A DNA stretch of 47,150 bases, taken from NCBI GenBank assembly GCA_028278605.1, contig JANQEB010000025.1, positions 1 to 47,150 on the forward strand. The letters run 5' to 3'. The DNA is from Candidatus Gastranaerophilales bacterium. GTDB taxonomy: Bacteria; Cyanobacteriota; Vampirovibrionia; Gastranaerophilales; UBA9971. Numbering within the stretch: the stretch's first letter is position 1; each line of letters opens with the position of its first letter. Below are positions 1 through 47,150 of this stretch, in pieces. The position numbers were made by a program, and so were the translations under genes. A model generated the notes under the pieces. It saw nothing but the letters and a program-made list of their open reading frames with translations. It ran no database searches and had not been told where the DNA came from.

Positions 1-99
1 GAGGTAATCAGGCAGAAAGATTTAGAGATAAGCACGTTGAACGTAATGGTCAATCATCTTAAAGCAGTGAGCGAGTTAGACAAAAACATTATAGAGAGA
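1..99. repeat. Terminal direct repeat, copy 1 (identical to 47052..47150)
   Basis: By direct comparison, all 99 nt (gaggtaatcaggcag...attatagagaga) recur at the 3' end of the window. Confidence 0.95.
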
Positions 100-213
100 T
101 ACGAAAAGTTGATTGAATTTTTAGAGAAGTCTATGGAAGATCAGAACGAAAATATCAAAGACTTGAAAGGCAGTTGGGACAGGATTTTAAGTAATATTGA
201 AGATATTGGTTGA
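1..213 (+). CDS. 3' part of a junction-spanning small coiled-coil protein (5' part at 47028..47150)
   Basis: Frame 1 is open from position 1 to TGA 211-213. It is in phase with ATG 47028 through the terminal repeat. Heptad-like charged sequence. Confidence 0.6.
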   Translation, partial: EVIRQKDLEISTLNVMVNHLKAVSELDKNIIERYEKLIEFLEKSMEDQNENIKDLKGSWDRILSNIEDIG

Positions 214-262
214 CAAGGTGAGATTTATGTCGCAAATGGCAACTCACTACGAATCCTTTAAC

Positions 263-278
263 GGGGTCTTCGGACCCC
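263..278 (+). promoter_or_regulatory. GC-rich hairpin GGGGTC-TTCG-GACCCC upstream of the replication gene
   Basis: Perfect 6-bp stem with a TTCG tetraloop. CTAGAC(280-285)/GTCTAG(303-308) inverted repeat follows. The T-run is not adjacent, so terminator function is uncertain. Confidence 0.35.
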
Positions 279-321
279 CTAGACTTTTAGGGTTCAGGTG
301 GGTCTAGTAGGAGGATAGATA

Positions 322-1221
322 GTGTCAGAAGAAGATATAATCTCACAGAAAAGATACGGGAAAATAGATTCCGGTACTTTATTTGACTCAAACATCAGCA
401 AGACATCAAAATTATTGTATGCAGTATTAAGAGTTTTTGCAGGGGGGAAGGATTATTGTTTCCCAAAAATAAAGCTTCTCGCCAAGGCTATGAGTGTTTC
501 GAGGCAGACAATTCATGTGTCACTTTCTGAACTCAGTGCAAAAAAAATAATAAAAATCGATTCATATTTTAATAAAAAAACTTTTGCAAAACAGAATAGA
601 TATGTCTTTTTTAAGAGTCAAGAAGACTTTACATGCGACAGTAAAGACAGTTTGATCGAGTCAGAAAAACAAGACATTGTAAGTAAAGCTAGCGTTACAA
701 GCGTGTCAAGGAGGCAGGACATAGTATGTAAGAATTCCGTTACTCCTATAAGGAAGACTAACATAGGAAGACAAACAAGGAAAATAAACAAGGGAAGACA
801 AACACCTTCAGAACCTCCACTAAATTTGTTTGGGGGGAATTTAAATTTTAAATCAAATAAAAAATCCAAGGAGTTGTTCGTCGTAAATTATTACAATAAA
901 ATTTTTAACAAAAAAATTAAATTAACATCGGATCGAGAAAAAAAAATAAAACAAGTTTTGAAAGATTTTTCGGTCAAAGAGTTTTTATATGCAATACATG
1001 GATTGGCCGACAAAGAAATTAATGACTGGTTGAAAAAGCAAGACGGCGTTAAGCTTGAACACAAAATCGGCATAAAGCGTTTGATCGACAAAGACAAGCG
1101 TGATGACAATTTAGACAATTTTTCACAATTTAGATTTCGAAAAAAAATTAAAAAAACCGAGACTTTGAGCGAGGCGGAGAAATTCGAACAAGATCTCATG
1201 GGGGCTCACCGTGCAAATTGA
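322..1221 (+). CDS. Replication initiation protein (N-terminal winged-HTH, C-terminal phage replication-organiser-like domain)
   Basis: GTG start 8 nt after AGGAGG. HTH-like segment LLAKAMSVSRQTIHVSLSELSAKKII. Internal iteron-like repeats. Sits directly upstream of the helicase. Confidence 0.6.
   Translation: MSEEDIISQKRYGKIDSGTLFDSNISKTSKLLYAVLRVFAGGKDYCFPKIKLLAKAMSVSRQTIHVSLSELSAKKIIKIDSYFNKKTFAKQNRYVFFKSQEDFTCDSKDSLIESEKQDIVSKASVTSVSRRQDIVCKNSVTPIRKTNIGRQTRKINKGRQTPSEPPLNLFGGNLNFKSNKKSKELFVVNYYNKIFNKKIKLTSDREKKIKQVLKDFSVKEFLYAIHGLADKEINDWLKKQDGVKLEHKIGIKRLIDKDKRDDNLDNFSQFRFRKKIKKTETLSEAEKFEQDLMGAHRAN
670..804. repeat. Iteron-like direct repeats inside the replication gene (candidate origin)
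   Basis: caagacattgtaagtaaagctagcgttac (670-698) versus caggacatagtatgtaagaattccgttac (715-743). ggaagacaaaca occurs at 767-778 and 793-804, with partial ggaagac at 752-758. Confidence 0.5.
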
Positions 1222-2272
1222 TTTAATGCGCTTGCAGAAAAGCGTCAAGCAGTGGTCATCAGAGCGCGAGCAACTCAGCAAAAAAATTAGGCAGGCCCAT
1301 AATTCGATCCGAGACATTAGCGTGTTCGACAACATATCGCTTTACGATCGAATGCTTAAACTTCCAGATCTTTACGACAAGAGTAACCACACTGAGTTTG
1401 TAGCCACGTTGCAGGCGATGCTCGAGTCTTGCAACAAATCAGTGTTCTACGATCTTGATAAATCCGATCTTGAACAGATACGGGATTACAAAGGCGCACC
1501 ACCACCGCTTTATTTTCCGCCAGAGTTTAAATTATTTAAGACTTATATCCACCGTGGCTTACCTGTTGTTGTTGGCGCCGAACCTGGAATTGGTAAGACG
1601 ACTTTTGCGATTAACATGATGATCAATGCTGTTATTGACAAGCACCACTCTTTATTTTTTTCGATGGAAATGACCAAGGTCCAAGTGTGGTGCAAATTGT
1701 ATCAAGTGTACAAGAAAAAATATTTAAACGAGCGTATAACGTTCACATCGGTACTAGAAATAATCCGCAAAGGGGATGAGTTGATCGAGTGGCCAAAGAT
1801 CCAAGAGTTTGTTAAAGATTACCAAAAATATATCCACATAATCGATCTAGATGAATTGTCAGCCGGTCAGATGGTTGCGATATACGAGCATTGCGCGGAC
1901 AAGATTGGGAAGAATCCTGAATTTGTTTTTATCGATTACGTACAACTTGTCTCACCTGAGCAGTCTATAATGCGGTCAACCATCAGAGAGCAAGTAATGG
2001 CGACATCTCGGATACTCAAGTCCAAATCCAAGCGGACAGGTAGTGTTTTTATTGAACTATCGCAAGTTGACGACAAAGGTCGAACAAACGAGTCTAGGGA
2101 GCTTGAGAAAAACGCGGGCATGAAAGTTATCTTAGAGAGAGACATTGACGACGATACTGGCGAAATGTCTGATACGGTTAAGATTAGAGTAAAAAAAAAC
2201 AGATTCGGCAAAGTCACCATGAGCGAGGTTAAGTTTGATGGTGAGACCGGATCGATAGGAGAGGTTGAATGA
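1211..2272 (+). CDS. DnaB-family replicative helicase (RecA-like ATPase domain)
   Basis: Walker A GAEPGIGKTTF, SMEM motif, Walker B-like FVFIDYVQL. GTG 1211 or ATG 1226 as start. Overlaps the end of the replication gene. Confidence 0.7.
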   Translation: MQIDLMRLQKSVKQWSSEREQLSKKIRQAHNSIRDISVFDNISLYDRMLKLPDLYDKSNHTEFVATLQAMLESCNKSVFYDLDKSDLEQIRDYKGAPPPLYFPPEFKLFKTYIHRGLPVVVGAEPGIGKTTFAINMMINAVIDKHHSLFFSMEMTKVQVWCKLYQVYKKKYLNERITFTSVLEIIRKGDELIEWPKIQEFVKDYQKYIHIIDLDELSAGQMVAIYEHCADKIGKNPEFVFIDYVQLVSPEQSIMRSTIREQVMATSRILKSKSKRTGSVFIELSQVDDKGRTNESRELEKNAGMKVILERDIDDDTGEMSDTVKIRVKKNRFGKVTMSEVKFDGETGSIGEVE

Positions 2273-2595
2273 AATATGATGCAAGGAAGGGAAGATCTGT
2301 TTTGGTCAAATTAACGAAGCAAGTTGAGCCTGAAATACATAATAATCCTCCTCCGCCAGGATTAGGAAAATTTTGCGGTGTCTGTGGAAAGGAAAAGGAT
2401 ATATCTAACGCCACCCCTAAATTTGATACTGTAACAGGGGAGGAGTATTATGATTATGACAACATAAGATGCAGCACAATTGACTGTAGGCATGGCTGGC
2501 ATGATTTCGTTTACAAGGGTGGATGGTTTGGTAGAGGTAGAGCTACTTGTAGACTATGTGGTATTTCTAAAAAATATATGGATTATCCAGGATGA
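2269..2595 (+). CDS. Cys-rich hypothetical protein (zinc-ribbon-like CxxC pairs)
   Basis: ATGA overlap with the helicase stop. CGVCG and CRLCG motifs. Confidence 0.5.
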   Translation: MKYDARKGRSVLVKLTKQVEPEIHNNPPPPGLGKFCGVCGKEKDISNATPKFDTVTGEEYYDYDNIRCSTIDCRHGWHDFVYKGGWFGRGRATCRLCGISKKYMDYPG

Positions 2596-2616
2596 AACAA
2601 ATAGAGGAGAATTAGA

Positions 2617-2856
2617 ATGAATAAAATATTTATCGCATTATTGATTGGATGTTTATTTTTATCATATTGCTCAGATGGTAAAGTCAATAAAAGCTGTGAT
2701 GCTGATCATGATTTATATGTGCATAAAAAATCAGATTTTACTCGCATGAAGATAGGTCGATCTATTGTGTTTATGTTTAAGAATAAATTTGGACACGAAT
2801 GCACATTGGCGAGTAATTGGGATGGCGTTTCTATTTTTTGTTCAGAGGGAAGATAA
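2617..2856 (+). CDS. Small putative lipoprotein or secreted protein
   Basis: GGAGA RBS. N-terminal hydrophobic signal ending LSYC. Confidence 0.5.
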   Translation: MNKIFIALLIGCLFLSYCSDGKVNKSCDADHDLYVHKKSDFTRMKIGRSIVFMFKNKFGHECTLASNWDGVSIFCSEGR

Positions 2857-2874
2857 TTTACAAGGAGAAGGTAT

Positions 2875-3243
2875 ATGAAGAAAAAAGTAACTAAAGTTTT
2901 AAAGAAAAATCAAATGGGGCATCAAGGTGACGTGTTGTTAATCCCAGTTGATTCTATTCCAGAAGATTTAAAAAAATTAGAAAAACCAATTCTGGCTTAT
3001 GGAAAGATAACAGGTCATAAACATGAGATTCTTGATGATAAATCGGTTGAATATTATGAATCCGACGGCAAGGACCCTTTCGTAGTCGGTTGGATGAGGG
3101 TCATTGATAAAATAAATGCGAACCTTGTTCACGAAGACCATGAGGGAATTAATCTTCAGCATCAATTTTATCCAATTCGCAATCAGAATGAAATAGTTGT
3201 CAATGAAGAGGACGAAGAAATTTTTCAGCGGGTTATTGACTGA
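2875..3243 (+). CDS. Hypothetical phage protein
   Basis: AGGAGAAGG RBS. QGDVLLIPV...GHKHE pattern, which I recall from uncharacterised phage proteins. Confidence 0.5.
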   Translation: MKKKVTKVLKKNQMGHQGDVLLIPVDSIPEDLKKLEKPILAYGKITGHKHEILDDKSVEYYESDGKDPFVVGWMRVIDKINANLVHEDHEGINLQHQFYPIRNQNEIVVNEEDEEIFQRVID

Positions 3244-4502
3244 TGAGGAATAAGTTAACAAAAAAAGAAAAAGATCTTATACCTATTTATTTGGAGAAAT
3301 ACAGAGAGATAGGATTGTCAACTGAAAATATGACAATGAGTGAGGCGTATTCTATTATAGATGAGTTATATGATTTTATGGGCAAAGGTAGGCCTGTTAA
3401 AATTTATGTAGATTCGCCTTTTTCTGCATTGCTTGCGTATGTCTTGTTATCTTCATCTGTCAATAAAAACGGCCAACTCTGGGACCAACTCGGGGACCAA
3501 CTCTGGGCCCAACTCGGGAACCAACTCTGGGACCAACTCGGGGACCAACTCTGGGACCAACTCAGGGACCAACTCGGGGACCAGCTCTGGAACCAACTCT
3601 GGGACCAACTCGGGGACCAACTCGGGGACCAACTCTGGGCCCAACTCGGGAACCAACTCTGGGACCAAATCGACGACCAACTCAGGGACCAACTCGGGGA
3701 CCAAGTCGACGACCAACTCAGGGACCAACTCGGGGACCAAGTCGACGGCCAACTCAGGGACCAACTCGGGGACCAAGTCGACGGCCAACTCAGGGACCAA
3801 CTCGGGGACCAACTCGGGGACCAACTCAGGAACCAACTCTGGGACCAACTCGGGGACCCACTCGGGAATTTTTGGTATGGGTCATATTATTCTTATTATG
3901 TGTCCTTTTACGATTTTATTTCAAATCTAGATAGAGTAAAGATTGGCAATAAATCAAAGAACTTATCTATCGCAAAAAGCATGCTAAATCTAGGATGGTG
4001 TTTATGCTATGAAAATGTTTGTATAATTTCCAAAAAGCCTAATAAGATTTCAATGCAATTCGAGAAGTTGCATTGTGAAGATGGACCAGCAATCGAGTTT
4101 GAGGATGGATATAAATTATACGCATGGCGGGGTGTGAGACTTGACGCCGAAATTATAGAAAGTCCAGAATCTATTACAATAGACCAAATACAATCGGAAA
4201 AGAATGTTGAAAAACGCCGGTGCTTGATCGAAATAATGGGTTATGAGAAATATTTAAAAAACACTAAATCAAAACTAGTCGATGAGAAGTTTTTAAATGG
4301 CCAATCAATAAAGCTATGGCTTTCTGATTTCGGTTACACGAAAGCTAAGATTGTTGAACTAATTAATCACACTCAAGAGAATGACGGAACATGTAAACAT
4401 TATTTTCATAGAGTTTCTGGTAAGATCAACGATGCACATGAGGCCGTAGCGTCTTTGTGGGGACTGACAAAAGAGCAGTATAATCCAGTAGTTGAAACTT
4501 GA
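3243..4502 (+). CDS. Repeat-rich protein ([QLWDQLGD]n array) with a conserved C-terminal domain (DUF6745-like by recollection)
   Basis: TGATG overlap start. About 130 aa of 4/8/12-aa repeats, then CEDGPAIEFEDGYKLYAWRGVRL-type globular domain. Confidence 0.6.
   Translation: MRNKLTKKEKDLIPIYLEKYREIGLSTENMTMSEAYSIIDELYDFMGKGRPVKIYVDSPFSALLAYVLLSSSVNKNGQLWDQLGDQLWAQLGNQLWDQLGDQLWDQLRDQLGDQLWNQLWDQLGDQLGDQLWAQLGNQLWDQIDDQLRDQLGDQVDDQLRDQLGDQVDGQLRDQLGDQVDGQLRDQLGDQLGDQLRNQLWDQLGDPLGNFWYGSYYSYYVSFYDFISNLDRVKIGNKSKNLSIAKSMLNLGWCLCYENVCIISKKPNKISMQFEKLHCEDGPAIEFEDGYKLYAWRGVRLDAEIIESPESITIDQIQSEKNVEKRRCLIEIMGYEKYLKNTKSKLVDEKFLNGQSIKLWLSDFGYTKAKIVELINHTQENDGTCKHYFHRVSGKINDAHEAVASLWGLTKEQYNPVVET
3471..3866. 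repeat. In-frame tandem repeat array (12-nt subunit ccaactcNggggac; 24- and 36-nt higher-order units)
   Basis: Visible periodicity. All three frames on both strands stay open across it, which creates two spurious track ORFs. Confidence 0.9.
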
Positions 4503-4825
4503 AATGGCTTGAGATAGAAATAAAAAGGCTAGATAGGTCAATAGGTTTGTACGGCAGGAATGATTTGTTGTTTAAATATATTTTAAGAGTTTTAGAGGTT
4601 TTATTTGTGCAACAAAAAATGTTAGATCAGAAAGCATTTGATTTTTGTCTCGAGCATTGGCCTAGAGAGTTTGAGCACATTGAAAAATTCATAAAAAAAT
4701 GTTGTTTCGAATTAGAGCAAATGATAGATTCAAGGATTAGGGAATTAGAAAAATCGATAAGTAAATCACAATTTAATGCAGAATTTCAAAATGGCCAAAT
4801 AATACACAATGGAGAAGCTTTATGA
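4499..4825 (+). CDS. Hypothetical protein
   Basis: Open frame with a TTG start overlapping the upstream stop. Part of a tight operon. Confidence 0.4.
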   Translation: MKWLEIEIKRLDRSIGLYGRNDLLFKYILRVLEVLFVQQKMLDQKAFDFCLEHWPREFEHIEKFIKKCCFELEQMIDSRIRELEKSISKSQFNAEFQNGQIIHNGEAL

Positions 4826-5022
4826 CAGAAGGAACAAAGAAACTGCTTTATGAGGCTTATGAGTATTGCGAAACGCATGGCAAAAGTGCACAGTTTACGA
4901 TTCAATATATGCAAGATTTTGCAGATACTGAATTAGAGACTGTGTTTGATTTTCTGTTCGAAGAATTGGAAGAAAACATTAAGAGAGCCGGGATAGCTTT
5001 TGAGATAGGGTCCGATGAATGA
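4822..5022 (+). CDS. Small acidic hypothetical protein
   Basis: ATGA overlap with the upstream gene. GGAGAAG RBS. Confidence 0.5.
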   Translation: MTEGTKKLLYEAYEYCETHGKSAQFTIQYMQDFADTELETVFDFLFEELEENIKRAGIAFEIGSDE

Positions 5023-5347
5023 TTCATTATTCAGTAAACACGAAATTCAACATCCCGTCGAAGAAAAACGCAAAAAGAATGATGCGAAATTCAAAAACAG
5101 GAAAGTTCTTCCCAATGACAGACCCTTGGATAAGAGACCAAATAGAGAACATCAAAAGTCAGTTATTATTATTATCAGACACTCCGATAAAAGACGCGAC
5201 CTTGATAACCAGCTTTCAACGATACTTGATTGTTTGGTTGAAACAGGGAAACTGCGAGATGATTCAATTAAGAACGTTGGGTTTGTTTCGGCCATTGGGT
5301 GCAAATGCAGAAAAGGCGAAGAAGGATTTGAAGTAATAATTTTTTAA
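5019..5347 (+). CDS. rusA: RusA-family Holliday-junction resolvase, encoded in two frames (-1 shift needed near 5150-5162)
   Basis: Frame of ATG 5019 (ATGA-coupled to the upstream stop) gives HYSVNTKFNIPSKKN...PWIRDQIENIK, like the RusA N-terminus. Frame of 5015 gives SVIIIIRHSDKRRDLDNQLSTILDCLVETGKLRDDS, like the RusA catalytic core. Confidence 0.6.
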
Positions 5348-5363
5348 TTTTAAGGAGCATATT

Positions 5364-6302
5364 ATGTTTACGATTACAGTTTTATCAATTTTGACTTTAG
5401 TTTATATGGGATTTGCTTTTGCAGCATATCTTGTATACAAAAAGTCTAAAGGTGACAAAAAGATATTAGAAGACGGGCCTTTTTACCCAATGGCAATGAT
5501 AAGTCTTGGTTGTATGATCGTTGTGATATTTTGGACATTGATTGGATCAATTTACAGTATTGATGAGGGCGAAGGCGTGTTATTGACAGAGTTTGGGAAA
5601 ATTTATTCGACAGAGACAGAACCAGGCTTACACACAAAAAGGCCATGGGCATCTAAGATAGAATGGCCAATACGGTTGAGATCATTAAGTCAGACAATTG
5701 AAAGTCGTACAATTGATGACATGATATTAACGTTTGACATTCAATTGATGTGGGCGGTAGACCCAGAAAATCTAGAAAATGTCTATTCCAAGGTAGCTAA
5801 AGATTACACCACGCTTGAAACTGGTTTTCTGGTACCAATAGCTAGAGATTCTTTTAGAGATATTATCGGAAATAAGGCTTTTACTGATATAAACAGAAAG
5901 CGTGACCTAATATCAATTGAAATAACCGAATATGCTAGTGCAGCTCTAAAGCAAAAATACATTGTATTAGATTCAATCCAAATTAGAAAAATAATGGTAC
6001 CTGACTCTGTGAATGCTGCAATTGAAGAAAAGCAGAAAAAAGAGCAAGAATTGCAGGCTATGAAATATGAAGTTGATAAGCAAAAAGAAGCTGCTTTGGC
6101 CAGGATTGAAGAGGCCAAGGGCTTGGCAAAAGCACAGCGTATTATTAACTCCACTTTGACTCCAGCTTATTTGCAACACGAAGGAATTCAGATGTTAAAG
6201 AAGCTGTCTGACAGCCCGAACACTACGTTTATTATGGTGCCTACAGCGTCTAAAAGTTCAGGTGTGCCTATAATATTAAATGGGCAAGGCCCTTTGAAAT
6301 AG
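5364..6302 (+). CDS. SPFH/band-7 (prohibitin/HflC-like) membrane protein
   Basis: AAGGAG RBS. Two N-terminal TM helices, an SPFH-like core (GEGVLLTEFGKIY...PGLHTKRPW...), and a C-terminal coiled coil. Confidence 0.75.
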   Translation: MFTITVLSILTLVYMGFAFAAYLVYKKSKGDKKILEDGPFYPMAMISLGCMIVVIFWTLIGSIYSIDEGEGVLLTEFGKIYSTETEPGLHTKRPWASKIEWPIRLRSLSQTIESRTIDDMILTFDIQLMWAVDPENLENVYSKVAKDYTTLETGFLVPIARDSFRDIIGNKAFTDINRKRDLISIEITEYASAALKQKYIVLDSIQIRKIMVPDSVNAAIEEKQKKEQELQAMKYEVDKQKEAALARIEEAKGLAKAQRIINSTLTPAYLQHEGIQMLKKLSDSPNTTFIMVPTASKSSGVPIILNGQGPLK

Positions 6303-6303
6303 A

Positions 6304-6804
6304 ATGAGGAGCATACATAAATTTTATTTATATGTTCTAGGCATAGCGTGTTTTATGACCATTATGTACTGGACCTTCCGTTTCGAATCTAATAAAGAGA
6401 TGTATAAATCATTGGAAACTGTGTGTAAAAATTGCGAATCTAGGCAATGCTTAGAGTTTTACAAGCAGTTAAAATTAAATGGAGGAAACATGGAATTAAG
6501 AGAAAAGTTGAGGCTAATGTGTGACGAATCTATTGACGAGCGTCTCCCTGAAATTGAAGAGGAGCTAGAAAGAAACCCGCACATGCGACACAAGATAGTT
6601 ATTCAATTCGATTTCTGGGTACACGACGATCAAATATCCTGCAAGCCTATCCACAAGTGTGGGGCGAACAAGAATGTGAAGTCTGACAATAAAACATTTC
6701 GGTTATTCAGAACTGATGATGGGTATGTCACTAACACATCTGAACAATATAGACTTGAGGATCATATTGAAAATTCAGAAGAGGAAGAACTAGCGCCGGC
6801 GTAA
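6304..6804 (+). CDS. Membrane-anchored hypothetical protein
   Basis: Starts 1 nt after the SPFH stop. One N-terminal TM helix. Cys-containing acidic ectodomain. Confidence 0.5.
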   Translation: MRSIHKFYLYVLGIACFMTIMYWTFRFESNKEMYKSLETVCKNCESRQCLEFYKQLKLNGGNMELREKLRLMCDESIDERLPEIEEELERNPHMRHKIVIQFDFWVHDDQISCKPIHKCGANKNVKSDNKTFRLFRTDDGYVTNTSEQYRLEDHIENSEEEELAPA

Positions 6805-6818
6805 TGCCGGCCTTTTGC
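6796..6818 (+). terminator. Weak intrinsic terminator or attenuating hairpin
   Basis: GCCGGC-gtaat-GCCGGC stem-loop followed by CTTTTG. Overlaps the stop codon. Confidence 0.35.
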
Positions 6819-6871
6819 CATGTCAGATAAAAACGCTGAGCAACCAAAAAGAATTATTTAAGGGGATTTAA

Positions 6872-7672
6872 ATGGATAAGAATCGAGTGAATGAAATTAA
6901 AGAAGACATAAAAGAAATTGAGACGATTATAGAAAATTGTGGGGAGCAAAGATTTTATACCTTTATACTGTCTGCGAATTCAGCAAAAGAGCTTAAGCGA
7001 GCCTTAGGGCATCAGTTAGAGATGACGAATAAGGGAGAAGTTTGCAGCCCTGTGTATGGTAGAGTCTTTAACGGTATACCGATATCTATGATAGAGGGGA
7101 CTATCACAGTGAACAACTCAGATTATTTCAGAGTGAACCTAAATGACCTTGAAGCCAAAATTGAAAAGGATGGAGAGGAACTAGCATGGGGGCACCCAAG
7201 CTTAGAATCCTTTCTTAATGCTGTGGGCGAAGTTATAGAGCCAAGAAAAGAAAGAGAAATACCACCTCACCACAAAGGGACATTTCTGGAGAAGATGGCA
7301 GAACTTAAGCTAGATGATAACATAGTCTCTATTGTATCTAAACTGATTGACCTTGTTCCTAAAGATAAATGGCCTGATGAGTGTGTGTCTACCTATCCGG
7401 AATATCTTCGATTAGATTGGATTCAGTATGGGGCTACTATAATAATGAGTGTTGATCCCGAAAAGACTCTTGATGTAGTGTTATACATAAAAAACATACA
7501 TGAGTTAGATATACCCCCGTCAGCAATGGATATATGTCTTGCCATCCAAGACTATTTAGGTTTTCAAAGTGTAGGTGTTGTGAAAGGCCGGGATGAGGAA
7601 GAATACAAGAATTTAAATGAAGAACTTAACGCCGAATTTGCTAAAGATACTAATATTATGATAAATGATTGA
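6872..7672 (+). CDS. Hypothetical protein
   Basis: AAGGGG RBS. 266-aa acidic protein. Last gene of the leftward-module operon. Confidence 0.5.
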   Translation: MDKNRVNEIKEDIKEIETIIENCGEQRFYTFILSANSAKELKRALGHQLEMTNKGEVCSPVYGRVFNGIPISMIEGTITVNNSDYFRVNLNDLEAKIEKDGEELAWGHPSLESFLNAVGEVIEPRKEREIPPHHKGTFLEKMAELKLDDNIVSIVSKLIDLVPKDKWPDECVSTYPEYLRLDWIQYGATIIMSVDPEKTLDVVLYIKNIHELDIPPSAMDICLAIQDYLGFQSVGVVKGRDEEEYKNLNEELNAEFAKDTNIMIND

Positions 7673-7730
7673 AGCCCTATCTATACAACTCAAAATAGGC
7701 CAATCCAACAAGTTCCCTATGGAGCCTCTT

Positions 7731-7756
7731 AGCCCTGCGAAAGTGGGGCTTTTTTG
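7731..7756 (+). terminator. Rho-independent terminator
   Basis: AGCCCT-gcgaaagt-GGGGCT stem followed by TTTTTT. Confidence 0.75.
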
Positions 7757-7892
7757 TGTCTTATTGGCGCCTATAAACCACATGGGACTAGGTATAAAAA
7801 ATCAAGCGGTAGGACGAAGATATTTTATTTGTTGTATATCTGTCTAATTTTTTTATAAATGATCTTAAACATTAATTGCCCTACCGCCCGAT

Positions 7893-7943
7893 TTAAATGC
7901 TGCTAGAGGTGGGATACTGGAACTCCTCGTATCTTTCTAGCAT
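7893..7943 (-). CDS. Micro-ORF B1 (16 aa, MLERYEEFQYPTSSSI)
   Basis: ATG lies 8 nt downstream of GGAGG within AAAGGAGGTGA (7949-7959 on +). Homologous to micro-ORF B2. Confidence 0.45.
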   Translation of the reverse strand: MLERYEEFQYPTSSSI

Positions 7944-7987
7944 AGGCCTCACCTCCTTTGTGGCTTAATTTAATCTGCTACAACAGA

Positions 7988-8095
7988 TTAGCGCCGGGGA
8001 ATTTTTGTTAAAAATAAGGCCCGATCCCCACCCAACCACCCACGGATCATTTTTGCCTGATTAGCTAACTCTTGCACTTGTTTTGCTAATGGCAT
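7988..8095 (-). CDS. Micro-ORF A1 (35 aa, MPLAKQVQELANQAKMIRGWLGGDRALFLTKIPRR)
   Basis: ATG lies 8 nt downstream of GGAGG within AAAGGAGGTGA (8101-8111 on +). The leader is paralogous to the one at 10277-10345. Confidence 0.5.
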   Translation of the reverse strand: MPLAKQVQELANQAKMIRGWLGGDRALFLTKIPRR

Positions 8096-8101
8096 AGGCC
8101 T

Positions 8102-8152
8102 CACCTCCTTTTTGATTTATTTAAGACATAATTCAGAGGGGAGGTGTTTTTT
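8102..8152 (-). promoter_or_regulatory. Hairpin pairing CACCTCC with the micro-ORF A1 Shine-Dalgarno; reads as a terminator-like hairpin plus T6 on the + strand
   Basis: CACCTCC (8102-8108) pairs with GGAGGTG (8140-8146). T6 at 8147-8152. Conserved at 10284-10333. Confidence 0.5.
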
Positions 8153-8185
8153 AAAGCATTATATAATTTTATAAAAATGTATGTC

Positions 8186-8212
8186 TTTTAAAAGAGAGGG
8201 CCGAGAAGGCCC
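8186..8212 (-). terminator. Rho-independent terminator of the lipoprotein gene
   Basis: On the minus strand, GGGCC-ttctc-GGCCC followed by TCTCTTTT, starting 7 nt after the stop codon. Confidence 0.7.
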
Positions 8213-8218
8213 TTAAGA

Positions 8219-8752
8219 TTAATATTTTTTGTAGAAGTCTAGAAAACGTTGTTTGTTTTCTTCTGTTAACTCAGACTCTACAAAGGATTTAGAACCCATT
8301 ATACGGATTTCTGTTTTTTTTGATTCCCCGATTTCACGCAACAATTCTCTTTGTATGTCGTAGTATGCATATTCATAGACTTTGTTGCCAACCATATTCC
8401 TACTGTTGACAGATCCAGTCTCAGTCTTTAAGGCGTATGATTTTCCATCAACTAGTAGGTCCATGGATTCACCTGGTTTGATAAACATCCAATCAAGGTC
8501 TTCATAAACAACAAAAAAACTATAATCATTATGGTTGGTTGTTGTTACAATCTTCACTGCGTTTAGCTCCATTTTCCTAGCAGCTAGCCCAGCGCCTCTA
8601 GCCCAACTTTCACTTCCTGCAAAGTTAAGATAGTTGTTTTCCATAGCATATGAATGGGTACCTTTATACTTATCTTTGCTTTCTCTTACTGAATATGCAT
8701 TGCATCCTACTGCAATTAGCAGGATGCCCACCGTAAAAAATTTAATCATCAA
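8219..8752 (-). CDS. Putative lipoprotein (the only long minus-strand gene)
   Basis: AGGAGG RBS 6 nt upstream of ATG. Signal peptide with lipobox-like LIAVGC. Confidence 0.7.
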   Translation of the reverse strand: MMIKFFTVGILLIAVGCNAYSVRESKDKYKGTHSYAMENNYLNFAGSESWARGAGLAARKMELNAVKIVTTTNHNDYSFFVVYEDLDWMFIKPGESMDLLVDGKSYALKTETGSVNSRNMVGNKVYEYAYYDIQRELLREIGESKKTEIRIMGSKSFVESELTEENKQRFLDFYKKY

Positions 8753-8790
8753 TATCCTCCTGTGTTGACGTAAGAATCCCTTACGCCACA

Positions 8791-8892
8791 GTTAGCACGC
8801 CTCTAGATATTAATCACAGGATCAAATATTTAGAGATCCCCATGACACAAGGGACTCTTACGGACCTGTGATTACTAAGAGACGGTGCTAAC
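8791..8892 (-). promoter_or_regulatory. About 100-nt extended imperfect hairpin in the 5' leader of the lipoprotein gene
   Basis: Arms gttagcacgcctct/agagacggtgctaac, taatcacagg/cctgtgatta (10 bp perfect) and agagatcccc/gggactct. A C-A mismatch on + becomes a G-U pair on the minus RNA. Confidence 0.5.
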
Positions 8893-8902
8893 GTCTAAAC
8901 GT

Positions 8903-8940
8903 ATTATAAGAATGTACTAAAAAAAGCAACAAAAAATTGT
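8903..8940 (-). promoter_or_regulatory. Candidate sigma70-type promoter for the lipoprotein gene
   Basis: On the minus strand, a perfect TATAAT (8903-8908) with a TTGTTG/TTGCTT-like -35 at 15-18 nt spacing. Confidence 0.4.
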
Positions 8941-8994
8941 AGCGAAGGATAAAAAAGTTAATGACATACTGGGACAAGTGTGTATATTAGATAT

Positions 8995-9894
8995 ATGGAA
9001 TTTAAATCATTACTAGAGTTACTCGCCTATTTTAAAGATGAGAGTGTTTGCAAGGAATATTTAGAACGGATGCGATGGGGTGGTACAATCCAATGTCCCC
9101 ATTGCGGTAATCACAAGATTTATAGGACGAATCGAGGTTTTAAATGTGCGGGGTGCTCTAAAAAGTTCTCGGTAACATCAGGCACTATTTTTGAAAATAC
9201 AAAACTACCATTGAAGACTTGGTTCGCAGCTATTTATTTATGCACTGCCCATAAGAAGGGTATCAGTTCAACGCAGCTTCACAGAGATTTAGGTATTAGC
9301 CAAAAAACAGCATGGTTTTTATTGCACAGGATACGACAAATAATGCAAGATGATTCTTCAATCGAAGGTATTGTAGAAGTGGATGAAACTTATGTCGGTG
9401 GCAATATGTTAAATAAGCCAAAGTCTCAAAGGATCAAAAACGCCCAGGGTCGCAGCCTTTCTCATAAGCAGCCGGTTGTGGGGATATTGGGCAGAGACAA
9501 TAAAGTTGTAGCTAAACCTATTCCAGATTCGACAGCGAAGACCTTGAAGCGGGAAATAGCATCCTACGTCAAATCAGGTTCTACGGTTATTACAGACTCC
9601 TGGAAGGGATATAAAAACTTAAACTTGATGTACGACCATCAAGTTGTCGATCACTCTAAAGATGAATTTGTCAAAGGCTCTTATCATATAAATTCTGTAG
9701 AAGGGTTCTTTTCAATGCTCAAAAGAGGTATTATAGGCATTTATCACGCAATTAGTAAAAAGCATTTACACAGATATTGTCATGAATTTTCTTATCGCTA
9801 CAATACCAGAGAAATCAAAGACTGTGAAAGATTCCAGGATGTGTTCTCAAATATCAAATGCAGGCTGACTTACAAGGGCTTGATTCATGAGTAA
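8995..9894 (+). CDS. IS1595-family (ISXO2-like) DDE transposase
   Basis: N-terminal zinc ribbon CPHCG...CAGCSKKFSVTSGTIFENTKLPLKTWF. DDE core VEVDETYVGG...ITDSWKGY...HINSVEGFFSMLKRG...HLHRYCHEFSYRYN. A GTG at 8980 is also possible as start. Confidence 0.9.
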   Translation: MEFKSLLELLAYFKDESVCKEYLERMRWGGTIQCPHCGNHKIYRTNRGFKCAGCSKKFSVTSGTIFENTKLPLKTWFAAIYLCTAHKKGISSTQLHRDLGISQKTAWFLLHRIRQIMQDDSSIEGIVEVDETYVGGNMLNKPKSQRIKNAQGRSLSHKQPVVGILGRDNKVVAKPIPDSTAKTLKREIASYVKSGSTVITDSWKGYKNLNLMYDHQVVDHSKDEFVKGSYHINSVEGFFSMLKRGIIGIYHAISKKHLHRYCHEFSYRYNTREIKDCERFQDVFSNIKCRLTYKGLIHE

Positions 9895-10015
9895 GAAGAA
9901 AAAGAAGATAAAAAAAGTCGAGCGACCGGATAAATATGAAGAAAAACTCAAGCTTGATATGTCTTTTGACGAAGCTATCAAAAAGATGATCAAAAAGAAA
10001 GTAAAGAAAAAATAA
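9887..10015 (+). CDS. Possible 42-aa lysine-rich peptide overlapping the transposase stop
   Basis: ATG 9887 overlaps the transposase 3' end. MSKKKKKIKKVERPDKYEEKLKLDMSFDEAIKKMIKKKVKKK. No clear RBS. Confidence 0.25.
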   Translation: MSKKKKKIKKVERPDKYEEKLKLDMSFDEAIKKMIKKKVKKK

Positions 10016-10037
10016 TTTTACTTTTATATATGTAAGT

Positions 10038-10063
10038 AAAATTAATAATGCCCCGTGAGGGGC
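10038..10063 (-). terminator. Rho-independent terminator of micro-ORF cassette 2
   Basis: On the minus strand, GCCCC-tcac-GGGGC followed by ATTATTAATTTT, 13 nt after the B2 stop. Confidence 0.55.
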
Positions 10064-10076
10064 GCCTTGACCCACC

Positions 10077-10139
10077 CTACCACCCATATGTCATGTTAGT
10101 GTTGGTGGGGTATTCTTGTGAAAAGAAACGATCCATCAT
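10077..10139 (-). CDS. Micro-ORF B2 (20 aa, MMDRFFSQEYPTNTNMTYGW)
   Basis: ATG lies 9 nt downstream of GGAGG within AAAGGAGGTAA. Homologous to B1. Confidence 0.45.
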   Translation of the reverse strand: MMDRFFSQEYPTNTNMTYGW

Positions 10140-10192
10140 TGGGCATTACCTCCTTTTGTTTTGGATTTCCTCTGCTACCACAGGGAAGTTTC

Positions 10193-10276
10193 TTAACCCG
10201 CCCTTCCGCCCACTGCCATCTTAGGCATAAATGAAAAATTCTTGTTTGCATTGGGTGCAAATTTTTCAACAGCCAT
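10193..10276 (-). CDS. Micro-ORF A2 (27 aa, MAVEKFAPNANKNFSFMPKMAVGGRAG)
   Basis: ATG lies 8 nt downstream of GGAGG within AAAGGAGGTAA. Conserved leader and hairpin upstream. Confidence 0.5.
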   Translation of the reverse strand: MAVEKFAPNANKNFSFMPKMAVGGRAG

Positions 10277-10283
10277 TGGCGTT

Positions 10284-10333
10284 ACCTCCTTTTTAAATTA
10301 TTTGAGACATAATGCAAAGGGGAGGTGTTTTTT
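10284..10333 (-). promoter_or_regulatory. Second copy of the Shine-Dalgarno-pairing / terminator-like hairpin
   Basis: ACCTCC (10284-10289) pairs with GGAGGT (10321-10326). T6 at 10328-10333. By hand alignment, 63 of 73 leader positions match copy 1. Confidence 0.5.
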
Positions 10334-10417
10334 AAAGCCTTATATATTTTACAAAATTTATAACCTGTCCCATCTAGTCTATAGTCGCCAACTCGACACA
10401 CTGTCGTACATTTTTGG

Positions 10418-10443
10418 TTGACAATCTAATTCAGTGTTATAAT
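10418..10443 (+). promoter_or_regulatory. Extended -10 promoter of the long rightward operon
   Basis: TGtTATAAT (10435-10443). TTGACA at 10418-10423 is only 14 nt upstream. Palindrome CGACAcacTGTCG lies just upstream. Confidence 0.55.
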
Positions 10444-10457
10444 GTCGCCCATACTTT

Positions 10458-10619
10458 ATGGAAAAGAAAATTAAAACTAAACGGATACATATTAGGATCC
10501 CAGAGGATTTACTAGTTGACCTGCAGAAGATTGCGAAAATCAAGAAACTTAAAGTGTCAACATTGGCGCGATTTTATCTTGACCGAGGAGTCCTCGAAGA
10601 CTTAACCCGCCATTCATGA
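10458..10619 (+). CDS. Ribbon-helix-helix (CopG/Arc-like) DNA-binding protein, 53 aa
   Basis: Not in the ORF track (<60 aa). MEKKIKTKRIHIRIPEDLLVDLQKIAKIKKLKVSTLARFYLDRGV shows a beta-strand plus two-helix RHH pattern. First gene after the promoter. Confidence 0.6.
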   Translation: MEKKIKTKRIHIRIPEDLLVDLQKIAKIKKLKVSTLARFYLDRGVLEDLTRHS

Positions 10620-10768
10620 TAAAGATATTAGATTTTATTAATGATTTAAGAAGCTTTGTTACTGAAGAATGGGTAATAATAGTTGTCGTTTGTTTATTGA
10701 TTGCGATATATTATACTGCATATTTAAAAGCGAAACCGAAGATTCACAATGAAGAAGACGGAGGTTGA
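10616..10768 (+). CDS. Small single-pass membrane protein, 50 aa
   Basis: ATGA overlap with the RHH stop. TM segment WVIIVVVCLLIAIYYTAYL. Confidence 0.45.
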   Translation: MIKILDFINDLRSFVTEEWVIIVVVCLLIAIYYTAYLKAKPKIHNEEDGG

Positions 10769-10770
10769 GA

Positions 10771-11229
10771 ATGAGTATAATATACTGGGTTGTTGGTGTA
10801 TGGGAAGCCATATTCAAGGGGCCATCAAAAACGAGGCTGCCAGAGATCAGGTATTTCAAGAAGAATTATGAAGGCAGATTACAGGAATTGGAGCTTGCAT
10901 TTAAAGACTTGTCTAAAAAGGAGAAGGCATTATTCATGTCTGCACTTAAACAAAAGGACAAACATTTGGAAGCTATGGAGAGAGGTATGGTGAATGCAAG
11001 GAAAAGATTTTCAAGGGCAACGACTGTTTATGACAGCTATGTGCAAAAAGCACAAACGATCTACAACGACTTGAATAATCAGAAAAGAATGATCGAGGGT
11101 AGAGTTGATAAAATATTGAGAGATGTCGCAGATCTTGCTAAAGATATCAAGAATGTCGAGTCAATACATCAAGATTTGTACAAGATTGAGCGTGACCTTG
11201 CTAAAGATTCAAGGGTTTACGCTCATTAA
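10771..11229 (+). CDS. Coiled-coil hypothetical protein
   Basis: ATG lies 7 nt after GGAGG. The track ORF begins 6 nt earlier at a TTG. Confidence 0.5.
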   Translation: MSIIYWVVGVWEAIFKGPSKTRLPEIRYFKKNYEGRLQELELAFKDLSKKEKALFMSALKQKDKHLEAMERGMVNARKRFSRATTVYDSYVQKAQTIYNDLNNQKRMIEGRVDKILRDVADLAKDIKNVESIHQDLYKIERDLAKDSRVYAH

Positions 11230-11242
11230 ATAGGAGCTGAAA

Positions 11243-11701
11243 TTGGATACAGAATTTGAAAGGTTTGATCACTTCCTAAATTTGATAGGGGTTAATAAGA
11301 GGGTTTTGTCTGTGATGATAGGGAAAAACATCACCTATGTTTCCAAGGTACACAAAAACAGGTCTGAACTTCCTAGCTCAATCGTTTCATTCTTAGAGGA
11401 AAGATATTCTTTAAATAGACAATGGCTTACCCATGGCATTGGGCAACCTCTTATCGTGAAAGATCAAACATTGTCTCAGAAAATAGTCCTATGTTTCAAG
11501 TGCACTAATCGGATTTTCTCAAATTTGCTTGTAGTTAGAGGTAATAACTATCATGAGTATTGCTATATTGGTAAGAGGTGTGCATATTGCCGCGAAGTGG
11601 GACCGGTTTATCAGAAAAATTTATGTAAAAAATGCCTAATGTCCAGACTATCAGAAGTTAGGAATATTATGAACGAATCGCACGCATTGGCTACAAGATG
11701 A
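11243..11701 (+). CDS. Phage CI-repressor-like HTH protein with a Cys-rich C-terminus
   Basis: TTG start 7 nt after TAGGAG. HTH segment KRVLSVMIGKNITYVSKVHKN ending in the NRQWLTHGIG signature. Four CxxC-type pairs at the C-terminus. Confidence 0.55.
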   Translation: MDTEFERFDHFLNLIGVNKRVLSVMIGKNITYVSKVHKNRSELPSSIVSFLEERYSLNRQWLTHGIGQPLIVKDQTLSQKIVLCFKCTNRIFSNLLVVRGNNYHEYCYIGKRCAYCREVGPVYQKNLCKKCLMSRLSEVRNIMNESHALATR

Positions 11702-12576
11702 ATATTGTTGAAAAGATAGAATACTATTTGTATCGTTTACGGTGGTGGTTGGGATTCAGAACACACCTTGATATTGAGTTGAACAATGACTGTAATCATA
11801 GGTGCGTGATGTGTTGGTGGGGTGCCCCAGGTGGGCCAGGTTTTGAAAAAGGTCAAATGAAACTTGCACAGGCTGTTAGGTATTTAATTGAAGGCCGAAT
11901 TCATGGTTATGTGTCAGTAAAGTGCAACTTTAGAGGTGAGCCCACCTTGTATAAAGACTTGGTTCATTTTGTTAAGAAGGCTAAGAATTTGGGTTATACA
12001 GATATAATGATGAACTCAAATGGAGTCTTAATGAAAGATAAGTTTGCATCTCTCAGAGATGCGGGGTTAACAACCATAATAATATCTTTGGGTGCGATAG
12101 ACAAGGACGCTTACTCTAAATTGCACAAGGTTAAAGACAAGCATTACTACAGGCTACATGAATCATTAGAATACATGCACGAAAACCAAGGCAATGTCAA
12201 AGTCAAATTAAATTGCCATGAATCAAAAACTAGTGATTTTGACTATTTTTGGATAAAGAGAAAATATCCTAATTTTTTTATAGTTAAACGGCATTTAATG
12301 GAGAGAGAAGGCGAAGACTTGTCTATTCCGATGATTAGAGAAAGAAAAAAGATGTGTCCCCATCTCAAAAGGAGAATGCTAATTACGCAAAACGGGAAGT
12401 TTTATCCATGTTGCATGGCGTATAATGAACCAGATGATATATTGCTTGGCTACAATTTTGAGGATGCTTTAAAGAATAGGAAACAATTAATTAAGGCGTA
12501 TAGAGAAGGTATACTCCTTCCATCATGTGTGAAATGCCCAAGCCAGGATGTATACAAGGTGAAGGTTTCAATATGA
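11698..12576 (+). CDS. Radical SAM enzyme with a SPASM/twitch-like C-terminal domain
   Basis: CNHRCVMC matches CX3CX2C. C-terminus CPHLKRRMLITQNGKFYPC matches CX12GX4C, followed by CVKC. Confidence 0.8.
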   Translation: MNIVEKIEYYLYRLRWWLGFRTHLDIELNNDCNHRCVMCWWGAPGGPGFEKGQMKLAQAVRYLIEGRIHGYVSVKCNFRGEPTLYKDLVHFVKKAKNLGYTDIMMNSNGVLMKDKFASLRDAGLTTIIISLGAIDKDAYSKLHKVKDKHYYRLHESLEYMHENQGNVKVKLNCHESKTSDFDYFWIKRKYPNFFIVKRHLMEREGEDLSIPMIRERKKMCPHLKRRMLITQNGKFYPCCMAYNEPDDILLGYNFEDALKNRKQLIKAYREGILLPSCVKCPSQDVYKVKVSI

Positions 12577-13874
12577 AAACTGCTGTCATTATATGTGTTA
12601 GGTCTGGGAGTAATCGTATTGAAAACAAATTGCTCGCCACTGTGAAGAGTGGTGACTTCCTTCGCTTAACTCTAGAAGAATGTATAGAGAGGGTCTCTGG
12701 CTTTGATGTAATATTAGCCATCCCGGAAGGTGATCCAATACAAGATGCCTTAATTGGGAATTCTAATATTTATGATATATTTACTGGGAATCCAAGCTCG
12801 CCATTGCATAGAATGTGGTACGCGGCCATCGCTAATAGTGTAGATACTATAATAAGGGTTACTGCTGATGATATCTTTGTAGACAGTGAATTGCTTAGAA
12901 AGCAACTAGCTTACCACCATAAGCAGAATAACGATTACACGTATATGGGGAATTGCCCCCAGGGGGTGGCTGCTGAAATAATATCTTTCAAGGCTCTTGA
13001 TAAAATAGCAACTGAGCATGATGAGCCAATTGAATTTACGTCTTATTATTTAAAAAAACCAGGATTTAAGTATAGTGAATATGTTCCACCTAAAGAATAT
13101 CAGCACCGGTTTAGACTTGAGCTGGATTATCCAGAGGACTTAACCCTAATTAGGGTTATTTATTCTTTACTTGGCGATAATTTCGGGACTCTGGATATAA
13201 TAAATTTACTTAAAAGGCACCCTGAGTTAATCGATATTAATAGACTGCCATTGATAACGTTTTACACATGCAACAAGAACTATGGTAAATACATAAGAGA
13301 GTGCATCTTATCAGTAGTTAGCCAGGGTTTGTTTGATCATTCTGAGTACATAATCTTGGATGATAAATCAACCGATGATAGTACGGCTGTAATACTTGAA
13401 ACGATTTCAGGGCTGCCAGAACATCAAAAGTCTCGGATTAGGGTATACAGAAACCCTGAGAACCTGGGCCTTTCTCAGTCTTCAAACAAGTGCCTACATC
13501 TAGCTAAAGGTAGATATGTAATGAGAGTTGATTCTGATGATTACTTACTTCCTGGCGCTGCCAATAGGATGTTAATTAATTTGAAACATGATTTTGGGGG
13601 CATAGTTTCGGGTTACACAAGGGATGGAATGGAATGCAAAGAAAAGCACCTTCATTCAGGATGCGCATTGCTTGAAAAGAGGCTGGCTTTAGAATTGCAG
13701 TATAAAGAAAACCCAGGTTACGGCGCAGCATTTATGAAAAGATTTGAAGAGAAATATAAGGTCGGGTTTATTGAAGAACCTTTATGGCATTATAGAAAAC
13801 ATGCAAATTCAATAAAGGCAAAAAACGGTGACATGACTATGACATCATTAAACCCAGCGGAGGCAGGAAAGTGA
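12573..13874 (+). CDS. Fusion of a cytidylyltransferase (NeuA/SpsF/KdsB-like) with a family-2 glycosyltransferase
   Basis: ATGA overlap start. N-terminus AVIICVRSGSNRIENK...IIRVTADDIFVD. C-terminus ITFYTCNKNYGKYI...ILDDKSTDDS...RVDSDD (DXD). Confidence 0.75.
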   Translation: MKTAVIICVRSGSNRIENKLLATVKSGDFLRLTLEECIERVSGFDVILAIPEGDPIQDALIGNSNIYDIFTGNPSSPLHRMWYAAIANSVDTIIRVTADDIFVDSELLRKQLAYHHKQNNDYTYMGNCPQGVAAEIISFKALDKIATEHDEPIEFTSYYLKKPGFKYSEYVPPKEYQHRFRLELDYPEDLTLIRVIYSLLGDNFGTLDIINLLKRHPELIDINRLPLITFYTCNKNYGKYIRECILSVVSQGLFDHSEYIILDDKSTDDSTAVILETISGLPEHQKSRIRVYRNPENLGLSQSSNKCLHLAKGRYVMRVDSDDYLLPGAANRMLINLKHDFGGIVSGYTRDGMECKEKHLHSGCALLEKRLALELQYKENPGYGAAFMKRFEEKYKVGFIEEPLWHYRKHANSIKAKNGDMTMTSLNPAEAGK

Positions 13875-14731
13875 AAGTAATGATAACAGGAAGTGAAGGA
13901 TTTGTGGGTAAGGCACTCAAACAAAGACTCAAGTCTTTAGACCACGAGGTTATTGATTTTGATTGGAAGGTCTACAGAAATGATTTAGTTGAAGATGTGA
14001 ATATACTAAGCTATAAAATTGGAGAGTCTGGCATGGTTATTCACTCAGCAGCTATAGCAGATTTGAATATTGTAGAAAAGGACCAGGATCAAGCATTCCA
14101 CACTAATGTAGAAGGGACTTATAATGTTGTGAAGTATTGCAGAATGCACGAAAAACCAATGATTTATATTTCAACATGCTGTGTCTATGGGGATGCGCAT
14201 AAAAATAATTATATTGTTCATGAGGGGACAAACCCCGAGCCTATAGAATTTTACGCACGCACAAAATACGCAGCAGAGCCAATTGTCCAAGAGCTAGACA
14301 GGCATGTAATATGTCGGTTAGGGACAGTTTACGGACCAGGAATGAGGCCCGCACTTTTTAACTATAAAATATTGGACTGTGCTTTGAATAATAAAGAATT
14401 TGTAATTAATGGTGATGGGCATCATTCAAGGTTTTATATTTTTATAGACGATTTAGTTGATGCGCTTGTTTCCACAATAACCAAGTTTCCGAATAAAGAA
14501 ATTTTAAATTTGTGCGGAGAAGAGAAAGTCTCTTTGAATAAAGTTTTATCAATAGTGTCAGAAATAACAGGTAAGGATTTAAAATATACACATGGTCCAG
14601 CTAGGCACTTAGGCGATGTAGATGAAAACATGAATAATATAAAAACACAAGAGTTAATTGATTGGATCCCTAAAACCTCATACAAAGAAGGCATGATTAA
14701 AACGAAGGAGCACTTTTGGCCCAATCTGTAA
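13871..14731 (+). CDS. NAD-dependent sugar epimerase/dehydratase (extended SDR)
   Basis: GSEGFVG Rossmann motif and YARTK (YxxxK) catalytic motif. Confidence 0.8.
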   Translation: MKVMITGSEGFVGKALKQRLKSLDHEVIDFDWKVYRNDLVEDVNILSYKIGESGMVIHSAAIADLNIVEKDQDQAFHTNVEGTYNVVKYCRMHEKPMIYISTCCVYGDAHKNNYIVHEGTNPEPIEFYARTKYAAEPIVQELDRHVICRLGTVYGPGMRPALFNYKILDCALNNKEFVINGDGHHSRFYIFIDDLVDALVSTITKFPNKEILNLCGEEKVSLNKVLSIVSEITGKDLKYTHGPARHLGDVDENMNNIKTQELIDWIPKTSYKEGMIKTKEHFWPNL

Positions 14732-14994
14732 TTACAACTAATCTTGAGGATTTTGAAAAGAAGTTGCTTTCTATTCAGATACCCAATCTCTTAAGACTAA
14801 TTGAGGGCATCGCTAAGTTAGTTAGAACGGCTAGTTTAGATAAGAGCTTGCCGGATGAATGCATATTGGACTTGCTTAGGAAGGAAACAAAGATAACTGC
14901 AGAACTAATGAGGCGAGGTTATTTAAAAAAAGAAGAATACCAGCAATTTGAGGCATGGCGTAAGGGACTTGGATATAAGAAGAGGTTTTATTGA
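14716..14994 (+). CDS. Hypothetical protein
   Basis: TTG start 7 nt after GAAGGAG. Lies within the sugar operon. Confidence 0.4.
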   Translation: MAQSVITTNLEDFEKKLLSIQIPNLLRLIEGIAKLVRTASLDKSLPDECILDLLRKETKITAELMRRGYLKKEEYQQFEAWRKGLGYKKRFY

Positions 14995-15701
14995 TGTATA
15001 TCGCTGGGAACTGTCTAATGAATCCAGGGGAAGAGGATCATGTCTTCAACACAGCCAAGGAGCTTAAAGGGTTTATTGATATTTTTAGAGTTAAACTATG
15101 GGGTGGAGGCACTAAGCTAGACAGATACTATCCTGGTATCGGTGAAGACGGGATTAAAACTTTGTATCGCATAAACAAGGAATTACATATTCCTGTGATT
15201 ACAGAAGTTCACACCCCTCAGCAGGTCAAACTTTGCTCTGGACTTGTAGGGGTTTGGATAGGTGCTAGGAATTCAATGAACTACTCATTGCTTGAGTCCA
15301 GCAAGATAATGAGAAATGTATTCATAAAAAGGATGCCGAACATGACAATTGCACAGGTGATAGATATGTATAATATCATGTTAAATAAGCATGGTGTCGT
15401 TCCTTGGATGATTGAACGAGGTATAGATACTAACGATAAAGATTATGGTAGATGGACGCCAGACATTAAGATTGCAATGGTTTTAAAAAGGCATTTCCCA
15501 GAAATGTTTAGTCGATTTGTGGTCGATTGTTCACATTCAGCAGGCCAAAAGGATTTTGTAAAAGATGTCTACAAGGCGTTTAGGGCAATCGGTGTTAGGA
15601 ACTTTATGTTCGAATGTACTTATAATGGGATAAGTAAAACTGACCAGACGCACATGTTGTCGGTATCAGAATTTAAAGAGATAACAAAAGAAGCAAGCTA
15701 G
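14994..15701 (+). CDS. 3-deoxy-ulosonate-phosphate synthase (DAHP synthase type I-beta / KDO8P synthase family)
   Basis: IGARNSMNYSLLE, FIKRMPNMTI, MIERGIDT and VVDCSHSAG correspond to the family signatures IGARNMQNF, KRG, CERGIRT and DPSHA. Confidence 0.7.
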   Translation: MYIAGNCLMNPGEEDHVFNTAKELKGFIDIFRVKLWGGGTKLDRYYPGIGEDGIKTLYRINKELHIPVITEVHTPQQVKLCSGLVGVWIGARNSMNYSLLESSKIMRNVFIKRMPNMTIAQVIDMYNIMLNKHGVVPWMIERGIDTNDKDYGRWTPDIKIAMVLKRHFPEMFSRFVVDCSHSAGQKDFVKDVYKAFRAIGVRNFMFECTYNGISKTDQTHMLSVSEFKEITKEAS

Positions 15702-15710
15702 GAGTTTAAG

Positions 15711-17102
15711 ATGAGAGAACCTATAAAATGTTCAATATGTGATTCAGAAGATTGGCATAATTTAGATAATTTGAGAGACCCGAAATATTGGTATAACCAA
15801 AATATGATTGAACTTCATAATGATTACAAGACTGACCCTGGTCAATTTGATGTTGATGTCAGGGATGGCAAGGTTAGGTTTAACCCGATTGGGTTCAAGG
15901 TATGTAAATCTTGTGGCTATTTAACATATGATTACCCTGAAAATATCGAAGATCAATACGATAAGCAGAGAGACTTTATCAGGGTAATGAATATTGTAAC
16001 AAATAATAGAAAAATAAGAAAGCATGAAAAATTCTTAAAAGAGATTTTTGATGAATTGTCGCCGTCTCAGAATGGCAGAGGATTTTCGTCGAAAGTCTTA
16101 GATGTCGGGTGCGCCCAAGGTACTTTTTTAAAGTACATAAAAGATCGTTGCAATTTGGATAATAGCAATGTCTTTGGAACAGAGTTTTCAAGCGCAGCCA
16201 GAGAATTCGGGAAAAATTACTATGGTCTAAATATAGTCAAAGATATCTCTCAGGTAGATAAATCCGAAAGATTTGATCTAATTTCATATTATCATGTTAT
16301 CGAACATGTGGAGCATCCAGATAGGGAACTTTTGAGAATTAGAAATTATCTAAAAAAAGATGGTTATTTATACATGTCTATACCTCATTGGTGTGAAAGA
16401 CTGGAAGAGGCTAGCGGTGCTATTTGTGACTCATTTGAAAATCTTTACCACTTGAACCATATAAATTGTTTTACATTTCATTCATTCGAGAACCTCATAA
16501 AGAAGTGCGGATTTGAAATCGTTAAATCTGATGACCAGATGTATGGCTATACTGTTTTATGCAAGATGGTCGATATCCCTGAAAAATTTAAGCCTATCCA
16601 GGAAAATTACAAGGAGATTATCAAAAGCCTAAAATCCCAAAAAGAAGCTATCAACATGTTCGTTCAAAAGAAATATGATGAAGCGCTAAAAGTTTACAAG
16701 AATTTTCCAGATGCTTACATTATGAAGTCTATCGATCAAAGGAATAATAAAAGCTTCGAAATGCAAGACCAAATATTAGTAGAAGGGTTGAAGAATTGCA
16801 GAGACTCTCTTAAAATAAGAGAACAGAGGGCAGCTATAAGAATGCAATGGGACGGAAATGTCGAGGGAGAATTTGGGGTTTACACAAATAGAGTCAAAGA
16901 GGCTGAACACATACTCACGGCTTTATTAGAAGAGCATCCCTCAGAACAATATTATTTCTCCTTAGCTGTAATTGAAGGCAAATACAAAAAAGACTACGGG
17001 AAGGCCATTAAGTACTTAGAGGAAGTTATTGAAATCAACCCCATGAGAATAGGCGAATGCATGAATATGGTTGGTCAATTTTATAGCAGGGGGACGACAT
17101 GA
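15711..17102 (+). CDS. Class I SAM-dependent methyltransferase with an N-terminal zinc ribbon and a TPR-like C-terminus
   Basis: AGGAG RBS. Motif I VLDVGCAQGTF. CSIC...CKSCG. Helical-repeat C-terminal third. Confidence 0.7.
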   Translation: MREPIKCSICDSEDWHNLDNLRDPKYWYNQNMIELHNDYKTDPGQFDVDVRDGKVRFNPIGFKVCKSCGYLTYDYPENIEDQYDKQRDFIRVMNIVTNNRKIRKHEKFLKEIFDELSPSQNGRGFSSKVLDVGCAQGTFLKYIKDRCNLDNSNVFGTEFSSAAREFGKNYYGLNIVKDISQVDKSERFDLISYYHVIEHVEHPDRELLRIRNYLKKDGYLYMSIPHWCERLEEASGAICDSFENLYHLNHINCFTFHSFENLIKKCGFEIVKSDDQMYGYTVLCKMVDIPEKFKPIQENYKEIIKSLKSQKEAINMFVQKKYDEALKVYKNFPDAYIMKSIDQRNNKSFEMQDQILVEGLKNCRDSLKIREQRAAIRMQWDGNVEGEFGVYTNRVKEAEHILTALLEEHPSEQYYFSLAVIEGKYKKDYGKAIKYLEEVIEINPMRIGECMNMVGQFYSRGTT

Positions 17103-17329
17103 AATACCTTTCAATTTTAATCCTTTGGTTTGTTTTTACTAATTATGACATTGGTTATAAAAGTCCTGGATTTTATTTAAAATCGGACTGTGTAAGTGCA
17201 AAGAAAACAGTCTTGAAGAAATATAGAAGCAAATATAAAAAATATTACAAAGAAATTAGAGCATGGTGTAAAAACTTGGATAGCACGAACGAGAAGTTTT
17301 ATAGGCAGAAGTATCAAAGGAGGTATTAA
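17099..17329 (+). CDS. Small basic secreted/membrane protein
   Basis: ATGA overlap. N-terminal hydrophobic segment. Confidence 0.45.
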   Translation: MKYLSILILWFVFTNYDIGYKSPGFYLKSDCVSAKKTVLKKYRSKYKKYYKEIRAWCKNLDSTNEKFYRQKYQRRY

Positions 17330-17330
17330 G

Positions 17331-17654
17331 ATGATACTAGTAACAATTTTCTGGCTACTTTCTATATTTACCCCCTTAGTTGGTTTTATTTACTTTGCAT
17401 CGGTTGGCATGCATATATGTTCTGTAGCTTCAATCGCCCTGATGTCTTTTTTTATTGGTGGTTACGCAGGCACAATTTCATCTCTTGTCATAAAGTCTAA
17501 AGAATATACATTTGAAGAGTCGGTGAAAATGTATCAGGAGTCTTACCTTGGCTTTTTTGCCGAGATAGGGGGCTTGACCAAAAAATTAGTGATGCATGTA
17601 ATTAATTTTGTTGGAGGCAAGAGGGATGTTAAAAAAGATAACAGAGATAATTAG
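17331..17654 (+). CDS. Membrane protein (2 TM)
   Basis: AGGAGG RBS. Two hydrophobic helices. Confidence 0.5.
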   Translation: MILVTIFWLLSIFTPLVGFIYFASVGMHICSVASIALMSFFIGGYAGTISSLVIKSKEYTFEESVKMYQESYLGFFAEIGGLTKKLVMHVINFVGGKRDVKKDNRDN

Positions 17655-17868
17655 TATTTTAATTCCATTGTCTATTTTTATATTGGGGATCCTGATAGAT
17701 GGCTTAAGCGGTAAGTTTGTTGTGTTTATATCTGGTATGATAACAAGCTTTTCTATTGGTTATCTGCAAAAAAGATCTTTATATCAAAATATTAATTCAA
17801 GAATAGACGCTAAATTGACCAAGTGGGCAGAAGAACACAGTCGAGCTATTGGTGGTGGGAAAAAATGA
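17626..17868 (+). CDS. Membrane protein (2 TM)
   Basis: ATG after GGAGG..GAGGG. The track ORF starts at 17608. Confidence 0.45.
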   Translation: MLKKITEIISILIPLSIFILGILIDGLSGKFVVFISGMITSFSIGYLQKRSLYQNINSRIDAKLTKWAEEHSRAIGGGKK

Positions 17869-18107
17869 GTATGTCATTTAGCCCAGAAGAGATTCTTTTA
17901 GATCCTGAAGAATTTGAAATTCTATGTAGTTCGAAAGATCTTAATAAAGGTGTAGTAGAGTGGCTTTCAGAATGGAAAAAATTTCTAAAGGAATCCCCCG
18001 TTTCTTATAAGTCACAACCGCTTGTGAGGTCTGGTCATTATATAGGGTGGATGACATGCAAGACTAAGTTCGCTAAGCATATGCAATCCAGGACAGGTAA
18101 GAAATGA
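17865..18107 (+). CDS. Hypothetical protein
   Basis: ATGA overlap with the upstream stop. The track ORF extends to 17823. Confidence 0.45.
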   Translation: MSMSFSPEEILLDPEEFEILCSSKDLNKGVVEWLSEWKKFLKESPVSYKSQPLVRSGHYIGWMTCKTKFAKHMQSRTGKK

Positions 18108-18322
18108 TTAAAGAACTCAAGCACCATAACGGAATATTCCTATACAGGCCAGAAACGGTTAACAATGTTTTTATTTATTGGGATAACGATGAATACGGAA
18201 TGACCCTTTACACAGACTTTGATAATGTCAGATTACTGTATCCAAGCTATGAGGACCTGATGAGAGCTTACAAAGATTTGTCGACCGTTATTATTAGTCA
18301 AGAAGAGGTGTCAGGGCAATGA
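18104..18322 (+). CDS. Hypothetical protein
   Basis: ATGA overlap. Confidence 0.45.
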   Translation: MIKELKHHNGIFLYRPETVNNVFIYWDNDEYGMTLYTDFDNVRLLYPSYEDLMRAYKDLSTVIISQEEVSGQ

Positions 18323-18597
18323 GTGAAGAAAAGTCTATAATAGAGAAGCATAGAGATGATTTAATAAATAGAATTTGGTCCAATGAATATGATCAATTAA
18401 GAGATTCACCACAAATATATGCGCAATGGCTAGATACGTTATTAAATAATGCATTCTCATCCTTATCAACTGAATTAGAAAAGAAGATAGATGAATTTGA
18501 AGATGAATATATGAAGTCGTTATTAGATAGCGACCAGCATTATTTCTCAGACGCAGTATATGACCTCAAGCAATCCCTATTAGGGGAGTCTAAATGA
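18319..18597 (+). CDS. Hypothetical acidic protein
   Basis: ATGA overlap. Confidence 0.45.
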   Translation: MSEEKSIIEKHRDDLINRIWSNEYDQLRDSPQIYAQWLDTLLNNAFSSLSTELEKKIDEFEDEYMKSLLDSDQHYFSDAVYDLKQSLLGESK

Positions 18598-18905
18598 AGA
18601 CAAGAGATCTTAATAAAGCTATAGCATGGATGAGGGAGAATAGAAAAATATTGTACATAAGTGATGGTTTAAATATTGAATGTTTTACAAACCCTCATGA
18701 CACTGCGCAAATTGATTCATGCTTAGACATCTTAAATAGGCATGGTTGTTTTTATTCCGAAGAAAAACAATGTAGAGCAGACTTGAGATCAGGTAAAATC
18801 TTAATTGACCAAGATAGAATCTATTCATCGATAGAAAGGCATAATGAAATAAATGACAAAATAAGAAGTGCCATCAGTGAAAATAATCGAAGGGAGAATT
18901 GGTGA
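18594..18905 (+). CDS. Hypothetical protein
   Basis: ATGA overlap. Confidence 0.45.
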   Translation: MKTRDLNKAIAWMRENRKILYISDGLNIECFTNPHDTAQIDSCLDILNRHGCFYSEEKQCRADLRSGKILIDQDRIYSSIERHNEINDKIRSAISENNRRENW

Positions 18906-19048
18906 ATAATCCACTAATTAGAGGCATGTTAGATGGTATGATCATCATTATGTTTTTCATTCTTTTATGCGGGATACCTCAAAAAATCGATAAAATATAT
19001 CATATGCTAGAAGAATGTAGAGCATCTATGTCAGGAGAGTCTAAATGA
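18902..19048 (+). CDS. Small membrane protein, 48 aa (GTG start)
   Basis: Not in the ORF track. GTGA overlap upstream and ATGA overlap downstream fill the gap exactly. AGGGAG RBS. TM segment MIIIMFFILLCGI. Confidence 0.45.
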   Translation: MNNPLIRGMLDGMIIIMFFILLCGIPQKIDKIYHMLEECRASMSGESK

Positions 19049-19302
19049 TAGATAAACATAAGTCCGAACTAAAATCGATGATCAGCCAGAATAGTTCGAT
19101 TTCGGACGTTGATATTGCAATTAACAAAGTTTTCTCTGGCTTAGCCACGGAGTTTGAAAGCAAGATAAATCAAATCCATCGGGAATTATCAAATGCTGCT
19201 TTAGCACTCAATGATGCTGAAGTAACCCCTGTTATTGATGGGTTTAGAAATAAATTGAGGCAATCAATAGGACTAGAAAGCGAGGTAAAGAGTGATGACT
19301 AA
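19045..19302 (+). CDS. Hypothetical protein
   Basis: ATGA overlap. Confidence 0.45.
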   Translation: MIDKHKSELKSMISQNSSISDVDIAINKVFSGLATEFESKINQIHRELSNAALALNDAEVTPVIDGFRNKLRQSIGLESEVKSDD

Positions 19303-19498
19303 TAAAAAACAAAGTCCAATTTTAAACCACTTTCTAAGCGAAAAGATACAGTTGATTAAATCAATGCTTGCCGAATGCACAGAGAAACAAAAGGACCTGT
19401 TTAAAAGAATGTATCCGAAAGGTATAGAAAACTATTCCGAGAAAAAGATTGATTGGGCCATAGTGCAACTTGAGAACACTAATCGAGGTAAAGAGTGA
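19292..19498 (+). CDS. Hypothetical protein
   Basis: GTG within the repeated junction CGAGGTAAAGAGTGA. ATG 19295 is an alternative start. Confidence 0.45.
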   Translation: MMTNKKQSPILNHFLSEKIQLIKSMLAECTEKQKDLFKRMYPKGIENYSEKKIDWAIVQLENTNRGKE

Positions 19499-19857
19499 AT
19501 AAGTCAGTATCAGAGTTAGACCAGAAGACAAAGATTAGATTAATCGCCAAGGCTTATAGGTCTGATATTTTAGAAAAAGATCTAAAAATTGTCTATGACC
19601 AAAACAATCAATTACAATTTGGCTTTAACCCACTTTGTGATTTTAATGATTTAATGCCCATCTTGAACAAAGAGGAATTAACGGTAATGATTAAAGGCGA
19701 TGAATTAGGTAATCAATCTTATTACTACATAATAATGCCTCTACCGCATCAAACGATTCGAAGCAAGAGTTTGTTAGATTCAGAATATAGGCGAATCGCC
19801 TGTGACGCCCTTATCATTAAGGCATACGGTGACAATGTATCAGAGAAGGATTTATGA
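19495..19857 (+). CDS. Hypothetical protein
   Basis: GTG within a second copy of CGAGGTAAAGAGTGA. GTGA overlap. Confidence 0.45.
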   Translation: MNKSVSELDQKTKIRLIAKAYRSDILEKDLKIVYDQNNQLQFGFNPLCDFNDLMPILNKEELTVMIKGDELGNQSYYYIIMPLPHQTIRSKSLLDSEYRRIACDALIIKAYGDNVSEKDL

Positions 19858-19947
19858 ATTGGGGCAATGAGATCAATTCAGATATGGAAATGAAGATTTT
19901 ATGAAACATGAACTGCAGTTTCCCGAAGATTACGTGAGCAAACCTTT

Positions 19948-20280
19948 ATGAATTCAGGTAAAGATATAGACTACATAATAGAGTATCTGGTGAGCTTAGG
20001 CAAAGAACTTTATATGAAGTTAGAAGAGGATCAAGGATGGGGATTTAGGAGTTCAGAAACCACGACCCCGGTAAGGATTGTATATGGGTACACTTTAAAA
20101 ATTGGGGGGTCTAAGGTCGTTTACACTCGTAGCTATATCGAAGTTTTCCAAGGGGAGACTCTTATGTACACAGTGCATCCAGTAGAAAATACCCCACTTA
20201 AGTTAAAAAATCATATAGAGAGCATGACAAAAAAACAAGATCACGAAATGGCCGAAATGCTATTCACTAAATTAGTATAA
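19948..20280 (+). CDS. Hypothetical protein
   Basis: Open frame reached through two ATGA-linked 16-codon micro-ORFs. Confidence 0.45.
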   Translation: MNSGKDIDYIIEYLVSLGKELYMKLEEDQGWGFRSSETTTPVRIVYGYTLKIGGSKVVYTRSYIEVFQGETLMYTVHPVENTPLKLKNHIESMTKKQDHEMAEMLFTKLV

Positions 20281-20373
20281 TATGAAAGAAGCCAAAAAAC
20301 ACTAGAATATATGGACAAACATAGGGATAAATTGTTAATTACAATTAATAGGTAACACCGGAGAGCACCAAAT

Positions 20374-20730
20374 ATGGGCGGAAACACAGGAAACGGATTT
20401 GACAAAGATCCAGAAAGAGCAAGGGCAGCAGGCAGGAAATCAACTAATGGGAGAGCATGGAAAACTGTCTATCGAGACATATTAGAAAAAAAGGTTTGTG
20501 ATGATTTAATTGAGCAAGCTAAAATAAAAGGCGCTGCAAAGCATTTAGATAAGACCATGACTCTAAGAGATCTGATAGCTTTGAAGAAAGTACAGCTAGC
20601 CCTAGAAGGCAATTTACAAGCTATTAATTCAATAGAAGACAGAGAAGAGGGTAAGTCAGCAGAGAACGTTAATAATAAAGTATCAGGCGAATTGAAGATA
20701 GTTTGGCCAGATGACGCAGAGGAGATGTGA
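20374..20730 (+). CDS. Possible terminase small subunit (KGG-repeat-like N-terminus)
   Basis: GGAGAG RBS. GNGFDKDPERARAAGRKS resembles the KGG stress-protein motif. The call rests on position upstream of terL only. Confidence 0.3.
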   Translation: MGGNTGNGFDKDPERARAAGRKSTNGRAWKTVYRDILEKKVCDDLIEQAKIKGAAKHLDKTMTLRDLIALKKVQLALEGNLQAINSIEDREEGKSAENVNNKVSGELKIVWPDDAEEM

Positions 20731-20843
20731 TGAAAACTGACGAGGAGTTAGACTTGGTAGTGTTATTTATGGGACTTAGTGTTTCTATACTAGGTGTTTT
20801 AGCTTTCCTTGTACTTTTGATTGGGGCTTTGTGCGGTTGGTAA
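20730..20843 (+). CDS. Small membrane protein, 37 aa
   Basis: TGATG overlap. TM segment LVVLFMGLSVSILGVLAFLVLLIGALCGW. Confidence 0.35.
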   Translation: MKTDEELDLVVLFMGLSVSILGVLAFLVLLIGALCGW

Positions 20844-20846
20844 GGG

Positions 20847-21068
20847 ATGTTAATAAGAAGTATTTGTATATCTATAATAGTCATTACCATATCAATGCTT
20901 TTCGTTAGCCTAAGAAATGTAAGCAGAGGCCCGTGCTTCTACGAGGTATGGCAATGCGGTAAATTTATAGAGAAACATGTAGATAAATATACTGCTACCT
21001 GTGAGTCTTATTCAGATAATGGCGTATACTACAAAGCTATAGGTAGAGTCGAAAATACTAGTCACTAG
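20847..21068 (+). CDS. Small membrane/secreted Cys-containing protein
   Basis: N-terminal TM helix. Open frame. Confidence 0.4.
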   Translation: MLIRSICISIIVITISMLFVSLRNVSRGPCFYEVWQCGKFIEKHVDKYTATCESYSDNGVYYKAIGRVENTSH

Positions 21069-21082
21069 AGAGTAAACTACAC

Positions 21083-21156
21083 TTTACATCTATGTAAACT
21101 ATACATTACATTCGATGTAAAGCTGTATTGACACCTATGTAAACGGTGCTTTACAT
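21083..21156. promoter_or_regulatory. Cluster of TTTACAT / ATGTAAA half-sites (three palindromic pairs) overlapping a TTGACA -35
   Basis: TTTACATctATGTAAA (21083-21098), TTACATtcgATGTAA (21106-21120), ATGTAAAcggtgcTTTACAT (21137-21156). TTGACA at 21128-21133. Confidence 0.5.
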
Positions 21157-21160
21157 CTCT

Positions 21161-22381
21161 ATGCAAGTAACACTACCACATAAACCATCCCCAGGAAAAC
21201 AAAGAGAATATTTTGAGCTAAACACAAGATACACAATAGCTTGTATAGGTAGACAATTTGGGAAAACTACAATCGCTCTACTTAGGCATGTTCTAAAGGC
21301 CATTGGTAAACAAGGTCAATATTGGTGGGTAGCTCCTACAATAGCTCAGGCTAGAGTCCCCTTTAAAAGAACTATCAACGACTACAAGGGCCTAATAAAA
21401 CGGGTTAATTTGTCATTCATGGAAATCGAGTGGATAAACGGTTCTGTGACTACATTCAAGGGCGCAGACAATAAGGAAAATCTTAGAGGTGAAACTCTGC
21501 ATGGGCTTACTGTAGATGAGGCTGCTAGTTTAGATCCAGAATTATGGCCTATTATTCTAAGGCCTATGCTTGCTCGATATGAAGGGTGGGCTGATTTCAT
21601 AGGTACTCCAAAGGGTAAGAACTGGTATTACGACCTATGGATACACGCCCTAGGATCTGAAGATTGGTCTAGAATACAAGCATGCTCAAAAGACAGTCCT
21701 TATTTTAGTGAATCAGAATGGGATGAGGTCAAGCGAGTCACCCCCGAGATCATATTTAGACAAGAATATGAGGCACAATTTGTAGATGTTGGGGGTGTAG
21801 TATTTAGGAATATTCATGAATGTGTATATGATACGCTTTCTGAGCCCAAGGGGAATGTTCAATATTTCGGAGGTGTAGATCTAGCCAGGACGGTGGACTT
21901 TACAGTAATTACAGTACTAAATGCCAATCGAGAATTGGTTTATTTTGATCGATTTCAGGATACTGCATGGTCTGTGCAGAAGAGAAGGATATTGAGCGTC
22001 TACGAGAAATACAAGTGCTTGTTCTGTATAGATTCTACAGGCGTGGGCGATCCAATATTTGACGATCTGGCATTAGCAGGTGTCAGAGTTCAGGCATACA
22101 AATTTACTAATCCATCTAAGAGACAATTAATAGAAAACTTAATATTGACGTTTGAAGAGTTAAACATTAAGTTACACAATATAGAAGTTCTGCTTTACGA
22201 ATTGTCTATATTTGAGATAGAACAGCTTGTGTCAGGTACAATAAGATATTCCGCCCCTGCTGGTAAGCATGATGATACAGTTATTTCGCTTGCCTTAGCT
22301 AATTGGATAACCCCTAGTTTCGCGGGTGACATTATCGACGCAGGTGGAGACAGGGTAATGACGGGTAGTATGTATGATTGA
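21161..22381 (+). CDS. terL: Terminase large subunit
   Basis: Walker A GRQFGKTT, Walker B LTVDEA, and RNase-H-like nuclease acidic residues (GVDLARTVDF, CIDSTGVGD, HDDTV). Start uncertain: GTG 21146 or ATG 21161, neither with an SD. Confidence 0.9.
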   Translation: MQVTLPHKPSPGKQREYFELNTRYTIACIGRQFGKTTIALLRHVLKAIGKQGQYWWVAPTIAQARVPFKRTINDYKGLIKRVNLSFMEIEWINGSVTTFKGADNKENLRGETLHGLTVDEAASLDPELWPIILRPMLARYEGWADFIGTPKGKNWYYDLWIHALGSEDWSRIQACSKDSPYFSESEWDEVKRVTPEIIFRQEYEAQFVDVGGVVFRNIHECVYDTLSEPKGNVQYFGGVDLARTVDFTVITVLNANRELVYFDRFQDTAWSVQKRRILSVYEKYKCLFCIDSTGVGDPIFDDLALAGVRVQAYKFTNPSKRQLIENLILTFEELNIKLHNIEVLLYELSIFEIEQLVSGTIRYSAPAGKHDDTVISLALANWITPSFAGDIIDAGGDRVMTGSMYD

Positions 22382-22389
22382 GGTGAATT

Positions 22390-24696
22390 ATGGCCAGTAA
22401 GACATTTAACCAAGAAGTGAAATATTCTGAGGCTCAGACAGAAACTACTGAGATTGTAAAGATGGATTATGACACTAAGGAGTATGATGGCAAGGAAGGC
22501 TTTGAGCTTAAGAAGATAGAGCCTACTGCAGATCTATTCAAAGAAACTACAAGGGCTAATTCTACCCTGTACGACGACTATAATTTTAGGCCATACAATC
22601 CTGATGAGCTATACCAGAAAACAGGCAATTATGACTACTTCGATGAGATGAAAGAAGATGATCAAATAGCAGCATCTTTACATCTTAAGAAGCTGATGAT
22701 TACAGACAGTGATTTTGAGATATTCTTTGAAGGCGACGATATACCCGAAGAGCAGCAAGAGGAAATCACCGACTTTATCATGAAGAATCTGAATAGCCTA
22801 GATAAGCCGTTTTCTAGTAAGCTGTATGACATATTGTCTGGTATAGAGTACGGATTTAGCCTGACAGAGCCAGTATTTGCAGTTAAGCCATTTGAGGGCA
22901 AGGACAAGATATGGCTAGATAAAATGAAGACTAGAGCACCTCATGGGTTTACACTTGTTCAGGAAGAGAATGGCGACCTAAAAGAGATTCTACAGGACCA
23001 GGGTGGCGAAGAGAAATCTATTAGGCCTGAAAAACTTATTCATTATATCAACCAGGGCGAATTTGATAATCCCTATGGTAAGAGTGAGCTCAATAAAGGT
23101 GTCTATACGTCATGGTGGTCAAAAGAGCAAATTGTTAAGTTTTGGAATATATTTTTAGAGAAATTCGGGTCACCTACCCCTATAGGTAAATACGGTGCGA
23201 ATTATGCAGGCAAGCAAGATAAGTTATTATCTGTTTTGAAGAACATACAGGCTACTTCTGCCATTGTTATTCCCGAAGGTGTGGATATCTCTGTACTAGA
23301 GAAACACGCAGATGGTGGTGGCGACCAATTCAAGCAAAGAATAGACCATGCTAATATGATGATAGCTAGAAAAATGCTACTGCCTGATCTAATGGGTATG
23401 AGTGGCGAGGCAACTAGCGGTGGTAGTTTTGCATTAGGTAAAGAACATTTCGGCATGTTTTGGTCTGTAGTAGAAAGTGTCCAGTCTGCATTAGAGATGC
23501 TCATAAATACTAAAATTGTGGATAATTTGGTAGCGTGGAATTACGGCGACTTTAGGGTTAAGTTCAAGTTTAAAAAAGCCGACGATGAGAAGAGGCAAAA
23601 AAATCTAGAGTTATTTTTACAGTTTATTAATACAGCGGGTATTATTTCTCCAGAGCATAGGAAGTGGTTTAATCAACAAATTGACGCGCCTATCGAAGAA
23701 ACTTTACCTGAAGAGGATCCGAATCAAGAAGAAGACCCAGAAAACCCAGATGACCCTAATGACCCAGACGAGGAATCAGAAGGCAAGCCAGACGGGGACG
23801 AGGAAGAAACGCCCGATAAAGAAGATGCTCCAGATGAAGAGGAAGACGAAAAAGAAGAGTTGACTCAAAAAAAAAAGGCAGAACTTTACGCCAAATTTGA
23901 CCCAAATAAAATAAAGAGTGATTTCGATAATCTAGAACGCAGTCTTACAAGTAAGCTCAGAACAGCCACCCAGAGGCAAGTTAGAGATATTCTAGAGCAA
24001 GTCGATACTATAGAGTTTATTGATCAGATAGACGATATTGATGTATCTATTGATGAGACTGCCGATTTAATAGGTACCCATGTGGAGAGGTCTTTTGAAA
24101 AAGGTACGGTGTCTGTCACTAAGCAACAAAACTTTACTCTATCTGATGAAGAAATAAAGGCATGGTTTGATAACTATAATTTTGATTTAGCTACCGAAGA
24201 GGCTAACTATTTACTTCGAGTATCTAAGCCAATTGTAGCGGATGGATTAAGGAATGGTGACAGTAATATTAAAATTAAAAGGATGATTAGAGACACATTA
24301 GCTAAAGGCAATGTTTTAAATAACAGGATAAATACTCTTGTTAGGACAGCCACCTCTACGGCATATAATGAGGCCCGAATTAGGCAGTTTGAAGAAATAG
24401 AGGACGAAATCATAGCTTATGAATTTGACGCTATTCTTGATCATAGAACTAGCCCAATTTGCAATCATTTTGACGGTATGCAATTCAAGGTTGGAGATGG
24501 CAGGACGGTTAACCCGCCTCTTCATTTTAATTGCAGGTCTGTTTTAAGAGCTCTGACTAGGGGTGATGAGGCAGAGAGAAAAGACAGACTTGATAAAGTG
24601 CCTAATAGCGTCCCTGTGCAAAAAGCAGATGGCAGGATAGTCAACAAGCCACTTGAGAGGCAGGGCAATTTTTTTGTTGTCAAGACGAAAAAGTAA
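22390..24696 (+). CDS. Portal protein (Mu gp29/DUF935-like) fused to a Mu F / SPP1 gp7-like head morphogenesis domain
   Basis: GAGGTGA RBS. 768 aa. Acidic linker EEDPNQEEDPENPDDPNDPDEE. C-terminal DHRTSPICNHFDG...PPLHFNCRSVL signature. Confidence 0.8.
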   Translation: MASKTFNQEVKYSEAQTETTEIVKMDYDTKEYDGKEGFELKKIEPTADLFKETTRANSTLYDDYNFRPYNPDELYQKTGNYDYFDEMKEDDQIAASLHLKKLMITDSDFEIFFEGDDIPEEQQEEITDFIMKNLNSLDKPFSSKLYDILSGIEYGFSLTEPVFAVKPFEGKDKIWLDKMKTRAPHGFTLVQEENGDLKEILQDQGGEEKSIRPEKLIHYINQGEFDNPYGKSELNKGVYTSWWSKEQIVKFWNIFLEKFGSPTPIGKYGANYAGKQDKLLSVLKNIQATSAIVIPEGVDISVLEKHADGGGDQFKQRIDHANMMIARKMLLPDLMGMSGEATSGGSFALGKEHFGMFWSVVESVQSALEMLINTKIVDNLVAWNYGDFRVKFKFKKADDEKRQKNLELFLQFINTAGIISPEHRKWFNQQIDAPIEETLPEEDPNQEEDPENPDDPNDPDEESEGKPDGDEEETPDKEDAPDEEEDEKEELTQKKKAELYAKFDPNKIKSDFDNLERSLTSKLRTATQRQVRDILEQVDTIEFIDQIDDIDVSIDETADLIGTHVERSFEKGTVSVTKQQNFTLSDEEIKAWFDNYNFDLATEEANYLLRVSKPIVADGLRNGDSNIKIKRMIRDTLAKGNVLNNRINTLVRTATSTAYNEARIRQFEEIEDEIIAYEFDAILDHRTSPICNHFDGMQFKVGDGRTVNPPLHFNCRSVLRALTRGDEAERKDRLDKVPNSVPVQKADGRIVNKPLERQGNFFVVKTKK

Positions 24697-24731
24697 TCTT
24701 ATATCATCCCATCTAGTGACTAAGTAATTCC

Positions 24732-24766
24732 ACCCCGATTTGCGTTTGTAGGTCGGGGTTTTTTTG
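24732..24766 (+). terminator. Rho-independent terminator after the portal gene
   Basis: ACCCCGA-(14 nt)-TCGGGGT stem followed by T7. Confidence 0.7.
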
Positions 24767-24777
24767 AGGGGGGATGC

Positions 24778-26145
24778 ATGGCAAACGCAACTAAAACATA
24801 TCTAGGTTCTTCGGACACAAGTACCAATTATTCCTTCAGTTCAGCCGATATAGATTTCAACAGCGGCGATCCTACGTTAAAGTTTATTGCTCCCACTGCA
24901 TTGACTTTCTTTTCTAATTACAATAATGGTATCGACGCAGCCTATGCGCCAGGAGGTGCAACAGGTACAGCAAATACGACAACAGTGGACACAACTAATG
25001 GTACACTAGATTTGACAGGTAGTGATTTAAAGTTTGTTAGCTATGCTACAGAAGGAAATGCGCAAGGAGTTGCGAGGGGTGCTATTAGATTTAAGATAAC
25101 TCCTGATTACAGCGGGACTCCTGCTGCCACTAAAGCCTTTTTCTCAATATATGGGGATAATGATTCATATAACCTCATAAGGATGTATCACAACAATTCA
25201 GGTCAGATTGGCATAGTGATGAGGGATTCTTCAGGAACCAATATTAGAGCCGGTAATTTTGGGCCATGGTCGCCGGCTAGTGGGACCTCGTATGAGTGGG
25301 AATTGAATTGGAATGTGAATACAGGTACAGCAGAAATAAGGGCTTTTCAGAATGGTACACAGTTTTTTAATACGTTAAATACTTCTTCTGCATTAAGGAC
25401 GGATTCAGTAACAACCTTTAGAGTGGGTACTGATAACCTGGGCACAGTCCCAGACTTTTTTATTGATGAGTTCGCTTATTTCACAGAGGAGCAGCACACA
25501 GTAGACTATAGTATAACCACATTAAAATTATACACAACGAGTGTGACAACAATTATTCCAGTTACATCCTTACTCAATGTTAGCGAGGTGTCAGATGCGT
25601 CTTTTACAGCCACGGTCCCAACCGGTTCTAGTTTGCAATATACAGTCCAGTTAGACGGTAATGAAAAATGGTGGAATGGTAGTTCCTGGTCATGTAGTGA
25701 TACGACTACTGCAAGAAATAATTATGACGAAACTATAACTACGGCAAACTGGCAATCATTGATTAGCGCGTCTAGATCTACGGTCAACTTCAAGTTTTAC
25801 TTTGGTTCATCAAGTGGGGCGTTCAAGCCTATATTGAACGACTTTTCAGTAGTTTACGATTCTATTGATATGGCATCAGTTACAGGGGTGTTCTTAAATC
25901 CAGATAATACAATTCCCGCATCAGCGACAGTGGCAGCGTGGCCCAAAGATTTTACAAACATATCGTCTGAGGGCATCCAGGTGAATACTTTGCACACGGT
26001 CACTTCAAGTGTAGATGCTTCAACGGGGGCATGGTCTATGGACTTATTCAGTGGGGTCACGTATCAATTCAAGTTTCTGGTTTCCTCAGGTACATCAGGA
26101 TTAGTCGACAAAACCATAAATACCACAGGGTCAGTCGTATTCTAG
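24778..26145 (+). CDS. Ser/Thr-rich virion-associated protein with a LamG/concanavalin-like domain
   Basis: GAGGGGGG RBS. A jelly-roll-like segment (...FRVGTDNLGTVPDFFIDEFAYF), then beta-rich repeats. Confidence 0.5.
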   Translation: MANATKTYLGSSDTSTNYSFSSADIDFNSGDPTLKFIAPTALTFFSNYNNGIDAAYAPGGATGTANTTTVDTTNGTLDLTGSDLKFVSYATEGNAQGVARGAIRFKITPDYSGTPAATKAFFSIYGDNDSYNLIRMYHNNSGQIGIVMRDSSGTNIRAGNFGPWSPASGTSYEWELNWNVNTGTAEIRAFQNGTQFFNTLNTSSALRTDSVTTFRVGTDNLGTVPDFFIDEFAYFTEEQHTVDYSITTLKLYTTSVTTIIPVTSLLNVSEVSDASFTATVPTGSSLQYTVQLDGNEKWWNGSSWSCSDTTTARNNYDETITTANWQSLISASRSTVNFKFYFGSSSGAFKPILNDFSVVYDSIDMASVTGVFLNPDNTIPASATVAAWPKDFTNISSEGIQVNTLHTVTSSVDASTGAWSMDLFSGVTYQFKFLVSSGTSGLVDKTINTTGSVVF

Positions 26146-26247
26146 ATAAAAAATACTTGACGAAACACCAATTTTGTGTAAGTTAATTCTGTATTCTCGC
26201 TAGTTCTCTAGCAAGTCTTAGGCTCAATTGTCAGAGTCACAATTTAA

Positions 26248-27354
26248 GTGATAAAGCAAATGAGCACATCCGTATCAAATGCAGAAGAACTGATAAAGTT
26301 TGGCGACCAAGAAGGCCAAGGTTTTGAGTTAAATGATGTTACCATATTTGAGGCTGGCGTATGGCGTGGTCGAGAATGGACAAATGATCATCTAGACTCA
26401 ATGGTTCAGGCTTTTGAAAAAGAGAAGAAGAACCTAAAGCCTTTTTTAAAATTAGGCCATGATGATAATCAGAAGTTCTTACAAAGCGATGGTCTGCCAT
26501 CAGCAGGCTGGGTTAGCGAGCTAAAGCGAGTTGGCAATAAGCTTAAAGCCAGTTTTAAAAACGTTCCTGCTAAGATAAAGAAGTTAATCGATGCAGGTAG
26601 ATACGGTCGATTCAGTTCTGAGATATTTATCAATTATACAAATCCAAATGGTGAGAAGTTCCCTAGAGCACTGGCAGCAGTTGCACTGTTAGGAGCTGAT
26701 ACACCTGAGCTGGTCAGCATGGATGATCTAGTAGACCAGTTTTTCACAAGCCATAATTATGAAGAAATTTTTAAAATGGAGGGTAATATGCCAGATGATA
26801 ACACGGCAATTCTAGAAAAGTTTAAAAAGCTTGAAGATCAAGTGTCCAGTCTTTCGGCTGAGGTCAAAGAGAAGGACAGTCAGATTAAAAATCTAGAAAC
26901 CGAAAAAGAGAAATTCAGTGAAGAGAATGCTAAATTTAAGCAAGACCTTGAAGCTGAAAAATTCACACGCAGACAGAATGAGGTAACAAGTTTTGTCGAT
27001 GAGCAAATTAAATCAAAGAAGATTCTTCCAGTTCAGAGGGAAAAGTATATTGCCCTTTGTATGGACGATCAAACTGAGCACAAGTTTTCATACATAGAGG
27101 ACAATAAAGAGCAAACGGTCAAAGGTACAAACTTTAGTCTTGTTAAAGAGATTTTGGGGGGCATGCCGGAACTGTTTAGTTCTGAGTTTGACTCTAATCA
27201 TCAAGATGTCCCTGCCCCTGAGAAGAGGAAAGGACCTGTTGATCCTGAAGATGATAAGCTCAATGAAGCGGTCGAGAAGTACGCAAAAGAAAATAACATT
27301 AGTTATCGAGAAGCTTTTGATGTCGTTACGACCGATTGGAAGGGGGGTAAATAA
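26248..27354 (+). CDS. Prohead protease/scaffold (Mu gpI-like N-terminus, coiled-coil scaffold C-terminus)
   Basis: GVWRGREWT...LKLGHDD...SAGWVSELKRVGNKLKASF...YGRFSSEI resembles the Mu I family. ATG 26260 is an alternative start. Confidence 0.6.
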   Translation: MIKQMSTSVSNAEELIKFGDQEGQGFELNDVTIFEAGVWRGREWTNDHLDSMVQAFEKEKKNLKPFLKLGHDDNQKFLQSDGLPSAGWVSELKRVGNKLKASFKNVPAKIKKLIDAGRYGRFSSEIFINYTNPNGEKFPRALAAVALLGADTPELVSMDDLVDQFFTSHNYEEIFKMEGNMPDDNTAILEKFKKLEDQVSSLSAEVKEKDSQIKNLETEKEKFSEENAKFKQDLEAEKFTRRQNEVTSFVDEQIKSKKILPVQREKYIALCMDDQTEHKFSYIEDNKEQTVKGTNFSLVKEILGGMPELFSSEFDSNHQDVPAPEKRKGPVDPEDDKLNEAVEKYAKENNISYREAFDVVTTDWKGGK

Positions 27355-27833
27355 TGGCTATAAAAGGGATAGGTCTAGAGTACGATTTAACTCTAAAACC
27401 ACAGGGTAGACTGTTAACGAATACTTCGCAATATTTAGTAGTTGGCATGTCACCAACATCAACGAATGCTGATTTCTCTGCATATTTAACAAATGCAGGT
27501 TCGGCAACAGCGGACACTATAACAGCCAGAAACGCTATTGGCATCAACCAAACTGAACAATTGAGCGCAAGTTCACAAGACTGTGCTGTAAGGTTGCTTG
27601 GTGTATCTAAAGCTAAATGTGCAGCTTCGATTCCAGCGGGTGCGGTTGTCCAGGCTTATGAAGGTGCTTCAACCACTACATTTGCAGGTCATATCGTTAC
27701 TGCCACTGAGCACACGGCAACGGGTACAGCAGCGGTAAATGGCGTCATATTAGGTCGTGCGTTAGAGAAAGGCTCAACTAATACAGTTATTTCAGTCTTT
27801 CTTAATCCACATAGGCACGACGTGGTTAGTTAA
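27354..27833 (+). CDS. Possible head decoration or accessory capsid protein
   Basis: TAATG overlap. Ala/Thr/Ser-rich, 159 aa, immediately upstream of the capsid gene. Confidence 0.35.
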   Translation: MAIKGIGLEYDLTLKPQGRLLTNTSQYLVVGMSPTSTNADFSAYLTNAGSATADTITARNAIGINQTEQLSASSQDCAVRLLGVSKAKCAASIPAGAVVQAYEGASTTTFAGHIVTATEHTATGTAAVNGVILGRALEKGSTNTVISVFLNPHRHDVVS

Positions 27834-27844
27834 GGAGTTTAATT

Positions 27845-28771
27845 ATGGAATCATCAAGACGAATAAGCAAAGCTTTAACGAATGTTTCTGTAAGATATAA
27901 GAACGATAGCTTTATCGCAAACGATATCTTAAGAGACGTCATGGTCGTCAATAAGTCGGATCAATACTATGTCTATAGTAACGATTTTAGAATTGAAGAG
28001 ACTAGGCGAGCGAATAAAGCCCCATCAGGTCAAGTGACTTGGACTAACTCTCTAAGCTCTTACAGCTTAGATGTTCATTCATTGCATGACATTATTACAG
28101 AGCAAGATATTAGAAACACTGAAACGCCATTGCAGGCTGAGGCGGATTCTACTGAGTATATCACAGAGAAAATCCAGCTCAGAATGGAAAAAGACGCGGC
28201 AGACTTATTATTTACAACAACATCTTTCTCTAATAACACTACAATTGCAACTGCGACCACTTGGAAAAACACAACTACTAGCGCGCCAATTCAGAATGTA
28301 CTTTCTGCTACGGCTAAGATTAAAGCTAGTGGAGGTGGGACGCCAAATGAGGCAGCTACCAATTTAAATGTTATTCATGCATTGAAAGAAAATGCTAACA
28401 TTTACGAAAGAATCCAATATGTAGAGCGTGCAATTTTAACGCCTATGCTTTTGGCTTCTTTATTTGATTTAAGCAAGATACACGTAGGTGATGCTGTTTA
28501 CAACGCAAATAAAGAAGGTCAAGCGCAATCTCTTACTAACTTATGGGGAGACGATTTCCTTATGGGTAACTTTGCAAAGAGGCCGGGATTAAAGACACGT
28601 ACTACAGCAGCAATGTTGCGATGGTCATTGTACAAGAAGCCATGGCAAGTTAAGCGATGGAGAGATGAAGACAGAGATGGGACTAAAATTGAGGTCACAA
28701 CTGGCTATGTGCCCAAATTGATCGCAACTGCGTCCGGGTATCTGTTCAAAGCCGTTACCACATCGTCATAA
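27845..28771 (+). CDS. Major capsid protein
   Basis: AAGGAG RBS. 308 aa. Position after the protease/scaffold. N-terminal pattern typical of HK97-fold capsid families. Confidence 0.7.
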   Translation: MESSRRISKALTNVSVRYKNDSFIANDILRDVMVVNKSDQYYVYSNDFRIEETRRANKAPSGQVTWTNSLSSYSLDVHSLHDIITEQDIRNTETPLQAEADSTEYITEKIQLRMEKDAADLLFTTTSFSNNTTIATATTWKNTTTSAPIQNVLSATAKIKASGGGTPNEAATNLNVIHALKENANIYERIQYVERAILTPMLLASLFDLSKIHVGDAVYNANKEGQAQSLTNLWGDDFLMGNFAKRPGLKTRTTAAMLRWSLYKKPWQVKRWRDEDRDGTKIEVTTGYVPKLIATASGYLFKAVTTSS

Positions 28772-28780
28772 GGAGCATAT

Positions 28781-29137
28781 ATGTTTAATAAAAAAGATGA
28801 GTCGGCGGGTGAAAGCCCGTCAAAGGCAAAAGGCGAAGAAAAAGTATCTGTTGGCAGCAAAGAGATTGATAAAGCTTTAGAAAATGAATCTAAGCGTGTT
28901 GCCAAACAGTACAGAGAGGCTTTTAAGAAGATCTCTATCGGTAAAGAAAAGCTTAAATTAGGCAATAAGTCTAAGATCAAGGTTGTCGAAACTACTGAGT
29001 ATTACATTAAGTCAGACGCAAAAAGTGCAAAAGAAATGACTTTCGATGTAATTGAGGATGGCAAAAAGGTCAAGAAGAAGGCTAAAGTAAAATTACTCTC
29101 TAAAAAGAGTAGACTTAAGGGTTTTCTTAGGGGCTAA
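28781..29137 (+). CDS. Lysine-rich hypothetical head-module protein
   Basis: AAGGAG RBS. Open frame. Confidence 0.45.
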   Translation: MFNKKDESAGESPSKAKGEEKVSVGSKEIDKALENESKRVAKQYREAFKKISIGKEKLKLGNKSKIKVVETTEYYIKSDAKSAKEMTFDVIEDGKKVKKKAKVKLLSKKSRLKGFLRG

Positions 29138-29143
29138 AATGTT

Positions 29144-29620
29144 ATGCCTTATTCAGAAGCTACGGCAACTATTTCACTATTGCCCGGTATGCCTCAAACG
29201 AGCGCATCTGCCGGGTACAGTTTAAATGTCAGCTTACTGACTGATCATATAACGAGAGCTGATAATTTAATCAACGCAAAGATAGCTAGCAGATACGATA
29301 TCTCTAGCTTTTCTACTAATCCATCTTTACTGATTCTGCTTAGCCAGGATATTTCCAGTTACTATCTAATGCGGTCTCAGTATTCAAGCGATGATCAGAA
29401 TTTAAATGAATGGACTATGAAGTTCAAAGAGTCTATCGCTATACTAGATCAAATCCGTAATGGTGACATGGATTTAGTCGGGGAAGATTCAGCATTGATC
29501 TCTGAAGACAACAGAAAAGACACAATCACTAGCTCTACAGAAGATTTTGACCCAACGTTTAATGAAGGTCCAGGCCTCAATCAGCAAATCGATTCTACAA
29601 AGTTGGATGGTTTGCTATGA
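29144..29620 (+). CDS. Head-tail connector (Mu gp36/DUF1320-like)
   Basis: ITRADNLINAKIASRYDIS pattern and position. Confidence 0.45.
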   Translation: MPYSEATATISLLPGMPQTSASAGYSLNVSLLTDHITRADNLINAKIASRYDISSFSTNPSLLILLSQDISSYYLMRSQYSSDDQNLNEWTMKFKESIAILDQIRNGDMDLVGEDSALISEDNRKDTITSSTEDFDPTFNEGPGLNQQIDSTKLDGLL

Positions 29621-29997
29621 TAGAGGTTAGAGGAGTGAAAGAAGCTGTGGACCGGATAGAAAAAATATCCAGATTTGAAAATCTTAACATGGGCGTAGTA
29701 GCTGCAAAAATGCATAAAGATGTTATGGAGCACTTTAAGGCAGAGCAAGGCCCGGAAGGTAGCTGGGAACCAATAGAGAGAACTGGTAAAATTCTACAAG
29801 ACACAGGGCGCCTTCGGGCTTCTATCAAGAAAACAAGCAAAAAGCATGAAGCACAGGTCGCCACTAATGTAATATATGCAGCAACGCATAATTTTGGGGA
29901 TGACAAAAGAAACATAAAAAAAAGGGAGTTTATGTATTTATCAGACAAGTCTATAGAGGATATTATTAAATATTTAGAGGGTAGGTCAGATAAATGA
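29617..29997 (+). CDS. Virion morphogenesis / tail completion protein (Mu gpG-like)
   Basis: ATGA overlap. GSWEPIERTGKILQDTGRLRASI...NVIYAATHNFGD signature. Confidence 0.6.
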   Translation: MIEVRGVKEAVDRIEKISRFENLNMGVVAAKMHKDVMEHFKAEQGPEGSWEPIERTGKILQDTGRLRASIKKTSKKHEAQVATNVIYAATHNFGDDKRNIKKREFMYLSDKSIEDIIKYLEGRSDK

Positions 29998-30491
29998 AAA
30001 TTGATTCTTTAACATCTTCCCTTGTTTCATTGATGGAATCAAATAATACTATAACTTCAGGAGGTTTAAGTAATGGTCTATTAGATAATAAGAAAATAAC
30101 AACATTTCACAAAGGCATTGAGAACACGCATGTTGACTACCCCATCCCTAAGACTCTTTTCCCGTATGTATTTGTCGAGGCTGTTGAATCAGAGTACCAG
30201 TTTAATCAGCTTGGTGTCAATTCTAGCAGAGATATAGATATTCTATGGGATATAGTGGGCTGTACAATGTATGGTCAAGGTTCTGGGACTGGAAAGGTGG
30301 CAAGAGAAAATGCAGACACTCAAGCGTTAAAACTTGCGGGAAACATTGAAGACTTTGTGGCAAATAATATTAGACTTGGTGGTATAGTACAATGGTGCTT
30401 TGTCAGAAGGTCTGAATATAATGTCCGATCTAAGGACAATACGTATCAAACAACAACTAAGGTTAGAATTGAGGCTAGGAGAAAAACATGA
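29994..30491 (+). CDS. Neck/tail-terminator-position hypothetical protein
   Basis: ATGA overlap. The call rests on position only. Confidence 0.4.
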   Translation: MKIDSLTSSLVSLMESNNTITSGGLSNGLLDNKKITTFHKGIENTHVDYPIPKTLFPYVFVEAVESEYQFNQLGVNSSRDIDILWDIVGCTMYGQGSGTGKVARENADTQALKLAGNIEDFVANNIRLGGIVQWCFVRRSEYNVRSKDNTYQTTTKVRIEARRKT

Positions 30492-31498
30492 TTTTATCAG
30501 AAGAAGAAGTTTTACAACAATCGCGCACAGCTTTTAAACAGTGGGAAGATTTATGGCGTACAAATTGTACAAAAAATGCAGAGATTATTAAATCGGGAAG
30601 AGCTATACCGCTCAGGAGTATAGCTTATTCCGGAATGGGAAAAACTGTAGTCTGTACGGCTATGGGGGCATCATTTCAAGATGATATCCATATTATTAAA
30701 AAATATCGAGGTAAAAGAGATTTTGATATTATAGCAGTCGATAAGTCTGCTATGCATTTACAAGATCATGGCATTAAGCCTGATTATGTGATTATAGCAG
30801 ATGCGTCTATTGGGTATAAGTGGATAGACGGGTATGACTCTACAGGTGTCACACTTTTGGCTAATGTAAACTCAAATCCAGAATGGGCTCTGAACTGGAA
30901 GGGCCCAATTGCCTATTTTGTGAATAAAGACAATATAGAGTCTGAAAAGATTTTCATGGAAATAAGCGGATGCAGAGAGCAGATTGCAGCAGCTTCCAAT
31001 GTCGGTAACGCTGCGGTGGTTGTGGCTACGTCTGTATTTGACTATGAAACTGTATTGCTATCGGGTTATGATTTTTCTTGGAATAAAAGATATTACGCTT
31101 TTTCTAAGTTCGATGCTGCTGAGAAACGTTCGTATATGTCTCACATGATATCTATTAATCACATGGGCGAAGTAGTGAATACCTCAAATAATCTACACTT
31201 TAGTTGTAGGTGGCTATCTGATTTCCTGAAAGTGGCCAAGAAAAATGTATTTATAGGCAATAAAAAGACGACTCTAAATGCTCCTTTTTTAGATCTTGAG
31301 AGACAATTGGCTATTTCCAGATGTAGACCTTTATCTAAGAGAGAAGTCGAGCATATTATTGAAAAGACTAAATTGGTGGCGATAGCTCCAAATGTCGCGG
31401 AACTTCAAAAGTTGCATGACGAAAATCCAAAAACGATGCTCAATAAGTATGTCGTTGAATTAATACCGGAGGAAATATGCGAAAGATTAAATTTGTAG
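30488..31498 (+). CDS. Maf / DUF115 (MptE-like) family protein; putative nonulosonic/ulosonic-acid glycosyltransferase
   Basis: VVCTAMGASF...FDIIAVDKSAMHLQDHGIKPDYVIIADAS...NVGNAAVVVATSVFDYETVLLSGYDFSW matches the GPSL / D..L...gI.PD / G.Df layout of the motility-accessory-factor domain. Confidence 0.6.
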   Translation: MILSEEEVLQQSRTAFKQWEDLWRTNCTKNAEIIKSGRAIPLRSIAYSGMGKTVVCTAMGASFQDDIHIIKKYRGKRDFDIIAVDKSAMHLQDHGIKPDYVIIADASIGYKWIDGYDSTGVTLLANVNSNPEWALNWKGPIAYFVNKDNIESEKIFMEISGCREQIAAASNVGNAAVVVATSVFDYETVLLSGYDFSWNKRYYAFSKFDAAEKRSYMSHMISINHMGEVVNTSNNLHFSCRWLSDFLKVAKKNVFIGNKKTTLNAPFLDLERQLAISRCRPLSKREVEHIIEKTKLVAIAPNVAELQKLHDENPKTMLNKYVVELIPEEICERLNL

Positions 31499-31698
31499 AT
31501 AAGAGACCTTTAAGGTTTCCTAAGTTAACTTACTACCCTAATGGGTGTGTCCCGAAGGTGGGGGATATTTTAACAGTCACAGACAATGAAGCAAAGAAAT
31601 TATTAGCTAAAAAAAATGGTACTGTTCCTATGTTTGAAGAGGTGAAGGCCTCTAGAATTAGGAAAGAAGACCCAGTTCAGGAGGTAGACAATGGCTAA
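31477..31698 (+). CDS. Hypothetical protein
   Basis: GGAGGAAATATG start. Overlaps the 3' end of the Maf-like gene. Confidence 0.45.
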   Translation: MRKIKFVDKRPLRFPKLTYYPNGCVPKVGDILTVTDNEAKKLLAKKNGTVPMFEEVKASRIRKEDPVQEVDNG

Positions 31699-32719
31699 AG
31701 GTGATAACGCAAGGTTAGGGTATCAGTCTAGTGTAGGCTTGGCCGAAGAAACGACATTCGGCACAAAGGTTGATTCTTTCGATTATCTAGAGTTCATATC
31801 AGAATCTTTTAAGGTCGATAGAGAGTCTAGGAAGCTTGAAAGTATCAACACTGGGCGAAGTTTCATTAAAAGAGTTCAGTTAAATGAGACTGTCGAAGGT
31901 AGCCTAGAGGCCGAATTTAATCCAGCTTCAGACTTTGCAATCAAACTTATGAAGCAAGCCTTTGGGGGTACTGTTACAAGTGCGACACAAGCCTCTTCAG
32001 ATATCCTGCATACAATCAATGTTGGGGACATGGAATCGAATGCAGGCACATCTACTTCAAGCGATGTGAAAAGTTTAACATTCCAGGCAGATAAAGGCGG
32101 GACAGTTTATGATTATGTAGGCTGTCGAGTTAACTCTTTTACCCTTAAAGCCGAAGTCGGCGGAATGGTTATGATGACTGCAGAGGTAATCGGTAAGTCT
32201 GGATCACTTTCTTCAAGTACACCAACGGCTGTATTTTCTGACATTATACCTGCTGATTATTTAGGTGTAACTTTTGCTTTAGGTGACTCTTTAGGCAATG
32301 TTTCCGCTGAGACGGTACAGTCTTTTGAGTTTTCTATCAACAATAACCTTGATGGAGAACAAAGGGGCCTTGGCTCAAGAAGTCGAAACATAATCCCACC
32401 TGTACGTCGAGAGGTTTCTTTGAAAGTGACACAAAGAGCTGATACGACCACAAATTACAGTCAATTTCTTGCTGAGACAATATCTGCCATTAAGATAACA
32501 ATGGATACTACACAAACCATTACATCAAGCACTGGTTCAGAGACATACCAGTGTCAATTAGAGTTCCCCAGATGCTATACCAAAGGTCCAGCACAGCCGG
32601 AGGTTGGTGACGCGGGTGTTCTAAGTTATGACATTGAATATGAACCTATATCTGATAACACGACCACTGCATACGATGTAAGGGCTTTAGTGTATAACGC
32701 AACAGCAAACTATTTCTAA
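31691..32719 (+). CDS. Major tail (tube) protein
   Basis: GGAGG RBS. 342 aa. Immediately upstream of the chaperone pair and tape measure. Ser/Thr-rich loops. Confidence 0.55.
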   Translation: MAKGDNARLGYQSSVGLAEETTFGTKVDSFDYLEFISESFKVDRESRKLESINTGRSFIKRVQLNETVEGSLEAEFNPASDFAIKLMKQAFGGTVTSATQASSDILHTINVGDMESNAGTSTSSDVKSLTFQADKGGTVYDYVGCRVNSFTLKAEVGGMVMMTAEVIGKSGSLSSSTPTAVFSDIIPADYLGVTFALGDSLGNVSAETVQSFEFSINNNLDGEQRGLGSRSRNIIPPVRREVSLKVTQRADTTTNYSQFLAETISAIKITMDTTQTITSSTGSETYQCQLEFPRCYTKGPAQPEVGDAGVLSYDIEYEPISDNTTTAYDVRALVYNATANYF

Positions 32720-32737
32720 AAAACGGAGGTTAGGAAC

Positions 32738-33094
32738 ATGCTTTTAGATTTAAACAAAGTCGCACCAGAGGATAAGAAAATTGAGCTAGGTGATAAAAAA
32801 TATATCATTCCAGGTCAATTACCGGCTAGTGTAATGCTTAAGGTTATGAGAATCCAGAACGATATAGGTGAAAACCCAGGAGACCCAGATTTAATTGAGC
32901 AATGCATGAAAATTGTTCATGAAGTTTTTCAGATCAATCAGCCAGATTTAGCATATGAGGATTTTATGAAGAAAGTTTCTTTTGATCAAGCGACTTTAAT
33001 CATTGGGTTTTTGTATGAAAGTCCTGGCGTGAAGGAAATTGAAAAAAAGCCAGAAGGGGAGGACAATCCCCAGGCCGCGAAGTCAGTATCATAA
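32738..33094 (+). CDS. Tail assembly chaperone (gpG-like, zero-frame product)
   Basis: GGAGG RBS. Acidic 118-aa protein directly upstream of the tape measure. Contains the slippery heptamer. Confidence 0.7.
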   Translation: MLLDLNKVAPEDKKIELGDKKYIIPGQLPASVMLKVMRIQNDIGENPGDPDLIEQCMKIVHEVFQINQPDLAYEDFMKKVSFDQATLIIGFLYESPGVKEIEKKPEGEDNPQAAKSVS

Positions 33095-33252
33095 CCGTCA
33101 TCGGGAACTACGCTCGATTTTTTAGAGTCGATCCATCCAGGGTTTTGGAAACGCCTTGGCTTTTGTTTATAGGGCTTATAGATTATATGACGGTTGCAAT
33201 GGAAAAAAAGGAGAGAAGGCAGAGAGAGCTAGAGAAAAAATATGGCAAGTGA
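32738..33252 (+). CDS. Tail assembly chaperone -1 frameshift fusion (gpGT-like)
   Basis: After A AAA AAG (33043-33049), I checked every -1 frame codon. The frame stays open for 68 codons to TGA 33250-33252, overlapping the tape-measure start. Confidence 0.65.
33043..33049 (+). promoter_or_regulatory. Programmed -1 ribosomal frameshift slippery heptamer A AAA AAG
   Basis: In phase as GA-A AAA AAG relative to ATG 32738. Confidence 0.65.
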
Positions 33253-35422
33253 AATTGCATTAAAGATTTCAGCGGACATTAAGAATGCTCAAGTTGCCTT
33301 GAAAAGACTTCAAGGTAACTTGGGCGACTTAGGCTCTCAAGTTAAAAGAACAAATCCTGATTTACAGAAATTTAAAGACAATTGGAAAAGTATTGGTCTT
33401 ACTTTTGTAGGACTTGGCTTTGTTTTTGCTAAAATGATTCAGAAGGCTTCTGATCTTCAAGAGACTACTAATAAATTTAGTGCTGTATTTAAAGACGTTA
33501 GCGATGAGGCTGAAAAGATGGCAAGAGATCTCCAGGACGCCTATGGGTTAGGTGTTCTTGAATCGAAAAAGCTTCTTTCAAATACTGCTGACTTATTGAC
33601 CGGATTTGGCATACAAGGTAAAGAGGCATTAAGCCTTTCTGCTAAAGTTCAGAAACTATCCGTTGATTTAGCATCATTTACTAACATACAAGGTGGTGCA
33701 TCAAGAGCATCGGAAGCATTAACCAAAGCGATGTTGGGCGAAAGGGAAATGACAAAAGCCTTGGGAATTGTCATTAGAGAAAAAGATGTCTTAGAACAAG
33801 CCTCTTTGATAATGAAGGAAAGTAATGTTGAAATGACATTACAGCAAGCAAAAGCGGAAGCTGTTTATCAAATCGCACTTAGCCAGTCAGTCAATGCAAT
33901 TGGGGATTACCAAAAAACCCAGCACACATTTGCTAATCAATGGCGTTTATTTGGTGCTTTGACTGAAGATGTAACGGCCCAGCTTGGTGAAGCATATCTG
34001 CCAACGGCAAGAAATGTTGTGAGTTCTGCAAATAATTTATTGAAGGCTTTCAGGGGATTGAATCCTGAAACTAAGCAGCTAGTCGCAAACATTGGGGCAG
34101 TGGGTGCTGTAATGGGCACATTAGGCGCTATAGCTGTCACGTTAGGTACAGGTGTCGCTTTAATTACCGGCGCTTTCATTGCTCTAGGTGCTGCAATTGT
34201 TGCGGTCGCCGTTCATTGGGATGAGATAGTCGCAACATGGGAATTCGGAATTGCTAAAGTAAAAAGAGAATTTCAATTATTATGGTCAGGTATTAAAATT
34301 GGTTTTTTGTTCATAGCAAAGACAGCCCAAGAGATGGCAGCTAAAATATTTCAGCCTTTAGTTAATGGAATTAATGTTACAATACAAGGGTATAACAGAT
34401 TAACAGGCTCTTCGATATCTTCTTTAAAACTAATGGCAGGAGCTAGTGCAAAAGCATTAGGTCGACAGTTGTCTGCTGAGAAAAGAAAATTTGCATCATT
34501 AAAAAGATCATCTAAACAGGAAATTGATGCCCTCGTGAAGTTGAATAAAGCTAAAAGAAAGCTAGAGCAAGACGCCACTAGTTCTACTTTAAAAAATGCA
34601 AAAAATGAATCAATGCAAAAACAGCAGATTCAAAAGTCAGGCGAAGAAGGAAGTAAGGTTTCACAAGTACAGTTTCTTGAAGCCATGCGGACAGAGAGAC
34701 AGTTAAATAGAGAGATTGAGGCAGAAGAAGATGAATTTGAAAAGGAAATTCTGAAAGCCAAGCTTGCAGAAACGCAGCAGATTATAGCCGATGCTAATAG
34801 GTCAGAGGTTGAAATGAATAAGGTCAAACGCGACTTAATGGCACAGGAAGACGCCTTGGCTTGGAAGCAAGCTGGTCAAGGACACCTCGAGTTGTCAAAT
34901 TTCGTCCAAGGTTCATTGAATCAAAATATTGGTTGGCAATTTAGGTTATTTAAAGCTCTAGCTATTCAAACAGCTATTATCGATACATGGGCAGCAGCAA
35001 CCGCAGCACAAAAAGCAATGTCGGGGATTCCTTTTGTAGGACCAGCTTTAGGCATAGCAGCAGCAGGTGTGGCTATAGCTGCGGGGATTGCAAGAGTTGG
35101 CAAAATAAAAGCTACTAAACCACCTAAAGCTGCGACAGGCGCACTAATTAGGGGGTCTGTGTCAGGGTCACCAATTATAGCAGGTGAAGGCGGTCGAGAT
35201 GAGGCGATTATTCCACTTCAGAATAGGGAGGCTATGAATAGATTGGCCGGTGCCGGCGCTGGGATGGGACAAACAATAAATCTTACAATAAACGTGGAAA
35301 ATTCTGTTGGGGACATAACAGATGACATGATAAGCAAAATCGACGATGGCTTGCAAACTCTTTTTAAAGAAAGACGAGGTTCCGTATTTGCTGAAGAAAT
35401 ATTACAGGAGGCCGAAACATGA
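33242..35422 (+). CDS. Tape measure protein
   Basis: 726 aa. Helical with Gly/Ala-rich TM-like stretches. Canonical position after the G/GT pair. Confidence 0.85.
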   Translation: MASEIALKISADIKNAQVALKRLQGNLGDLGSQVKRTNPDLQKFKDNWKSIGLTFVGLGFVFAKMIQKASDLQETTNKFSAVFKDVSDEAEKMARDLQDAYGLGVLESKKLLSNTADLLTGFGIQGKEALSLSAKVQKLSVDLASFTNIQGGASRASEALTKAMLGEREMTKALGIVIREKDVLEQASLIMKESNVEMTLQQAKAEAVYQIALSQSVNAIGDYQKTQHTFANQWRLFGALTEDVTAQLGEAYLPTARNVVSSANNLLKAFRGLNPETKQLVANIGAVGAVMGTLGAIAVTLGTGVALITGAFIALGAAIVAVAVHWDEIVATWEFGIAKVKREFQLLWSGIKIGFLFIAKTAQEMAAKIFQPLVNGINVTIQGYNRLTGSSISSLKLMAGASAKALGRQLSAEKRKFASLKRSSKQEIDALVKLNKAKRKLEQDATSSTLKNAKNESMQKQQIQKSGEEGSKVSQVQFLEAMRTERQLNREIEAEEDEFEKEILKAKLAETQQIIADANRSEVEMNKVKRDLMAQEDALAWKQAGQGHLELSNFVQGSLNQNIGWQFRLFKALAIQTAIIDTWAAATAAQKAMSGIPFVGPALGIAAAGVAIAAGIARVGKIKATKPPKAATGALIRGSVSGSPIIAGEGGRDEAIIPLQNREAMNRLAGAGAGMGQTINLTINVENSVGDITDDMISKIDDGLQTLFKERRGSVFAEEILQEAET

Positions 35423-36189
35423 ACATGGAGTTTCTTGAAAGGAATTATATTAATACTACAACTTCAGTCAATGCAAGTGCAGGCACTTCGACAGTTTCAT
35501 ATTTGTTTGATCGTAAGTTGTCTACAAATTACACTGCTTCCCCCACAGTTACTATTCATTTTACTATAAATAACACAATTGATAGAATTGTATTCCAGGA
35601 AATAAATTTAAAAGCGTTTACAATTAAGCATGTTACCGGTACGTCATTATTTTTAAAGTCAGGCTCAGACACAACAACAGCAGAATTCTCGAGCAATAGT
35701 TCTACTAGTCTATATTTAGTTCTAGGATCAATTACAACTGTGAACACATTGACATTTATTGGATCTAGTGCAATAACAGGTGGTCTTATACAGATAGGTC
35801 AAATGTGGATGACAAAAAACATATATGAGCTAGAAAGAAATCCTGAAATATCTGATTTTGACATTGCTCGTAATAGGAAAGAGTATAAACATAAAATGGC
35901 GGGTGGAGGAACCGCGTTATACACAATCGAAGAGAAATATTTTGAGGGCAGAATGTCATGGGACTTCATAAGTTCTTCAGCAACAACATCACTTGAAAGT
36001 GTTTATGATCAGAAGGATGGGATTGTCTATGTTCCGTTCCCGACGCTGACTTCAGACTGGACTGGTCAAAAGTTAGCGGTAGCATATGAAGTTGTATGGC
36101 ATGGTGACTTTAGATTTGATCTTCAAAGTGACAATGACAGGGGGTCAGGATACTCAGGCGCAATTAGGCTTGATGAAACACCAAAATGA
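35419..36189 (+). CDS. Distal tail protein (Dit-position)
   Basis: ATGA overlap with the tape measure. 256 aa, beta-rich. Confidence 0.5.
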   Translation: MNMEFLERNYINTTTSVNASAGTSTVSYLFDRKLSTNYTASPTVTIHFTINNTIDRIVFQEINLKAFTIKHVTGTSLFLKSGSDTTTAEFSSNSSTSLYLVLGSITTVNTLTFIGSSAITGGLIQIGQMWMTKNIYELERNPEISDFDIARNRKEYKHKMAGGGTALYTIEEKYFEGRMSWDFISSSATTSLESVYDQKDGIVYVPFPTLTSDWTGQKLAVAYEVVWHGDFRFDLQSDNDRGSGYSGAIRLDETPK

Positions 36190-37472
36190 GCATTTCGGAT
36201 GAATTAAAAACATTAATCAAACGACCTAAAATGAGGGTCTTTAGACGCTTGTCTATTCGCAGACGAATAGCCGCGACGGGAGACTATGAATCCGATTGGG
36301 TGGCAATTGATAATCGTCTTATTAAGAAGTACGGTACTGTGTCGAGGGGCATGTCTAACATGAAGGCGAATTTCTATAAGTATTCTGGGATGACTTTTGA
36401 GTTTAACAATGAAGGCGGTATATTTAATGATGTTACTGATGACAGTAGTATTTTTTACAACTTTCTGTCTGTTTATAGAACATTAGTAAGAGTAGAGGCG
36501 GGTTACCTTGATGATAGTGATGTAGAGCACCCTACTAATTCTGTGATTTATTTTGGTTATGTAGGCGAAGACATTGTTAGAACTGATAAGAACGTTTTTA
36601 GAATGCCTACACACCATATCAGCAAAGTTTTTGATGAGTTCCCAGCCGATCAAGTTAAAGGCCTTGGAGCAGCTCAGAAGGCTTATCAGATTATAGAAAA
36701 AGTTCGAGATCATAAAGATACTCTTGGGGTACCGATTTTTCAAAAATATATTTCGTCTACTGCTTGGAACATAGAGAGTACAACAACGGACTATAACATT
36801 GCGACATCAACAGCTCTTCAGGGGAAAACAGTTTGGAAACTTTTACAAAAGTTGGCTGAGGCTGAAAGTAAATTGCTTTACATAGATCCGAATGGGCAAT
36901 TTAGATTTGAATCGACAGCAGTAGAAACGTCATCGGTTTGGCATTTTTCAGGCCCACAGGATGAAGATCAGTCATTTGGTAAAAATATTATATCTGTTTT
37001 GAAGTTAGGTGAAAACCTAAAAAATATCTATAATAGAGTAATGGTAAAATTTGGCGATGCCAATACGTCTACTTCATATAAAATTAGAACAGAGTCTTGG
37101 AATTGGGGCGATTCATCTAGCTCGTTCAAATATGGGATTAGAACATATAAATATAAAAATGAGTTTTTAAATTCGGCAACTGCAAATACAGTAGCAGATA
37201 CAATATATGATCGTTATGTGTTGCCATTAAGAGAAGCTAGGTTTAAGTCGAAATTTCTACCTGGTTTAGATATATCTGACACTGTAGATGTGACGCACAA
37301 TACAGGCGAGGTATTGGAGAATGCCGCATATGGCAAAGGTTTGTACGGTGAGGGAATTTACGGAAAATATATTCCTGGGTCTGTTAATTTAGCAGGCACT
37401 AAGTTTCTAGTTACTAATATAAAAGACGATATAGAAAAATTTACTACTGAAGTCACGTTGGAGGAACCTTAG
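36186..37472 (+). CDS. Tail hub / tail-associated protein (Tal-position)
   Basis: ATGA overlap. 428 aa. The call rests on position. Confidence 0.5.
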   Translation: MSISDELKTLIKRPKMRVFRRLSIRRRIAATGDYESDWVAIDNRLIKKYGTVSRGMSNMKANFYKYSGMTFEFNNEGGIFNDVTDDSSIFYNFLSVYRTLVRVEAGYLDDSDVEHPTNSVIYFGYVGEDIVRTDKNVFRMPTHHISKVFDEFPADQVKGLGAAQKAYQIIEKVRDHKDTLGVPIFQKYISSTAWNIESTTTDYNIATSTALQGKTVWKLLQKLAEAESKLLYIDPNGQFRFESTAVETSSVWHFSGPQDEDQSFGKNIISVLKLGENLKNIYNRVMVKFGDANTSTSYKIRTESWNWGDSSSSFKYGIRTYKYKNEFLNSATANTVADTIYDRYVLPLREARFKSKFLPGLDISDTVDVTHNTGEVLENAAYGKGLYGEGIYGKYIPGSVNLAGTKFLVTNIKDDIEKFTTEVTLEEP

Positions 37473-38644
37473 TGTCTACAACTAACTTCGGATTTGGTAA
37501 GCCTACAAATTTGGGAGATGAGGACGGTTGGGGAACTATCCTCAATACCACGTGGGACGACATGGACTCTACACTTAAAACCATATCGGACAAAGTTGCC
37601 GACCTCGCTGTAAACAGGAATTATCTAATAAATCCTTGCTTCATTATTAGTCAGGAATTTGCTAACTCTGCCCCCGCACTTAGTTCAGGTTCATATTTCG
37701 CTGACATGTTTTACGATGAGCATTTTTTCTCAAGCGTAAGCGTCTCTAGATATGATAGCGCAATGGATGAGGCAGGTTACAATAATAAGACGCCTTACGC
37801 AATTAAGTATGAAAATCTATCGGCTATCCCATCACTAGGGGCCGGAGATTATGTCGGCTTCATGACGGCTATTGAGGGGTATGATTATGTAAATCTTCAT
37901 GGTCAATCTGCTATGACTTTATCTTTTATGGTGAAGTCTAGCAAGTCGGGGACTTACTCTGTATCATTCGAAAATGGAGACACTGATCGAATGTATTTAA
38001 CCGAGTATAGTATTACTGCTGATGATACTTGGGAGAAAATATCTATAACAGTACCACCTGACACTAGTGGAACATGGCATTTTGATCATCAGACAGGACT
38101 TAGACTTAGATTTACCATGATGGCTGGCATCGGACTAGTTGCCACGGCTACGGGTTCATGGGACACCTATACTGCTTTTGCTGGAGCAAATCAAGTAAAT
38201 TGGGCAGATACTAGTACGGCAACTTTTTATATGACTCAGCTAAAACTAGAGCCTGGTTCCATTGCAACCGAATACGTCTCTAGGTTTTATCATGAAGAAT
38301 TGTTGATGTGCGAGAGGTATTATGAAAAAAGCTATCTTCATGATAAAACGCCGGCCTCTTCGAATACTACATTTGGACAGCAGGCTGGTATATCTGTAGG
38401 TACAGACACTTACACCGCATGTATCCCTGTCAACTTTAGAACTAAAAAGCGTGCAACGCCATCAGTAACTATTTATAACCCTATCACAGGCTCTACTAAT
38501 TCTATGAGGACTTTAAGTGGGACTAACGTTTCTGCATCGCCTGTAGCAGCAGGGGAGCATGGGTTTTGGGCAAAAAACAACGCGACAACAACGGACGCGA
38601 CTTTACATTTCATTCATTTTGTAGCAGATGCGAGGTTAAGTTAA
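37472..38644 (+). CDS. Tail fibre / receptor-binding protein, paralogue 1
   Basis: GTG start in a TAGTG overlap, GGAGG RBS. N-terminus MSTTNFGFGKP, C-terminus LLMCERYYEKSY...HFVADARLS. Confidence 0.65.
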   Translation: MSTTNFGFGKPTNLGDEDGWGTILNTTWDDMDSTLKTISDKVADLAVNRNYLINPCFIISQEFANSAPALSSGSYFADMFYDEHFFSSVSVSRYDSAMDEAGYNNKTPYAIKYENLSAIPSLGAGDYVGFMTAIEGYDYVNLHGQSAMTLSFMVKSSKSGTYSVSFENGDTDRMYLTEYSITADDTWEKISITVPPDTSGTWHFDHQTGLRLRFTMMAGIGLVATATGSWDTYTAFAGANQVNWADTSTATFYMTQLKLEPGSIATEYVSRFYHEELLMCERYYEKSYLHDKTPASSNTTFGQQAGISVGTDTYTACIPVNFRTKKRATPSVTIYNPITGSTNSMRTLSGTNVSASPVAAGEHGFWAKNNATTTDATLHFIHFVADARLS

Positions 38645-39933
38645 TGGCAACTACCCCAACTACAAATTACTCATGGGGGAAGCCTACTCCTGATGGGTCT
38701 GTCGGAGTCTGGGCACAGGAAACGAACAACCTTATAGATGACATTGACTCTTCGATAAAGATTGTAGAAGATTCAATATTAAGCCTTCTAGGTGATAATA
38801 AATTAGTCAATCCTTCATTCTACATAAGACAAGAGGACAACTCTACTATGACAGGACTTTCAGCAGGTTCAAGTGGTCAATACATCGCAGACATGTGGCA
38901 ATATCATCAGGATTCACTAGTTGGATATTCCTCTAAGATTGAACTCTTGAATGATTTATTTTATCAATCTAACTCTAGTAACGATACGCCATATGCATTG
39001 AGAATACAGCCTCACACAGTTCATAGTATTTCTGCTGCAACAAGTACAGCAAATATAGCTTTAATCTATACTAAGATAGAAGGGCATGTTGCTCAAGAGA
39101 TATTGGCGAATGATTGCATTTTATCTTTTTCTCATAAATCTAATGACAGCGGACCATATGGTTATTTTATATTTTCAGAAGGTGCTACGGGCGTAGCTTA
39201 TCATGATACTTTTTTTAATAATCTAACGGGATGGCAGCATGATGAATATGCGATACCGTTCAAAACCGGGGACGTTGTAAATGCCTCTAATAATACGTCA
39301 TCTGCAACCTTAATAGATGCAGTTAATTTTAATAAAGATGAAAATGCATCTCTTGTGTTAGGATTCGTCGTAGCGGGGGGAGGTGCATTTGGATTTAGTG
39401 AGAAGTGGACTTTATACACAACTACGGCTAACGCTTCTATCGGCACTATGGATAGTCGAATCGGTTCTGTTGGGGACGGTGGGTTTATGGCAACAACCAC
39501 AAACTATATTAGCTTTTCGCAGATAAAACTGGAGATTGGGTCCTCTTCTACTAAATTTATTATGAGACCTTTTCAAGATGAATTGAAGTTGTGTCAAAGA
39601 TATTATGAAACTAGCTATAACTTTCATGTAGCTCCTGGAAGTTCTGCAACGACGTTGGGTGCTATTGCAGGCATAGGTGCAGGTGCTTCAATTACATTAG
39701 CGATGTCAATGTTTAATGTAGAGAAAAGAACAAAGCCAACGATATCAATTTATAACCCGCACTCTGGTTCTGTAAGTTCAATGATGGGCGTTCATAATTC
39801 GGAGTCATCCTCTGTTCCTGACAACTTTTTGGCACAGACTCTATCTAGTACAAAAATGGTTGGAACTCTTGCCAACAAGGTAACAAATGAAATTTTATAT
39901 TATGGACACTACGTGGCGGATGCGAGGATGTAA
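38644..39933 (+). CDS. Tail fibre / receptor-binding protein, paralogue 2
   Basis: TAATG overlap start (the track ORF start 38566 is an upstream extension). MATTPTTNYSWGKP...LKLCQRYYETSY...HYVADARM. Confidence 0.65.
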   Translation: MATTPTTNYSWGKPTPDGSVGVWAQETNNLIDDIDSSIKIVEDSILSLLGDNKLVNPSFYIRQEDNSTMTGLSAGSSGQYIADMWQYHQDSLVGYSSKIELLNDLFYQSNSSNDTPYALRIQPHTVHSISAATSTANIALIYTKIEGHVAQEILANDCILSFSHKSNDSGPYGYFIFSEGATGVAYHDTFFNNLTGWQHDEYAIPFKTGDVVNASNNTSSATLIDAVNFNKDENASLVLGFVVAGGGAFGFSEKWTLYTTTANASIGTMDSRIGSVGDGGFMATTTNYISFSQIKLEIGSSSTKFIMRPFQDELKLCQRYYETSYNFHVAPGSSATTLGAIAGIGAGASITLAMSMFNVEKRTKPTISIYNPHSGSVSSMMGVHNSESSSVPDNFLAQTLSSTKMVGTLANKVTNEILYYGHYVADARM

Positions 39934-41117
39934 TGGCGACTACTCCGACTCAAAATTATGATTTTGGAAAACCTGCAATAGGTGCCTCAATAGATATCTG
40001 GGGTTCAGAACTAAATTCTACTATTGATCAGATTGATCAGGTGCTATTTGATCTACAAGGGAAAGGTGTTGATGAAAATTGGATAATCAACCCAGACTTT
40101 AGGTTTTCTCAAGAATACGGGAACAGTCTTTCAGCAATGACTGGAACTGTAGTTTATTTCGCTGATCAGTGGGATTTTACAAGAACAGGTAGTGGTGCAT
40201 TATCATATGAAAGATATTCAGGCGCGTTAAGCGAGACGTCATATAATAATAGAACTCAATATGCTGCTAAGTTTTCAGTCCATACAGCAGACGGGTCATT
40301 GTCTTCTAGTGATCGATATTTAATTCGACAAAAGATTGAAGGGTATAATTACGCTAATATTCATGGTGTAGGATATACATTATCGTTCATGGTCAAGTCA
40401 AATCGTCCTGGGATTTATAGTGTTTATTTTGCTCATCCTGGAGAGGACAGAAAGTACATAGCGCATTATTCTATAATATCTAGCAATTGGGAAAAAAAGT
40501 CAATTGCTGTTCCTCGAGATACAGGGGGGACCTATAATTTTGACAATACAATAGGTGCATTCGTAGGATTTGTCTTAGGAGCTGGATCAAGCAATATAGG
40601 AACAGAAGGAGCATGGGGGACAGACAAAGACGCTCACTCGCTACAAGCGAACTTTATGGATACAACTACAAATGAATTTTATTTAACTCAAGTAAAGCTC
40701 CAAGGTGGTTCATCGGCCTCTGAATACATACCAAGGCCCCGCCATTTAGATTTAATGCATTGTGAGAGATACTATGAAAAATCTTATGATACTGATACAG
40801 TTCCAGCAGCAGCAACAACATCAGGGATGGTTCTATATCAAGCAAGAGCTGCTACGACTAACTCGATAGTGATGAACGTTAGTTATAGGGTTCCTAAAGT
40901 TGCTAGACCGTCGTCGATTAGTGTCTATAGCGATGTTGGCAGCCTTAGTATGTTTACTGGTCTCATTTCAGATATAAGTGCAAGACAATACACCGTGGGT
41001 GATAAGAGCGCATTATTAGTAAATAGTGCCACTGCTATCGACGCACAAAGATATTTTTCCCACTATGTAGTAGATTTAAGATTAGAGGACGGGGGAGGAG
41101 GTCCACCACCGCCATGA
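39933..41117 (+). CDS. Tail fibre / receptor-binding protein, paralogue 3
   Basis: TAATG overlap start. MATTPTQNYDFGKP...LMHCERYYEKSY...HYVVDLRLEDGGGGPPPP. Confidence 0.65.
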   Translation: MATTPTQNYDFGKPAIGASIDIWGSELNSTIDQIDQVLFDLQGKGVDENWIINPDFRFSQEYGNSLSAMTGTVVYFADQWDFTRTGSGALSYERYSGALSETSYNNRTQYAAKFSVHTADGSLSSSDRYLIRQKIEGYNYANIHGVGYTLSFMVKSNRPGIYSVYFAHPGEDRKYIAHYSIISSNWEKKSIAVPRDTGGTYNFDNTIGAFVGFVLGAGSSNIGTEGAWGTDKDAHSLQANFMDTTTNEFYLTQVKLQGGSSASEYIPRPRHLDLMHCERYYEKSYDTDTVPAAATTSGMVLYQARAATTNSIVMNVSYRVPKVARPSSISVYSDVGSLSMFTGLISDISARQYTVGDKSALLVNSATAIDAQRYFSHYVVDLRLEDGGGGPPPP

Positions 41118-41386
41118 TTAAATGGGCAGCTAAAAACATAAAGACTATTTCAACACTAGTTGGCGTTGTTTTTACCATAGTCACAGCTATAACAGCTTAC
41201 GCTAAGGTGAGCTATAAGGTAGATGAAGCCTACGAAAAAACAAACAGAATCCATGAGATAGAAATTTCTATAACTGAATTAAAGACCATACTGGAAAACG
41301 AAATTGATAACAGAGAGAAAAGAGACAGAGAGACAATCGATAGATTAAAAAGAATAGAGTCACTATTTATCAGGAGGGATAAATGA
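41114..41386 (+). CDS. Small membrane-anchored coiled-coil protein (lysis-module accessory or holin-like)
   Basis: ATGA overlap. One TM helix (LVGVVFTIVTAITAY), then a coiled coil. Confidence 0.4.
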   Translation: MIKWAAKNIKTISTLVGVVFTIVTAITAYAKVSYKVDEAYEKTNRIHEIEISITELKTILENEIDNREKRDRETIDRLKRIESLFIRRDK

Positions 41387-41835
41387 AGTTAAGTAAAGAC
41401 TTTTATCTTGAAGAATTCGTAAGCTCGCCAACGGCAACAAGACACAATATTGACAATGAGCCAAGCCCATCAGTAATTGAAGAATTAACAAAGTTATGTG
41501 TGGAAATAATGCAGCCAATCAGGAATTATTTTGAACGAGCTGTTATAATTTCATCTGGGTACAGATGCCTAGAATTAAATACGCTAATTGGGGGGTCTAA
41601 AACTTCTCAGCATATGAAAGGTCAGGCAGCAGATTTTCATATAAATACAATATCTACAGCGACCATTGTTGATGCGTGTATAAAGTTAAGCCTGCCCTAC
41701 CATCAGTTAATCAATGAATTTGGGCGATGGGTGCATATATCAAAATGCCACCAAGGCAGTGAGCCAGGTAAACAAGTTATGACCGCCGTCAAGCAAGATG
41801 GCAAGACGGTCTACAAGAGGGGGCAGTATGCCTAG
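41383..41835 (+). CDS. Endolysin, peptidase M15 (VanY / L-alanyl-D-glutamate peptidase-like)
   Basis: SGYRCLELNTLIGGSKTSQHMKGQAADF zinc-peptidase signature. Confidence 0.8.
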   Translation: MKLSKDFYLEEFVSSPTATRHNIDNEPSPSVIEELTKLCVEIMQPIRNYFERAVIISSGYRCLELNTLIGGSKTSQHMKGQAADFHINTISTATIVDACIKLSLPYHQLINEFGRWVHISKCHQGSEPGKQVMTAVKQDGKTVYKRGQYA

Positions 41836-42121
41836 AAAATTAACAAAAGACCAAAAAGATGCTAGGCATTTTAAATATCGTTTGATAATCACATTGATTG
41901 CGATTGTCACCTGTTTAGTAATGAAAGCGTTCGAAATATATGGGCCCACTATGAAATGCAAAGACGTAGGTATAAAAATAGTAGGCTGGTTTGAAACTAA
42001 GCATAGCCTAGCAGACCTAGGTCTATTTGTCGCTGCTACTAACATGCTCTTAGACAAACTTATCAACAAATTGAAGTATGGAGTTAAAAACGCAGCCAGA
42101 AAAGTGGCGGGTAAACCATGA
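41828..42121 (+). CDS. Putative holin (2 TM)
   Basis: ATG after AGAGGGGG, overlapping the endolysin stop. Two hydrophobic helices. Confidence 0.5.
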   Translation: MPRKLTKDQKDARHFKYRLIITLIAIVTCLVMKAFEIYGPTMKCKDVGIKIVGWFETKHSLADLGLFVAATNMLLDKLINKLKYGVKNAARKVAGKP

Positions 42122-42342
42122 GGTTCATATGGGGAAAGATTAAAGACGGGATAGTCTGGGCTGTATTAGGTGGTGCAACGGTGTTTATCTATCTGCTCTT
42201 TAAAGAGAAAGACGAGAGATATCAAAGGACTACAAAAGTGAAAGGCAAGAAGGGCTGGAAGAAGACAGGGTTTAGGCCAAATGATTCCAAGCCGATATCC
42301 GACAAAAGGAGACAGGATGAAATTAATAAGCTTAATTCTTAG
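42118..42342 (+). CDS. Putative i-spanin-like protein (N-terminal TM, basic tail)
   Basis: ATGA overlap. TM segment IVWAVLGGATVFIYLLF. Confidence 0.4.
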   Translation: MRFIWGKIKDGIVWAVLGGATVFIYLLFKEKDERYQRTTKVKGKKGWKKTGFRPNDSKPISDKRRQDEINKLNS

Positions 42343-42712
42343 CTTTGTTCTGTTTACTAACTCTGTATTTTCTGACTATTCTTGTCTAACTGATGAGGAA
42401 AGGATTCTCTTTAAAATGGCTTTAAGCAATTCGAAATATTACCATGACTTGTATTTTGAGCATGACATTGTAGAACTTCTAAAGGCCGAGAAGATGAGAG
42501 AGGAGGTCGTTGACGGGGTTCTCGTCGAATACTATCATTTTCATGTCAATCTAATAATTAATAATACAGAATTCTATCGGGTTTGGCCCATGCAGATACA
42601 CTCACACGCGATCAAAGAAGAGAGTAGGTGGGTGAACAATTCCTTATATTTCTTAGGTGGCGTGGCTGTTGGCTTTTTTCTAAGAAACCTGGGGAATCTA
42701 ATCAAAAAATAG
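42317..42712 (+). CDS. Secreted/membrane protein overlapping the previous gene (possible spanin partner)
   Basis: ATG 6 nt after AAAGGAG. Signal peptide MKLISLILSFVLFTNSVFS. C-terminal TM. No classical lipobox. Confidence 0.4.
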   Translation: MKLISLILSFVLFTNSVFSDYSCLTDEERILFKMALSNSKYYHDLYFEHDIVELLKAEKMREEVVDGVLVEYYHFHVNLIINNTEFYRVWPMQIHSHAIKEESRWVNNSLYFLGGVAVGFFLRNLGNLIKK

Positions 42713-42744
42713 ACTTATCTTTAAGTCAATATGTTCCTAGCCTT

Positions 42745-42775
42745 GAGGCCCTGGGTTAACGCCTGGGGCCTTTTT
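42745..42775 (+). terminator. Rho-independent terminator ending the late operon
   Basis: 10-bp stem AGGCCCTGGG / CCTGGGGCCT (two G-U pairs) with a TTAACG loop, followed by TTTTT. Confidence 0.75.
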
Positions 42776-42830
42776 AATCTTAGCAACTAATTAATTCTTA
42801 CGTTTTTTTATGTTTTACGAATAAAAAAGC

Positions 42831-42858
42831 TTTACAAAGTCAGACAAGTTATTATATT
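42831..42858 (+). promoter_or_regulatory. Candidate early promoter
   Basis: TTTACA, a 16-nt spacer, then TATATT. AT-rich UP-like region upstream. The predicted start lies at the base of the 18-bp stem. Confidence 0.5.
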
Positions 42859-42866
42859 AGAAAAGT

Positions 42867-42994
42867 CAATAGTGCTTACAAAGCTTCCCCCCAGGAGCTT
42901 AGGCCTAGTCTCCATGCGGACAGGCTTTAACAAAAGGCACATGGCAGGGTCAGTCTAGGGCTCATTAACTAGACGGGCTTTGTAAGCACTATTG
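42867..42994 (+). ncRNA. Structured 5' leader / candidate cis-regulatory RNA closed by an 18-bp perfect stem
   Basis: CAATAGTGCTTACAAAGC (42867-42884) pairs with GCTTTGTAAGCACTATTG (42977-42994). Internal hairpins GGAG/CTCC, CCATG/CATGG and GTCTAG/CTAGAC. Confidence 0.45.
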
Positions 42995-43009
42995 AAGATG
43001 GGGGTTAAT

Positions 43010-43402
43010 ATGGATTACAAGATTGAACCGGCGATACTCAAAAGACGATGCGATAAATGTCGCCGTGAATTTCTTACTGATGAATTTGAAAGCGCAGGGC
43101 GTTGCGAGGATTGCTTTGAAGATATAAACAAAGAGCAACTAGATTTATTTGTTAGAAACTTGATCAGAGAGGATATGTGTTTTGTAGGAGAGCACTTTGC
43201 GTATATGTCAATAAATATCGGGTATTTGATGGACCGTTCTATTAAGGCAAAGTGGCCTCAAGCTGATAAAGAGTTAATTGATGGGTATATTATCGCGCTA
43301 GATGATTTAGCGTGCAATCACCTTTATGACATTACGCTGAACCCGAATTGGTCAAGAGACAATAGTTTTAAGAGAATGATAGTTTATAGGACGGGTATAT
43401 GA
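43010..43402 (+). CDS. Cys-containing hypothetical early protein
   Basis: ATG after GATGGGGG. The track ORF begins at TTG 42992, inside the stem. Confidence 0.5.
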   Translation: MDYKIEPAILKRRCDKCRREFLTDEFESAGRCEDCFEDINKEQLDLFVRNLIREDMCFVGEHFAYMSINIGYLMDRSIKAKWPQADKELIDGYIIALDDLACNHLYDITLNPNWSRDNSFKRMIVYRTGI

Positions 43403-43683
43403 TGATAAAGTTATATTTAGAACATGATGCAGACGAGCCAATTATTGAGGAGGTTAATTACTCAGATCACCCATACTTAACCGACTTGCAATCAGGCGAC
43501 AAGTTTATCTATGATTACAATTGCTATGTGCTTCACGAAAAGATGTATAATTTTGAGACTAACGAATTGAGATTTCTTTTTAGAGAAATCGGCAAAGACG
43601 GGATGCACCATCTAAAAAATACATCAGTTTATATCGAGGATGCAATCAAAAAACTTGAAGAAGTGTTAGGTATAAAAAAATGA
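43399..43683 (+). CDS. Hypothetical early protein
   Basis: ATGA overlap. Confidence 0.45.
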   Translation: MMIKLYLEHDADEPIIEEVNYSDHPYLTDLQSGDKFIYDYNCYVLHEKMYNFETNELRFLFREIGKDGMHHLKNTSVYIEDAIKKLEEVLGIKK

Positions 43684-44453
43684 TTGATACAAAAGACACA
43701 GGGTTATCAATAACGTCGTCTAACCCATCGGACGAGTATTATGGCATATCAGATGCGGATATTACTGAAAAAGAAAACGCTGTATTGTCTGAGCCGTTAG
43801 ACGAAAATATAGTAGAAATCAGACCAGATGGAATTATCTACGTTCCACAAGAAGCATACAGAGCAATTCTTAATAAAGCCTTTGGCCGTGGAAAGTGGGC
43901 CGTCAAAGAGAAAAGTGTAAGAAATAGTACGATTGATAAGAAGGTTTTTTTTAACGGGATACTTTATATTAAAGGGAAATTCATAGCTGAGGATACCGGC
44001 GAGCAGTCTTATGAAGAAAGCAAGAGTTATGTGATGTCGTTTGCTACGGCCAAGACAGCAGCCAAGTCGGATTTTATCACAAGGGCATGCAAAGACCTCG
44101 GTGTTTACAGCAAGCTTTGGAACCCTGAGTTCATAAGAGATTGGCGAGAAAGGAATGCTGAACAAGTGGAATGTTTGGACAAGGCTAATAAAAGGAAGGT
44201 TATTTGGAGAAGAAAAGATGCACCTTTTTTACCGCCAGGGTATAAAGAGCTACCCGACGACTTTGCTGACATGCCGAAAACCCTTAAGGATAATCTGAAC
44301 TTGCTGTTGAAAAAAAAGATTCAGAGAGCGACAATTTTAAACATAGGCTCTTCTTTGCAGAAAGACTATGAGTTGCTAGAAAAGGTTTCAAAAATAATTT
44401 TACAAGCAATTGAATACAGGGAGTCACATAATGCCACCAAAAAGGGGAAATAA
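43680..44453 (+). CDS. Single-strand annealing protein (Rad52/Sak-like)
   Basis: ATGA overlap. IRPDGIIYVPQEAYRAILNKAFGRGKWAV resembles the Rad52-family core. Paired with an exonuclease downstream. Confidence 0.5.
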   Translation: MIDTKDTGLSITSSNPSDEYYGISDADITEKENAVLSEPLDENIVEIRPDGIIYVPQEAYRAILNKAFGRGKWAVKEKSVRNSTIDKKVFFNGILYIKGKFIAEDTGEQSYEESKSYVMSFATAKTAAKSDFITRACKDLGVYSKLWNPEFIRDWRERNAEQVECLDKANKRKVIWRRKDAPFLPPGYKELPDDFADMPKTLKDNLNLLLKKKIQRATILNIGSSLQKDYELLEKVSKIILQAIEYRESHNATKKGK

Positions 44454-44694
44454 GAAGAATGAGAAAATGTTACAATTTGAAAATTATATTTCAAATTTAA
44501 ATGATAGGATTGATAAATTATCGCATCATCGTGACTCTCTAAAAGAGTTGTATGATAACGAAATGTATTATAACGGGAAAGATGGAAATGAGGCTTGTGA
44601 ATCTAGAAAATTCTTATGGGGATCTATAAACAATCTTGATAAATCGATAGGGGAATTGGTTGAAATTTTAAATGATGCAGAAGGCAGTCTTTAA
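44431..44694 (+). CDS. Hypothetical protein
   Basis: ATG 7 nt after GGGAG. Overlaps the upstream 3' end. Confidence 0.4.
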   Translation: MPPKRGNKKNEKMLQFENYISNLNDRIDKLSHHRDSLKELYDNEMYYNGKDGNEACESRKFLWGSINNLDKSIGELVEILNDAEGSL

Positions 44695-45028
44695 GAGTAT
44701 GAATAAGCAAGTACTAAAGGCCTTGAACCTATCTATAGAAAAATGGGAACGAATCGTAAAAGGTGATGGTGTTGATAGAGGGGAAGATGATTGCGCACTA
44801 TGCAATATGTTCATTAAAGGCAACTGTAGGGGTTGCCCGGTATCTGAGGTTATCGGTTATTGGGGTTGCAATAACACCCCTTATGAAAACTGGACTAGTC
44901 ATCAGAATTTGAAGCATTGGTTGGAGGACGAAAAAAAAGTGCACTGCTCGGAATGCAAAGATTTGGCTACTAAAGAATTAGAGTTTTTAAAGGATCTAAG
45001 GGTTGAATATGAAAGTAATATTAAATAA
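44672..45028 (+). CDS. Cys-rich (zinc-binding-like) hypothetical protein
   Basis: CALC...CRGC...C..C motifs. ATG 44699 is an alternative start. Confidence 0.45.
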   Translation: MMQKAVFKSMNKQVLKALNLSIEKWERIVKGDGVDRGEDDCALCNMFIKGNCRGCPVSEVIGYWGCNNTPYENWTSHQNLKHWLEDEKKVHCSECKDLATKELEFLKDLRVEYESNIK

Positions 45029-45890
45029 AAAAGAACTCGATCAAGAAATAAAAAAGGGCTTATACGGCTTATACCATATGCCATTTGATTTGTACTTACA
45101 GGCCCCTGGAATTTCTCAATCAATGGTCAAAGATTATTTGAAGGCTGCTAGATTGGTCAAAAGTGTTCTTGATGCAAGAGACGAAATGACTGAAGCGATG
45201 AGGGTCGGTTCTATTTTTGATGACTTAATTACTGATGAAAGAAGCTTTAAAAACAAATATGCTATAATTAAAAGTGAAGAAATGTCAAAGCCCGGTGGCG
45301 GGTATTATACAAAATCGGCTAACGTTTTTAAGAACTTTGAAAAAAAGAATGTTGGGAAGATCTGCTTAGTCGAATCCGAGCTTAAGAAATTTAAAGACAT
45401 GAGAGACTCGTTAAGATCAAGCCCAATGTGGGAGAGGCTTATTAAGAGCTATGGGGATTATCAGGTTTGTGCATTCTCAAAGATTGAAGGCGTTCCAGTT
45501 AAGGCCAGGGCAGACTATCTTTGCGGGACTCATATCGTTGACTTTAAGACAGCAAGAAATGCAAGCGAGGAAGGATTTAAGCGTGCAGTCAGTACATATC
45601 GGTATGACATACAGCAAGCATTCTATTTAGAAGTTTTTGGGAAGTTTTTTGAAAACATAGAAGAGTTTTATTTCTTTGTAGTCGAAAAAAAGAAGCCATA
45701 CTTAACCGGGTTTTACACGGTTTCAAGGGCTTCAATGGAGACGGCTGTTGAGGAAATATATGATTCTTTGCACGGGATTGAGGAGTGTATCAATACAGAT
45801 ATTTGGCCGGGTTATGGTGATCATATTGTTACGTTGGATGTCGCTAGAAATAAAGATGAAATCCAGGAGGATGAATATGAGCAATTCTAA
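45009..45890 (+). CDS. PD-(D/E)XK recombination exonuclease (RecE/exonuclease VIII-like domain)
   Basis: KARADYLCGTHIVDFKT (D...D-x-K) and YDIQQAFY motifs. Confidence 0.65.
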   Translation: MKVILNKKELDQEIKKGLYGLYHMPFDLYLQAPGISQSMVKDYLKAARLVKSVLDARDEMTEAMRVGSIFDDLITDERSFKNKYAIIKSEEMSKPGGGYYTKSANVFKNFEKKNVGKICLVESELKKFKDMRDSLRSSPMWERLIKSYGDYQVCAFSKIEGVPVKARADYLCGTHIVDFKTARNASEEGFKRAVSTYRYDIQQAFYLEVFGKFFENIEEFYFFVVEKKKPYLTGFYTVSRASMETAVEEIYDSLHGIEECINTDIWPGYGDHIVTLDVARNKDEIQEDEYEQF

Positions 45891-46146
45891 ATTATATTGC
45901 ACTATGTCCGATGTAGAATCGATTATAGGGTGGTCATTTGGCGCCCAGAGAGAACTTTGCGAGGAAATCGACATAAAGCCTATCAGAGGCCGAAAGGATG
46001 GCTCTAAGGTTCAGTTTGGCTACACCAAAGAGCAATTTGAGGCCTTATTGAAGAGAGGCAATTATGTAACCGTTCATAGAGGCGGTGAAAAGTTTTTAGT
46101 TAATAAGAAAAAATTAAAGGATCATATTGACAATGGATTATACTGA
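45877..46146 (+). CDS. Small possible DNA-binding protein
   Basis: ATG 6 nt after GGAGG. The track ORF extends upstream, within the exonuclease gene. Confidence 0.4.
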   Translation: MSNSKLYCTMSDVESIIGWSFGAQRELCEEIDIKPIRGRKDGSKVQFGYTKEQFEALLKRGNYVTVHRGGEKFLVNKKKLKDHIDNGLY

Positions 46147-46564
46147 TTTGTATAAATACAAAAATGCAGATCAGGCGAGAAAGGGATGCGTTAGGTACTA
46201 CGTCGGGAGATGCATAATAACAGGACTATCAAATTCAGACGGATATACTGTTGTTGGTGGACATATATTTCCAGCTTCAACATATCCTGATTTAAAATCT
46301 TATCGAGAAAACATTATTGCGATCTTGTTTAGTTTGCATACAGGTTCTGACGACACACTTGATTGGATCAAATACAACTTGCAGCAAAGAAAGCCTGTTG
46401 ATAGACTTTATTGGTTAGAAAGTTTAGGTGTTCGAACTGAGCTAAGATCTTTATACAAAAATCAAGTATATGATCTTATGATCCTTTTGAAAGGGAAAAA
46501 AAGGATGGCAGAACTTGATCTAATTAAAAAATACTATGTAAAGAATTTGAGACTAAGTTGGTAA
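46133..46564 (+). CDS. Possible HNH-type nuclease
   Basis: CIITGLSNSDGYTVVGGHIFP resembles the C-x2-G...H-I-x-P HNH layout. This is a weak match. Confidence 0.35.
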   Translation: MDYTDLYKYKNADQARKGCVRYYVGRCIITGLSNSDGYTVVGGHIFPASTYPDLKSYRENIIAILFSLHTGSDDTLDWIKYNLQQRKPVDRLYWLESLGVRTELRSLYKNQVYDLMILLKGKKRMAELDLIKKYYVKNLRLSW

Positions 46565-46568
46565 AATA

Positions 46569-47024
46569 ATGAGAGATCCAGTTTTCACAGGTTACATACG
46601 GCACGACAACAAGAAGTTTTTCTTCAACGCTGGTCAGAAGCAAAAAATGGAGAAGTACATCATGTCGTTAAACAAATCATCAAGTGATGACGTTGACGCA
46701 TACATGATGGTCAAGATCGTTAAGCAAAAAAGAAGTGTTCAGCATAATAATTTATACTACTTGAGAAGAGATATTTTATCACGACACACAGGCATGCATC
46801 CAGACGATTTGCACTCTTACTGTCTCGAAAGATGCGGGTTTGGCGAGTACAAAGACGTTGGTGGAAAGACACGTTTTTCACGTGCTTCTAGCGCAGATTT
46901 GTCGACTCAAGAATTCAGTTCGTTGGTAAGAGTTCAGCAAGATATAGCGAATGAATTAAACCTAGGTCTCGACAAGGATAGACATTTGATCTTACCAGGA
47001 GAGGATGACTTTGAAAGGAGGTGA
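46569..47024 (+). CDS. NinB/Orf-like recombination mediator
   Basis: KRSVQHNNLYYLRRDILS...SRASSADLSTQEFSSLV parallels lambda NinB RSLDQNRKLWACLGDVS...STSRMRVGEFAEL. Confidence 0.5.
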   Translation: MRDPVFTGYIRHDNKKFFFNAGQKQKMEKYIMSLNKSSSDDVDAYMMVKIVKQKRSVQHNNLYYLRRDILSRHTGMHPDDLHSYCLERCGFGEYKDVGGKTRFSRASSADLSTQEFSSLVRVQQDIANELNLGLDKDRHLILPGEDDFERR

Positions 47025-47027
47025 CAT

Positions 47028-47150
47028 ATGAAAGACTATAGAGAGTTGCAAGAGGTAATCAGGCAGAAAGATTTAGAGATAAGCACGTTGAACGTAATGG
47101 TCAATCATCTTAAAGCAGTGAGCGAGTTAGACAAAAACATTATAGAGAGA
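47028..47150 (+). CDS. 5' part of the junction-spanning coiled-coil protein (continues at 1..213)
   Basis: ATG follows AAAGGAGGTGA (47014-47024). The frame is open to the window end and in phase with position 1. Confidence 0.6.
   Translation, partial: MKDYRELQEVIRQKDLEISTLNVMVNHLKAVSELDKNIIER
47052..47150. repeat. Terminal direct repeat, copy 2 (identical to 1..99)
   Basis: Direct comparison of both ends. Confidence 0.95.

Follow-up and report, generated by a model that had tools for sequence, protein, structure and literature searches.

[quoted passage not shown] The 'Stab-SD' 5' stabilisers of hbs and cryIIIA are comparable elements. Short translated ORFs of about 20 codons are also found in leader-peptide attenuators and arrest peptides of the ermC, tnaC and secM type, in which the ribosome stops near the ORF end, alternative hairpins and a terminator lie nearby and the SD is sequestered by an upstream complementary segment. 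SD-sequestering 5' hairpins occur as RNA thermometers and 5' stabiliser stem-loops as well. Among G-rich elements, the ops site of RfaH is a 12-nt motif of the non-template strand (GGCGGTAGnnTG), and MYC Pu22 (TGAGGGTGGGTAGGGTGGGTAA) is an example of the short-loop parallel G-quadruplexes, a class that includes G-vacancy quadruplexes.

Likenesses to these systems were found in a 47,150-nucleotide stretch of DNA (hereafter the window), which is a novel, circularly assembled phage genome; its positions 1-98 repeat 47053-47150. The window holds, in a moron-like island, two paralogous minus-strand cassettes, A and B, with two tiny reading frames in each. Both are predicted to be short (~0.3 kb) self-contained minus-strand transcription units made of two tandem ~95-nt modules. 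No close relatives were found in the databases searched.

A fourfold module of SD, micro-ORF and G-box

The motif AAAGGAGGTRA occurs five times in the window, compared with 0.11 in shuffles. Four occurrences are on the minus strand, at 10282-10292 and 10146-10156 in cassette A (AAAGGAGGTAA) and at 8101-8111 and 7949-7959 in cassette B (AAAGGAGGTGA). The fifth, at 47014-47024 on the plus strand, is the single further site at a start named in the original prediction and belongs to an ordinary gene that crosses the window end. The minus-strand sites lie with their GGAGG 8-9 nt before ATGs at 10276, 10139, 8095 and 7943, which open micro-ORFs A1 (27 codons, 10193-10276, MAVEKFAPNANKNFSFMPKMAVGGRAG), A2 (20 codons, 10077-10139, MMDRFFSQEYPTNTNMTYGW), B1 (35 codons, 7988-8095, MPLAKQVQELANQAKMIRGWLGGDRALFLTKIPRR) and B2 (16 codons, 7893-7943, MLERYEEFQYPTSSSI). 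These starts, lengths and peptides were read again from the sequence exactly as first quoted. Complementarity reaches 9-10 nt against the canonical 16S tail, which is assumed here and may not be that of the host: AAGGAGGUGA pairs over 10 nt, and the variant AAGGAGGUAA, present in A1 and A2, is mismatched at one internal position.

Behind each of the four SDs stands a G-rich box, GGGYGGWWGGGY(GGG), with 0.00 occurrences in shuffles and distances of 70, 70, 71 and 81 nt from SD start to box start. As this box follows every SD at a fixed distance, the locus consists of four copies of one ~95-nt module. Its order is a super-SD, a start codon 8-9 nt on, about 15 free codons, an in-frame AUG, GUG, AUU or AUA codon and, after a gap of 5-7 nt, the G-box GGGYGGWWGGGYGGG. 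The original prediction had taken a bicistronic ORF cassette as the unit; the cassettes are indeed paralogous and self-contained, but what is conserved is the fourfold SD/~15 codons/G-box module. On the minus strand the boxes lie at 10197-10211 (A1, GGGCGGAAGGGCGGG), 10071-10085 (A2, GGGTGGTAGGGTGGG), 8027-8041 (B1, GGGTGGTTGGGTGGG(G)) and 7875-7889 (B2, GGGCGGTAGGGCAAT, a degenerate copy that has lost its fourth G tract); the pattern GGGYGGWWGGGY itself covers 10198-10211, 10072-10085, 8028-8041 and 7876-7889. The likeness to spyTA is one of layout, polycistronic micro-ORFs with a very strong SD; the B. subtilis locus differs in being chromosomal rather than phage-borne and in lacking the G-box, the fourfold module and an SD-masking leader.

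Leaders and boundaries of the predicted transcription units

The two leaders (8081-8169 and 10262-10350) form an 89-nt direct repeat with 83% identity, in agreement with the 63 of 73 positions counted earlier by hand, and bear out the claim of paralogous minus-strand cassettes. The peptides of the first ORFs are of unequal length and cannot be aligned, so the identity of the leaders indicates selection on the leader itself. In predicted folds, a CACCUCC segment of each leader pairs with SD1 and masks it, through (C)ACCUCC : GGAGGU in cassette A (10284-10326, -14.2 kcal/mol, z -2.8, also in the full-length fold) and CACCUCC : GGAGGUG in cassette B (8102-8146, -17.0 kcal/mol, z -4.0, also in the whole-cassette fold). 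These 5'-terminal stems of 7 bp resemble known SD-sequestering hairpins, but their loop of 27-31 nt is itself conserved, and they match nothing in Rfam and lack the ROSE or fourU signature of RNA thermometers.

Of the -10-like elements predicted earlier, TATAAT in cassette B stands, as part of a promoter-like AAGACA-18-TATAAT site (8158-8187) that scored 10/12 in a consensus scan. Cassette A has TATAAG (10339-10344) with a GACA-containing -35-like element upstream (putative region 10339-10370, aligned with the cassette B site); the scan reported no match for it, and the promoter is therefore weaker or uncertain. The intercistronic hairpins proposed earlier are present in both cassettes, but their thermodynamics are weak (z -1.3 and -0.3). 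Hairpin A, CCCUGUGGUAGCAGAGG (CCCTGTGG..CAGAGG, 10170-10185), has a C-rich ACUUCC on its 5' side that can pair with SD2, and hairpin B, AAUCUG-UUGUAG-CAGAUU (7972-7989), overlaps the B1 stop codon. Predicted terminators end both cassettes: GCCCC-UCAC-GGGGC followed by AUUAUUAAUU in A (10040-10063), and in B a long terminator-like hairpin (7796-7891), GGCGGUAGG : CCUACCGC followed by UUGAUUUUUU, whose 5' arm is the G-box. The terminators, the SD1-pairing CACCUCC and the G-boxes were absent from the original prediction.

This architecture might also suggest non-coding regulatory RNAs of about 300 nt that act in trans, with incidental ORFs, either as a sponge or decoy for a factor binding GGAGG or G-rich RNA or through anti-SD pairing of the leader with other mRNAs. 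Conservation is highest in the leader and the nucleotide motifs, the units are self-contained between 5' hairpin and terminator, and the fold of cassette B is unusual (z -4.7). That of cassette A is unremarkable (z -1.0), RNAalifold over 14 units found no conserved Watson-Crick structure, and a search of Rfam with E values up to 10 came back empty. Translation is needed to explain both the in-frame codon rule and the similarity of A2 to B2 in a single frame, which are described below, and we regard this reading as very unlikely.

Occurrence in other phages and signs of translation

Beyond the window, about ten unrelated contigs of uncultivated phages, taken from metagenomes, carry the module of super-SD, ~15 variable codons and G-box. 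Among them are L004 (3 boxes within 670 nt), L005, L010, L013, L014, L015, L016, L017 and L127, where genes of the phage early region flank the units and the units are in the sense orientation. These members were retrieved with patterns in which the SD and a part of the box were fixed, so the SD-to-box association is partly one of ascertainment. Boxes without a nearby SD occur in L004 (box 3), L178 and L179/L180, and the plain super-SD AAGGAGGTGATGCC, common in phages, is followed by a box in just 1 of 117 cases. A YGGG extension, not demanded by the search pattern, is present in 5/11 metagenome matches.

Reading-frame statistics lend indirect support to translation of the micro-ORFs. Of 19 units, 14 (4/4 in the window, 10/15 on other contigs) have an ATG, GTG, ATT or ATA codon that starts in frame 8-10 nt ahead of the box, against 1 of 38 out-of-frame control triplets (Fisher p=2e-8). 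A1 has such an ATG 8 nt before its box, and the TAA stop of B2 lies right behind an in-frame ATT. The motif predicted earlier for the second ORFs, M[ML][DE]R[FY]xxx[EQ]YPT..., proved correct: A2 and B2 are similar in frame 0 only (BLOSUM62 36, vs 3 and 5 in the other frames; column-shuffle p=0.00025), with the Arg codon CGT in one and AGA in the other. From the sequences compared, this second peptide appears to be the only one constrained at the amino-acid level.

Plain small-protein genes are one alternative. The cassettes would then be bicistronic peptide operons, perhaps a toxin/antidote pair like SpyT/SpyA or host-takeover micro-proteins, in which the box merely encodes a Gly/Trp/Arg-rich C-terminus and has no nucleic-acid role. 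The extreme SDs with correct ATG spacing, the constraint on A2/B2, the in-frame M/V/I codon before the box, the calling of B1 by the gene caller of a public collection and the spyTA precedent (49- and 17-aa peptides, 11/12 SD) agree with such genes. The box, though, is conserved as nucleotides: all three frames (a, b and c) are used across the family, giving GWLGG in B1 (frame a) and GGRAG then a stop in A1 (frame b), and the box follows the stop codon entirely in B2 and also lies beyond it in L013 and L127, while part of it does so in L016 and in A2, where the TAG stop falls within it. The conserved position holds Val five times, each time encoded by GTG, and never Leu, which speaks for an RUG triplet and against a mere need for a hydrophobic residue. 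With first-ORF peptides that differ in length and defy alignment, peptides without hydrophobic helices and no PHROG match below E 0.06, we consider this explanation unlikely.

Three functions first proposed for the peptides are not supported either: a RiPP precursor, since the sole radical SAM/SPASM gene (11698-12576) lies on the opposite strand, within a sugar-nucleotide cluster, and is below the cut-off of every peptide-maturase family; a secreted or signalling peptide, since the peptides are polar and have no signal peptide; and a small or type I toxin, for want of a hydrophobic helix.

The cassettes might instead be a DNA-level element (a protein-binding or recombination site) or debris, namely decaying duplicates from the rearrangement that brought the lipoprotein/IS island. 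As direct repeats they bracket a lipoprotein gene and an IS1595 transposase gene, B2 is degenerate with an early stop, A1 carries an 11-nt insertion, and the L004 box is repeated at gene junctions. The retention of SD, ATG, RUG and box amid spacers saturated with changes argues for function, however; reading-frame dependence cannot come from a DNA-only site, and the box spacings (126, 152 and ~2045 nt) are unlike iterons. We accordingly give this possibility little probability.

The G-box and a candidate roadblock

The pattern G3-N-G2-N-G3-N-G2+ occurs just three times on both strands of the 47 kb, each time in one of these boxes. By modelling, the box can form a G-quadruplex, and it resembles ops and the consensus pause. 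With G-quadruplexes enabled in ViennaRNA, which models two-layer forms only, the predicted minimum-energy folds at full length contain a quadruplex at A1 and another at B1; the A2 box forms one when folded alone (-4.8 kcal/mol) and pairs with an upstream CCCACC in the full-length fold. Like parallel quadruplexes, the box has four G tracts with 1-2-1 nt loops and varies across the family at loop positions only, and removing one G from the Pu22 core gives the A2 box. In every box the second tract is GG, never GGG, and the box quadruplex is a prediction; we are aware of no such structure at the end of a micro-ORF in any bacterial or phage mRNA.

Alternatively, the G-box could be an ops-like transcription pause and NusG-paralogue loading site on the non-template strand. 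Polymerase would pause ~65 nt past the start codon, the super-SD-loaded ribosome would catch up, and the coupled or modified complex would pass the terminators and transcribe genes farther downstream, for example the lipoprotein gene behind cassette A. The box, GG-Y-GG-T-W-GGG-Y-G, can be aligned one position at a time with ops12 (GGCGGTAGCGTG) and with the consensus pause, G(-10)/Y(-1)/G(+1) (PMC5995543). Its consensus GGYGGTWGGGYG fits seven invariant positions and, at the remaining three that are specified, has Y or W; two L004 boxes (GGCGGTAGGGTG) match all ten and the A2 box 9/10, and with Y at position 3 the pairing with G8, as C:G or T.G, would be preserved. Terminators lie behind both cassettes, and units of other phages precede further same-strand genes. 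Yet box positions 3, 6, 7 and 11 vary, with TA, TT, AA, AT or CA at 6 and 7, whereas in E. coli ops A7T abolishes and T6A lowers RfaH recruitment (PMC5995543). Known ops elements lie in untranslated leaders without an SD, unlike a box in or just behind a micro-ORF with an extreme one. No NGN/KOW protein is among the best 25 Pfam families listed for 37 window proteins, no gene follows cassette B on its own strand, and the model does not predict the reading-frame dependence of the RUG codon. Such a role seems distinctly unlikely.

Our preferred reading, held tentatively at a little under an even chance, is that the micro-ORF modules of the cassettes are translated and that the G-box serves as a roadblock to ribosome or RNA polymerase irrespective of frame. 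Judging from promoter and terminator predictions, host RNA polymerase would make the RNA, and the predicted 5'-terminal hairpin, CACCUCC : GGAGGU(G), would mask the first SD and cap the 5' end. Once it opens, 30S subunits would bind the extreme SD very tightly and, as the reading-frame statistics suggest, the micro-ORF would be translated. The G-box may then act in cis as an RNA G-quadruplex, a rare GGG/CGG/AGG/UGG codon run or an ops-like polymerase pause ahead of the ribosome, holding the ribosome near the stop with the conserved in-frame RUG codon at the decoding centre. The gap of 5-7 nt between this codon and the box equals the distance from the A-site codon to the downstream structure at frameshift sites.

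The mechanism includes host-dependent assumptions on the 16S tail, RNases and NusG paralogues. The ORF lengths of 16-35 codons, the A1 frame change and the early stop of B2 could mean decay. In contrast to attenuators, the cassettes encode no arrest peptide that is conserved, stalling would be signalled by the mRNA rather than by the nascent chain, and there is no clear regulated downstream gene, as B has none and in A the transposase gene separates the cassette from the lipoprotein gene.

Under the roadblock reading, the cassettes would produce a small RNA that is densely covered by ribosomes, protected from nucleases and translated into very short peptides.

A phage genome with two minus-strand cassettes

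By its gene content the window is a phage genome, encoding a portal protein fused to a head-morphogenesis domain (22390-24696; ~30% identity to Bacillus-type siphovirus portals), an M15 endolysin, a DnaB-like helicase and a Mgm101/Rad52-like annealing protein with a PDDEXK nuclease. Positions 1-98 repeat positions 47053-47150, a sign that the record was assembled as a circle and is probably the complete genome, ~47.05 kb in length; the gene starting at 47028 runs on across the window end into the window start. Nearly all genes lie on the plus strand behind ordinary GGAG-type Shine-Dalgarno (SD) sequences. GC skew is reversed in an island at 7672-10458, where two paralogous pairs of minus-strand micro-ORFs, cassette A (10040-10350 region) and cassette B (7796-8187 region), are separated by a lipoprotein gene (8222-8749, minus strand), an IS1595-type transposase gene (8980-9894, plus strand) and a 42-codon Lys-rich ORF that overlaps the transposase gene (9887-10015). 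A perfect, AT-rich palindrome occupies 10013-10044; no terminal inverted repeats of an IS1595-family element were detected at 8980-10047.

The phage lineage is isolated as judged by sequence searches. Neither the flanking 266-aa protein nor the lipoprotein has a homologue, the query itself excepted, among 5.8 billion clustered proteins or in IMG/VR, which makes syntenic comparison impossible, and neither the island nor the single cassettes had a blastn match in phage and plasmid collections. The window contains no tRNA or tmRNA, and no paper mentioning the sample accession SRR20820740 was found. Entomospira and Bacteroides are among the best plasmid matches of the IS1595 transposase, and the first two proteins of a phage-borne, plus-strand sugar-nucleotide cluster (11698-17102) weakly match the 'spiro-SPASM' model; these resemblances hint at a possible spirochaete host for the phage. 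The cluster encodes a radical SAM/SPASM protein, a cytidylyltransferase-GT2 glycosyltransferase fusion, an SDR epimerase/dehydratase, a DAHP/KDO8P-synthase-family enzyme and a methyltransferase. Separately, the 5' UTR of the lipoprotein gene (8753-8900, minus strand) is a long leader with two interleaved inverted repeats (8865-8877 with 8808-8820, 13 nt, 92%; 8849-8862 with 8769-8782, 14 nt, 93%) directly upstream of an AGGAGGA SD. Their order, a, b, a', b', suggests a pseudoknot or mutually exclusive structures; the leader has no Rfam match.

Two functions that the original prediction had offered for the micro-ORF peptides found no support. A role as RiPP precursors is at odds with the position of the sole radical SAM/SPASM gene (11698-12576), which lies 1.3 kb off on the opposite, plus strand, inside the cluster of glycosyltransferase, cytidylyltransferase and epimerase genes. 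Its product reached no NCBIfam cut-off, the PqqE, WgkB and PapB models scoring 31-34 bits with cut-offs of at least 340, and no maturase was evident among the ORFs listed at other loci. Type I toxins fit no better, the peptides being polar with no hydrophobic stretch and no convergent promoter or antisense partner being evident.

Four copies of one module

Everything in the original sequence description is present in the window; the finding holds, and it has more structure than had been stated. Alignments show that a ~95-nt module is present four times in the locus, in two tandem pairs: A1 and A2 in cassette A, B1 and B2 in cassette B. Each module comprises an SD, a start codon, ~15 free codons, an in-frame AUG/GUG-like (RUG-type) codon and a G-rich box (G-box). 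The 11-mer SD occurs in four minus-strand copies, against 0.11 expected from shuffles, and its only further copy in the window belongs to the start of an ordinary gene on the plus strand, at 47014. The form in B1 and B2, AAGGAGGUGA, has 10 consecutive nucleotides complementary to the canonical 16S tail and that in A1 and A2, AAGGAGGUAA, a single internal mismatch to it, a tail that may not be the host's. After each of these four SDs comes a box GGGYGGWWGGGY, in most cases extended by GGG, whose start is 70, 70, 71 or 81 nt from that of the SD (four matches versus 0.00 expected). The predicted micro-ORF peptides include MMDRFFSQEYPTNTNMTYGW and MLERYEEFQYPTSSSI; a PHROG search with these peptides gave nothing below E 0.06, and leader and B-peptide patterns had 0 matches in IMG/VR.

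The leaders are 83% identical between the cassettes while the first ORFs are unalignable, which points to selection or gene conversion acting on leader, SDs and boxes and not on ORF1. Both leaders are predicted to fold into a 5'-terminal hairpin, with CACCUCC paired to the GGAGGU(G) in the first SD (-14.2 and -17.0 kcal/mol; z -2.8 and -4.0), an SD-masking arrangement that resembles thermometer or stabiliser hairpins. Cassette B has a promoter-like site with 10 of 12 consensus positions, and terminator-like hairpins are predicted to end both cassettes; the degenerate fourth box, that of B2, is the 5' arm of the terminal hairpin in the predicted fold of cassette B, and the spacer of the second SD (SD2) in A2, AAUGCCC, is able to pair with the terminator sequence GGGCAUU. 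As to attenuator features, predicted terminators follow both cassettes, cassette B is without a downstream gene and the transposase gene separates cassette A from the lipoprotein gene. The cassettes belong with the theme of small ORFs and leader cistrons, within which the ribosome-protected micro-ORF mRNAs of the spyTA/Stab-SD type are, by analogy, the closest functional counterpart. The precedent is the spyTA mRNA of Bacillus subtilis, on which ribosomes at an SD matching at 11 of 12 positions block RNase J1 (PMC12067863). Set beside a spyTA-like standard of at least 11 in 12 positions paired with the 16S 3' end, the four micro-ORFs of the window have SDs with 10 consecutive complementary nucleotides, just short of that, in B1 and B2, and with one internal mismatch in A1 and A2.

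Relatives in other phages and evidence for translation

Scans for the SD-then-box pattern returned 6 viral and 11 metagenomic loci. About 10 of the loci outside the window share features that the scan patterns did not force; matches in a repeat-protein gene (L002) and in membrane-protein genes (L008 and L012) were set aside as due to chance. In the relatives a start codon follows the SD and opens a short ORF of 14-35 codons whose stop lies -6 to +51 nt from the box start, the exception being the second unit of contig L004, where the ORF continues in frame into a 112-aa gene product. The YGGG(CA) continuation of the box recurs in 5 of the 11 metagenome matches. Small early-region genes surround the units, which are in sense orientation, and for three of them the upstream gene closes with ...ERR* within the SD. 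On L004 the micro-ORF stop overlaps the next ATG and three boxes fall within 670 nt, so that several copies per phage are not peculiar to the window. Boxes also occur away from any nearby SD (L004 box 3, L178, L179/L180).

SD plus full box had 11 matches in 596 Gb of GTDB bacterial and archaeal genomes, all GC-rich and chance-like, and the box alone mostly matched GC-rich coding sequence in IMG/VR, with an SD only in L005 and L045. The notion that GCC after the SD is special was abandoned, the 14-mer AAGGAGGTGATGCC being a common phage SD that the box follows in 1 of 117 cases (L127), and a tRNA-like sequence after the L016 unit received no confirmation from ARAGORN. Behind this 14-mer, the unrelated contigs L127 (minus strand, from 1840) and L059 (from 9431) have similar Cys-rich micro-ORFs of ~21-26 residues, MTACGKCGQVHVPGETCPLSV and MTICGACGRQHPPTAYCGDYSNLPVM, which from their sequences look like a small zinc-ribbon-like family. 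An intergenic element of ~60 nt, CCATAGGGTGGTAGGGTGGGCAGGCATCCAGCGAGGATTTACTCCCGCTGGGATATGGGGAAAGGTGG, is conserved directly behind a capsid-like gene in GC-rich phages of IMG/VR (L020, L027, L033, L044); it holds the same 15-nt G-box followed by a G-run/C-run hairpin and has no Rfam match. The viral contig L027 also contains, at 7608-7690, a c-di-GMP-II-GAG riboswitch aptamer that scores 44.3 bits and exceeds the gathering score.

For evaluation of reading frame, 19 units were aligned on the box, and the in-frame codon starting 8-10 nt upstream was compared with the two out-of-frame triplets. This codon is ATG, GTG, ATT or ATA in 14 of 19 units (4/4 in the window and 10/15 elsewhere), and the out-of-frame triplets qualify in only 1 of 38 (Fisher p=2e-8). 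Its offset (-9, -8 or -10) tracks the frame set by the distant start codon, for which translation is the sole possible cause. Valine at this position is encoded by GTG in all five instances and leucine is absent, and the constraint therefore looks like one on an RUG triplet and not on a hydrophobic residue. Consistent with a coding role, the second peptides of the two cassettes, A2 and B2, have a BLOSUM62 score of 36 in frame 0, compared with 3 and 5 out of frame (p = 0.00025 by column shuffling), with an Arg codon written CGT in one and AGA in the other. The units are probably functional and translated. Set beside these frame statistics, a DNA site or debris appears a very unlikely reading of the modules.

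Stop triplets also cluster around the conserved codon. In the units of the window and of L004, L005, L010, L014 and L016 its next base is usually A, so that RTGA results and TGA falls in the +1 frame; in-frame TAA follows it directly in B2, L013 and L127. Overall, a stop triplet is at or overlaps the codon in 13 of 15 units (14 family members and L004 box 3).

The G-box as a probable nucleic-acid signal

The box reads as G-[WR]-x-G-G, G-G-[RW]-[AV]-G or W-V-V-G-[WR], depending on the unit; in B2, L013 and L127 the whole box comes past the stop, and in A2 and L016 half of it does. RNAalifold on 14 units gave no conserved Watson-Crick structure, and Rfam gave nothing at gathering score for the whole window and, with E allowed up to 10, only chance-level matches (E at least 0.88) for 7700-10500. 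Reading in three frames, placement after stops, and the lack of a conserved fold and of Rfam matches together mark the box as a linear or tetraplex motif and not as part of a folded RNA family. From its sequence, the module appears to be both translated and a nucleic-acid signal. Plain peptide genes would account for the frame bias but not for a box read in three frames; this alternative we judge unlikely. A non-coding RNA would fit the box and the predicted hairpins but has the frame evidence against it, and is very doubtful.

The conserved G-box is without match in Rfam, the protein-family libraries or the literature searched, where its sequence led only to papers on quadruplex chemistry. 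A closing stem GAUGCC/GGGCAU, present in A1, A2, B1, L005, L010 and L016, is not general, is marginal against shuffles and gave no RNAalifold consensus. Likenesses to the T-box (GGGUGGUA), C/D-box or K-turn, T7-like promoter and Chi-site were considered and dropped: half of the boxes have C at Y, the phage encodes no matching RNA polymerase, and Rfam lends no support.

Quadruplex capacity is evident in the boxes. In those of A1, A2 and B1, loops of 1, 2 and 1 nt separate four G tracts, each at least 2 nt long, and these boxes are the only G3-N-G2-N-G3-N-G2+ motifs on either strand of the 47 kb; the B2 box has no fourth G tract. Box variation across the family is confined to the loop positions (Y, WW, Y), the A2 box equals the MYC Pu22 core minus one G, and in the full-length optimal fold from ViennaRNA with quadruplexes enabled, A1 and B1 are each predicted to form a two-layer quadruplex.

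The box GGYGGTWGGGYG also resembles the RfaH ops element GGCGGTAGnnTG (12 nt, non-template strand), an exemplar of the consensus pause, and might be an ops-like pause of RNA polymerase. The A2 box GGTGGTAGGGTG agrees at 9 of 10 specified ops positions and the other three at 8 of 10, namely B2 GGCGGTAGGGCA, A1 GGCGGAAGGGCG (with T6A) and B1 GGTGGTTGGGTG (with A7T), and boxes 2 and 3 of L004 fit all 10. However, ops G5, T6 and A7 are required for RfaH recruitment, and in E. coli A7T abolishes and T6A reduces it (PMC5995543), while positions 6 and 7 of the box vary. Known ops sites lie in untranslated, SD-less leaders of long operons (PMC5995543), whereas in the window each box is within a micro-ORF that has an 11-nt SD, or shortly past its end, with terminators downstream. 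Moreover, no NusG-like (NGN/KOW) domain is among the best 25 Pfam families listed for 37 non-structural window proteins. We consider an ops-like pause decidedly unlikely; it predicts the same geometry as a quadruplex.

Our proposed explanation is that the cassettes are real, translated micro-ORF units in which the G-box would act as a frame-independent, cis-acting roadblock, the extreme SD and 5' hairpin yielding a long-lived, ribosome-loaded RNA. If a block begins 5-7 nt past a codon, an arriving ribosome would have that codon in its decoding centre; frameshift-stimulating structures show this spacing. The cassettes would accordingly be transcribed, ribosomes would stall at the box and the RNA would be stabilised, and the cassettes might conceivably act in trans. 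We hold this chain as a whole tentatively, at somewhat short of an even chance. A more specific version is a phage 'ribosome trap', in which the extreme SD would load a ribosome and either a quadruplex of the G-vacancy type (G3-G2-G3-G3) or a polymerase in an ops-like pause would stop it, in any frame, exactly one short ORF after the SD and with the start-like RUG in the decoding centre. The conserved GG tract suggests that such a block might respond to guanine nucleotides. In phage early regions the trap would set RNA stability or transcription-translation coupling for neighbouring genes, and in the window it would be expressed as free-standing RNAs. We regard this version as decidedly unlikely.

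If true, the proposal would describe a compact signal, effective in any frame, joining an extreme ribosome-binding site and a stall site of defined position, a form of control that to our knowledge has not been described for phages. The ~14 units in 10 phages provide a test set, with the prediction of ribosome density ~12 nt upstream of the box. If the peptides are themselves the products, A2 and B2 would represent a new family of phage micro-proteins of 16-20 residues. As a stall signal, the module would bear on the annotation of very short ORFs, on whether RNA quadruplexes or ops-like pauses occur beyond the few known bacterial cases, and on how phages stabilise or time their early transcripts.

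Follow-up and report, generated by a model that had tools for sequence, protein, structure and literature searches.

The described systems that come closest to the element reported here are the ops/RfaH site, bacterial RNA G-quadruplex (G4) elements, leader-peptide attenuators of the trpL, pyrL and ermCL type, the bar minigenes of phage lambda, and the leader ORFs of synthetic "bicistronic design." The ops signal pauses RNA polymerase: its 12-nt form (ops12) reads GGCGGTAGCGTG, pausing needs T11-G12 together with an upstream G, and the center of the consensus pause is variable (PMC5995543). Bacterial RNA G4 elements lie near ribosome-binding sites or in coding regions, leader-peptide attenuators cover a pairing-capable RNA with a short ORF behind a strong ribosome-binding site, and bar minigenes are ORFs of 2 to 3 codons that act through peptidyl-tRNA drop-off. 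Here we report a phage micro-ORF cassette with a G-rich 3' signature, an element of a kind that is undescribed.

The window, by which we mean the whole stretch of DNA that was analyzed, is one entire contig of 47,150 bp from a 2.6-Mb MAG with a completeness of 92.5%, whose NusG is closest to those of Candidatus Gastranaerophilales (Melainabacteria) MAGs, at up to 96% identity. Since its genes include those for a replication initiator and a DnaB-like helicase, a large terminase and a Mu-type portal, a head protease and a major head protein, as well as a tape measure and a tail fiber, nearly all of them on the plus strand, the window represents all or most of a phage genome, 47 kb in length, whose host belongs to the Gastranaerophilales (Melainabacteria). 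It has a single minus-strand island, at about 7780-10400. The genetic code is standard in both host and phage, and TAG makes up 14 to 20% of stops, a usage that rules out an alternative code or the avoidance of TAG. The same phage was represented in other samples by one identical contig only, which leaves no population variation to compare. No close relatives of the region were found in the phage database, nor in IMG/VR by way of the neighboring proteins, and searching IMG/VR with the leader string returned only chance matches.

A sequence-only reading of this DNA had reported a 15-nt G-rich motif at the 3' end of four micro-ORF units. Pattern search and direct reading together located three exact matches to GGGYGGWWGGGYGGG and a shortened fourth copy that lacks the last G tract, all on the minus strand; the sites had been correctly recognized, with positions off by 1 to 2 nt. 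The copies are as follows.

8027-8041, minus strand: motif copy A1, GGGTGGTTGGGTGGG, translated as G-W-L-G-G; its ORF continues 12 codons past the motif.
10071-10085, minus strand: motif copy B1, GGGTGGTAGGGTGGG; the TAG at 10079-10077 is the stop codon of micro-ORF B1.
10197-10211, minus strand: motif copy A2, GGGCGGAAGGGCGGG, in the other phase and read V-G-G-R-A-G, with a TAA stop 1 nt past the motif.
7878-7889, minus strand: shortened motif copy B2, GGGCGGTAGGGC, 4 nt past the TAA stop of micro-ORF B2.

The motif is far above chance in the window, where 100 dinucleotide shuffles produced 0 matches. Its only matches in the 2.6-Mb MAG are the three window copies, and given that the remainder of the MAG and the reversed control each gave 0, it is specific to the minus-strand island. 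It is thus not background sequence in the host, the outcome of a genome-wide search that the sequence-only reading had proposed as a check. Among 400 genomes of the same class, 19 carried the motif, at one copy each, against about 19 matches for the reversed control; none of these copies stood behind a micro-ORF, and their surroundings were ordinary sequence, mostly higher in G+C. In general, G-rich 15-mers are not scarce in the MAG (140 per Mb at a G4Hunter score of at least 2.0), and the four window copies are not independent of one another, being housed in two paralogous units.

These two units run from promoter to terminator and are 74% identical. Each consists, in order, of a promoter-like site, a leader that opens with an anti-Shine-Dalgarno (anti-SD) string, micro-ORF A, a small hairpin, micro-ORF B and a terminator. 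The two units are near-identical in their leader and SD regions and divergent in their ORF bodies, and AAAGGAGGT precedes all four micro-ORFs. The parts of the units and the genes between them are listed in the direction of minus-strand transcription.

10318..10327, minus strand: anti-SD string CACCTCCCCT of the unit 1 leader, which pairs with the A2 SD.
10193..10276, minus strand: micro-ORF A2, 27 codons, with AAAGGAGGT at 10292-10284.
10167..10187, minus strand: conserved hairpin between ORFs A and B of unit 1, with a TGGTAG loop.
10077..10139, minus strand: micro-ORF B1, 20 codons, with AAAGGAGGT at 10156-10148.
10007..10063, minus strand: end of unit 1, comprising a GC hairpin (10063-10050), an AT-rich hairpin (10044-10013) and T6 (10012-10007).
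8980..9894, plus strand: IS1595-family transposase gene, between unit 1 and the lipoprotein gene and outside the cassette.
8219..8752, minus strand: lipoprotein gene, between the two units; context only.
8187-8158, minus strand: promoter-like AAGACA-18-TATAAT of unit 2.
8137..8146, minus strand: anti-SD string CACCTCCCCT of the unit 2 leader, which pairs with the A1 SD.
7988..8095, minus strand: micro-ORF A1, 35 codons, with AAAGGAGGT at 8111-8103; called as a gene.
7989-7972, minus strand: unit 2 counterpart of the hairpin between ORFs A and B, with a TTGTAG loop.
7893..7943, minus strand: micro-ORF B2, 16 codons, with AAAGGAGGT at 7959-7951.
7796..7815, minus strand: end of unit 2, comprising the 3' arm GTCCTACCGCTTGAT (7815-7801), which pairs with the B2 motif, and then a T run.

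Both units terminate within 60 to 90 nt, and no further gene lies ahead of either terminator. Past its end, unit 2 meets the convergent left operon, and unit 1 is followed by the IS and then by the lipoprotein gene, which has a leader of its own. In unit 2, the B2 copy with its flank, ATCGGGCGGTAGGGC (7892-7878), pairs over 15 bp with GTCCTACCGCTTGAT, the arm beginning 1 nt past the stop. Because this 15-bp stem is followed by a T run, it is an intrinsic terminator that uses the B2 motif as its 5' arm; no terminator-arm partner of this sort was found for the other three window copies. Unit 2 folds far better than its shuffles (z = -4.7), and the overall fold of unit 1 is unremarkable (z = -0.9). 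Both B ORFs contain C-rich strings, CCCCACC in B1 (10110-10104), which is complementary to the GGTGGG of its own motif, and CCCACC in B2 (7913-7908). We rejected an involvement of the IS1595 element, which is present in a single copy in the MAG, has no clear inverted repeats and sits past the unit 1 terminator. The motif is also unlikely to be the operator of the neighboring ribbon-helix-helix protein, since phages without any protein in common with the window phage have it as well.

This recurrence emerged from pattern scans, which found the same cassette in about 12 to 15 unrelated phage and metagenome contigs. Its parts follow in a set order: a near-perfect SD (GGAGGTGAT or GGAGGTAA), a GCC-containing spacer, ATG, 16 to 19 unconstrained codons and the motif, with four G tracts arranged G3-Y-G2-WW-G3-N-G3 and often with an in-frame ATG ahead of them. 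In IMG/VR, the pattern scanned was AAGGAGGT, ATG, a gap of 45 to 66 nt and then motif positions 1 to 12. It gave 5 loci, one of which is a chance match in an amidase-like gene, while the remainder are micro-ORFs (L051, which is identical to L052, L053 and L055); the reversed-motif control gave 2 loci that represent 1 distinct sequence. The spacer GATGCCAAATG is common to L053 and L055 and resembles the window's AATGCCCAATG and AACGCCAATG. The metagenomes were scanned with a pattern of the same type that included the GCC spacer and did not require the last G tract, and this returned 17 loci, 13 of them distinct, with about 10 being micro-ORFs of 19 to 38 codons. The same pattern run against 596 Gb of cellular genomes returned 2 loci, neither of which was micro-ORF-like. 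Two further members came from an SD-string scan (L078) and a genome scan (L175, from a Phycisphaerae MAG). The search patterns fixed the SD, the GCC spacer, the Y at position 4 and the WW, so that finding them conserved outside the window carries no independent weight.

The cassette contigs have no proteins in common with the window or with one another, and no partner protein recurs beside the cassettes, whose neighbors include terminase, exonuclease, Sak4-like, DNA polymerase, excisionase-like and HNH endonuclease genes. Outside the window, the cassettes lie mostly in tight operons, co-oriented with the neighboring phage genes; the upstream gene usually ends at the cassette SD, with its stop codon overlapping the SD, and the next gene starts 20 to 50 nt past the motif. 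Beside its cassette, L078 also carries a 2-codon ORF, ATG CTC TAA, behind AAAGGAGGT. The SD-start string of the cassettes is also found at the head of phage genes in which a stop falls within a Gly-rich catalytic motif and the coding sequence carries on in another frame. A related G-rich repeat of Dehalococcoidia is noncoding and lies just 3' of opposite-strand genes, where its GATGAT..GGGYGG string tolerates 1-nt indels and stops. The covariance models of Rfam 15 gave no match at gathering score in the window or its relatives and only chance-level matches at E ≤ 10; this includes the Glutamine riboswitch and Downstream-peptide motif, which were considered on account of the cyanobacterial lineage and for which there was no Rfam signal. 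A literature search found no paper with these 15-mers in a phage context. A guide- or antisense-like role of the ORF bodies was rejected, as their matches to host or phage were at chance level only.

How the motif is placed with respect to translation differs from what had first been proposed, namely that it occurs independently of reading frame. This holds only in part, for A2, where the motif begins 62 nt past the ATG and, as had been noted, in a different codon phase; in A1, B1 and B2, by contrast, it starts exactly 51 nt past the ATG and is always read GGG YGG WWG. The translation of the A1 copy as G-W-L-G-G had been read correctly. The WW positions had further been said to supply the TAG codon of B1 and B2, but among the window copies this TAG is a real stop only in B1, B2 having already stopped at a TAA two codons earlier.

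Across the family, the motif lies in phase 0 in 13 of 19 nonredundant units (p = 0.002), or in 10 of 15 when the window units are set aside (p = 0.009). The TAG inside the motif is the actual stop codon in seven phase-0 units, whose peptides end G-W-stop or G-R-stop, and the stretch between ATG and motif is open in all 13 distinct metagenome loci. Eight units have an ATG about 3 codons ahead of the first Gly codon, and in L200 and L205 it is displaced by one codon; it is in frame in 10 of 10, at -9 in the phase-0 units and at -8 in the phase-II units. The central loop is TA in 8 of 13 phase-0 units versus 1 of 6 others, and this skew suggests, on small numbers, that the central TA has been selected as a stop codon.

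Other features of the motif concern the nucleotide level. The fourth tract (N-GGG), which lies past the stop and was not forced by the pattern, is present in 8 of 10 distinct metagenome matches and is missing in B2, L211 and L213. The first loop is C or T, a choice that the search fixed outside the window; the second is TA, TT, AA, AT or TC, and the third can be any base. L200 (phase 0) and L078 (phase II) encode homologous peptides (TH..DC.C..CR) and carry the motif in different phases, and GGGCGGGTTAAG is common to A2 (phase II) and L204 (phase 0), which read it differently; these two comparisons indicate that relatives keep the nucleotides while the phase changes. The unforced G tract past the stop, the variable loops and the phase changes between relatives support conservation at the nucleotide level, not the peptide level. 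The open frames, the phase-0 bias, the in-frame ATG and the use of TA as a stop point to a signal that works together with translation. On these comparisons, the motif is probably a nucleic-acid signal that acts with translation, at the place where translation of the micro-ORF stops. The preference of the sequence-only reading for a nucleic-acid element over a peptide motif is thus upheld by the post-stop tract (8 of 10) and the phase changes, although the indifference to translation that came with it is at odds with a motif in phase 0 in 13 of 19 units.

As to what this signal may do, we tentatively favor a translation-gated switch, in which the four G tracts would form a quadruplex-type RNA fold that is opened and closed by terminating ribosomes; we consider this possible rather than probable. 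When not covered by a ribosome, the four RNA tracts (3-2-3-3, with loops of 1 to 2 nt) would fold compactly in the manner of a G-quadruplex. A ribosome loaded by the very strong SD could reach the stop codon, which lies in the central loop, only by melting this fold, and ribosome traffic on the micro-ORF would toggle the G tracts between folded and free. Once free, the tracts could pair with C-rich partners in the window, namely the leader anti-SD CACCTCCCCT and the CCCACC of the B ORFs, and in unit 2 also with the 3' arm of the terminator. The output of the cassette would be termination, mRNA stability or downstream re-initiation.

Folding predictions are in keeping with such a switch to a degree. 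ViennaRNA with G-quadruplex energies predicts that most copies or units fold as a two-tier G4. The predicted gain in energy is modest: it does not exceed about 14 kcal/mol, and several units gain nothing. Four tracts of at least 2 G with short loops are present in 3 of 4 window copies and in 8 of 10 unforced relatives, and among relatives the G tracts are kept while the loop letters vary (partly imposed by the search), as a quadruplex requires. The second tract has only two G, so that the fold would be a two-tier or a vacancy G4, weaker than a canonical one. A flanking stem encloses the motif and presents it as a loop in A1, L055, L199 and L211 (summed p = 0.04), and pairing of the initiation region with the 3' flank reaches a summed p of 0.012 (-21.6 kcal/mol in A1), flank pairing being significant in a minority of units only. 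The earlier suggestion that the tracts are capable of a quadruplex agrees with the fixed G, the variable loops and the predicted two-tier folds, except in B2, which has no fourth tract. The absence of that tract from B2, L211 and L213 also speaks against the G4 reading in general, as do the weak 3-2-3-3 pattern and the modest energy gain, and the in-frame ATG about 3 codons before the motif is left unexplained by it. In a more elaborate version, which we regard as highly improbable, the cassette would be a ribosome-gated sensor whose guanine-vacancy quadruplex (3-2-3-3) is completed by a free guanine nucleotide, reporting the guanine-nucleotide or alarmone state to the phage. The fold, placed at the stop of a saturating micro-ORF, would hold or release terminating ribosomes and in this way set read-through of the adjacent terminator or downstream re-initiation, as a portable module across diverse phages.

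The strongest rival to the translation-gated switch places the signal in the DNA rather than in the RNA. The motif would be a pause signal of the consensus or ops type in the nontemplate strand, at which RNA polymerase waits at Y12/G13 for the micro-ORF ribosome, as a checkpoint of transcription-translation coupling that might be used by a NusG-like factor. The C-type copies with TA have GGCGGTAG unchanged, the reading GGCGGTAGGGTG in L199 and in some Dehalococcoidia copies is a full fit to GGCGGTAGnnTG, and T stands at motif position 7 in 15 of 19 units (p = 0.01). When the window copies are set against the 12-nt ops sequence GGCGGTAGnnTG, B1 (GGTGGTAGGGTG) departs from it at C3>T only and B2 (GGCGGTAGGGCA) at T11>C and G12>A, and with A2 reading GGCGGAAGGGCG and A1 reading GGTGGTTGGGTG, no window copy fits all of the fixed ops positions. 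Of 10 unforced cases, only 6 have a pyrimidine at Y12, whereas G14-G15 are conserved even though the pause does not need them. A pause would also leave unexplained the phase preference, the in-frame stop and the in-frame ATG, and the skew of TA toward phase-0 units (8 of 13 versus 1 of 6) is what would be expected if it were selected as a stop codon. Searching the MAG with PF02357 found one NusG, at its usual locus beside tRNA-Trp, and no RfaH-like NusG paralog, and none of the phage proteins tested matched an NGN or KOW protein. In addition, the window units close with terminators and do not lead into long operons, and the motif lies inside translated ORFs, not in an untranslated leader. A pause of this type is therefore possible in our view, although we hold it to be on the unlikely side.

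It is unlikely that the signal resides in the peptide, with a C-terminal M-x-x-G-(G)-[W/R] that slows release, as in an arrest or leader peptide, or that ends a family of micro-proteins, the G-rich letters being a by-product of Gly, Trp and Arg codons. Such a reading would account for the in-frame Met that precedes the first Gly by three codons in 8 of 19 units, with L200 and L205 deviating by one codon, and for the fact that G-[W/R] is obtained from both phase 0 and phase II. The products of ORFs of 19 to 23 codons fit inside the ribosomal exit tunnel, and the His/Cys pattern common to the bodies of L200, L078 and L199 argues that at least some of the bodies are real peptides. However, the GGN-GGG past the TAG is untranslated and yet conserved (8 of 10), most of the bodies have no relationship to each other, the phase of the motif differs between peptides that are related, and the noncoding Dehalococcoidia repeat keeps GATGAT..GGGYGG despite 1-nt indels and stops.

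We give similarly little credence to a tether of the Shine-Dalgarno kind, in which base pairing between GGUGG-type tracts and the 3' tail of 16S rRNA would keep the ribosome on the mRNA during or after termination, either for re-initiation at the next gene or in a ribosome trap formed with the in-frame AUG 15 nt upstream. The setting of the cassettes outside the window, mostly in tight operons with the next start 20 to 50 nt past the motif, would suit re-initiation, and an in-frame AUG lies near the stop in 10 units; neither window unit, however, has a downstream gene before its terminator. Paired by hand, GGGUGGU is able to form 7 pairs with the anti-SD AUCACCU, and the second half of the motif contains GGGAGGG in L200 and L214. 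Half of the copies are instead of the C type (GGCGG), which pairs poorly with CCUCC, so that the tether fits the T type only, and A, the best SD letter, is missing at Y4 in all four window copies. The MAG contains no 16S rRNA gene from which to take the host's own tail.

Programmed recoding, in which a UAG in a G-rich context followed by a hairpin would be read through or bypassed by a -1 shift to yield a second, longer product, strikes us as improbable. B1 does have a GC hairpin 11 nt past its UAG, and L204 and L055 have strong structures 10 to 19 nt past theirs. Phase II of every copy reads G-G-[R/W]-[A/V]-G, which four units use natively, and phage genes headed by the SD-start string stop in Gly-rich catalytic motifs and resume in another frame. 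But the frames past the motif are short and unrelated between units, no slippery heptamer is present, TAG is an ordinary stop in host and phage, and a G after UAG is not known as a leaky context in bacteria. A take-off/landing hop (YGG to YGG, 8 nt apart) was rejected, as Y4 equals Y12 in only about half of the family.

It is more doubtful still that the copies have no function of their own and are remnants of two rounds of duplication, with the metagenome lookalikes being products of the search pattern. The units are indeed paralogous, the IMG/VR scan gave 5 loci versus 2 for its reversed control, and many features of the family are imposed by the pattern. Nevertheless, the ORF bodies diverged while motif, SD and leader stayed, the unforced features (short ORFs, in-frame TAG, fourth G tract and open frames) are far from random, and 17 metagenome loci stand against 2 unrelated ones in 596 Gb of genomes. 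Least probable of all is that the C-rich plus-strand complement serves as a Rho-loading or protein-binding site, as had also been suggested: the Dehalococcoidia repeat does lie 3' of opposite-strand genes, where its C-rich, G-poor RNA of about 80 nt would resemble a rut site, but the cassettes of other phages are co-oriented with their operons, the SD, ATG and open frames are on the G-rich strand, and Rho loading in the window is contradicted by a C excess limited to the copies of about 15 nt, as against the 60 to 80 nt of C-rich, G-poor and unstructured RNA that a Rho site takes, and by a good plus-strand intrinsic terminator at 7731-7750 that precedes them.

Short ORFs behind perfect ribosome-binding sites are usually overlooked in phage annotation, and one class of them has a conserved signal at the stop codon. 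The cassette occurs in phages of unrelated hosts and is essentially absent from 596 Gb of cellular genomes, and it is among the few regulatory features so far described for a Melainabacteria phage. Should the signal turn out to govern the release of ribosomes, re-initiation, pausing of RNA polymerase or read-through of a terminator, phages would have in it a new portable part for gene expression, and it would also be a compact natural case of a ribosome reading a G-rich structure. An insert of about 100 nt with four mutable G tracts is a cheap and concrete test system.

The cassette differs from each of the known kinds of system in defining features, or shows no clear fit to them. With the lambda bar minigenes it has in common that it is phage-borne and consists of very short ORFs behind strong SDs, the 2-codon ORF of L078 being the closest in length; unlike bar, which has 2 to 3 codons and acts by peptidyl-tRNA drop-off, the cassette ORFs have 16 to 38 codons and a conserved 3' motif. 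The leader ORFs of bicistronic design are likewise strong-SD ORFs of about 16 to 20 codons directly upstream of the next operon gene, but the stop of the cassette ORF is separate from the following start codon, the following gene has an SD of its own, and the window copies have no next gene. Leader-peptide attenuators resemble it in that a short ORF with a strong ribosome-binding site covers pairing-capable RNA, in unit 2 the 5' arm of the terminator. They differ in that the cassette has no regulatory codon runs, no regulated gene follows it in the window, and its conserved element is G-rich and single-stranded rather than a set of alternative hairpins.

The remaining two comparisons concern the motif itself. 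Like bacterial RNA G4 elements, it has four short-looped tracts with conserved G and variable loops, placed where the ribosome must unwind structure, although its tracts are 3-2-3-3, it lies at a stop rather than at an SD, it belongs to a dedicated micro-ORF, and its fold is a predicted one. Like the ops/RfaH site GGCGGTAGnnTG, with whose core GGCGGTAG the C-type TA copies are identical, it has G at -11/-10 and Y-G at -1/+1 in the correct spacing, and it comes early in the transcript (PMC5995543). Unlike ops, the cassette has no RfaH-like paralog to go with it, its motif sits at the stop of a translated ORF and includes extra conserved G tracts, and terminators follow. By analogy with these systems, the cassette would appear to act most like a leader micro-ORF that carries a cis-acting nucleic-acid signal, and to look most like ops or a short-looped G4.

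We found that the sequence TAYCCCACC, encoding Tyr-Pro-Thr, is kept at the nucleotide level in both B ORFs, with its C-rich part at 10110-10104 in B1 and 7913-7908 in B2 (minus strand). The T-type motif (the GGTGG form of the G-rich motif) of the same unit contains GGTGGG, to which CCCACC is exactly complementary. The conserved role of CCCACC may lie in base pairing and not in the peptide. Each of the two paralogous units also contains a conserved small hairpin between its A and B ORFs:

10167-10187, minus strand: hairpin of unit 1, loop TGGTAG
7972-7989, minus strand: hairpin of unit 2, loop TTGTAG

The string GTGGTAG is common to the inter-ORF hairpin and the B1 motif, and in the frame of A2 the hairpin repeats the TGG TAG pair, so that a second copy stands in frame six codons past the TAA.

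Between the two units lies a transposase gene, the sole copy of its kind in the host MAG:

8980-9894, plus strand: IS1595-family transposase

We searched its flanks in the window for terminal inverted repeats and a target duplication and found none. The unit 2 terminator has a 3' arm and T run to which the minus strand at ~8940-8975 is similar, so the element may have inserted into a unit 1 tail that was once longer. Elsewhere in the host MAG, ARAGORN called a tRNA with anticodon TTA, which would read UAA and UAG (contig C211, 7447-7521); it has an acceptor stem of 8 bp and a mismatched anticodon stem, and it adjoins tRNA-Leu. The host MAG yielded no tRNA-Lys. The TTA gene may be either a mis-call or a suppressor-like tRNA.

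The SD-start string GGAGGTGATGCCAAATG was present at 100 IMG/VR loci (L056-L153, e.g., L066:1575-2950), at roughly 45 of which it heads a single SNF2-like helicase family. The helicase frame ends within the Walker A motif, where DMGLG is followed by an insert of 4-7 nt containing a stop (TAGGA, TGAGT, TGACA, and others) and then by KT..., and the rest of the protein (429 codons) carries on in a different frame. Similar short stop-containing inserts split other genes:

L076, L087, L088: terminase P-loop
L118: C5-methyltransferase motif I
L115: SPPY methyltransferase motif
L077, L130: NrdD-like C-terminus

One locus with the string, L083, carries an unbroken version. These inserts at Gly-rich motifs look like programmed bypass or frameshifting.

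Dehalococcoidia MAGs (L218-L260; e.g., L222, oriented position 5003) carry a G-rich intergenic repeat of ~80 nt, with 10-30 copies per genome and the layout GGGCTAAGCCG..GATGATACGA-GGGCGGCAGGGTGGG-AATAGATAAC..GAGGGGTGGGG. The repeat had no match in Rfam and no Watson-Crick consensus structure, and since it tolerates 1-nt indels and stops we consider it non-coding. It usually sits 60-140 nt 3' of an opposite-strand gene; as RNA of that gene's strand, its complement would be rich in C, poor in G and rut-like. The repeat and the phage G motif have ATGAT..GGGYGG.AGGGTGGG.AT in common.

In L055, a tRNA-like gene (L055:57-221, minus strand) begins 4 nt past the G motif; its acceptor arms match, it has an insertion of ~90 nt, and it scored 35 bits against Rfam tRNA without an ARAGORN call. 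The frame beyond the TAG stays open for ~70 codons, running across this gene. Two near-identical metagenome contigs, L202 and L207, differ by a 62-codon gene, present in L207 and missing from L202, with the junction exactly at the SD (GAGAGGAGGC) 3' of the G motif, so that here a gene has been gained or lost at a ribosome-binding site in the manner of a cassette. Finally, in L078 (oriented ~1334-1350) a G-motif micro-ORF adjoins a 2-codon minigene, ATG CTC TAA, which lies behind AAAGGAGGT, is followed by a terminator, and is reminiscent of the lambda bar minigenes.

Follow-up and report, generated by a model that had tools for sequence, protein, structure and literature searches.

A predicted ulosonic-acid cassette and a Maf-like gene in the genome of an uncultivated phage

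The phage genome analyzed here carries a cassette of six ORFs, all at 11698-17102, and, within its tail operon, a gene encoding a Maf-like protein. Together they may constitute one system, resembling a flagellin-glycosylation island turned on the virion, with the tail tube as presumed acceptor; this proposal is given an even chance of being correct. The functional unit would then reach past 11698-17102, to 30488-31498. Virion decoration with a CMP-activated acidic sugar would be of a kind without earlier description for phages.

The cassette and its enzymes

The first 99 nt of the window (the whole stretch analyzed, 47,150 nucleotides) are identical to its last 99 nt, so that the assembly is circular and complete, at 47,051 bp. 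The cassette takes up 5405 of the 47150 bases (11.5%, close to the ~11% of a first-pass annotation) and its genes lie exactly where that annotation had placed them, but there are six genes instead of the seven it counted (Table 1). The overlap coupling that it described is borne out at the base level by the junctions, which are, in order, ATGA, ATGA, GTGA, a 16-nt overlap, TGATG, a 9-nt spacer with GGAG, and ATGA: the six genes are translationally coupled. To note, the product of 11243-11701 looks like a helix-turn-helix protein at its N-terminus but has no family match, and could still be a regulator, as could other small ORFs without a family, such as 8219-8752 on the minus strand.

Table 1. 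Genes of the cassette, the Maf-like gene and the candidate acceptor gene
Feature	Coordinates	Strand	Basis of assignment
Radical SAM enzyme (SPASM/twitch-like)	11698..12576	+	Pfam, conserved Cys, AF2/Foldseek
SpsF/KdsB-type cytidylyltransferase-GT2 fusion	12573..13874	+	Pfam, invariant motifs, profile vs PDB
Short extended SDR	13871..14731	+	Pfam Epimerase, PHROG 540, conserved motifs
92-aa helical protein, no family	14716..14994	+	Homologues in all cassettes
DAHPS/KDO8PS-family PEP aldolase, metal-dependent type (putative synthase)	14994..15701	+	Pfam DAHP_synth_1, family profile, ligand residues
Class I SAM methyltransferase with zinc ribbon and TPR region	15711..17102	+	Pfam Methyltransf_23
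Maf-like protein, outside the cassette coordinates	30488..31498	+	Pfam PF01973, profile vs PDB
Tail tube protein, candidate acceptor	31691..32719	+	Phage_tube_2 (assigned), PHROG 290

The aldolase matches Pfam DAHP_synth_1 (71.3 bits, 8e-20), and its family profile favors DAHPS type I-beta (7e-37) over KDO8PS (6e-9). The signatures IGARN, KR, ERGI and D.SH, already read from the sequence in the first-pass annotation, are invariant in 28 relatives. All four metal ligands are kept and invariant (C7, H181, E207 and D217, aligned with C31, H201, E227 and D238 of P. furiosus DAHPS), as are four of the five PEP ligands (R32, R92, K112 and R142, hence the Arg/Arg/Lys/Arg set), residues on which that annotation had made its reading depend. 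Its “DAHPS-type” label holds for the family but not for the enzyme, which has been rebuilt: in place of the aldose-phosphate loop KPRT stands K-x-x-GGGT, itself invariant, together with a new invariant K34, and KPR, including the catalytic Lys position, is gone. The Lys of KPRT is considered catalytically important in this family, and the activity is therefore only putative. This loop replacement sets the protein apart from normal DAHP synthases and from Kdo8P synthases alike; it is proposed to be the synthase of a non-canonical 3-deoxy-2-ulosonic acid.

The fusion protein combines a cytidylyltransferase (~aa 1-222; CTP_transf_3, 34.6 bits) with a GT2 domain of GT-A type (~aa 225-433; Glycos_transf_2, 87.9 bits). 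The R-x-x-S-x-R-x-x-x-K nucleotide-binding motif is kept, with R10, S13, R15 and K19 invariant, and so are the DD/DSDD motifs. Against the PDB, the profile of the cytidylyltransferase domain retrieves 6OEW (6e-31), then KdsB (~1e-11); among named proteins KdsB and SpsF are closest to it, all 15 members scanned match NCBIfam KdsB models and 3 match PseF. In B. subtilis, SpsF is proposed to activate legionaminic acid to its CMP form (PMC7439481). More than 100 clusters of such fusions were found, all on short or phage-size (up to ~60 kb) metagenomic or MAG contigs.

The radical SAM enzyme (Radical_SAM, 55.5 bits, 9.9e-15) keeps CNHRCVMC and its C-terminal Cys in relatives. The SPASM score lies just under the cut-off (21.2 vs 21.5 bits), and the C-terminal Cys-rich region reads as a SPASM/twitch-like auxiliary-cluster region. 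Foldseek searches with the AF2 model (pLDDT 83) place MoaA, BlsE (TMq 0.67, the best TM-score match), SuiB and viperin with CTP at the top, CteB and SkfB being neighbors as well. A cytidylyltransferase-radical SAM fusion exists in spirochaetes. The SDR (Epimerase, 111 bits, 6e-32; PHROG 540, 7e-52) keeps GxxGxxG and YxxxK in relatives, with UDP-GlcA 4-epimerase 6ZL6 and GalE 4ZRM as best PDB matches. It was not detected near the cassette in loci L014/L015 and L020/L021, and is proposed to provide an accessory tailoring step, as an epimerase, dehydratase or reductase.

The methyltransferase (Methyltransf_23, 70.1 bits, 2e-19) bears an N-terminal CxxC...CxxC zinc ribbon, whose Cys pairs are kept along with the DxGxxxG motif, and its gene always adjoins the aldolase gene in relatives. 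Residues 403-461 are matched by designed TPR proteins, but all TPR matches stay under the Pfam cut-offs; of the domain calls made earlier, the enzymatic ones pass the Pfam gathering scores while the TPR tail does not. The 92-aa protein, for which no Pfam or PDB relative was found, has homologues in all cassettes, where its gene without exception immediately precedes the aldolase gene, to which it is coupled; R55 and R67 are its only two invariant Arg.

Distribution of the cassette

The gene order is repeated in ~20 independent metagenomic phage contigs at protein identities of 30-55%, an arrangement far beyond chance. The terminase and portal genes usually follow just downstream; in one locus (L008) the cassette lies between them. 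With ~20 phage contigs sharing this order, mostly by terminase and portal genes, neither a stray metabolic insert nor the unrelated metabolic fragments that the first-pass annotation had allowed for can account for the cassette. Among 185,579 species genomes, the aldolase family occurs on only 3 contigs, in 2 MAGs. In deposited phages, neither DNA resembling the cassette nor a relative of the Maf-like protein was found, and the aldolase and GT2 have only distant matches there (24-41% identity). Outside the metagenomic phage contigs, in cellular genomes and deposited phages alike, the cassette is essentially missing. Its carriers keep the domains and the catalytic motifs intact; they are proposed to form one clade of siphovirus-like phages, uncultivated, with head genes of Mu type and genome sizes of ~41-47 kb, in which the system is a core trait.

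The Maf-like protein, the proposed pathway and its rivals

The Maf-like protein matches PF01973 (Maf_flag10; 1.6e-19, 70.7 bits vs a cut-off of 34.6) over model positions 4-170 of 171. It corresponds to the central domain only; the domains that flank it in flagellar Maf, at the N- and the C-terminus, are missing, and its predicted structure (pLDDT 33.6) is too low in confidence for use. The profile of its relatives retrieves Maf 5MU5 as best PDB match (5.9e-18), MptE (6.7e-14) and Cst-II (~0.05); that PF01973 also includes the pterin kinase MptE counts against a transferase. The Maf family is known as protein O-glycosyltransferases with flagellin as natural substrate (10.1101/2020.06.03.131540), and the phage protein is proposed to be the CMP-ulosonate:protein O-glycosyltransferase. 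Coupling between its gene and that of the tail tube runs via a 73-aa ORF. The order MCP, Maf-like gene, tube is kept in 29 viral loci, to the extent that each one spans the region (28 include the tube gene and 28 the MCP gene), and in 28 of the 29 the tube gene lies ~1.2 kb downstream from where the Maf-like gene starts; the Maf-like gene and the cassette share a contig in all nine contigs covering both regions. Phage_tube_2 is matched by one gene of the scanned set (2e-36), presumably ORF 31691..32719, which also matches PHROG 290, “minor tail protein”. Ser+Thr make up 21.9% of the tube protein (proteome mean, 13.1%), a richness common to most structural proteins that does not single it out.

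The pathway would start with the aldolase condensing PEP with a host aldehyde to a 3-deoxy-2-ulosonic acid. This aldehyde would be neither erythrose-4-P nor arabinose-5-P, because the loop is rebuilt and no phosphatase or isomerase gene accompanies the aldolase. The SpsF/KdsB-type domain, whose motif is intact, would activate the acid, its presumed substrate, as a CMP-sugar, which the radical SAM enzyme and the methyltransferase would then tailor, joined by the SDR wherever the cassette has one. The spirochaete fusion and the nucleotide-binding structural neighbors suggest that the radical SAM enzyme works on the CMP-linked form. Finally, Ser/Thr of a virion protein would receive the acid from its CMP carrier through the Maf-like enzyme, and the fused GT2 would add another sugar, drawn from a nucleotide sugar of the host. 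GT2 enzymes usually use NDP-sugar donors, which leaves the fusion to a cytidylyltransferase without explanation and counts against the proposed system. The core logic noted in the first-pass annotation, an ulosonate synthase beside a CMP-type nucleotidyltransferase, agrees with the kept ligands and motif and with the co-occurring Maf-like transferase. That annotation held the target not to be deducible; genomic position and the Maf analogy now point to virion proteins, with the acceptor itself still presumptive. The candidate is the tube protein, encoded in translational coupling with the Maf-like gene; the capsid or another structural protein could take its place.

The glycan might instead be meant for a host target, either the envelope (LPS, capsule, S-layer) or host flagellin, serving superinfection exclusion or receptor masking in the manner of classical seroconversion modules and prophage-borne nonulosonic-acid tailoring genes. 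Flagellin is the natural Maf substrate, and phage kdsA/kdsB and many glycosyltransferase genes have been interpreted as host cell-wall modifiers (PMC12801897). This is nevertheless unlikely: no integrase or other lysogeny gene was recognized among the ORFs of the complete genome scanned by Pfam or PHROGs, although the few small family-less ORFs noted above could include a regulator, the enzymes come without a membrane-anchoring or flippase partner, the cassette lies by the packaging genes as a fixed core trait with the Maf-like gene inside the tail operon, and the Maf-like protein lacks the C-terminal domain that in Maf resembles flagellin and its export chaperone FliS (PMC11339370). DNA hypermodification, with a GT-A enzyme placing the sugar acid on a base much as phage clusters attach hexose, heptose or Kdo to 5-hydroxymethylcytosine (5hmC), is improbable. 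The cassette does adjoin the terminase genes, a Dam methylase (L011) or C5-methylase fragment (L020) lies directly upstream in related phages, and phage GT-A/GT-B enzymes glycosylate 5hmC, with one product assigned as Kdo and one cluster including a cytidylyltransferase (10.1101/2023.12.21.572611). Yet this complete genome lacks any C5-methyltransferase, TET/5mYOX, thymidylate-synthase homologue, DNA polymerase or gene of nucleotide metabolism, the Maf family is known for acting on proteins, and the cassette methyltransferase is of the small-molecule/protein type (Methyltransf_23), not a DNA methylase.

A free, CMP-handled nucleoside-type molecule, or a RiPP-like product made by the radical SAM/SPASM enzyme on the 92-aa protein, appears quite improbable. 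SPASM-type enzymes are typical peptide maturases, with SuiB, CteB and SkfB among the structural neighbors here; BlsE, the best TM-score match, acts on a cytosine sugar-acid nucleoside; the GT2 domain has a weak SunS-type match; and every cassette keeps the 92-aa protein. The latter, however, has no leader/core or Cys/Ser/Thr-rich pattern and only its two invariant Arg, an aldolase with a CMP-transferase is not RiPP logic, and the Maf-like transferase and GT2 favor a macromolecular acceptor. Hardly credible is an ordinary auxiliary DAHP synthase boosting aromatic amino-acid synthesis amid unrelated neighbors. Source databases name the relatives “3-deoxy-7-phosphoheptulonate synthase” and DAHPS models top the NCBIfam matches, but far under their cut-offs (90 vs 335 bits); moreover, the E4P-phosphate loop KPRT is lost, synteny with five other enzymes is fixed, and a true aro-operon DAHPS (L023) differs in motif and context.

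Comparison with known systems

As proposed here, phage-encoded glycosyltransferases decorate the phage's own structural proteins in mycobacteriophages, reportedly (Freeman and colleagues in 2023) by ordinary glycosyltransferases with host nucleotide sugars. A sugar-acid synthase, CMP activation, a radical SAM or a Maf-type enzyme is not known to take part there. The sps legionaminic-acid pathway of B. subtilis likewise unites an SpsF-type cytidylyltransferase and a GT2 (SpsA) in one locus, but its enzymes are unfused, its synthase (SpsE) is NeuB-type, and it has no radical SAM or Maf. It places an acidic sugar on a proteinaceous surface, that of the spore (PMC7439481).

DNA sugar-hypermodification clusters (Pyle et al., 10.1101/2023.12.21.572611) also combine GT-A enzymes with sugar-activating partners near packaging genes, besides the Kdo-assigned product and cytidylyltransferase, but need a C5-methyltransferase with TET, or a thymidylate-synthase homologue, none of which this complete genome has. 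The Kdo pathway, including kdsA/kdsB of cyanophage S-SCSM2R (PMC12801897), pairs a PEP aldolase of the same superfamily with a KdsB-related CMP-transferase. The phage aldolase, however, has no KANRS or KPRT loop and no KdsC or KdsD genes beside it, its profile scores DAHPS I-beta 28 orders of magnitude better than KDO8PS, the cytidylyltransferase is of the SpsF/6OEW branch and GT2-fused, and radical SAM, methyltransferase-TPR and Maf-like partners are added.

Maf enzymes transfer from CMP-Pse, CMP-Leg and CMP-Neu5Ac and, besides such CMP-nonulosonic acids, from CMP-Kdo to Ser/Thr of flagellin, and maf adjoins flagellin genes (10.1101/2020.06.03.131540; PMC11339370). The Maf flagellin islands of Campylobacter, Helicobacter, Aeromonas, Clostridium, Geobacillus and Magnetospirillum have a NeuB-type synthase where the phage cassette has a DAHPS/KDO8PS-type one; the phage system has no aminotransferase, acetyltransferase or UDP-sugar hydrolase genes, its Maf-like protein is half the usual size and central domain only, its carrier is a phage, and the neighboring gene encodes a tail tube, not flagellin. 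Both nonetheless comprise an ulosonic-acid synthase (putative in the phage), a CMP-activating cytidylyltransferase and methyltransferases among the tailoring enzymes, and in both the Maf_flag10 transferase gene adjoins that of a helical-polymer subunit.

Genome layout and the six-gene cassette

Positions 1-99 of the window are identical to 47052-47150, indicating a circularly closed metagenomic assembly and a complete phage genome of 47,051 unique bp; statements on the absence of genes thus hold for the whole genome. Nearly all genes lie on the + strand. The early and replication genes, as annotated with Pfam and PHROG, encode a DnaD-like protein, a DnaB-like helicase, an SPFH protein and an IS1595-type transposase. 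Packaging and head genes comprise the large terminase, a Mu-type portal fused to MuF, the head protease and the major capsid protein; tail and lysis genes, the tail tube protein, the tape measure protein and an M15 endolysin; recombination genes, an Mgm101-type annealase and a PDDEXK exonuclease. Neither a DNA polymerase, a nucleotide-metabolism gene nor a tRNA gene was found in the complete genome, and no integrase was recognised in it. No Rfam family reaches its gathering score within the window, and promoter and terminator scanning between 9.8 and 21.5 kb returned counts equal to the shuffled expectation.

Features of the window and of related metagenomic loci
Sequence	Position	Strand	Product or content
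Window	3243-4502 and 5364-6302	+	DUF6745 protein and SPFH/Band_7 protein, early region
Window	8980-9894	+	IS1595-family DDE transposase (zinc ribbon and DDE_Tnp_IS1595)
Window	9894-10765		870 bp after the transposase gene
Window	11698-12576		radical SAM protein
Window	12573-13874		cytidylyltransferase (CT)-GT2 fusion
Window	13871-14731		SDR
Window	14716-14994		92-aa protein
Window	14994-15701		aldolase
Window	15711-17102		methyltransferase with TPR tail
Window	24778-26145	+	455-aa protein adjoining the portal gene
Window	29994-30491		head-tail part of the morphogenesis block
Window	30488-31498	+	Maf-like protein
Window	31691-32719	+	tail tube protein
Window	43680-44453 and 45003-45890	+	recombination pair: Mgm101/Rad52-type single-strand annealing protein and PDDEXK (DUF3799, exonuclease VIII-like) nuclease
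L001	545-1456		counterpart of the transposase
L003	1805-3374		distant relative: shorter radical SAM/SPASM protein, and a stand-alone CTP_transf_3 protein besides CT-GT2
L011	5528-6409		Dam-type D12 class DNA methyltransferase
L020	4750-5361		C5-cytosine methylase fragment

The first-pass annotation had described seven overlap-coupled genes at 11698-17102. ORF calls give six, and the coupling stands for ATGA, ATGA, GTGA, 16-nt and TGATG overlaps, one junction being a 9-nt spacer with a GGAG ribosome-binding site. All the domains that it had named are borne out by Pfam, and the cassette is a conserved coupled set of intact enzymes.

Several features of the early region, upstream of the cassette, deserve mention. 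The transposase shares 62% amino-acid identity with its counterpart in the related locus L001, while its closest plasmid-borne relatives (Bacteroides, Entomospira) reach only 46%; it may be domesticated rather than a passing insertion sequence. The segment that follows contains only short ORFs (53-59 aa, both strands) with no Rfam match and may be a regulatory or origin region. The DUF6745 protein (42% identity in L001) and the SPFH protein have no obvious role.

The rebuilt aldolase and its partner enzymes

The aldolase is a DAHP_synth_1 (PF00793) TIM-barrel, with 71.3 bits for a Pfam cut-off of 25.5. Its family profile matches the DAHPS structures 1ZCO and 4C1K at 7e-37, as compared to only ~6e-9 for the KDO8PS structures of the PDB. 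In an alignment of 28 relatives (36-54% identity), residues C7, R32, K34, G38, G39, E71, W88, G90, R92, N93, K112, R113, R142, D178, S180, H181, E207 and D217 are invariant. The family was compared with P. furiosus DAHPS and three canonical sequences from retrieved loci: C7, H181, E207 and D217 align to the metal ligands C31, H201, E227 and D238 (1ZCO numbering), and R32, R92, K112 and R142 to the PEP ligands Arg55, the GARN Arg, Lys136 and Arg166, as these residues function in the DAHPS family. Loss of the PEP- or metal-binding residues had been named in the first-pass annotation as what would speak against a synthase; the eight listed here are invariant in the 28 sequences, and the PEP and metal site is present in the rebuilt aldolase.

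The rebuilding concerns the substrate loop. In the DAHPS/KDO8PS family this loop (KPRT or KANRS) carries the catalytic Lys and binds the phosphate of the aldose substrate, the E4P phosphate being held via Arg/Thr in DAHPS. The canonical LRGGAFKPRT is replaced in the phage aldolases by FR(C/V)K(L/I)WGGGT, or FR[CV]K[LIV][WFY]GGGT across the family: KPRT is aligned to GGGT, so that Lys-Pro-Arg becomes Gly-Gly-Gly with the Thr kept, and a new invariant Lys (K34) is found three residues upstream of GGGT. The KANRS loop of Kdo8P synthase is not present either. The best NCBIfam DAHPS score is 90.3 bits for a cut-off of 335, and the KdsA models yield 34 and 31 bits for cut-offs of 242 and 314. No aro genes lie near the aldolase, and a KdsC/KdsD-type partner (phosphatase/sugar isomerase) is absent from both cassette and genome. 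Judged from its sequence, the aldolase belongs to neither DAHP synthase nor Kdo8P synthase as named enzymes, and the loop change, together with the absence of phosphatase and isomerase genes, suggests that it uses a different, perhaps unphosphorylated, aldehyde. A presumed cellular counterpart, locus L023 from a Pseudomonadales MAG, encodes a DAHPS with the canonical KPRT, within an aro operon that also contains pheA, tyrA and an aminotransferase gene, and was kept as outgroup and contrast only; another locus, L024, was set aside as irrelevant.

Type I-beta DAHPS often has an N-terminal chorismate-mutase-like regulatory domain. The 92-aa protein encoded upstream of the aldolase was considered as a split-off version of this domain and rejected: none of 15 family members matches a Pfam model even with E allowed to reach 1, and PDB matches are never better than E = 0.6. 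No relatives of this protein are detectable outside the clade.

The CT domain of the fusion protein scores 34.6 bits with CTP_transf_3 (Pfam cut-off 22.6). The residues R10, S13, R15 and K19 of its N-terminal R..S.R...K are invariant in 15 relatives and form the CTP-binding motif, as in KdsB and NeuA. Its profile best matches an uncharacterised cytidylyltransferase, 6OEW, over the full length (6e-31), followed by more than 12 KdsB structures at ~1e-11. KdsB models of NCBIfam match 15 of the 15 members and PseF models three of them, all with scores far below the cut-offs; by sequence the domain is of the CMP-ulosonate-synthetase type, with no equivalog-level assignment to KdsB, PseF or NeuA. 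Relatives of the fusion are named SpsF by JGI, SpsF being the proposed CMP-legionaminic-acid activation step in B. subtilis (PMC7439481). The GT2 domain, a GT-A domain, reaches 87.9 bits with Glycos_transf_2 (cut-off 23.3) and conserves ILDD and DSDD. The second, stand-alone CTP_transf_3 protein of the distant locus L003 suggests the formation of two CMP-activated intermediates in some lineages.

The radical SAM protein displays the CX3CX2C motif as CNHRCVMC and five invariant C-terminal cysteines (C220, C238, C239, C277, C280). A SPASM domain falls 0.3 bit under the cut-off in the window protein and is not so flagged in its relatives. No named NCBIfam equivalog is reached: MoaA models give 73 bits for 325, viperin 51 for 180. 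The nearest structures to its AlphaFold model (pLDDT 83) are MoaA, BlsE, SuiB, viperin with CTP, EpeE, BtrN, DesII and anSME, mostly enzymes acting on nucleotides, nucleoside sugars or peptides; as judged from the model, the likeness to MoaA and viperin is at fold level only. The homologue search returned only eight close relatives, none of them cellular. To note, the NCBIfam model TIGR04321 ("spiro-SPASM"), in which a spirochaete CTase-like N-terminal domain is joined to a radical SAM/SPASM domain, has a match in each of the two, separately encoded, phage proteins (11698-13238). This fusion may be a Rosetta-stone hint that the radical SAM and CT domains share one CMP-linked substrate. No mention of TIGR04321 was found in the literature searched.

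Of the two remaining enzymes, the SDR is a short nucleotide-sugar epimerase-type protein with GxxGxxG and YxxxK, and the methyltransferase consists of an N-terminal double-CxxC ribbon, a Methyltransf_23 core and the TPR tail. In the flagellin glycosyltransferase FlmG, a TPR domain binds flagellin; by this analogy, the TPR tail weakly fits a protein-directed step.

Occurrence of the cassette and the Maf-like gene of the tail operon

Contigs of ENA, JGI, Logan and IMG/VR supplied the gene contexts of the cassette. In a 5.8-billion-protein collection the aldolase has 86 relatives, all of ~235 aa and many on 41-47 kb contigs, while the CT-GT2 fusion has more than 100, all of ~430-460 aa, beyond which scores drop sharply to generic GT2. 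The order radical SAM, CT-GT2, SDR, small protein, aldolase, methyltransferase-TPR is kept down to ~30% identity; the SDR is not constant, and four loci show none in the vicinity of the cassette, while the small protein is present in every context. The genes for the small and the large terminase usually follow directly on the cassette, and in the related locus L008 the cassette lies between terminase and portal. In two other loci, L011 and L020, a DNA methylase gene or gene fragment just upstream of the cassette has no equivalent in the window.

Among 185,579 species, each represented by one genome, the phage-type aldolase occurs only on three short contigs from two MAGs (PVC-group, Phycisphaerae). 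The cassette is present on each of these contigs, which probably represent phage DNA binned with the MAGs. None of the 50,697 deposited phages contains DNA similar to the cassette, and at protein level they match the aldolase and CT-GT2 only remotely, at 24-41% identity. In the search for the host, no tRNA genes and no near DNA match among phages or plasmids were found, and the portal protein has remote matches only.

A search for enzymes that modify bases among the other ORFs of the genome found none, but it brought up a further candidate enzyme outside the cassette. This protein matches PF01973 (Maf_flag10, DUF115, now "MptE-like"), the signature domain of Maf proteins, with 70.7 bits for a cut-off of 34.6 and the whole model covered. 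Maf proteins O-glycosylate Ser/Thr of flagellin from CMP-pseudaminic, CMP-legionaminic, CMP-N-acetylneuraminic acid and even CMP-Kdo, and their genes adjoin flagellin genes (10.1101/2020.06.03.131540; PMC11339370). Flagellar Maf proteins of about 600-660 aa assemble an N-terminal Rossmann-like, a central and a C-terminal helical domain (PMC11339370). This three-domain architecture is not present in the phage protein, which is 336 aa long (335-363 aa in relatives) and aligns with the central domain alone (5MU5 residues 255-508). An exhaustive search gathered 337 related representatives: ~40 close ones of 330-360 aa, and distant ones of 580-660 aa in which the matching domain is central, as in true Maf. 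Deposited phages contain no relative.

The best PDB match of a profile of 42 Maf-like sequences is the Maf structure 5MU5 (5.9e-18), as compared to 6.7e-14, over a shorter stretch, for the archaeal kinase MptE (8SD5); the sialyltransferases Cst-II and Lst are matched weakly. The single-sequence AF2 model is unusable (pLDDT 33.6), and the distinction between Maf and MptE thus rests on profile scores and context.

The Maf-like gene, a Maf-type domain within the tail operon, overlaps the preceding head-tail gene by ATGA, and a 73-aa ORF links it to the tail tube gene. Within the stretch that each covers, 29 viral loci share the order capsid, Maf-like, tube (tube in 28, capsid in 28), and the Maf-like gene is directly upstream of the tube gene in 28 of the 29. 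Co-occurrence with the cassette is strict: both are found on nine of the nine contigs covering both regions, namely the window and eight IMG/VR contigs, one of which lacks the SDR. For this count, loci L056 and L059 were extended by exact DNA patterns, and L057 and L058 are too short to decide.

Ser/Thr content was tried as a marker of the acceptor. The tail tube protein contains 21.9% Ser+Thr for a proteome mean of 13.1%, but such richness is common to most structural proteins and does not discriminate. The highest value of the proteome (26.6%) belongs to the 455-aa protein encoded beside the portal gene, which has no Pfam or PHROG match and is kept at 40% identity in L001/L002, between terminase and portal there; this protein may be a further glycosylation acceptor or else serve as a decoration protein.

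A putative virion glycosylation pathway and its relation to known systems

Beyond the domain and residue assignments, we infer the following route. The aldolase would condense PEP with a host aldehyde into a 3-deoxy-2-ulosonic acid, which the CT domain would convert to its CMP ester. The radical SAM enzyme, the methyltransferase and, where present, the SDR would tailor the sugar acid, probably in its CMP-linked form, as suggested by the match of TIGR04321 to both phage proteins and by the nucleotide-binding structural neighbours of the radical SAM protein. The Maf-like enzyme would then move the acid onto a virion protein, at Ser/Thr, and a further sugar would be added by the fused GT2. That a CMP-activated ulosonic acid is made is probable; whether the virion is its target is evenly balanced. 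The tail tube is the favoured acceptor since its gene is coupled to the Maf-like gene, as maf neighbours flagellin, and since tail tube protein and flagellin both form helical polymers, yet taken as the specific target it remains doubtful. The reading as a whole, in which a clade of environmental phages decorates its own particles, most probably at the tail tube, with a new CMP-activated 3-deoxy-ulosonic acid by means of a neofunctionalised aldolase with a Gly-rich loop and a minimal Maf-type transferase, is put forward as a tentative possibility.

The closest competitor keeps the chemistry and changes the target to the host envelope or host flagellin, as Maf function would allow. It seems unlikely, as the genome has no recognisable lysogeny or membrane components, the cassette has core status, the Maf-like gene sits in the tail operon, and its product lacks the extra domains of flagellar Maf. 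DNA hypermodification has a precedent in phage glycosyltransferases that put sugars, one assigned as Kdo, on 5hmC (10.1101/2023.12.21.572611). It is nonetheless quite improbable here, since no enzyme generating 5hmC or 5hmU (C5-methyltransferase with 5mYOX/TET, or a ThyS homologue) is found when every ORF of the complete genome is scanned with Pfam and PHROG. The SPASM enzyme and the small protein would fit a free metabolite or RiPP-like product, but the aldolase, the CTase and two transferases do not, leaving this option very little credit. An ordinary aromatic-pathway DAHP synthase, finally, is at odds with loop, scores and synteny alike, and is scarcely tenable; virome surveys that count this gene among the auxiliary metabolic genes for aromatic amino acids are probably mistaken.

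Virion glycosylation is so far known mainly from mycobacteriophages, where it is phage-encoded, and from giant viruses. Viral kdsA/kdsB genes have been described in a cyanophage (PMC12801897), and the literature searched yielded no account of phage particles decorated with ulosonic acids or of phages with enzymes of the Maf type. Should virion glycosylation by this route hold, a virus would for the first time be seen to have a "sialylation-like" system of protein glycosylation, with phages carrying complete, self-contained pathways for acidic "sialic-acid-like" sugars and a flagellin-type O-glycosyltransferase turned on phage particles, that is, a new chemistry and enzyme family for virion glycosylation. 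The DAHPS/KDO8PS superfamily would gain a third substrate class and a phage-specific branch with intact PEP/metal chemistry and a rebuilt substrate loop, a testable case of enzyme neofunctionalisation, possibly towards a new ulosonic acid. Glyco-engineering, in which Maf is already explored, could likewise profit from a compact Maf-domain enzyme whose neighbouring acceptor is defined. The chances that the system yields a sugar and an enzyme specificity not known before are substantial.

Compared with the flagellin glycosylation island and the Kdo pathway, the phage system would work alike but is a member of neither. Its synthase is of the DAHPS family with a rebuilt substrate loop, in place of a NeuB-type one, and it is further set apart by its clade-specific CTase-GT2 fusion, its minimal Maf-domain protein and its viral carrier.

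Follow-up and report, generated by a model that had tools for sequence, protein, structure and literature searches.

The closest described relatives of the gene reported here are the Maf (motility accessory factor) enzymes, flagellin nonulosonic-acid O-glycosyltransferases represented by the proteins of Magnetospirillum magneticum (5MU5), Clostridium botulinum (CbMaf) and Geobacillus (GkMaf). Every Maf enzyme characterised so far has flagellin as its target, which it modifies ahead of filament assembly; Maf genes lie in flagellar glycosylation islands, linked to flagellin genes, a NeuB-type synthase and a cytidylyltransferase. Published assays of Maf are described in 10.1101/2020.06.03.131540; in E. 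coli, Maf enzymes can draw on CMP-Kdo and place Kdo on Ser/Thr. Residues E324 and D415 of the M. magneticum enzyme are reported to be essential for activity, CbMaf needs a conserved Ser (S334), and the central domain of Maf has been reported to resemble the sialyltransferase Cst-II in its donor-binding region. A second relative is the archaeal 6-hydroxymethyl-7,8-dihydropterin pyrophosphokinase MptE (8SD5), a single-domain protein of ∼215–240 residues found in a pterin/methanopterin context.

To our knowledge, glycosylation of virions has been documented experimentally only in a few mycobacteriophages, in which it weakens antibody neutralisation. The enzymes concerned are conventional nucleotide-hexose glycosyltransferases. 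In cluster O mycobacteriophages and their relatives they modify capsid and tail tube proteins and are accompanied by a methyltransferase (Freeman et al. 2023, summarised in PMC11600133), and the summary names them plainly ‘glycosyltransferases’. The idea of a virion that glycosylates itself comes from these phages. The gene arrangement at the present locus is analogous to the phage-encoded transferases and methyltransferase that this summary describes; the enzyme, however, is of the DUF115/Maf type, whose relatives use CMP-activated acidic sugars, and unlike the mycobacteriophage enzymes it is encoded directly between neck and tube genes, in a lineage of uncultured phages. The original prediction, which knew of no described Maf-based virion glycosylation, agrees with the literature searched, in which no Maf-type enzyme was found in a phage structural module; papers matching both ‘DUF115’ and phage proved to be prefix matches to DUF1156.

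The window, by which we mean the whole stretch of 47,150 nucleotides that was analysed, contains the following neck and tail genes.

29144..29620, forward strand: head-tail adaptor, Mu gp36-like (Pfam PF07030, phrog_195)
29617..29997, forward strand: tail completion/Neck1 protein (Pfam Phage_tail_S, phrog_26)
29994..30491, forward strand: 165-aa neck or terminator-like gene, the stop codon of which overlaps the start of the next gene (ATGA)
30488..31498, forward strand: mini-Maf gene, ATG start, 336 aa; putative DUF115/Maf_flag10-type CMP-ulosonic-acid protein O-glycosyltransferase
31477..31698, forward strand: conserved 73-aa ORF with its own GGAGG ribosome-binding site, overlapping the mini-Maf and tube genes
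31691..32719, forward strand: tail tube protein, the proposed acceptor (Pfam PF18906, Phage_tube_2, 126 bits; phrog_290, tail)

The ORF at 30488..31498 is as originally described, in its coordinates, its length and the three quoted blocks of its translation (KTVVCTAMGASF, FDIIAVDKSAMHLQDHGIKPDYVIIADAS and SNVGNAAVVVATSV...LLSGYDFSW). Its start codon, which overlaps the preceding stop, follows the sequence GAGGCTAGGAGA, and the ORF is a real late gene, translationally coupled. The product matches Pfam PF01973 (MptE-like/DUF115/Maf_flag10) with E = 1.6e-19 and 70.7 bits, the gathering score being 34.6. This match, which is far above chance, runs from residue 28 to residue 200 and takes in model positions 4–170 of 171; all 37 homologues but one fragment carry a precomputed match to the same family. 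PF01973 is the sole Pfam domain detected. The Maf N-terminal domain PF20157 (Maf_flag10_N) is absent from the protein, and its AlphaFold (AF2) model has no C-terminal helical/TPR domain of the kind that binds the acceptor in Maf. For want of these two domains we call the protein mini-Maf and do not regard it as a canonical Maf.

The AF2 model (pLDDT 92.3, pTM 0.89) begins with one long helix, residues 5–35, followed by a Rossmann-like catalytic domain with a Maf-type extension and a small C-terminal α/β unit of ∼65 residues. A Foldseek search of the PDB with this model gave the Maf glycosyltransferase 5MU5 as the best match (E = 4.4e-10, 288 columns) and the HPPK structure 8SD5 as the second best (E ∼4e-6, TM-score 0.71 on the target). 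All matches at E < 1e-3 are DUF115 proteins, namely Maf (5MU5), the MptE kinase (8SD5/8SBU) and SteA (9HMZ). The sialyltransferases of families GT42 and GT29 (Cst-II, ST8SiaIII) show a distant likeness only: ST8SiaIII is a weak fold match (E = 1.3e-2) and Cst-II is not among the fold matches listed. Profile and structure searches thus both return Maf-fold similarity, and the assignment to the Maf/DUF115 family and fold is borne out by the PF01973 score, by 5MU5 as top fold match and by a profile built from the mini-Maf family. A single-sequence phmmer search of the PDB had a TAL-effector repeat as its sole match, which is spurious; the match to Maf came with the family profile.

That profile (A6) matches 5MU5 with E = 2.1e-20, covering Maf residues 250–517, and the archaeal MptE kinase with E = 1.2e-14 over profile positions 31–214 only. 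Judged by these alignments, the homology to Maf reaches beyond the core that mini-Maf has in common with the MptE kinase. With MptE, mini-Maf shares the Pfam family, the Rossmann-like core and the GxGxS and PD...D motifs, but the match does not go past the core and falls short of that to Maf, whose catalytic domain is followed by mini-Maf throughout its Maf-specific continuation. Proteins that carry Maf_flag10_N align over mini-Maf profile positions 5–300 at 120–180 bits per domain.

Residue counting along the profile alignment places Maf E324 on D105, which is invariant in the phage family, and Maf D415 (FGVDLG) on D195 of the GYDFSW motif, conserved in at least 90% of members, so that the equivalents of both essential Maf acids are kept. 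Some 15 other polar positions vary little or not at all, and such a dense set of conserved polar residues argues for an active enzyme. Where Maf-like proteins have the Ser of a GGSV motif, to which the required Ser of CbMaf may correspond, the phage family has an invariant Asn, N171. D85 aligns with an Asp of the MptE kinase at a position where M. magneticum Maf has Gly. In overall build, mini-Maf is at most half the size of Maf. The likeness to Maf would extend to chemistry, in which a CMP-ulosonic acid serves as donor for Ser/Thr of a protein that assembles into helical filaments; a tail tube protein is presumed to take the place of flagellin as acceptor, and the gene lies in a phage neck–tail operon rather than a flagellar glycosylation island. 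The window contains neither flagellar genes nor pterin genes.

The neighbours of the gene, the adaptor, Neck1, 165-aa and tube genes, confirm its location inside a neck–tail structural operon. The position of the 165-aa gene is conserved in the relatives in which tblastn detected it, and in two relatives that lack the enzyme (L086 and L090) this gene directly precedes the tube gene. A tube gene does lie downstream of mini-Maf, as originally predicted, but the ∼190-bp gap that was thought to separate the two is not empty, its 192 bp holding the 73-aa ORF. A profile of this ORF built from 16 loci recovers 55 ORFs in the same slot at E ≤ 10, with a deep clade at ∼1e-5, and neither Pfam nor PHROG has a family for it. 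Its single-sequence AF2 model (pLDDT 69) suggests, at low confidence, a β-β-α-β arrangement. We considered whether it could be a GlfM-like four-helix factor; the model, at its low confidence, is not helical, and no GlfM-like partner was seen beside mini-Maf. The 73-aa protein may work with mini-Maf as a partner or determinant of specificity, or may serve in tail assembly. Scans for promoters and terminators over positions 27000–35500 stayed at shuffle level, a result that is consistent with a single operon and is uninformative.

The Ser/Thr-rich strings of the tube protein are present, but they do not set the enzyme-bearing phages apart. The Ser/Thr fraction of the tube is marginally higher in these phages (0.20–0.24) than in relatives without the enzyme (0.15–0.21), and the two ranges overlap. 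Comparison of the tubes revealed neither an insertion nor a clear Ser/Thr enrichment specific to enzyme-bearing phages, and the tube loop GDMESNAGTSTS is confined to one subclade.

Comparisons with related phages show that mini-Maf is closely tied to the tail. In 36 of 38 loci the genes follow one another as capsid, adaptor, Neck1, 165-aa gene, mini-Maf, small ORF and tube. Mini-Maf lies immediately upstream of the tube gene in every one of 33 close tube homologues from IMG/VR, one of which was assigned its mini-Maf only through a second locus on the same contig; none of 34 more distant tube homologues is accompanied by one. In a mirror-tree analysis of pairwise distances, mini-Maf is correlated with the tube (r = 0.876; Mantel 0 of 2000) and with the capsid (r = 0.83), and its overall divergence equals that of both proteins. 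Across 24–51% identity, the catalytic-acid equivalents and the polar residues of the pocket are invariant, with the exception of the D195 position noted above.

Close relatives of mini-Maf form ∼77 sequence clusters, and 1,327 clusters match its profile at E < 1e-10. In phages with HK97-type or other heads, distant members likewise directly precede Phage_tube_2. Another is found directly after the capsid gene of an SU10-like podophage, in an island with CTP_transf_3, NeuB, acetyltransferase and methyltransferase genes, and a further distant mini-Maf gene overlaps a CTP_transf_3 gene; in L031 a CTP_transf_3 gene lies in the head module. The linkage to the tube, the co-divergence and the neighbours of the distant members strengthen the idea of virion glycosylation.

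Some 13.4 kb upstream of mini-Maf ends a cassette of putative sugar genes, spanning 11698–17102.

11698..12576, forward strand: radical SAM/SPASM enzyme, first cassette gene (Pfam Radical_SAM and SPASM)
12525..13874, forward strand: fusion of CTP_transf_3 (KdsB/NeuA family) and GT2 domains (Pfam); putative CMP-ulosonate synthetase and second transferase
13871..14731, forward strand: NAD-dependent SDR epimerase/reductase, RmlD/GalE-like (Pfam Epimerase, 111 bits, and RmlD_sub_bind; NCBIfam)
14716..14994, forward strand: conserved 92-aa cassette protein, with homologues at the same place in L039, L040, L044 and L123
14991..15701, forward strand: DAHP-synthase-like (type I-beta) PEP-aldolase (Pfam DAHP_synth_1); putative 3-deoxy-2-ulosonate-phosphate synthase
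15711..17102, forward strand: Zn-ribbon, class I SAM methyltransferase and TPR protein, last cassette gene (Pfam Methyltransf_23 and TPR)

Related phages keep the cassette genes in this order. The radical SAM/SPASM protein has weak similarity to the MoaA, viperin and spiro-SPASM families, the 92-aa protein has no family match in Pfam or PHROG, and the methyltransferase–TPR gene adjoins the TerL or portal gene in at least 8 related contigs. The CTP_transf_3–GT2 fusion is kept in 4 related phages, with invariant DxD motifs. The family profile of the aldolase matches DAHP synthases at ∼1e-26 and KDO8P synthases at ∼1e-5; its KPRTS motif is lost, while C8, H182, E208 and D218, which we take to be the metal ligands expected in metallo DAHP/KDO8P synthases, are invariant. 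The original prediction placed a CMP-sugar-acid module ∼13 kb upstream. The module is there, with a cytidylyltransferase, but the absence of NeuB from the cassette, unlike the NeuB linkage of Maf, means that this is not a nonulosonic (9-carbon) pathway, and with a DAHP-synthase-like synthase we also reject a strict sialic-acid or Kdo pathway. The DAHP-synthase-like enzyme and the cytidylyltransferase–GT2 protein may belong to an undescribed sugar acid pathway, and the product of the former could be a novel ulosonic acid of 7 or 8 carbons.

The cassette and mini-Maf occur on one contig in the window and in at least 3 relatives. One relative with mini-Maf, however, has no cytidylyltransferase–GT2, SDR or synthase gene across its readable upstream region and keeps only the radical SAM, 92-aa and methyltransferase–TPR genes, so that the cassette may serve another purpose. 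We therefore discarded the notion that the cassette is a constant companion of mini-Maf, and the system is not necessarily self-contained, as had been proposed. A TerL-based scan for the frequency of the cassette found mostly unrelated phages, with one informative contig (L123).

Taking together the fold, the homology, the catalytic residues, the position of the gene and its co-diversification, we infer that mini-Maf is a CMP-ulosonic-acid protein O-glycosyltransferase that acts on virion proteins, probably the tube, and give this reading a probability of roughly one half. The enzyme retains the catalytic DUF115/Maf_flag10 module and dispenses with the N- and C-terminal accessory domains, and it is expressed from the late structural operon, coupled in translation to the neck gene, the 73-aa ORF and the tube gene. 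During virion assembly it would move a CMP-activated 3-deoxy-2-ulosonic acid to Ser/Thr of a virion protein. Of the possible acceptors we favour the Phage_tube_2 tail tube protein, whose gene is the second one downstream; it could be modified before or during polymerisation, as is flagellin by Maf. In this phage the donor may be made or diversified by the upstream cassette: the aldolase would condense PEP with a sugar phosphate, the CTP_transf_3 domain would produce the CMP-sugar acid, which could then be tailored or extended by the GT2, SDR, radical SAM and methyltransferase activities. In relatives without the sugar genes, a CMP-ulosonic acid of the host, such as CMP-Kdo, might serve as donor. 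The proposal is weakened by several features of the locus: the tube has neither insertion nor Ser/Thr enrichment, mini-Maf has no known Maf acceptor-binding element and carries Asn in place of the GGSV Ser, and the cassette synthase, with KPRTS lost, is nearer to DAHP than to KDO8P or NeuB synthases. It is weakened also by the range of functions that the same fold supports, pyrophosphokinase activity in MptE and regulation of cell division in SteA among them.

Two of the alternatives deny mini-Maf a glycosyltransferase activity. Mini-Maf could be a small-molecule pyrophosphokinase or nucleotidyl transferase, like MptE or thiamine pyrophosphokinase, that supplies a late cofactor or modified nucleotide. 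PF01973 takes its name from the archaeal pterin pyrophosphokinase, that enzyme supplies the second-best fold match, and the family has the kinase Asp at D85. The Asp is found at this position also in proteins with the Maf N-terminal domain (AVDK, AVDT, AVDS), however, and both profile and fold matches to Maf are stronger and longer, running ∼100 residues past the kinase core. Pterin, folate and thiamine genes are missing from the context, in which virion and CMP-sugar genes are the recurrent neighbours, and we consider such an activity unlikely. Least probable, in our estimate, is a catalytically inert protein with a DUF115 fold, either a tail assembly factor, for example a tube chaperone or neck–tail joining factor, or a minor structural protein. 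The slot commonly holds tail assembly genes, mini-Maf is conserved to the same degree as the structural proteins, and the PDB lists SteA, which has the same fold, as a regulator of cell division, all of which would suit such a role. Against it stand the Maf catalytic-acid equivalents and the densely conserved polar pocket described above, and the tails of L086 and L090, which are encoded in the same adaptor, Neck1, 165-aa gene, tube order without mini-Maf; this tail architecture does not need it.

A different alternative accepts an active Maf-type glycosyltransferase and places its target in the host, as a flagellin, pilin, S-layer protein or cell-envelope glycan, the late modification of which could block superinfection or stop the trapping of released virions. 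The flagellin specificity of characterised Maf enzymes is in keeping with this, as is the GT2 domain of the cassette, of a kind used in polysaccharide synthesis, and nothing in the sequence identifies the acceptor. The gene is nevertheless coupled in translation within the neck–tail operon, not placed in an early or lysogeny region, and flagellar and pilus genes are absent from its vicinity. Across different head types and large divergence it always adjoins the tube gene on its upstream side, or follows the capsid gene in the podophage, and its divergence keeps pace with that of tube and capsid, which speaks against a host target since a host-directed enzyme is expected to track the host and not the tail module. 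We regard a host target as improbable, and prefer transfer to a virion protein.

More tentatively, and on balance with less than even odds, mini-Mafs could represent a widespread and undescribed ‘sialylation-like’ system of virions in uncultured tailed phages. A minimal DUF115 transferase, encoded beside the gene for a major filament or shell protein (Phage_tube_2 in siphophages, the SU10-type capsid in podophages), would cover tails or capsids in acidic sugars derived from CMP donors, either taken from the host (CMP-Kdo) or made by a cassette. If glycosylation of the virion by mini-Maf is correct, it would provide a viral counterpart of flagellin glycosylation and, in a Maf-type version, bring acidic sugars and a large number of environmental phages into the scope of virion glycosylation. 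Such sugars, whether Kdo-like or sialic-acid-like, alter surface charge, adhesion and recognition by the immune system and lectins. No Maf catalytic unit smaller than mini-Maf would then be known, the gene for its natural acceptor would lie close by, two genes further on, and the recognition of acceptors without a sequon, a question in the Maf field, could be tested by co-expression in E. coli. It might also offer a compact tool for placing acidic O-glycans on proteins or therapeutic phages, and a two-gene tool for protein O-ulosonylation.

Phages in GenBank gave no match to the mini-Maf protein by tblastn or to 24 kb of the window by megablast, PHROGs has no family for the protein, and PADLOC assigns it to no defence family. 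The window contains no tRNA genes. A scan of genome contigs matched one 4-kb contig, which is binned to a Phycisphaerae MAG. The IS1595 transposase shares no more than 47% identity with copies on plasmids of Bacteroides and Entomospira.

The ORF at 30488–31498 (+) is real as described in the original prediction: its 336-aa translation contains the three motif blocks quoted for it. The assignment to the Maf/DUF115 family also stands, since profile and fold searches both favour Maf. With PF01973 (MptE-like/DUF115; Pfam; cut-off 34.6) the protein scores 70.7 bits and covers nearly the full model, and a search of 5.8 billion proteins returned 37 homologues of ∼340 aa at 24–51% identity, many of them on contigs of 30–49 kb. 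Ten residues are invariant in the homologue alignment (W23, D105, W137, D148, N171, Y202, Y203, K213, L236 and W242) and ∼40 more are nearly so, among them D85, K86, N146, K147, N149, S170, N174, D195 and H219. As judged from this alignment, the conservation fits an enzyme pocket, not a scaffold.

In a confident alignment-based AlphaFold model (pLDDT 92.3, pTM 0.89), a long helix at the N-terminus is followed by a core of alternating β and α elements, and a small α/β unit forms the C-terminus. The model's top PDB fold match is the Magnetospirillum magneticum Maf glycosyltransferase 5MU5 (E = 4.4e-10, 288 columns), followed by the archaeal MptE pterin pyrophosphokinase 8SD5 (∼4e-6) and then SteA. 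The broad family profile A6 matches 5MU5 at E = 2.1e-20 over Maf residues 250–517, and the MptE kinase at 1.2e-14 over the core alone. By counting along the A6–5MU5 alignment, the catalytic residues Maf E324 and D415 (FGVDLG) correspond with D105 and D195 (GYDFSW) of the family; a preprint, citing the original structure paper, gives both Maf residues as critical for activity. Long proteins with a Maf N-terminal domain align to family profile positions 5–300 at 120–180 bits per domain, and Asp is frequent in them at the D85 position (AVDK, AVDT, AVDS), so that an apparent kinase-like feature of the phage protein falls away.

The Maf_flag10_N domain is absent in a Pfam search, the AlphaFold model has no helical or TPR C-terminal domain, no acceptor-binding module is recognisable in the protein, and the Ser of the Maf GGSV motif is replaced in the family by the invariant Asn171. 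Because of the missing N- and C-terminal domains and this replacement we name the protein mini-Maf, and describe it as a Maf catalytic module lacking the accessory parts. It belongs, like Maf, to the DUF115 superfamily and would work as a Maf does; unlike canonical Maf, it has neither accessory domains nor a flagellar context nor a linkage to NeuB, and is classed here as a new phage-borne variant, not Maf proper.

The mini-Maf ATG overlaps the stop codon of the 165-aa gene before it (ATGA), and a purine-rich Shine-Dalgarno sequence lies upstream. The predicted spacing before the tail tube gene holds at 192 bp, but is occupied by an overlooked 73-aa ORF (31477–31698), which has a GGAGG site of its own and shares sequence with the mini-Maf gene on one side and the tube gene on the other. 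Through these overlaps and separate ribosome-binding sites, the four genes spanning 29994–32719 are tightly coupled as a block. Scans of 27000–35500 for promoter-like and terminator-like sites gave frequencies no higher than those of shuffled sequence.

This arrangement is conserved. A scan of IMG/VR with the mini-Maf family alignment gave 36 loci, to which two were added (n = 38). Comparison of all window proteins with the 38 loci by tblastn shows a kept order of protease, capsid, adaptor, Neck1, 165-aa gene, mini-Maf, small ORF, tube, chaperone and tape measure, the mini-Maf gene adjoining the tube gene in 36/38. In a reciprocal scan with the tube alignment, with loci split by tube score, mini-Maf lies immediately upstream in 33/33 loci with tubes of at least 270 bits (in one, L053, cut at its 5′ end, the gene was seen via L016 on the same contig), and was found within 4 kb in 0/34 loci with tubes of at most 176 bits, even with the broader profile included. 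Two enzyme-less relatives, L086 and L090, have adaptor, Neck1, 165-aa gene and tube in order, which indicates that mini-Maf and the small ORF are an insertion into an architecture able to exist without them. Mini-Maf has co-diversified with its neighbours: in a mirror-tree comparison of pairwise distance matrices (22 non-redundant loci), its distances correlate with those of the tube at r = 0.876, a value reached by 0/2000 permutations, and with those of the capsid at r = 0.83 (tube versus capsid, r = 0.88). Mean distances are nearly equal (mini-Maf 0.60, tube 0.62, capsid 0.58). The gene is thus a stably inherited core of the structural module and no mobile accessory gene. In L090 (3290–4606), ∼100 aa are inserted into the tube at the position of the Ser/Thr-rich loop of the window tube, showing that this loop tolerates surface decoration domains.

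The upstream sugar cassette (11698–17102) comprises six genes:
11698–12576, radical SAM/SPASM enzyme
12525–13874, CTP_transf_3::GT2 fusion
SDR epimerase/reductase
92-aa protein
14991–15701, DAHP_synth_1-family enzyme
Zn-ribbon, methyltransferase and TPR protein

Their order is kept in related contigs at 26–49% identity, adjoining the TerL or portal gene, and cassette and mini-Maf share a contig in three relatives (L024/L039, L009/L040 and L042/L066). A profile of the 14991–15701 family finds type I-beta DAHP synthases (∼1e-26) ahead of KDO8P synthases (∼1e-5). In the alignment of these DAHP-synthase-like homologues C8, H182, E208 and D218 are invariant; we take these to be the metal ligands expected of metallo DAHP/KDO8P synthases. 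Where DAHP synthases have the phosphate-binding motif KPRTS, the enzymes of this phage lineage have a conserved GGGT(x)DRY segment; they are possibly a new substrate class in the DAHPS/KDO8PS family. With a cytidylyltransferase, a DAHPS-like synthase and no NeuB in the cassette, its product is plausibly a CMP-activated 3-deoxy-2-ulosonic acid of unspecified chain length. Of the CMP-sugar-acid module originally proposed, the cytidylyltransferase cassette is present; a sialic-acid-type sugar is rejected as its product.

Nor need the system be self-contained, as had been suggested. In L123:2275–4821 (IMGVR_UViG_3300027852_000100, the full 5′ part of the L003 contig), only the radical SAM/SPASM, 92-aa and methyltransferase-TPR genes precede TerS and TerL; the cytidylyltransferase-GT2, SDR and DAHPS-like genes are all absent. 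The sugar genes are thus optional and mini-Maf constant, and phages missing them would need a host donor. The remaining trio may form a functional unit of its own that received the sugar genes by insertion; one possibility is a system that modifies proteins or peptides and in which the small protein is the substrate or a partner. The NCBIfam 'spiro-SPASM protein' model (TIGR04321) matches the cytidylyltransferase N-domain of 12525–13874 at model positions 81–225 and the radical SAM/SPASM protein at model positions 232–502; on this similarity the two adjacent phage genes (11698–13874) may be the counterpart of one fused bacterial protein. Weak similarity to prokaryotic viperins (PADLOC pVip, 55 bits) is a further feature of the radical SAM protein, whose substrate could be a cytidine nucleotide or CMP-sugar.

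The family extends well beyond these phages. Among 1.84 billion cluster representatives, its profile finds 77 at E < 1e-30, 1,327 at E < 1e-10 and 7,612 at E < 1e-3. Genomic context was sampled for distant members of ∼300 aa. Three (P0102, P0105 and P0128) each have three neck-sized genes ahead of them and, behind them, one or two small ORFs and then Phage_tube_2; in one of the three phages an HK97-type protease and capsid stand in for the Mu-type head. Their tubes score 59–99 bits against the window-clade tube model, so the enzyme is patchy over the tube family, yet its slot is constant. In an SU10-like podophage, mini-Maf P0099 lies directly 3′ of the capsid gene, its neighbour instead of the tube, and heads an island before the adaptor gene (L118:1458–9355; JGI 3300047552 Ga0485239_001768), which contains:
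mini-Maf
138-aa ORF
CTP_transf_3
second MptE-methyltransferase fusion
hexapeptide acetyltransferase
methyltransferase
HNH gene
NeuB

The structural module of this podophage encloses, in this island, a complete nonulosonic-acid pathway together with two Maf-type enzymes. P0038 and the CTP_transf_3 gene upstream of it overlap, P0120 belongs to a tandem pair (L121:802–2776; 307 and 295 aa, with a 55-aa ORF between), and in the window's own clade the head module of L031 holds two methyltransferases and CTP_transf_3 (83.5 bits). Two complete DUF115 catalytic modules occur in some long cellular-type Maf proteins (981–1191 aa; P0135, P0157, P0170), and many ∼500-aa relatives are DUF115 fused to a class I methyltransferase. 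Uncultured-phage proteins in BFVD already carry the automatic label 'MptE-like'; among the papers searched, none on them was found. The finding is real and non-trivial, and the module widespread, conserved and uncharacterised.

We give even odds, a probability of about 0.5, that mini-Maf is a late-expressed, CMP-ulosonic-acid-dependent protein O-glycosyltransferase with a virion acceptor. The analysis establishes fold, homology, catalytic residues, gene position and co-diversification; glycosyl transfer, its donor and its acceptor are inferences. The enzyme would transfer the activated ulosonic acid late in infection, the donor being taken from the host where sugar genes are missing; CMP-Kdo, present in E. 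coli, is accepted by published Maf enzymes. The acceptor in siphophages would most probably be the tube protein, because there the mini-Maf gene is never parted from the tube gene. Counting against the tube, a comparison of tubes with and without mini-Maf found no features specific to enzyme-bearing phages; the missing acceptor-binding module, the Asn in place of the GGSV Ser and the role of the trio are further weak points of the glycosyltransferase reading.

A Maf-type enzyme directed at the host is unlikely given the gene's position and its co-evolution with structural genes. The MptE matches would suit a small-molecule pyrophosphokinase, an improbable reading because the Maf homology is stronger and longer and CMP-sugar genes are neighbours. 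Still more doubtful is an inert assembly factor, to which the place among structural genes might point, as the pocket residues are conserved and sister tails exist without the enzyme. The remaining probability belongs to functions not thought of. Virion glycosylation by phage-encoded enzymes is not without precedent: mycobacteriophages modify the proteins of their capsid and tail tube with glycosyltransferases and an O-methyltransferase of their own, as described in PMC11600133. The original idea of virion glycosylation holds in general, corrected as to sugar pathway, self-containment and the small ORF.

At 47 kb, the window represents all or nearly all of a tailed-phage genome, and almost every gene lies on the + strand:
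replication: HTH/DnaD-like protein, DnaB helicase
recombination: 43680–44453, Mgm101/Rad52-like annealing protein (148 bits); 45003–45890, PDDEXK DUF3799 nuclease
lysis: M15 endolysin
packaging: large terminase, T4-type
head: Mu-type portal fused to gpF, protease, major head protein
neck: head-tail adaptor, Neck1/tail-completion protein
tail: Phage_tube_2 tail tube, chaperone, tape measure protein

The 768-aa product of the portal gene (22390–24696) joins a Mu-type portal (PF06074) to a Mu gpF-like head morphogenesis domain (PF04233), a fusion kept in relatives such as L024 (772 aa) and L001 (765 aa). The early region (3243–6302) encodes a DUF6745 protein (3243–4502) and an SPFH/Band 7 protein (5364–6302), neither with an obvious phage role. 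An 89-nt direct repeat, 83% identical (8081–8169 and 10262–10350), flanks a 2.1-kb segment; both copies contain a CCTCC...GGAGG hairpin followed by a T-run, and a shorter, related third copy lies at 7945–7986. Within the segment are the sole clear minus-strand gene (8219–8752), whose 177-aa product carries a signal resembling that of lipoproteins (LLIAVGC), and an IS1595-family transposase gene (8980–9894; Pfam, 151 bits), so that 8081–10350 looks like a moron and an IS inserted into a duplicated terminator-like element.
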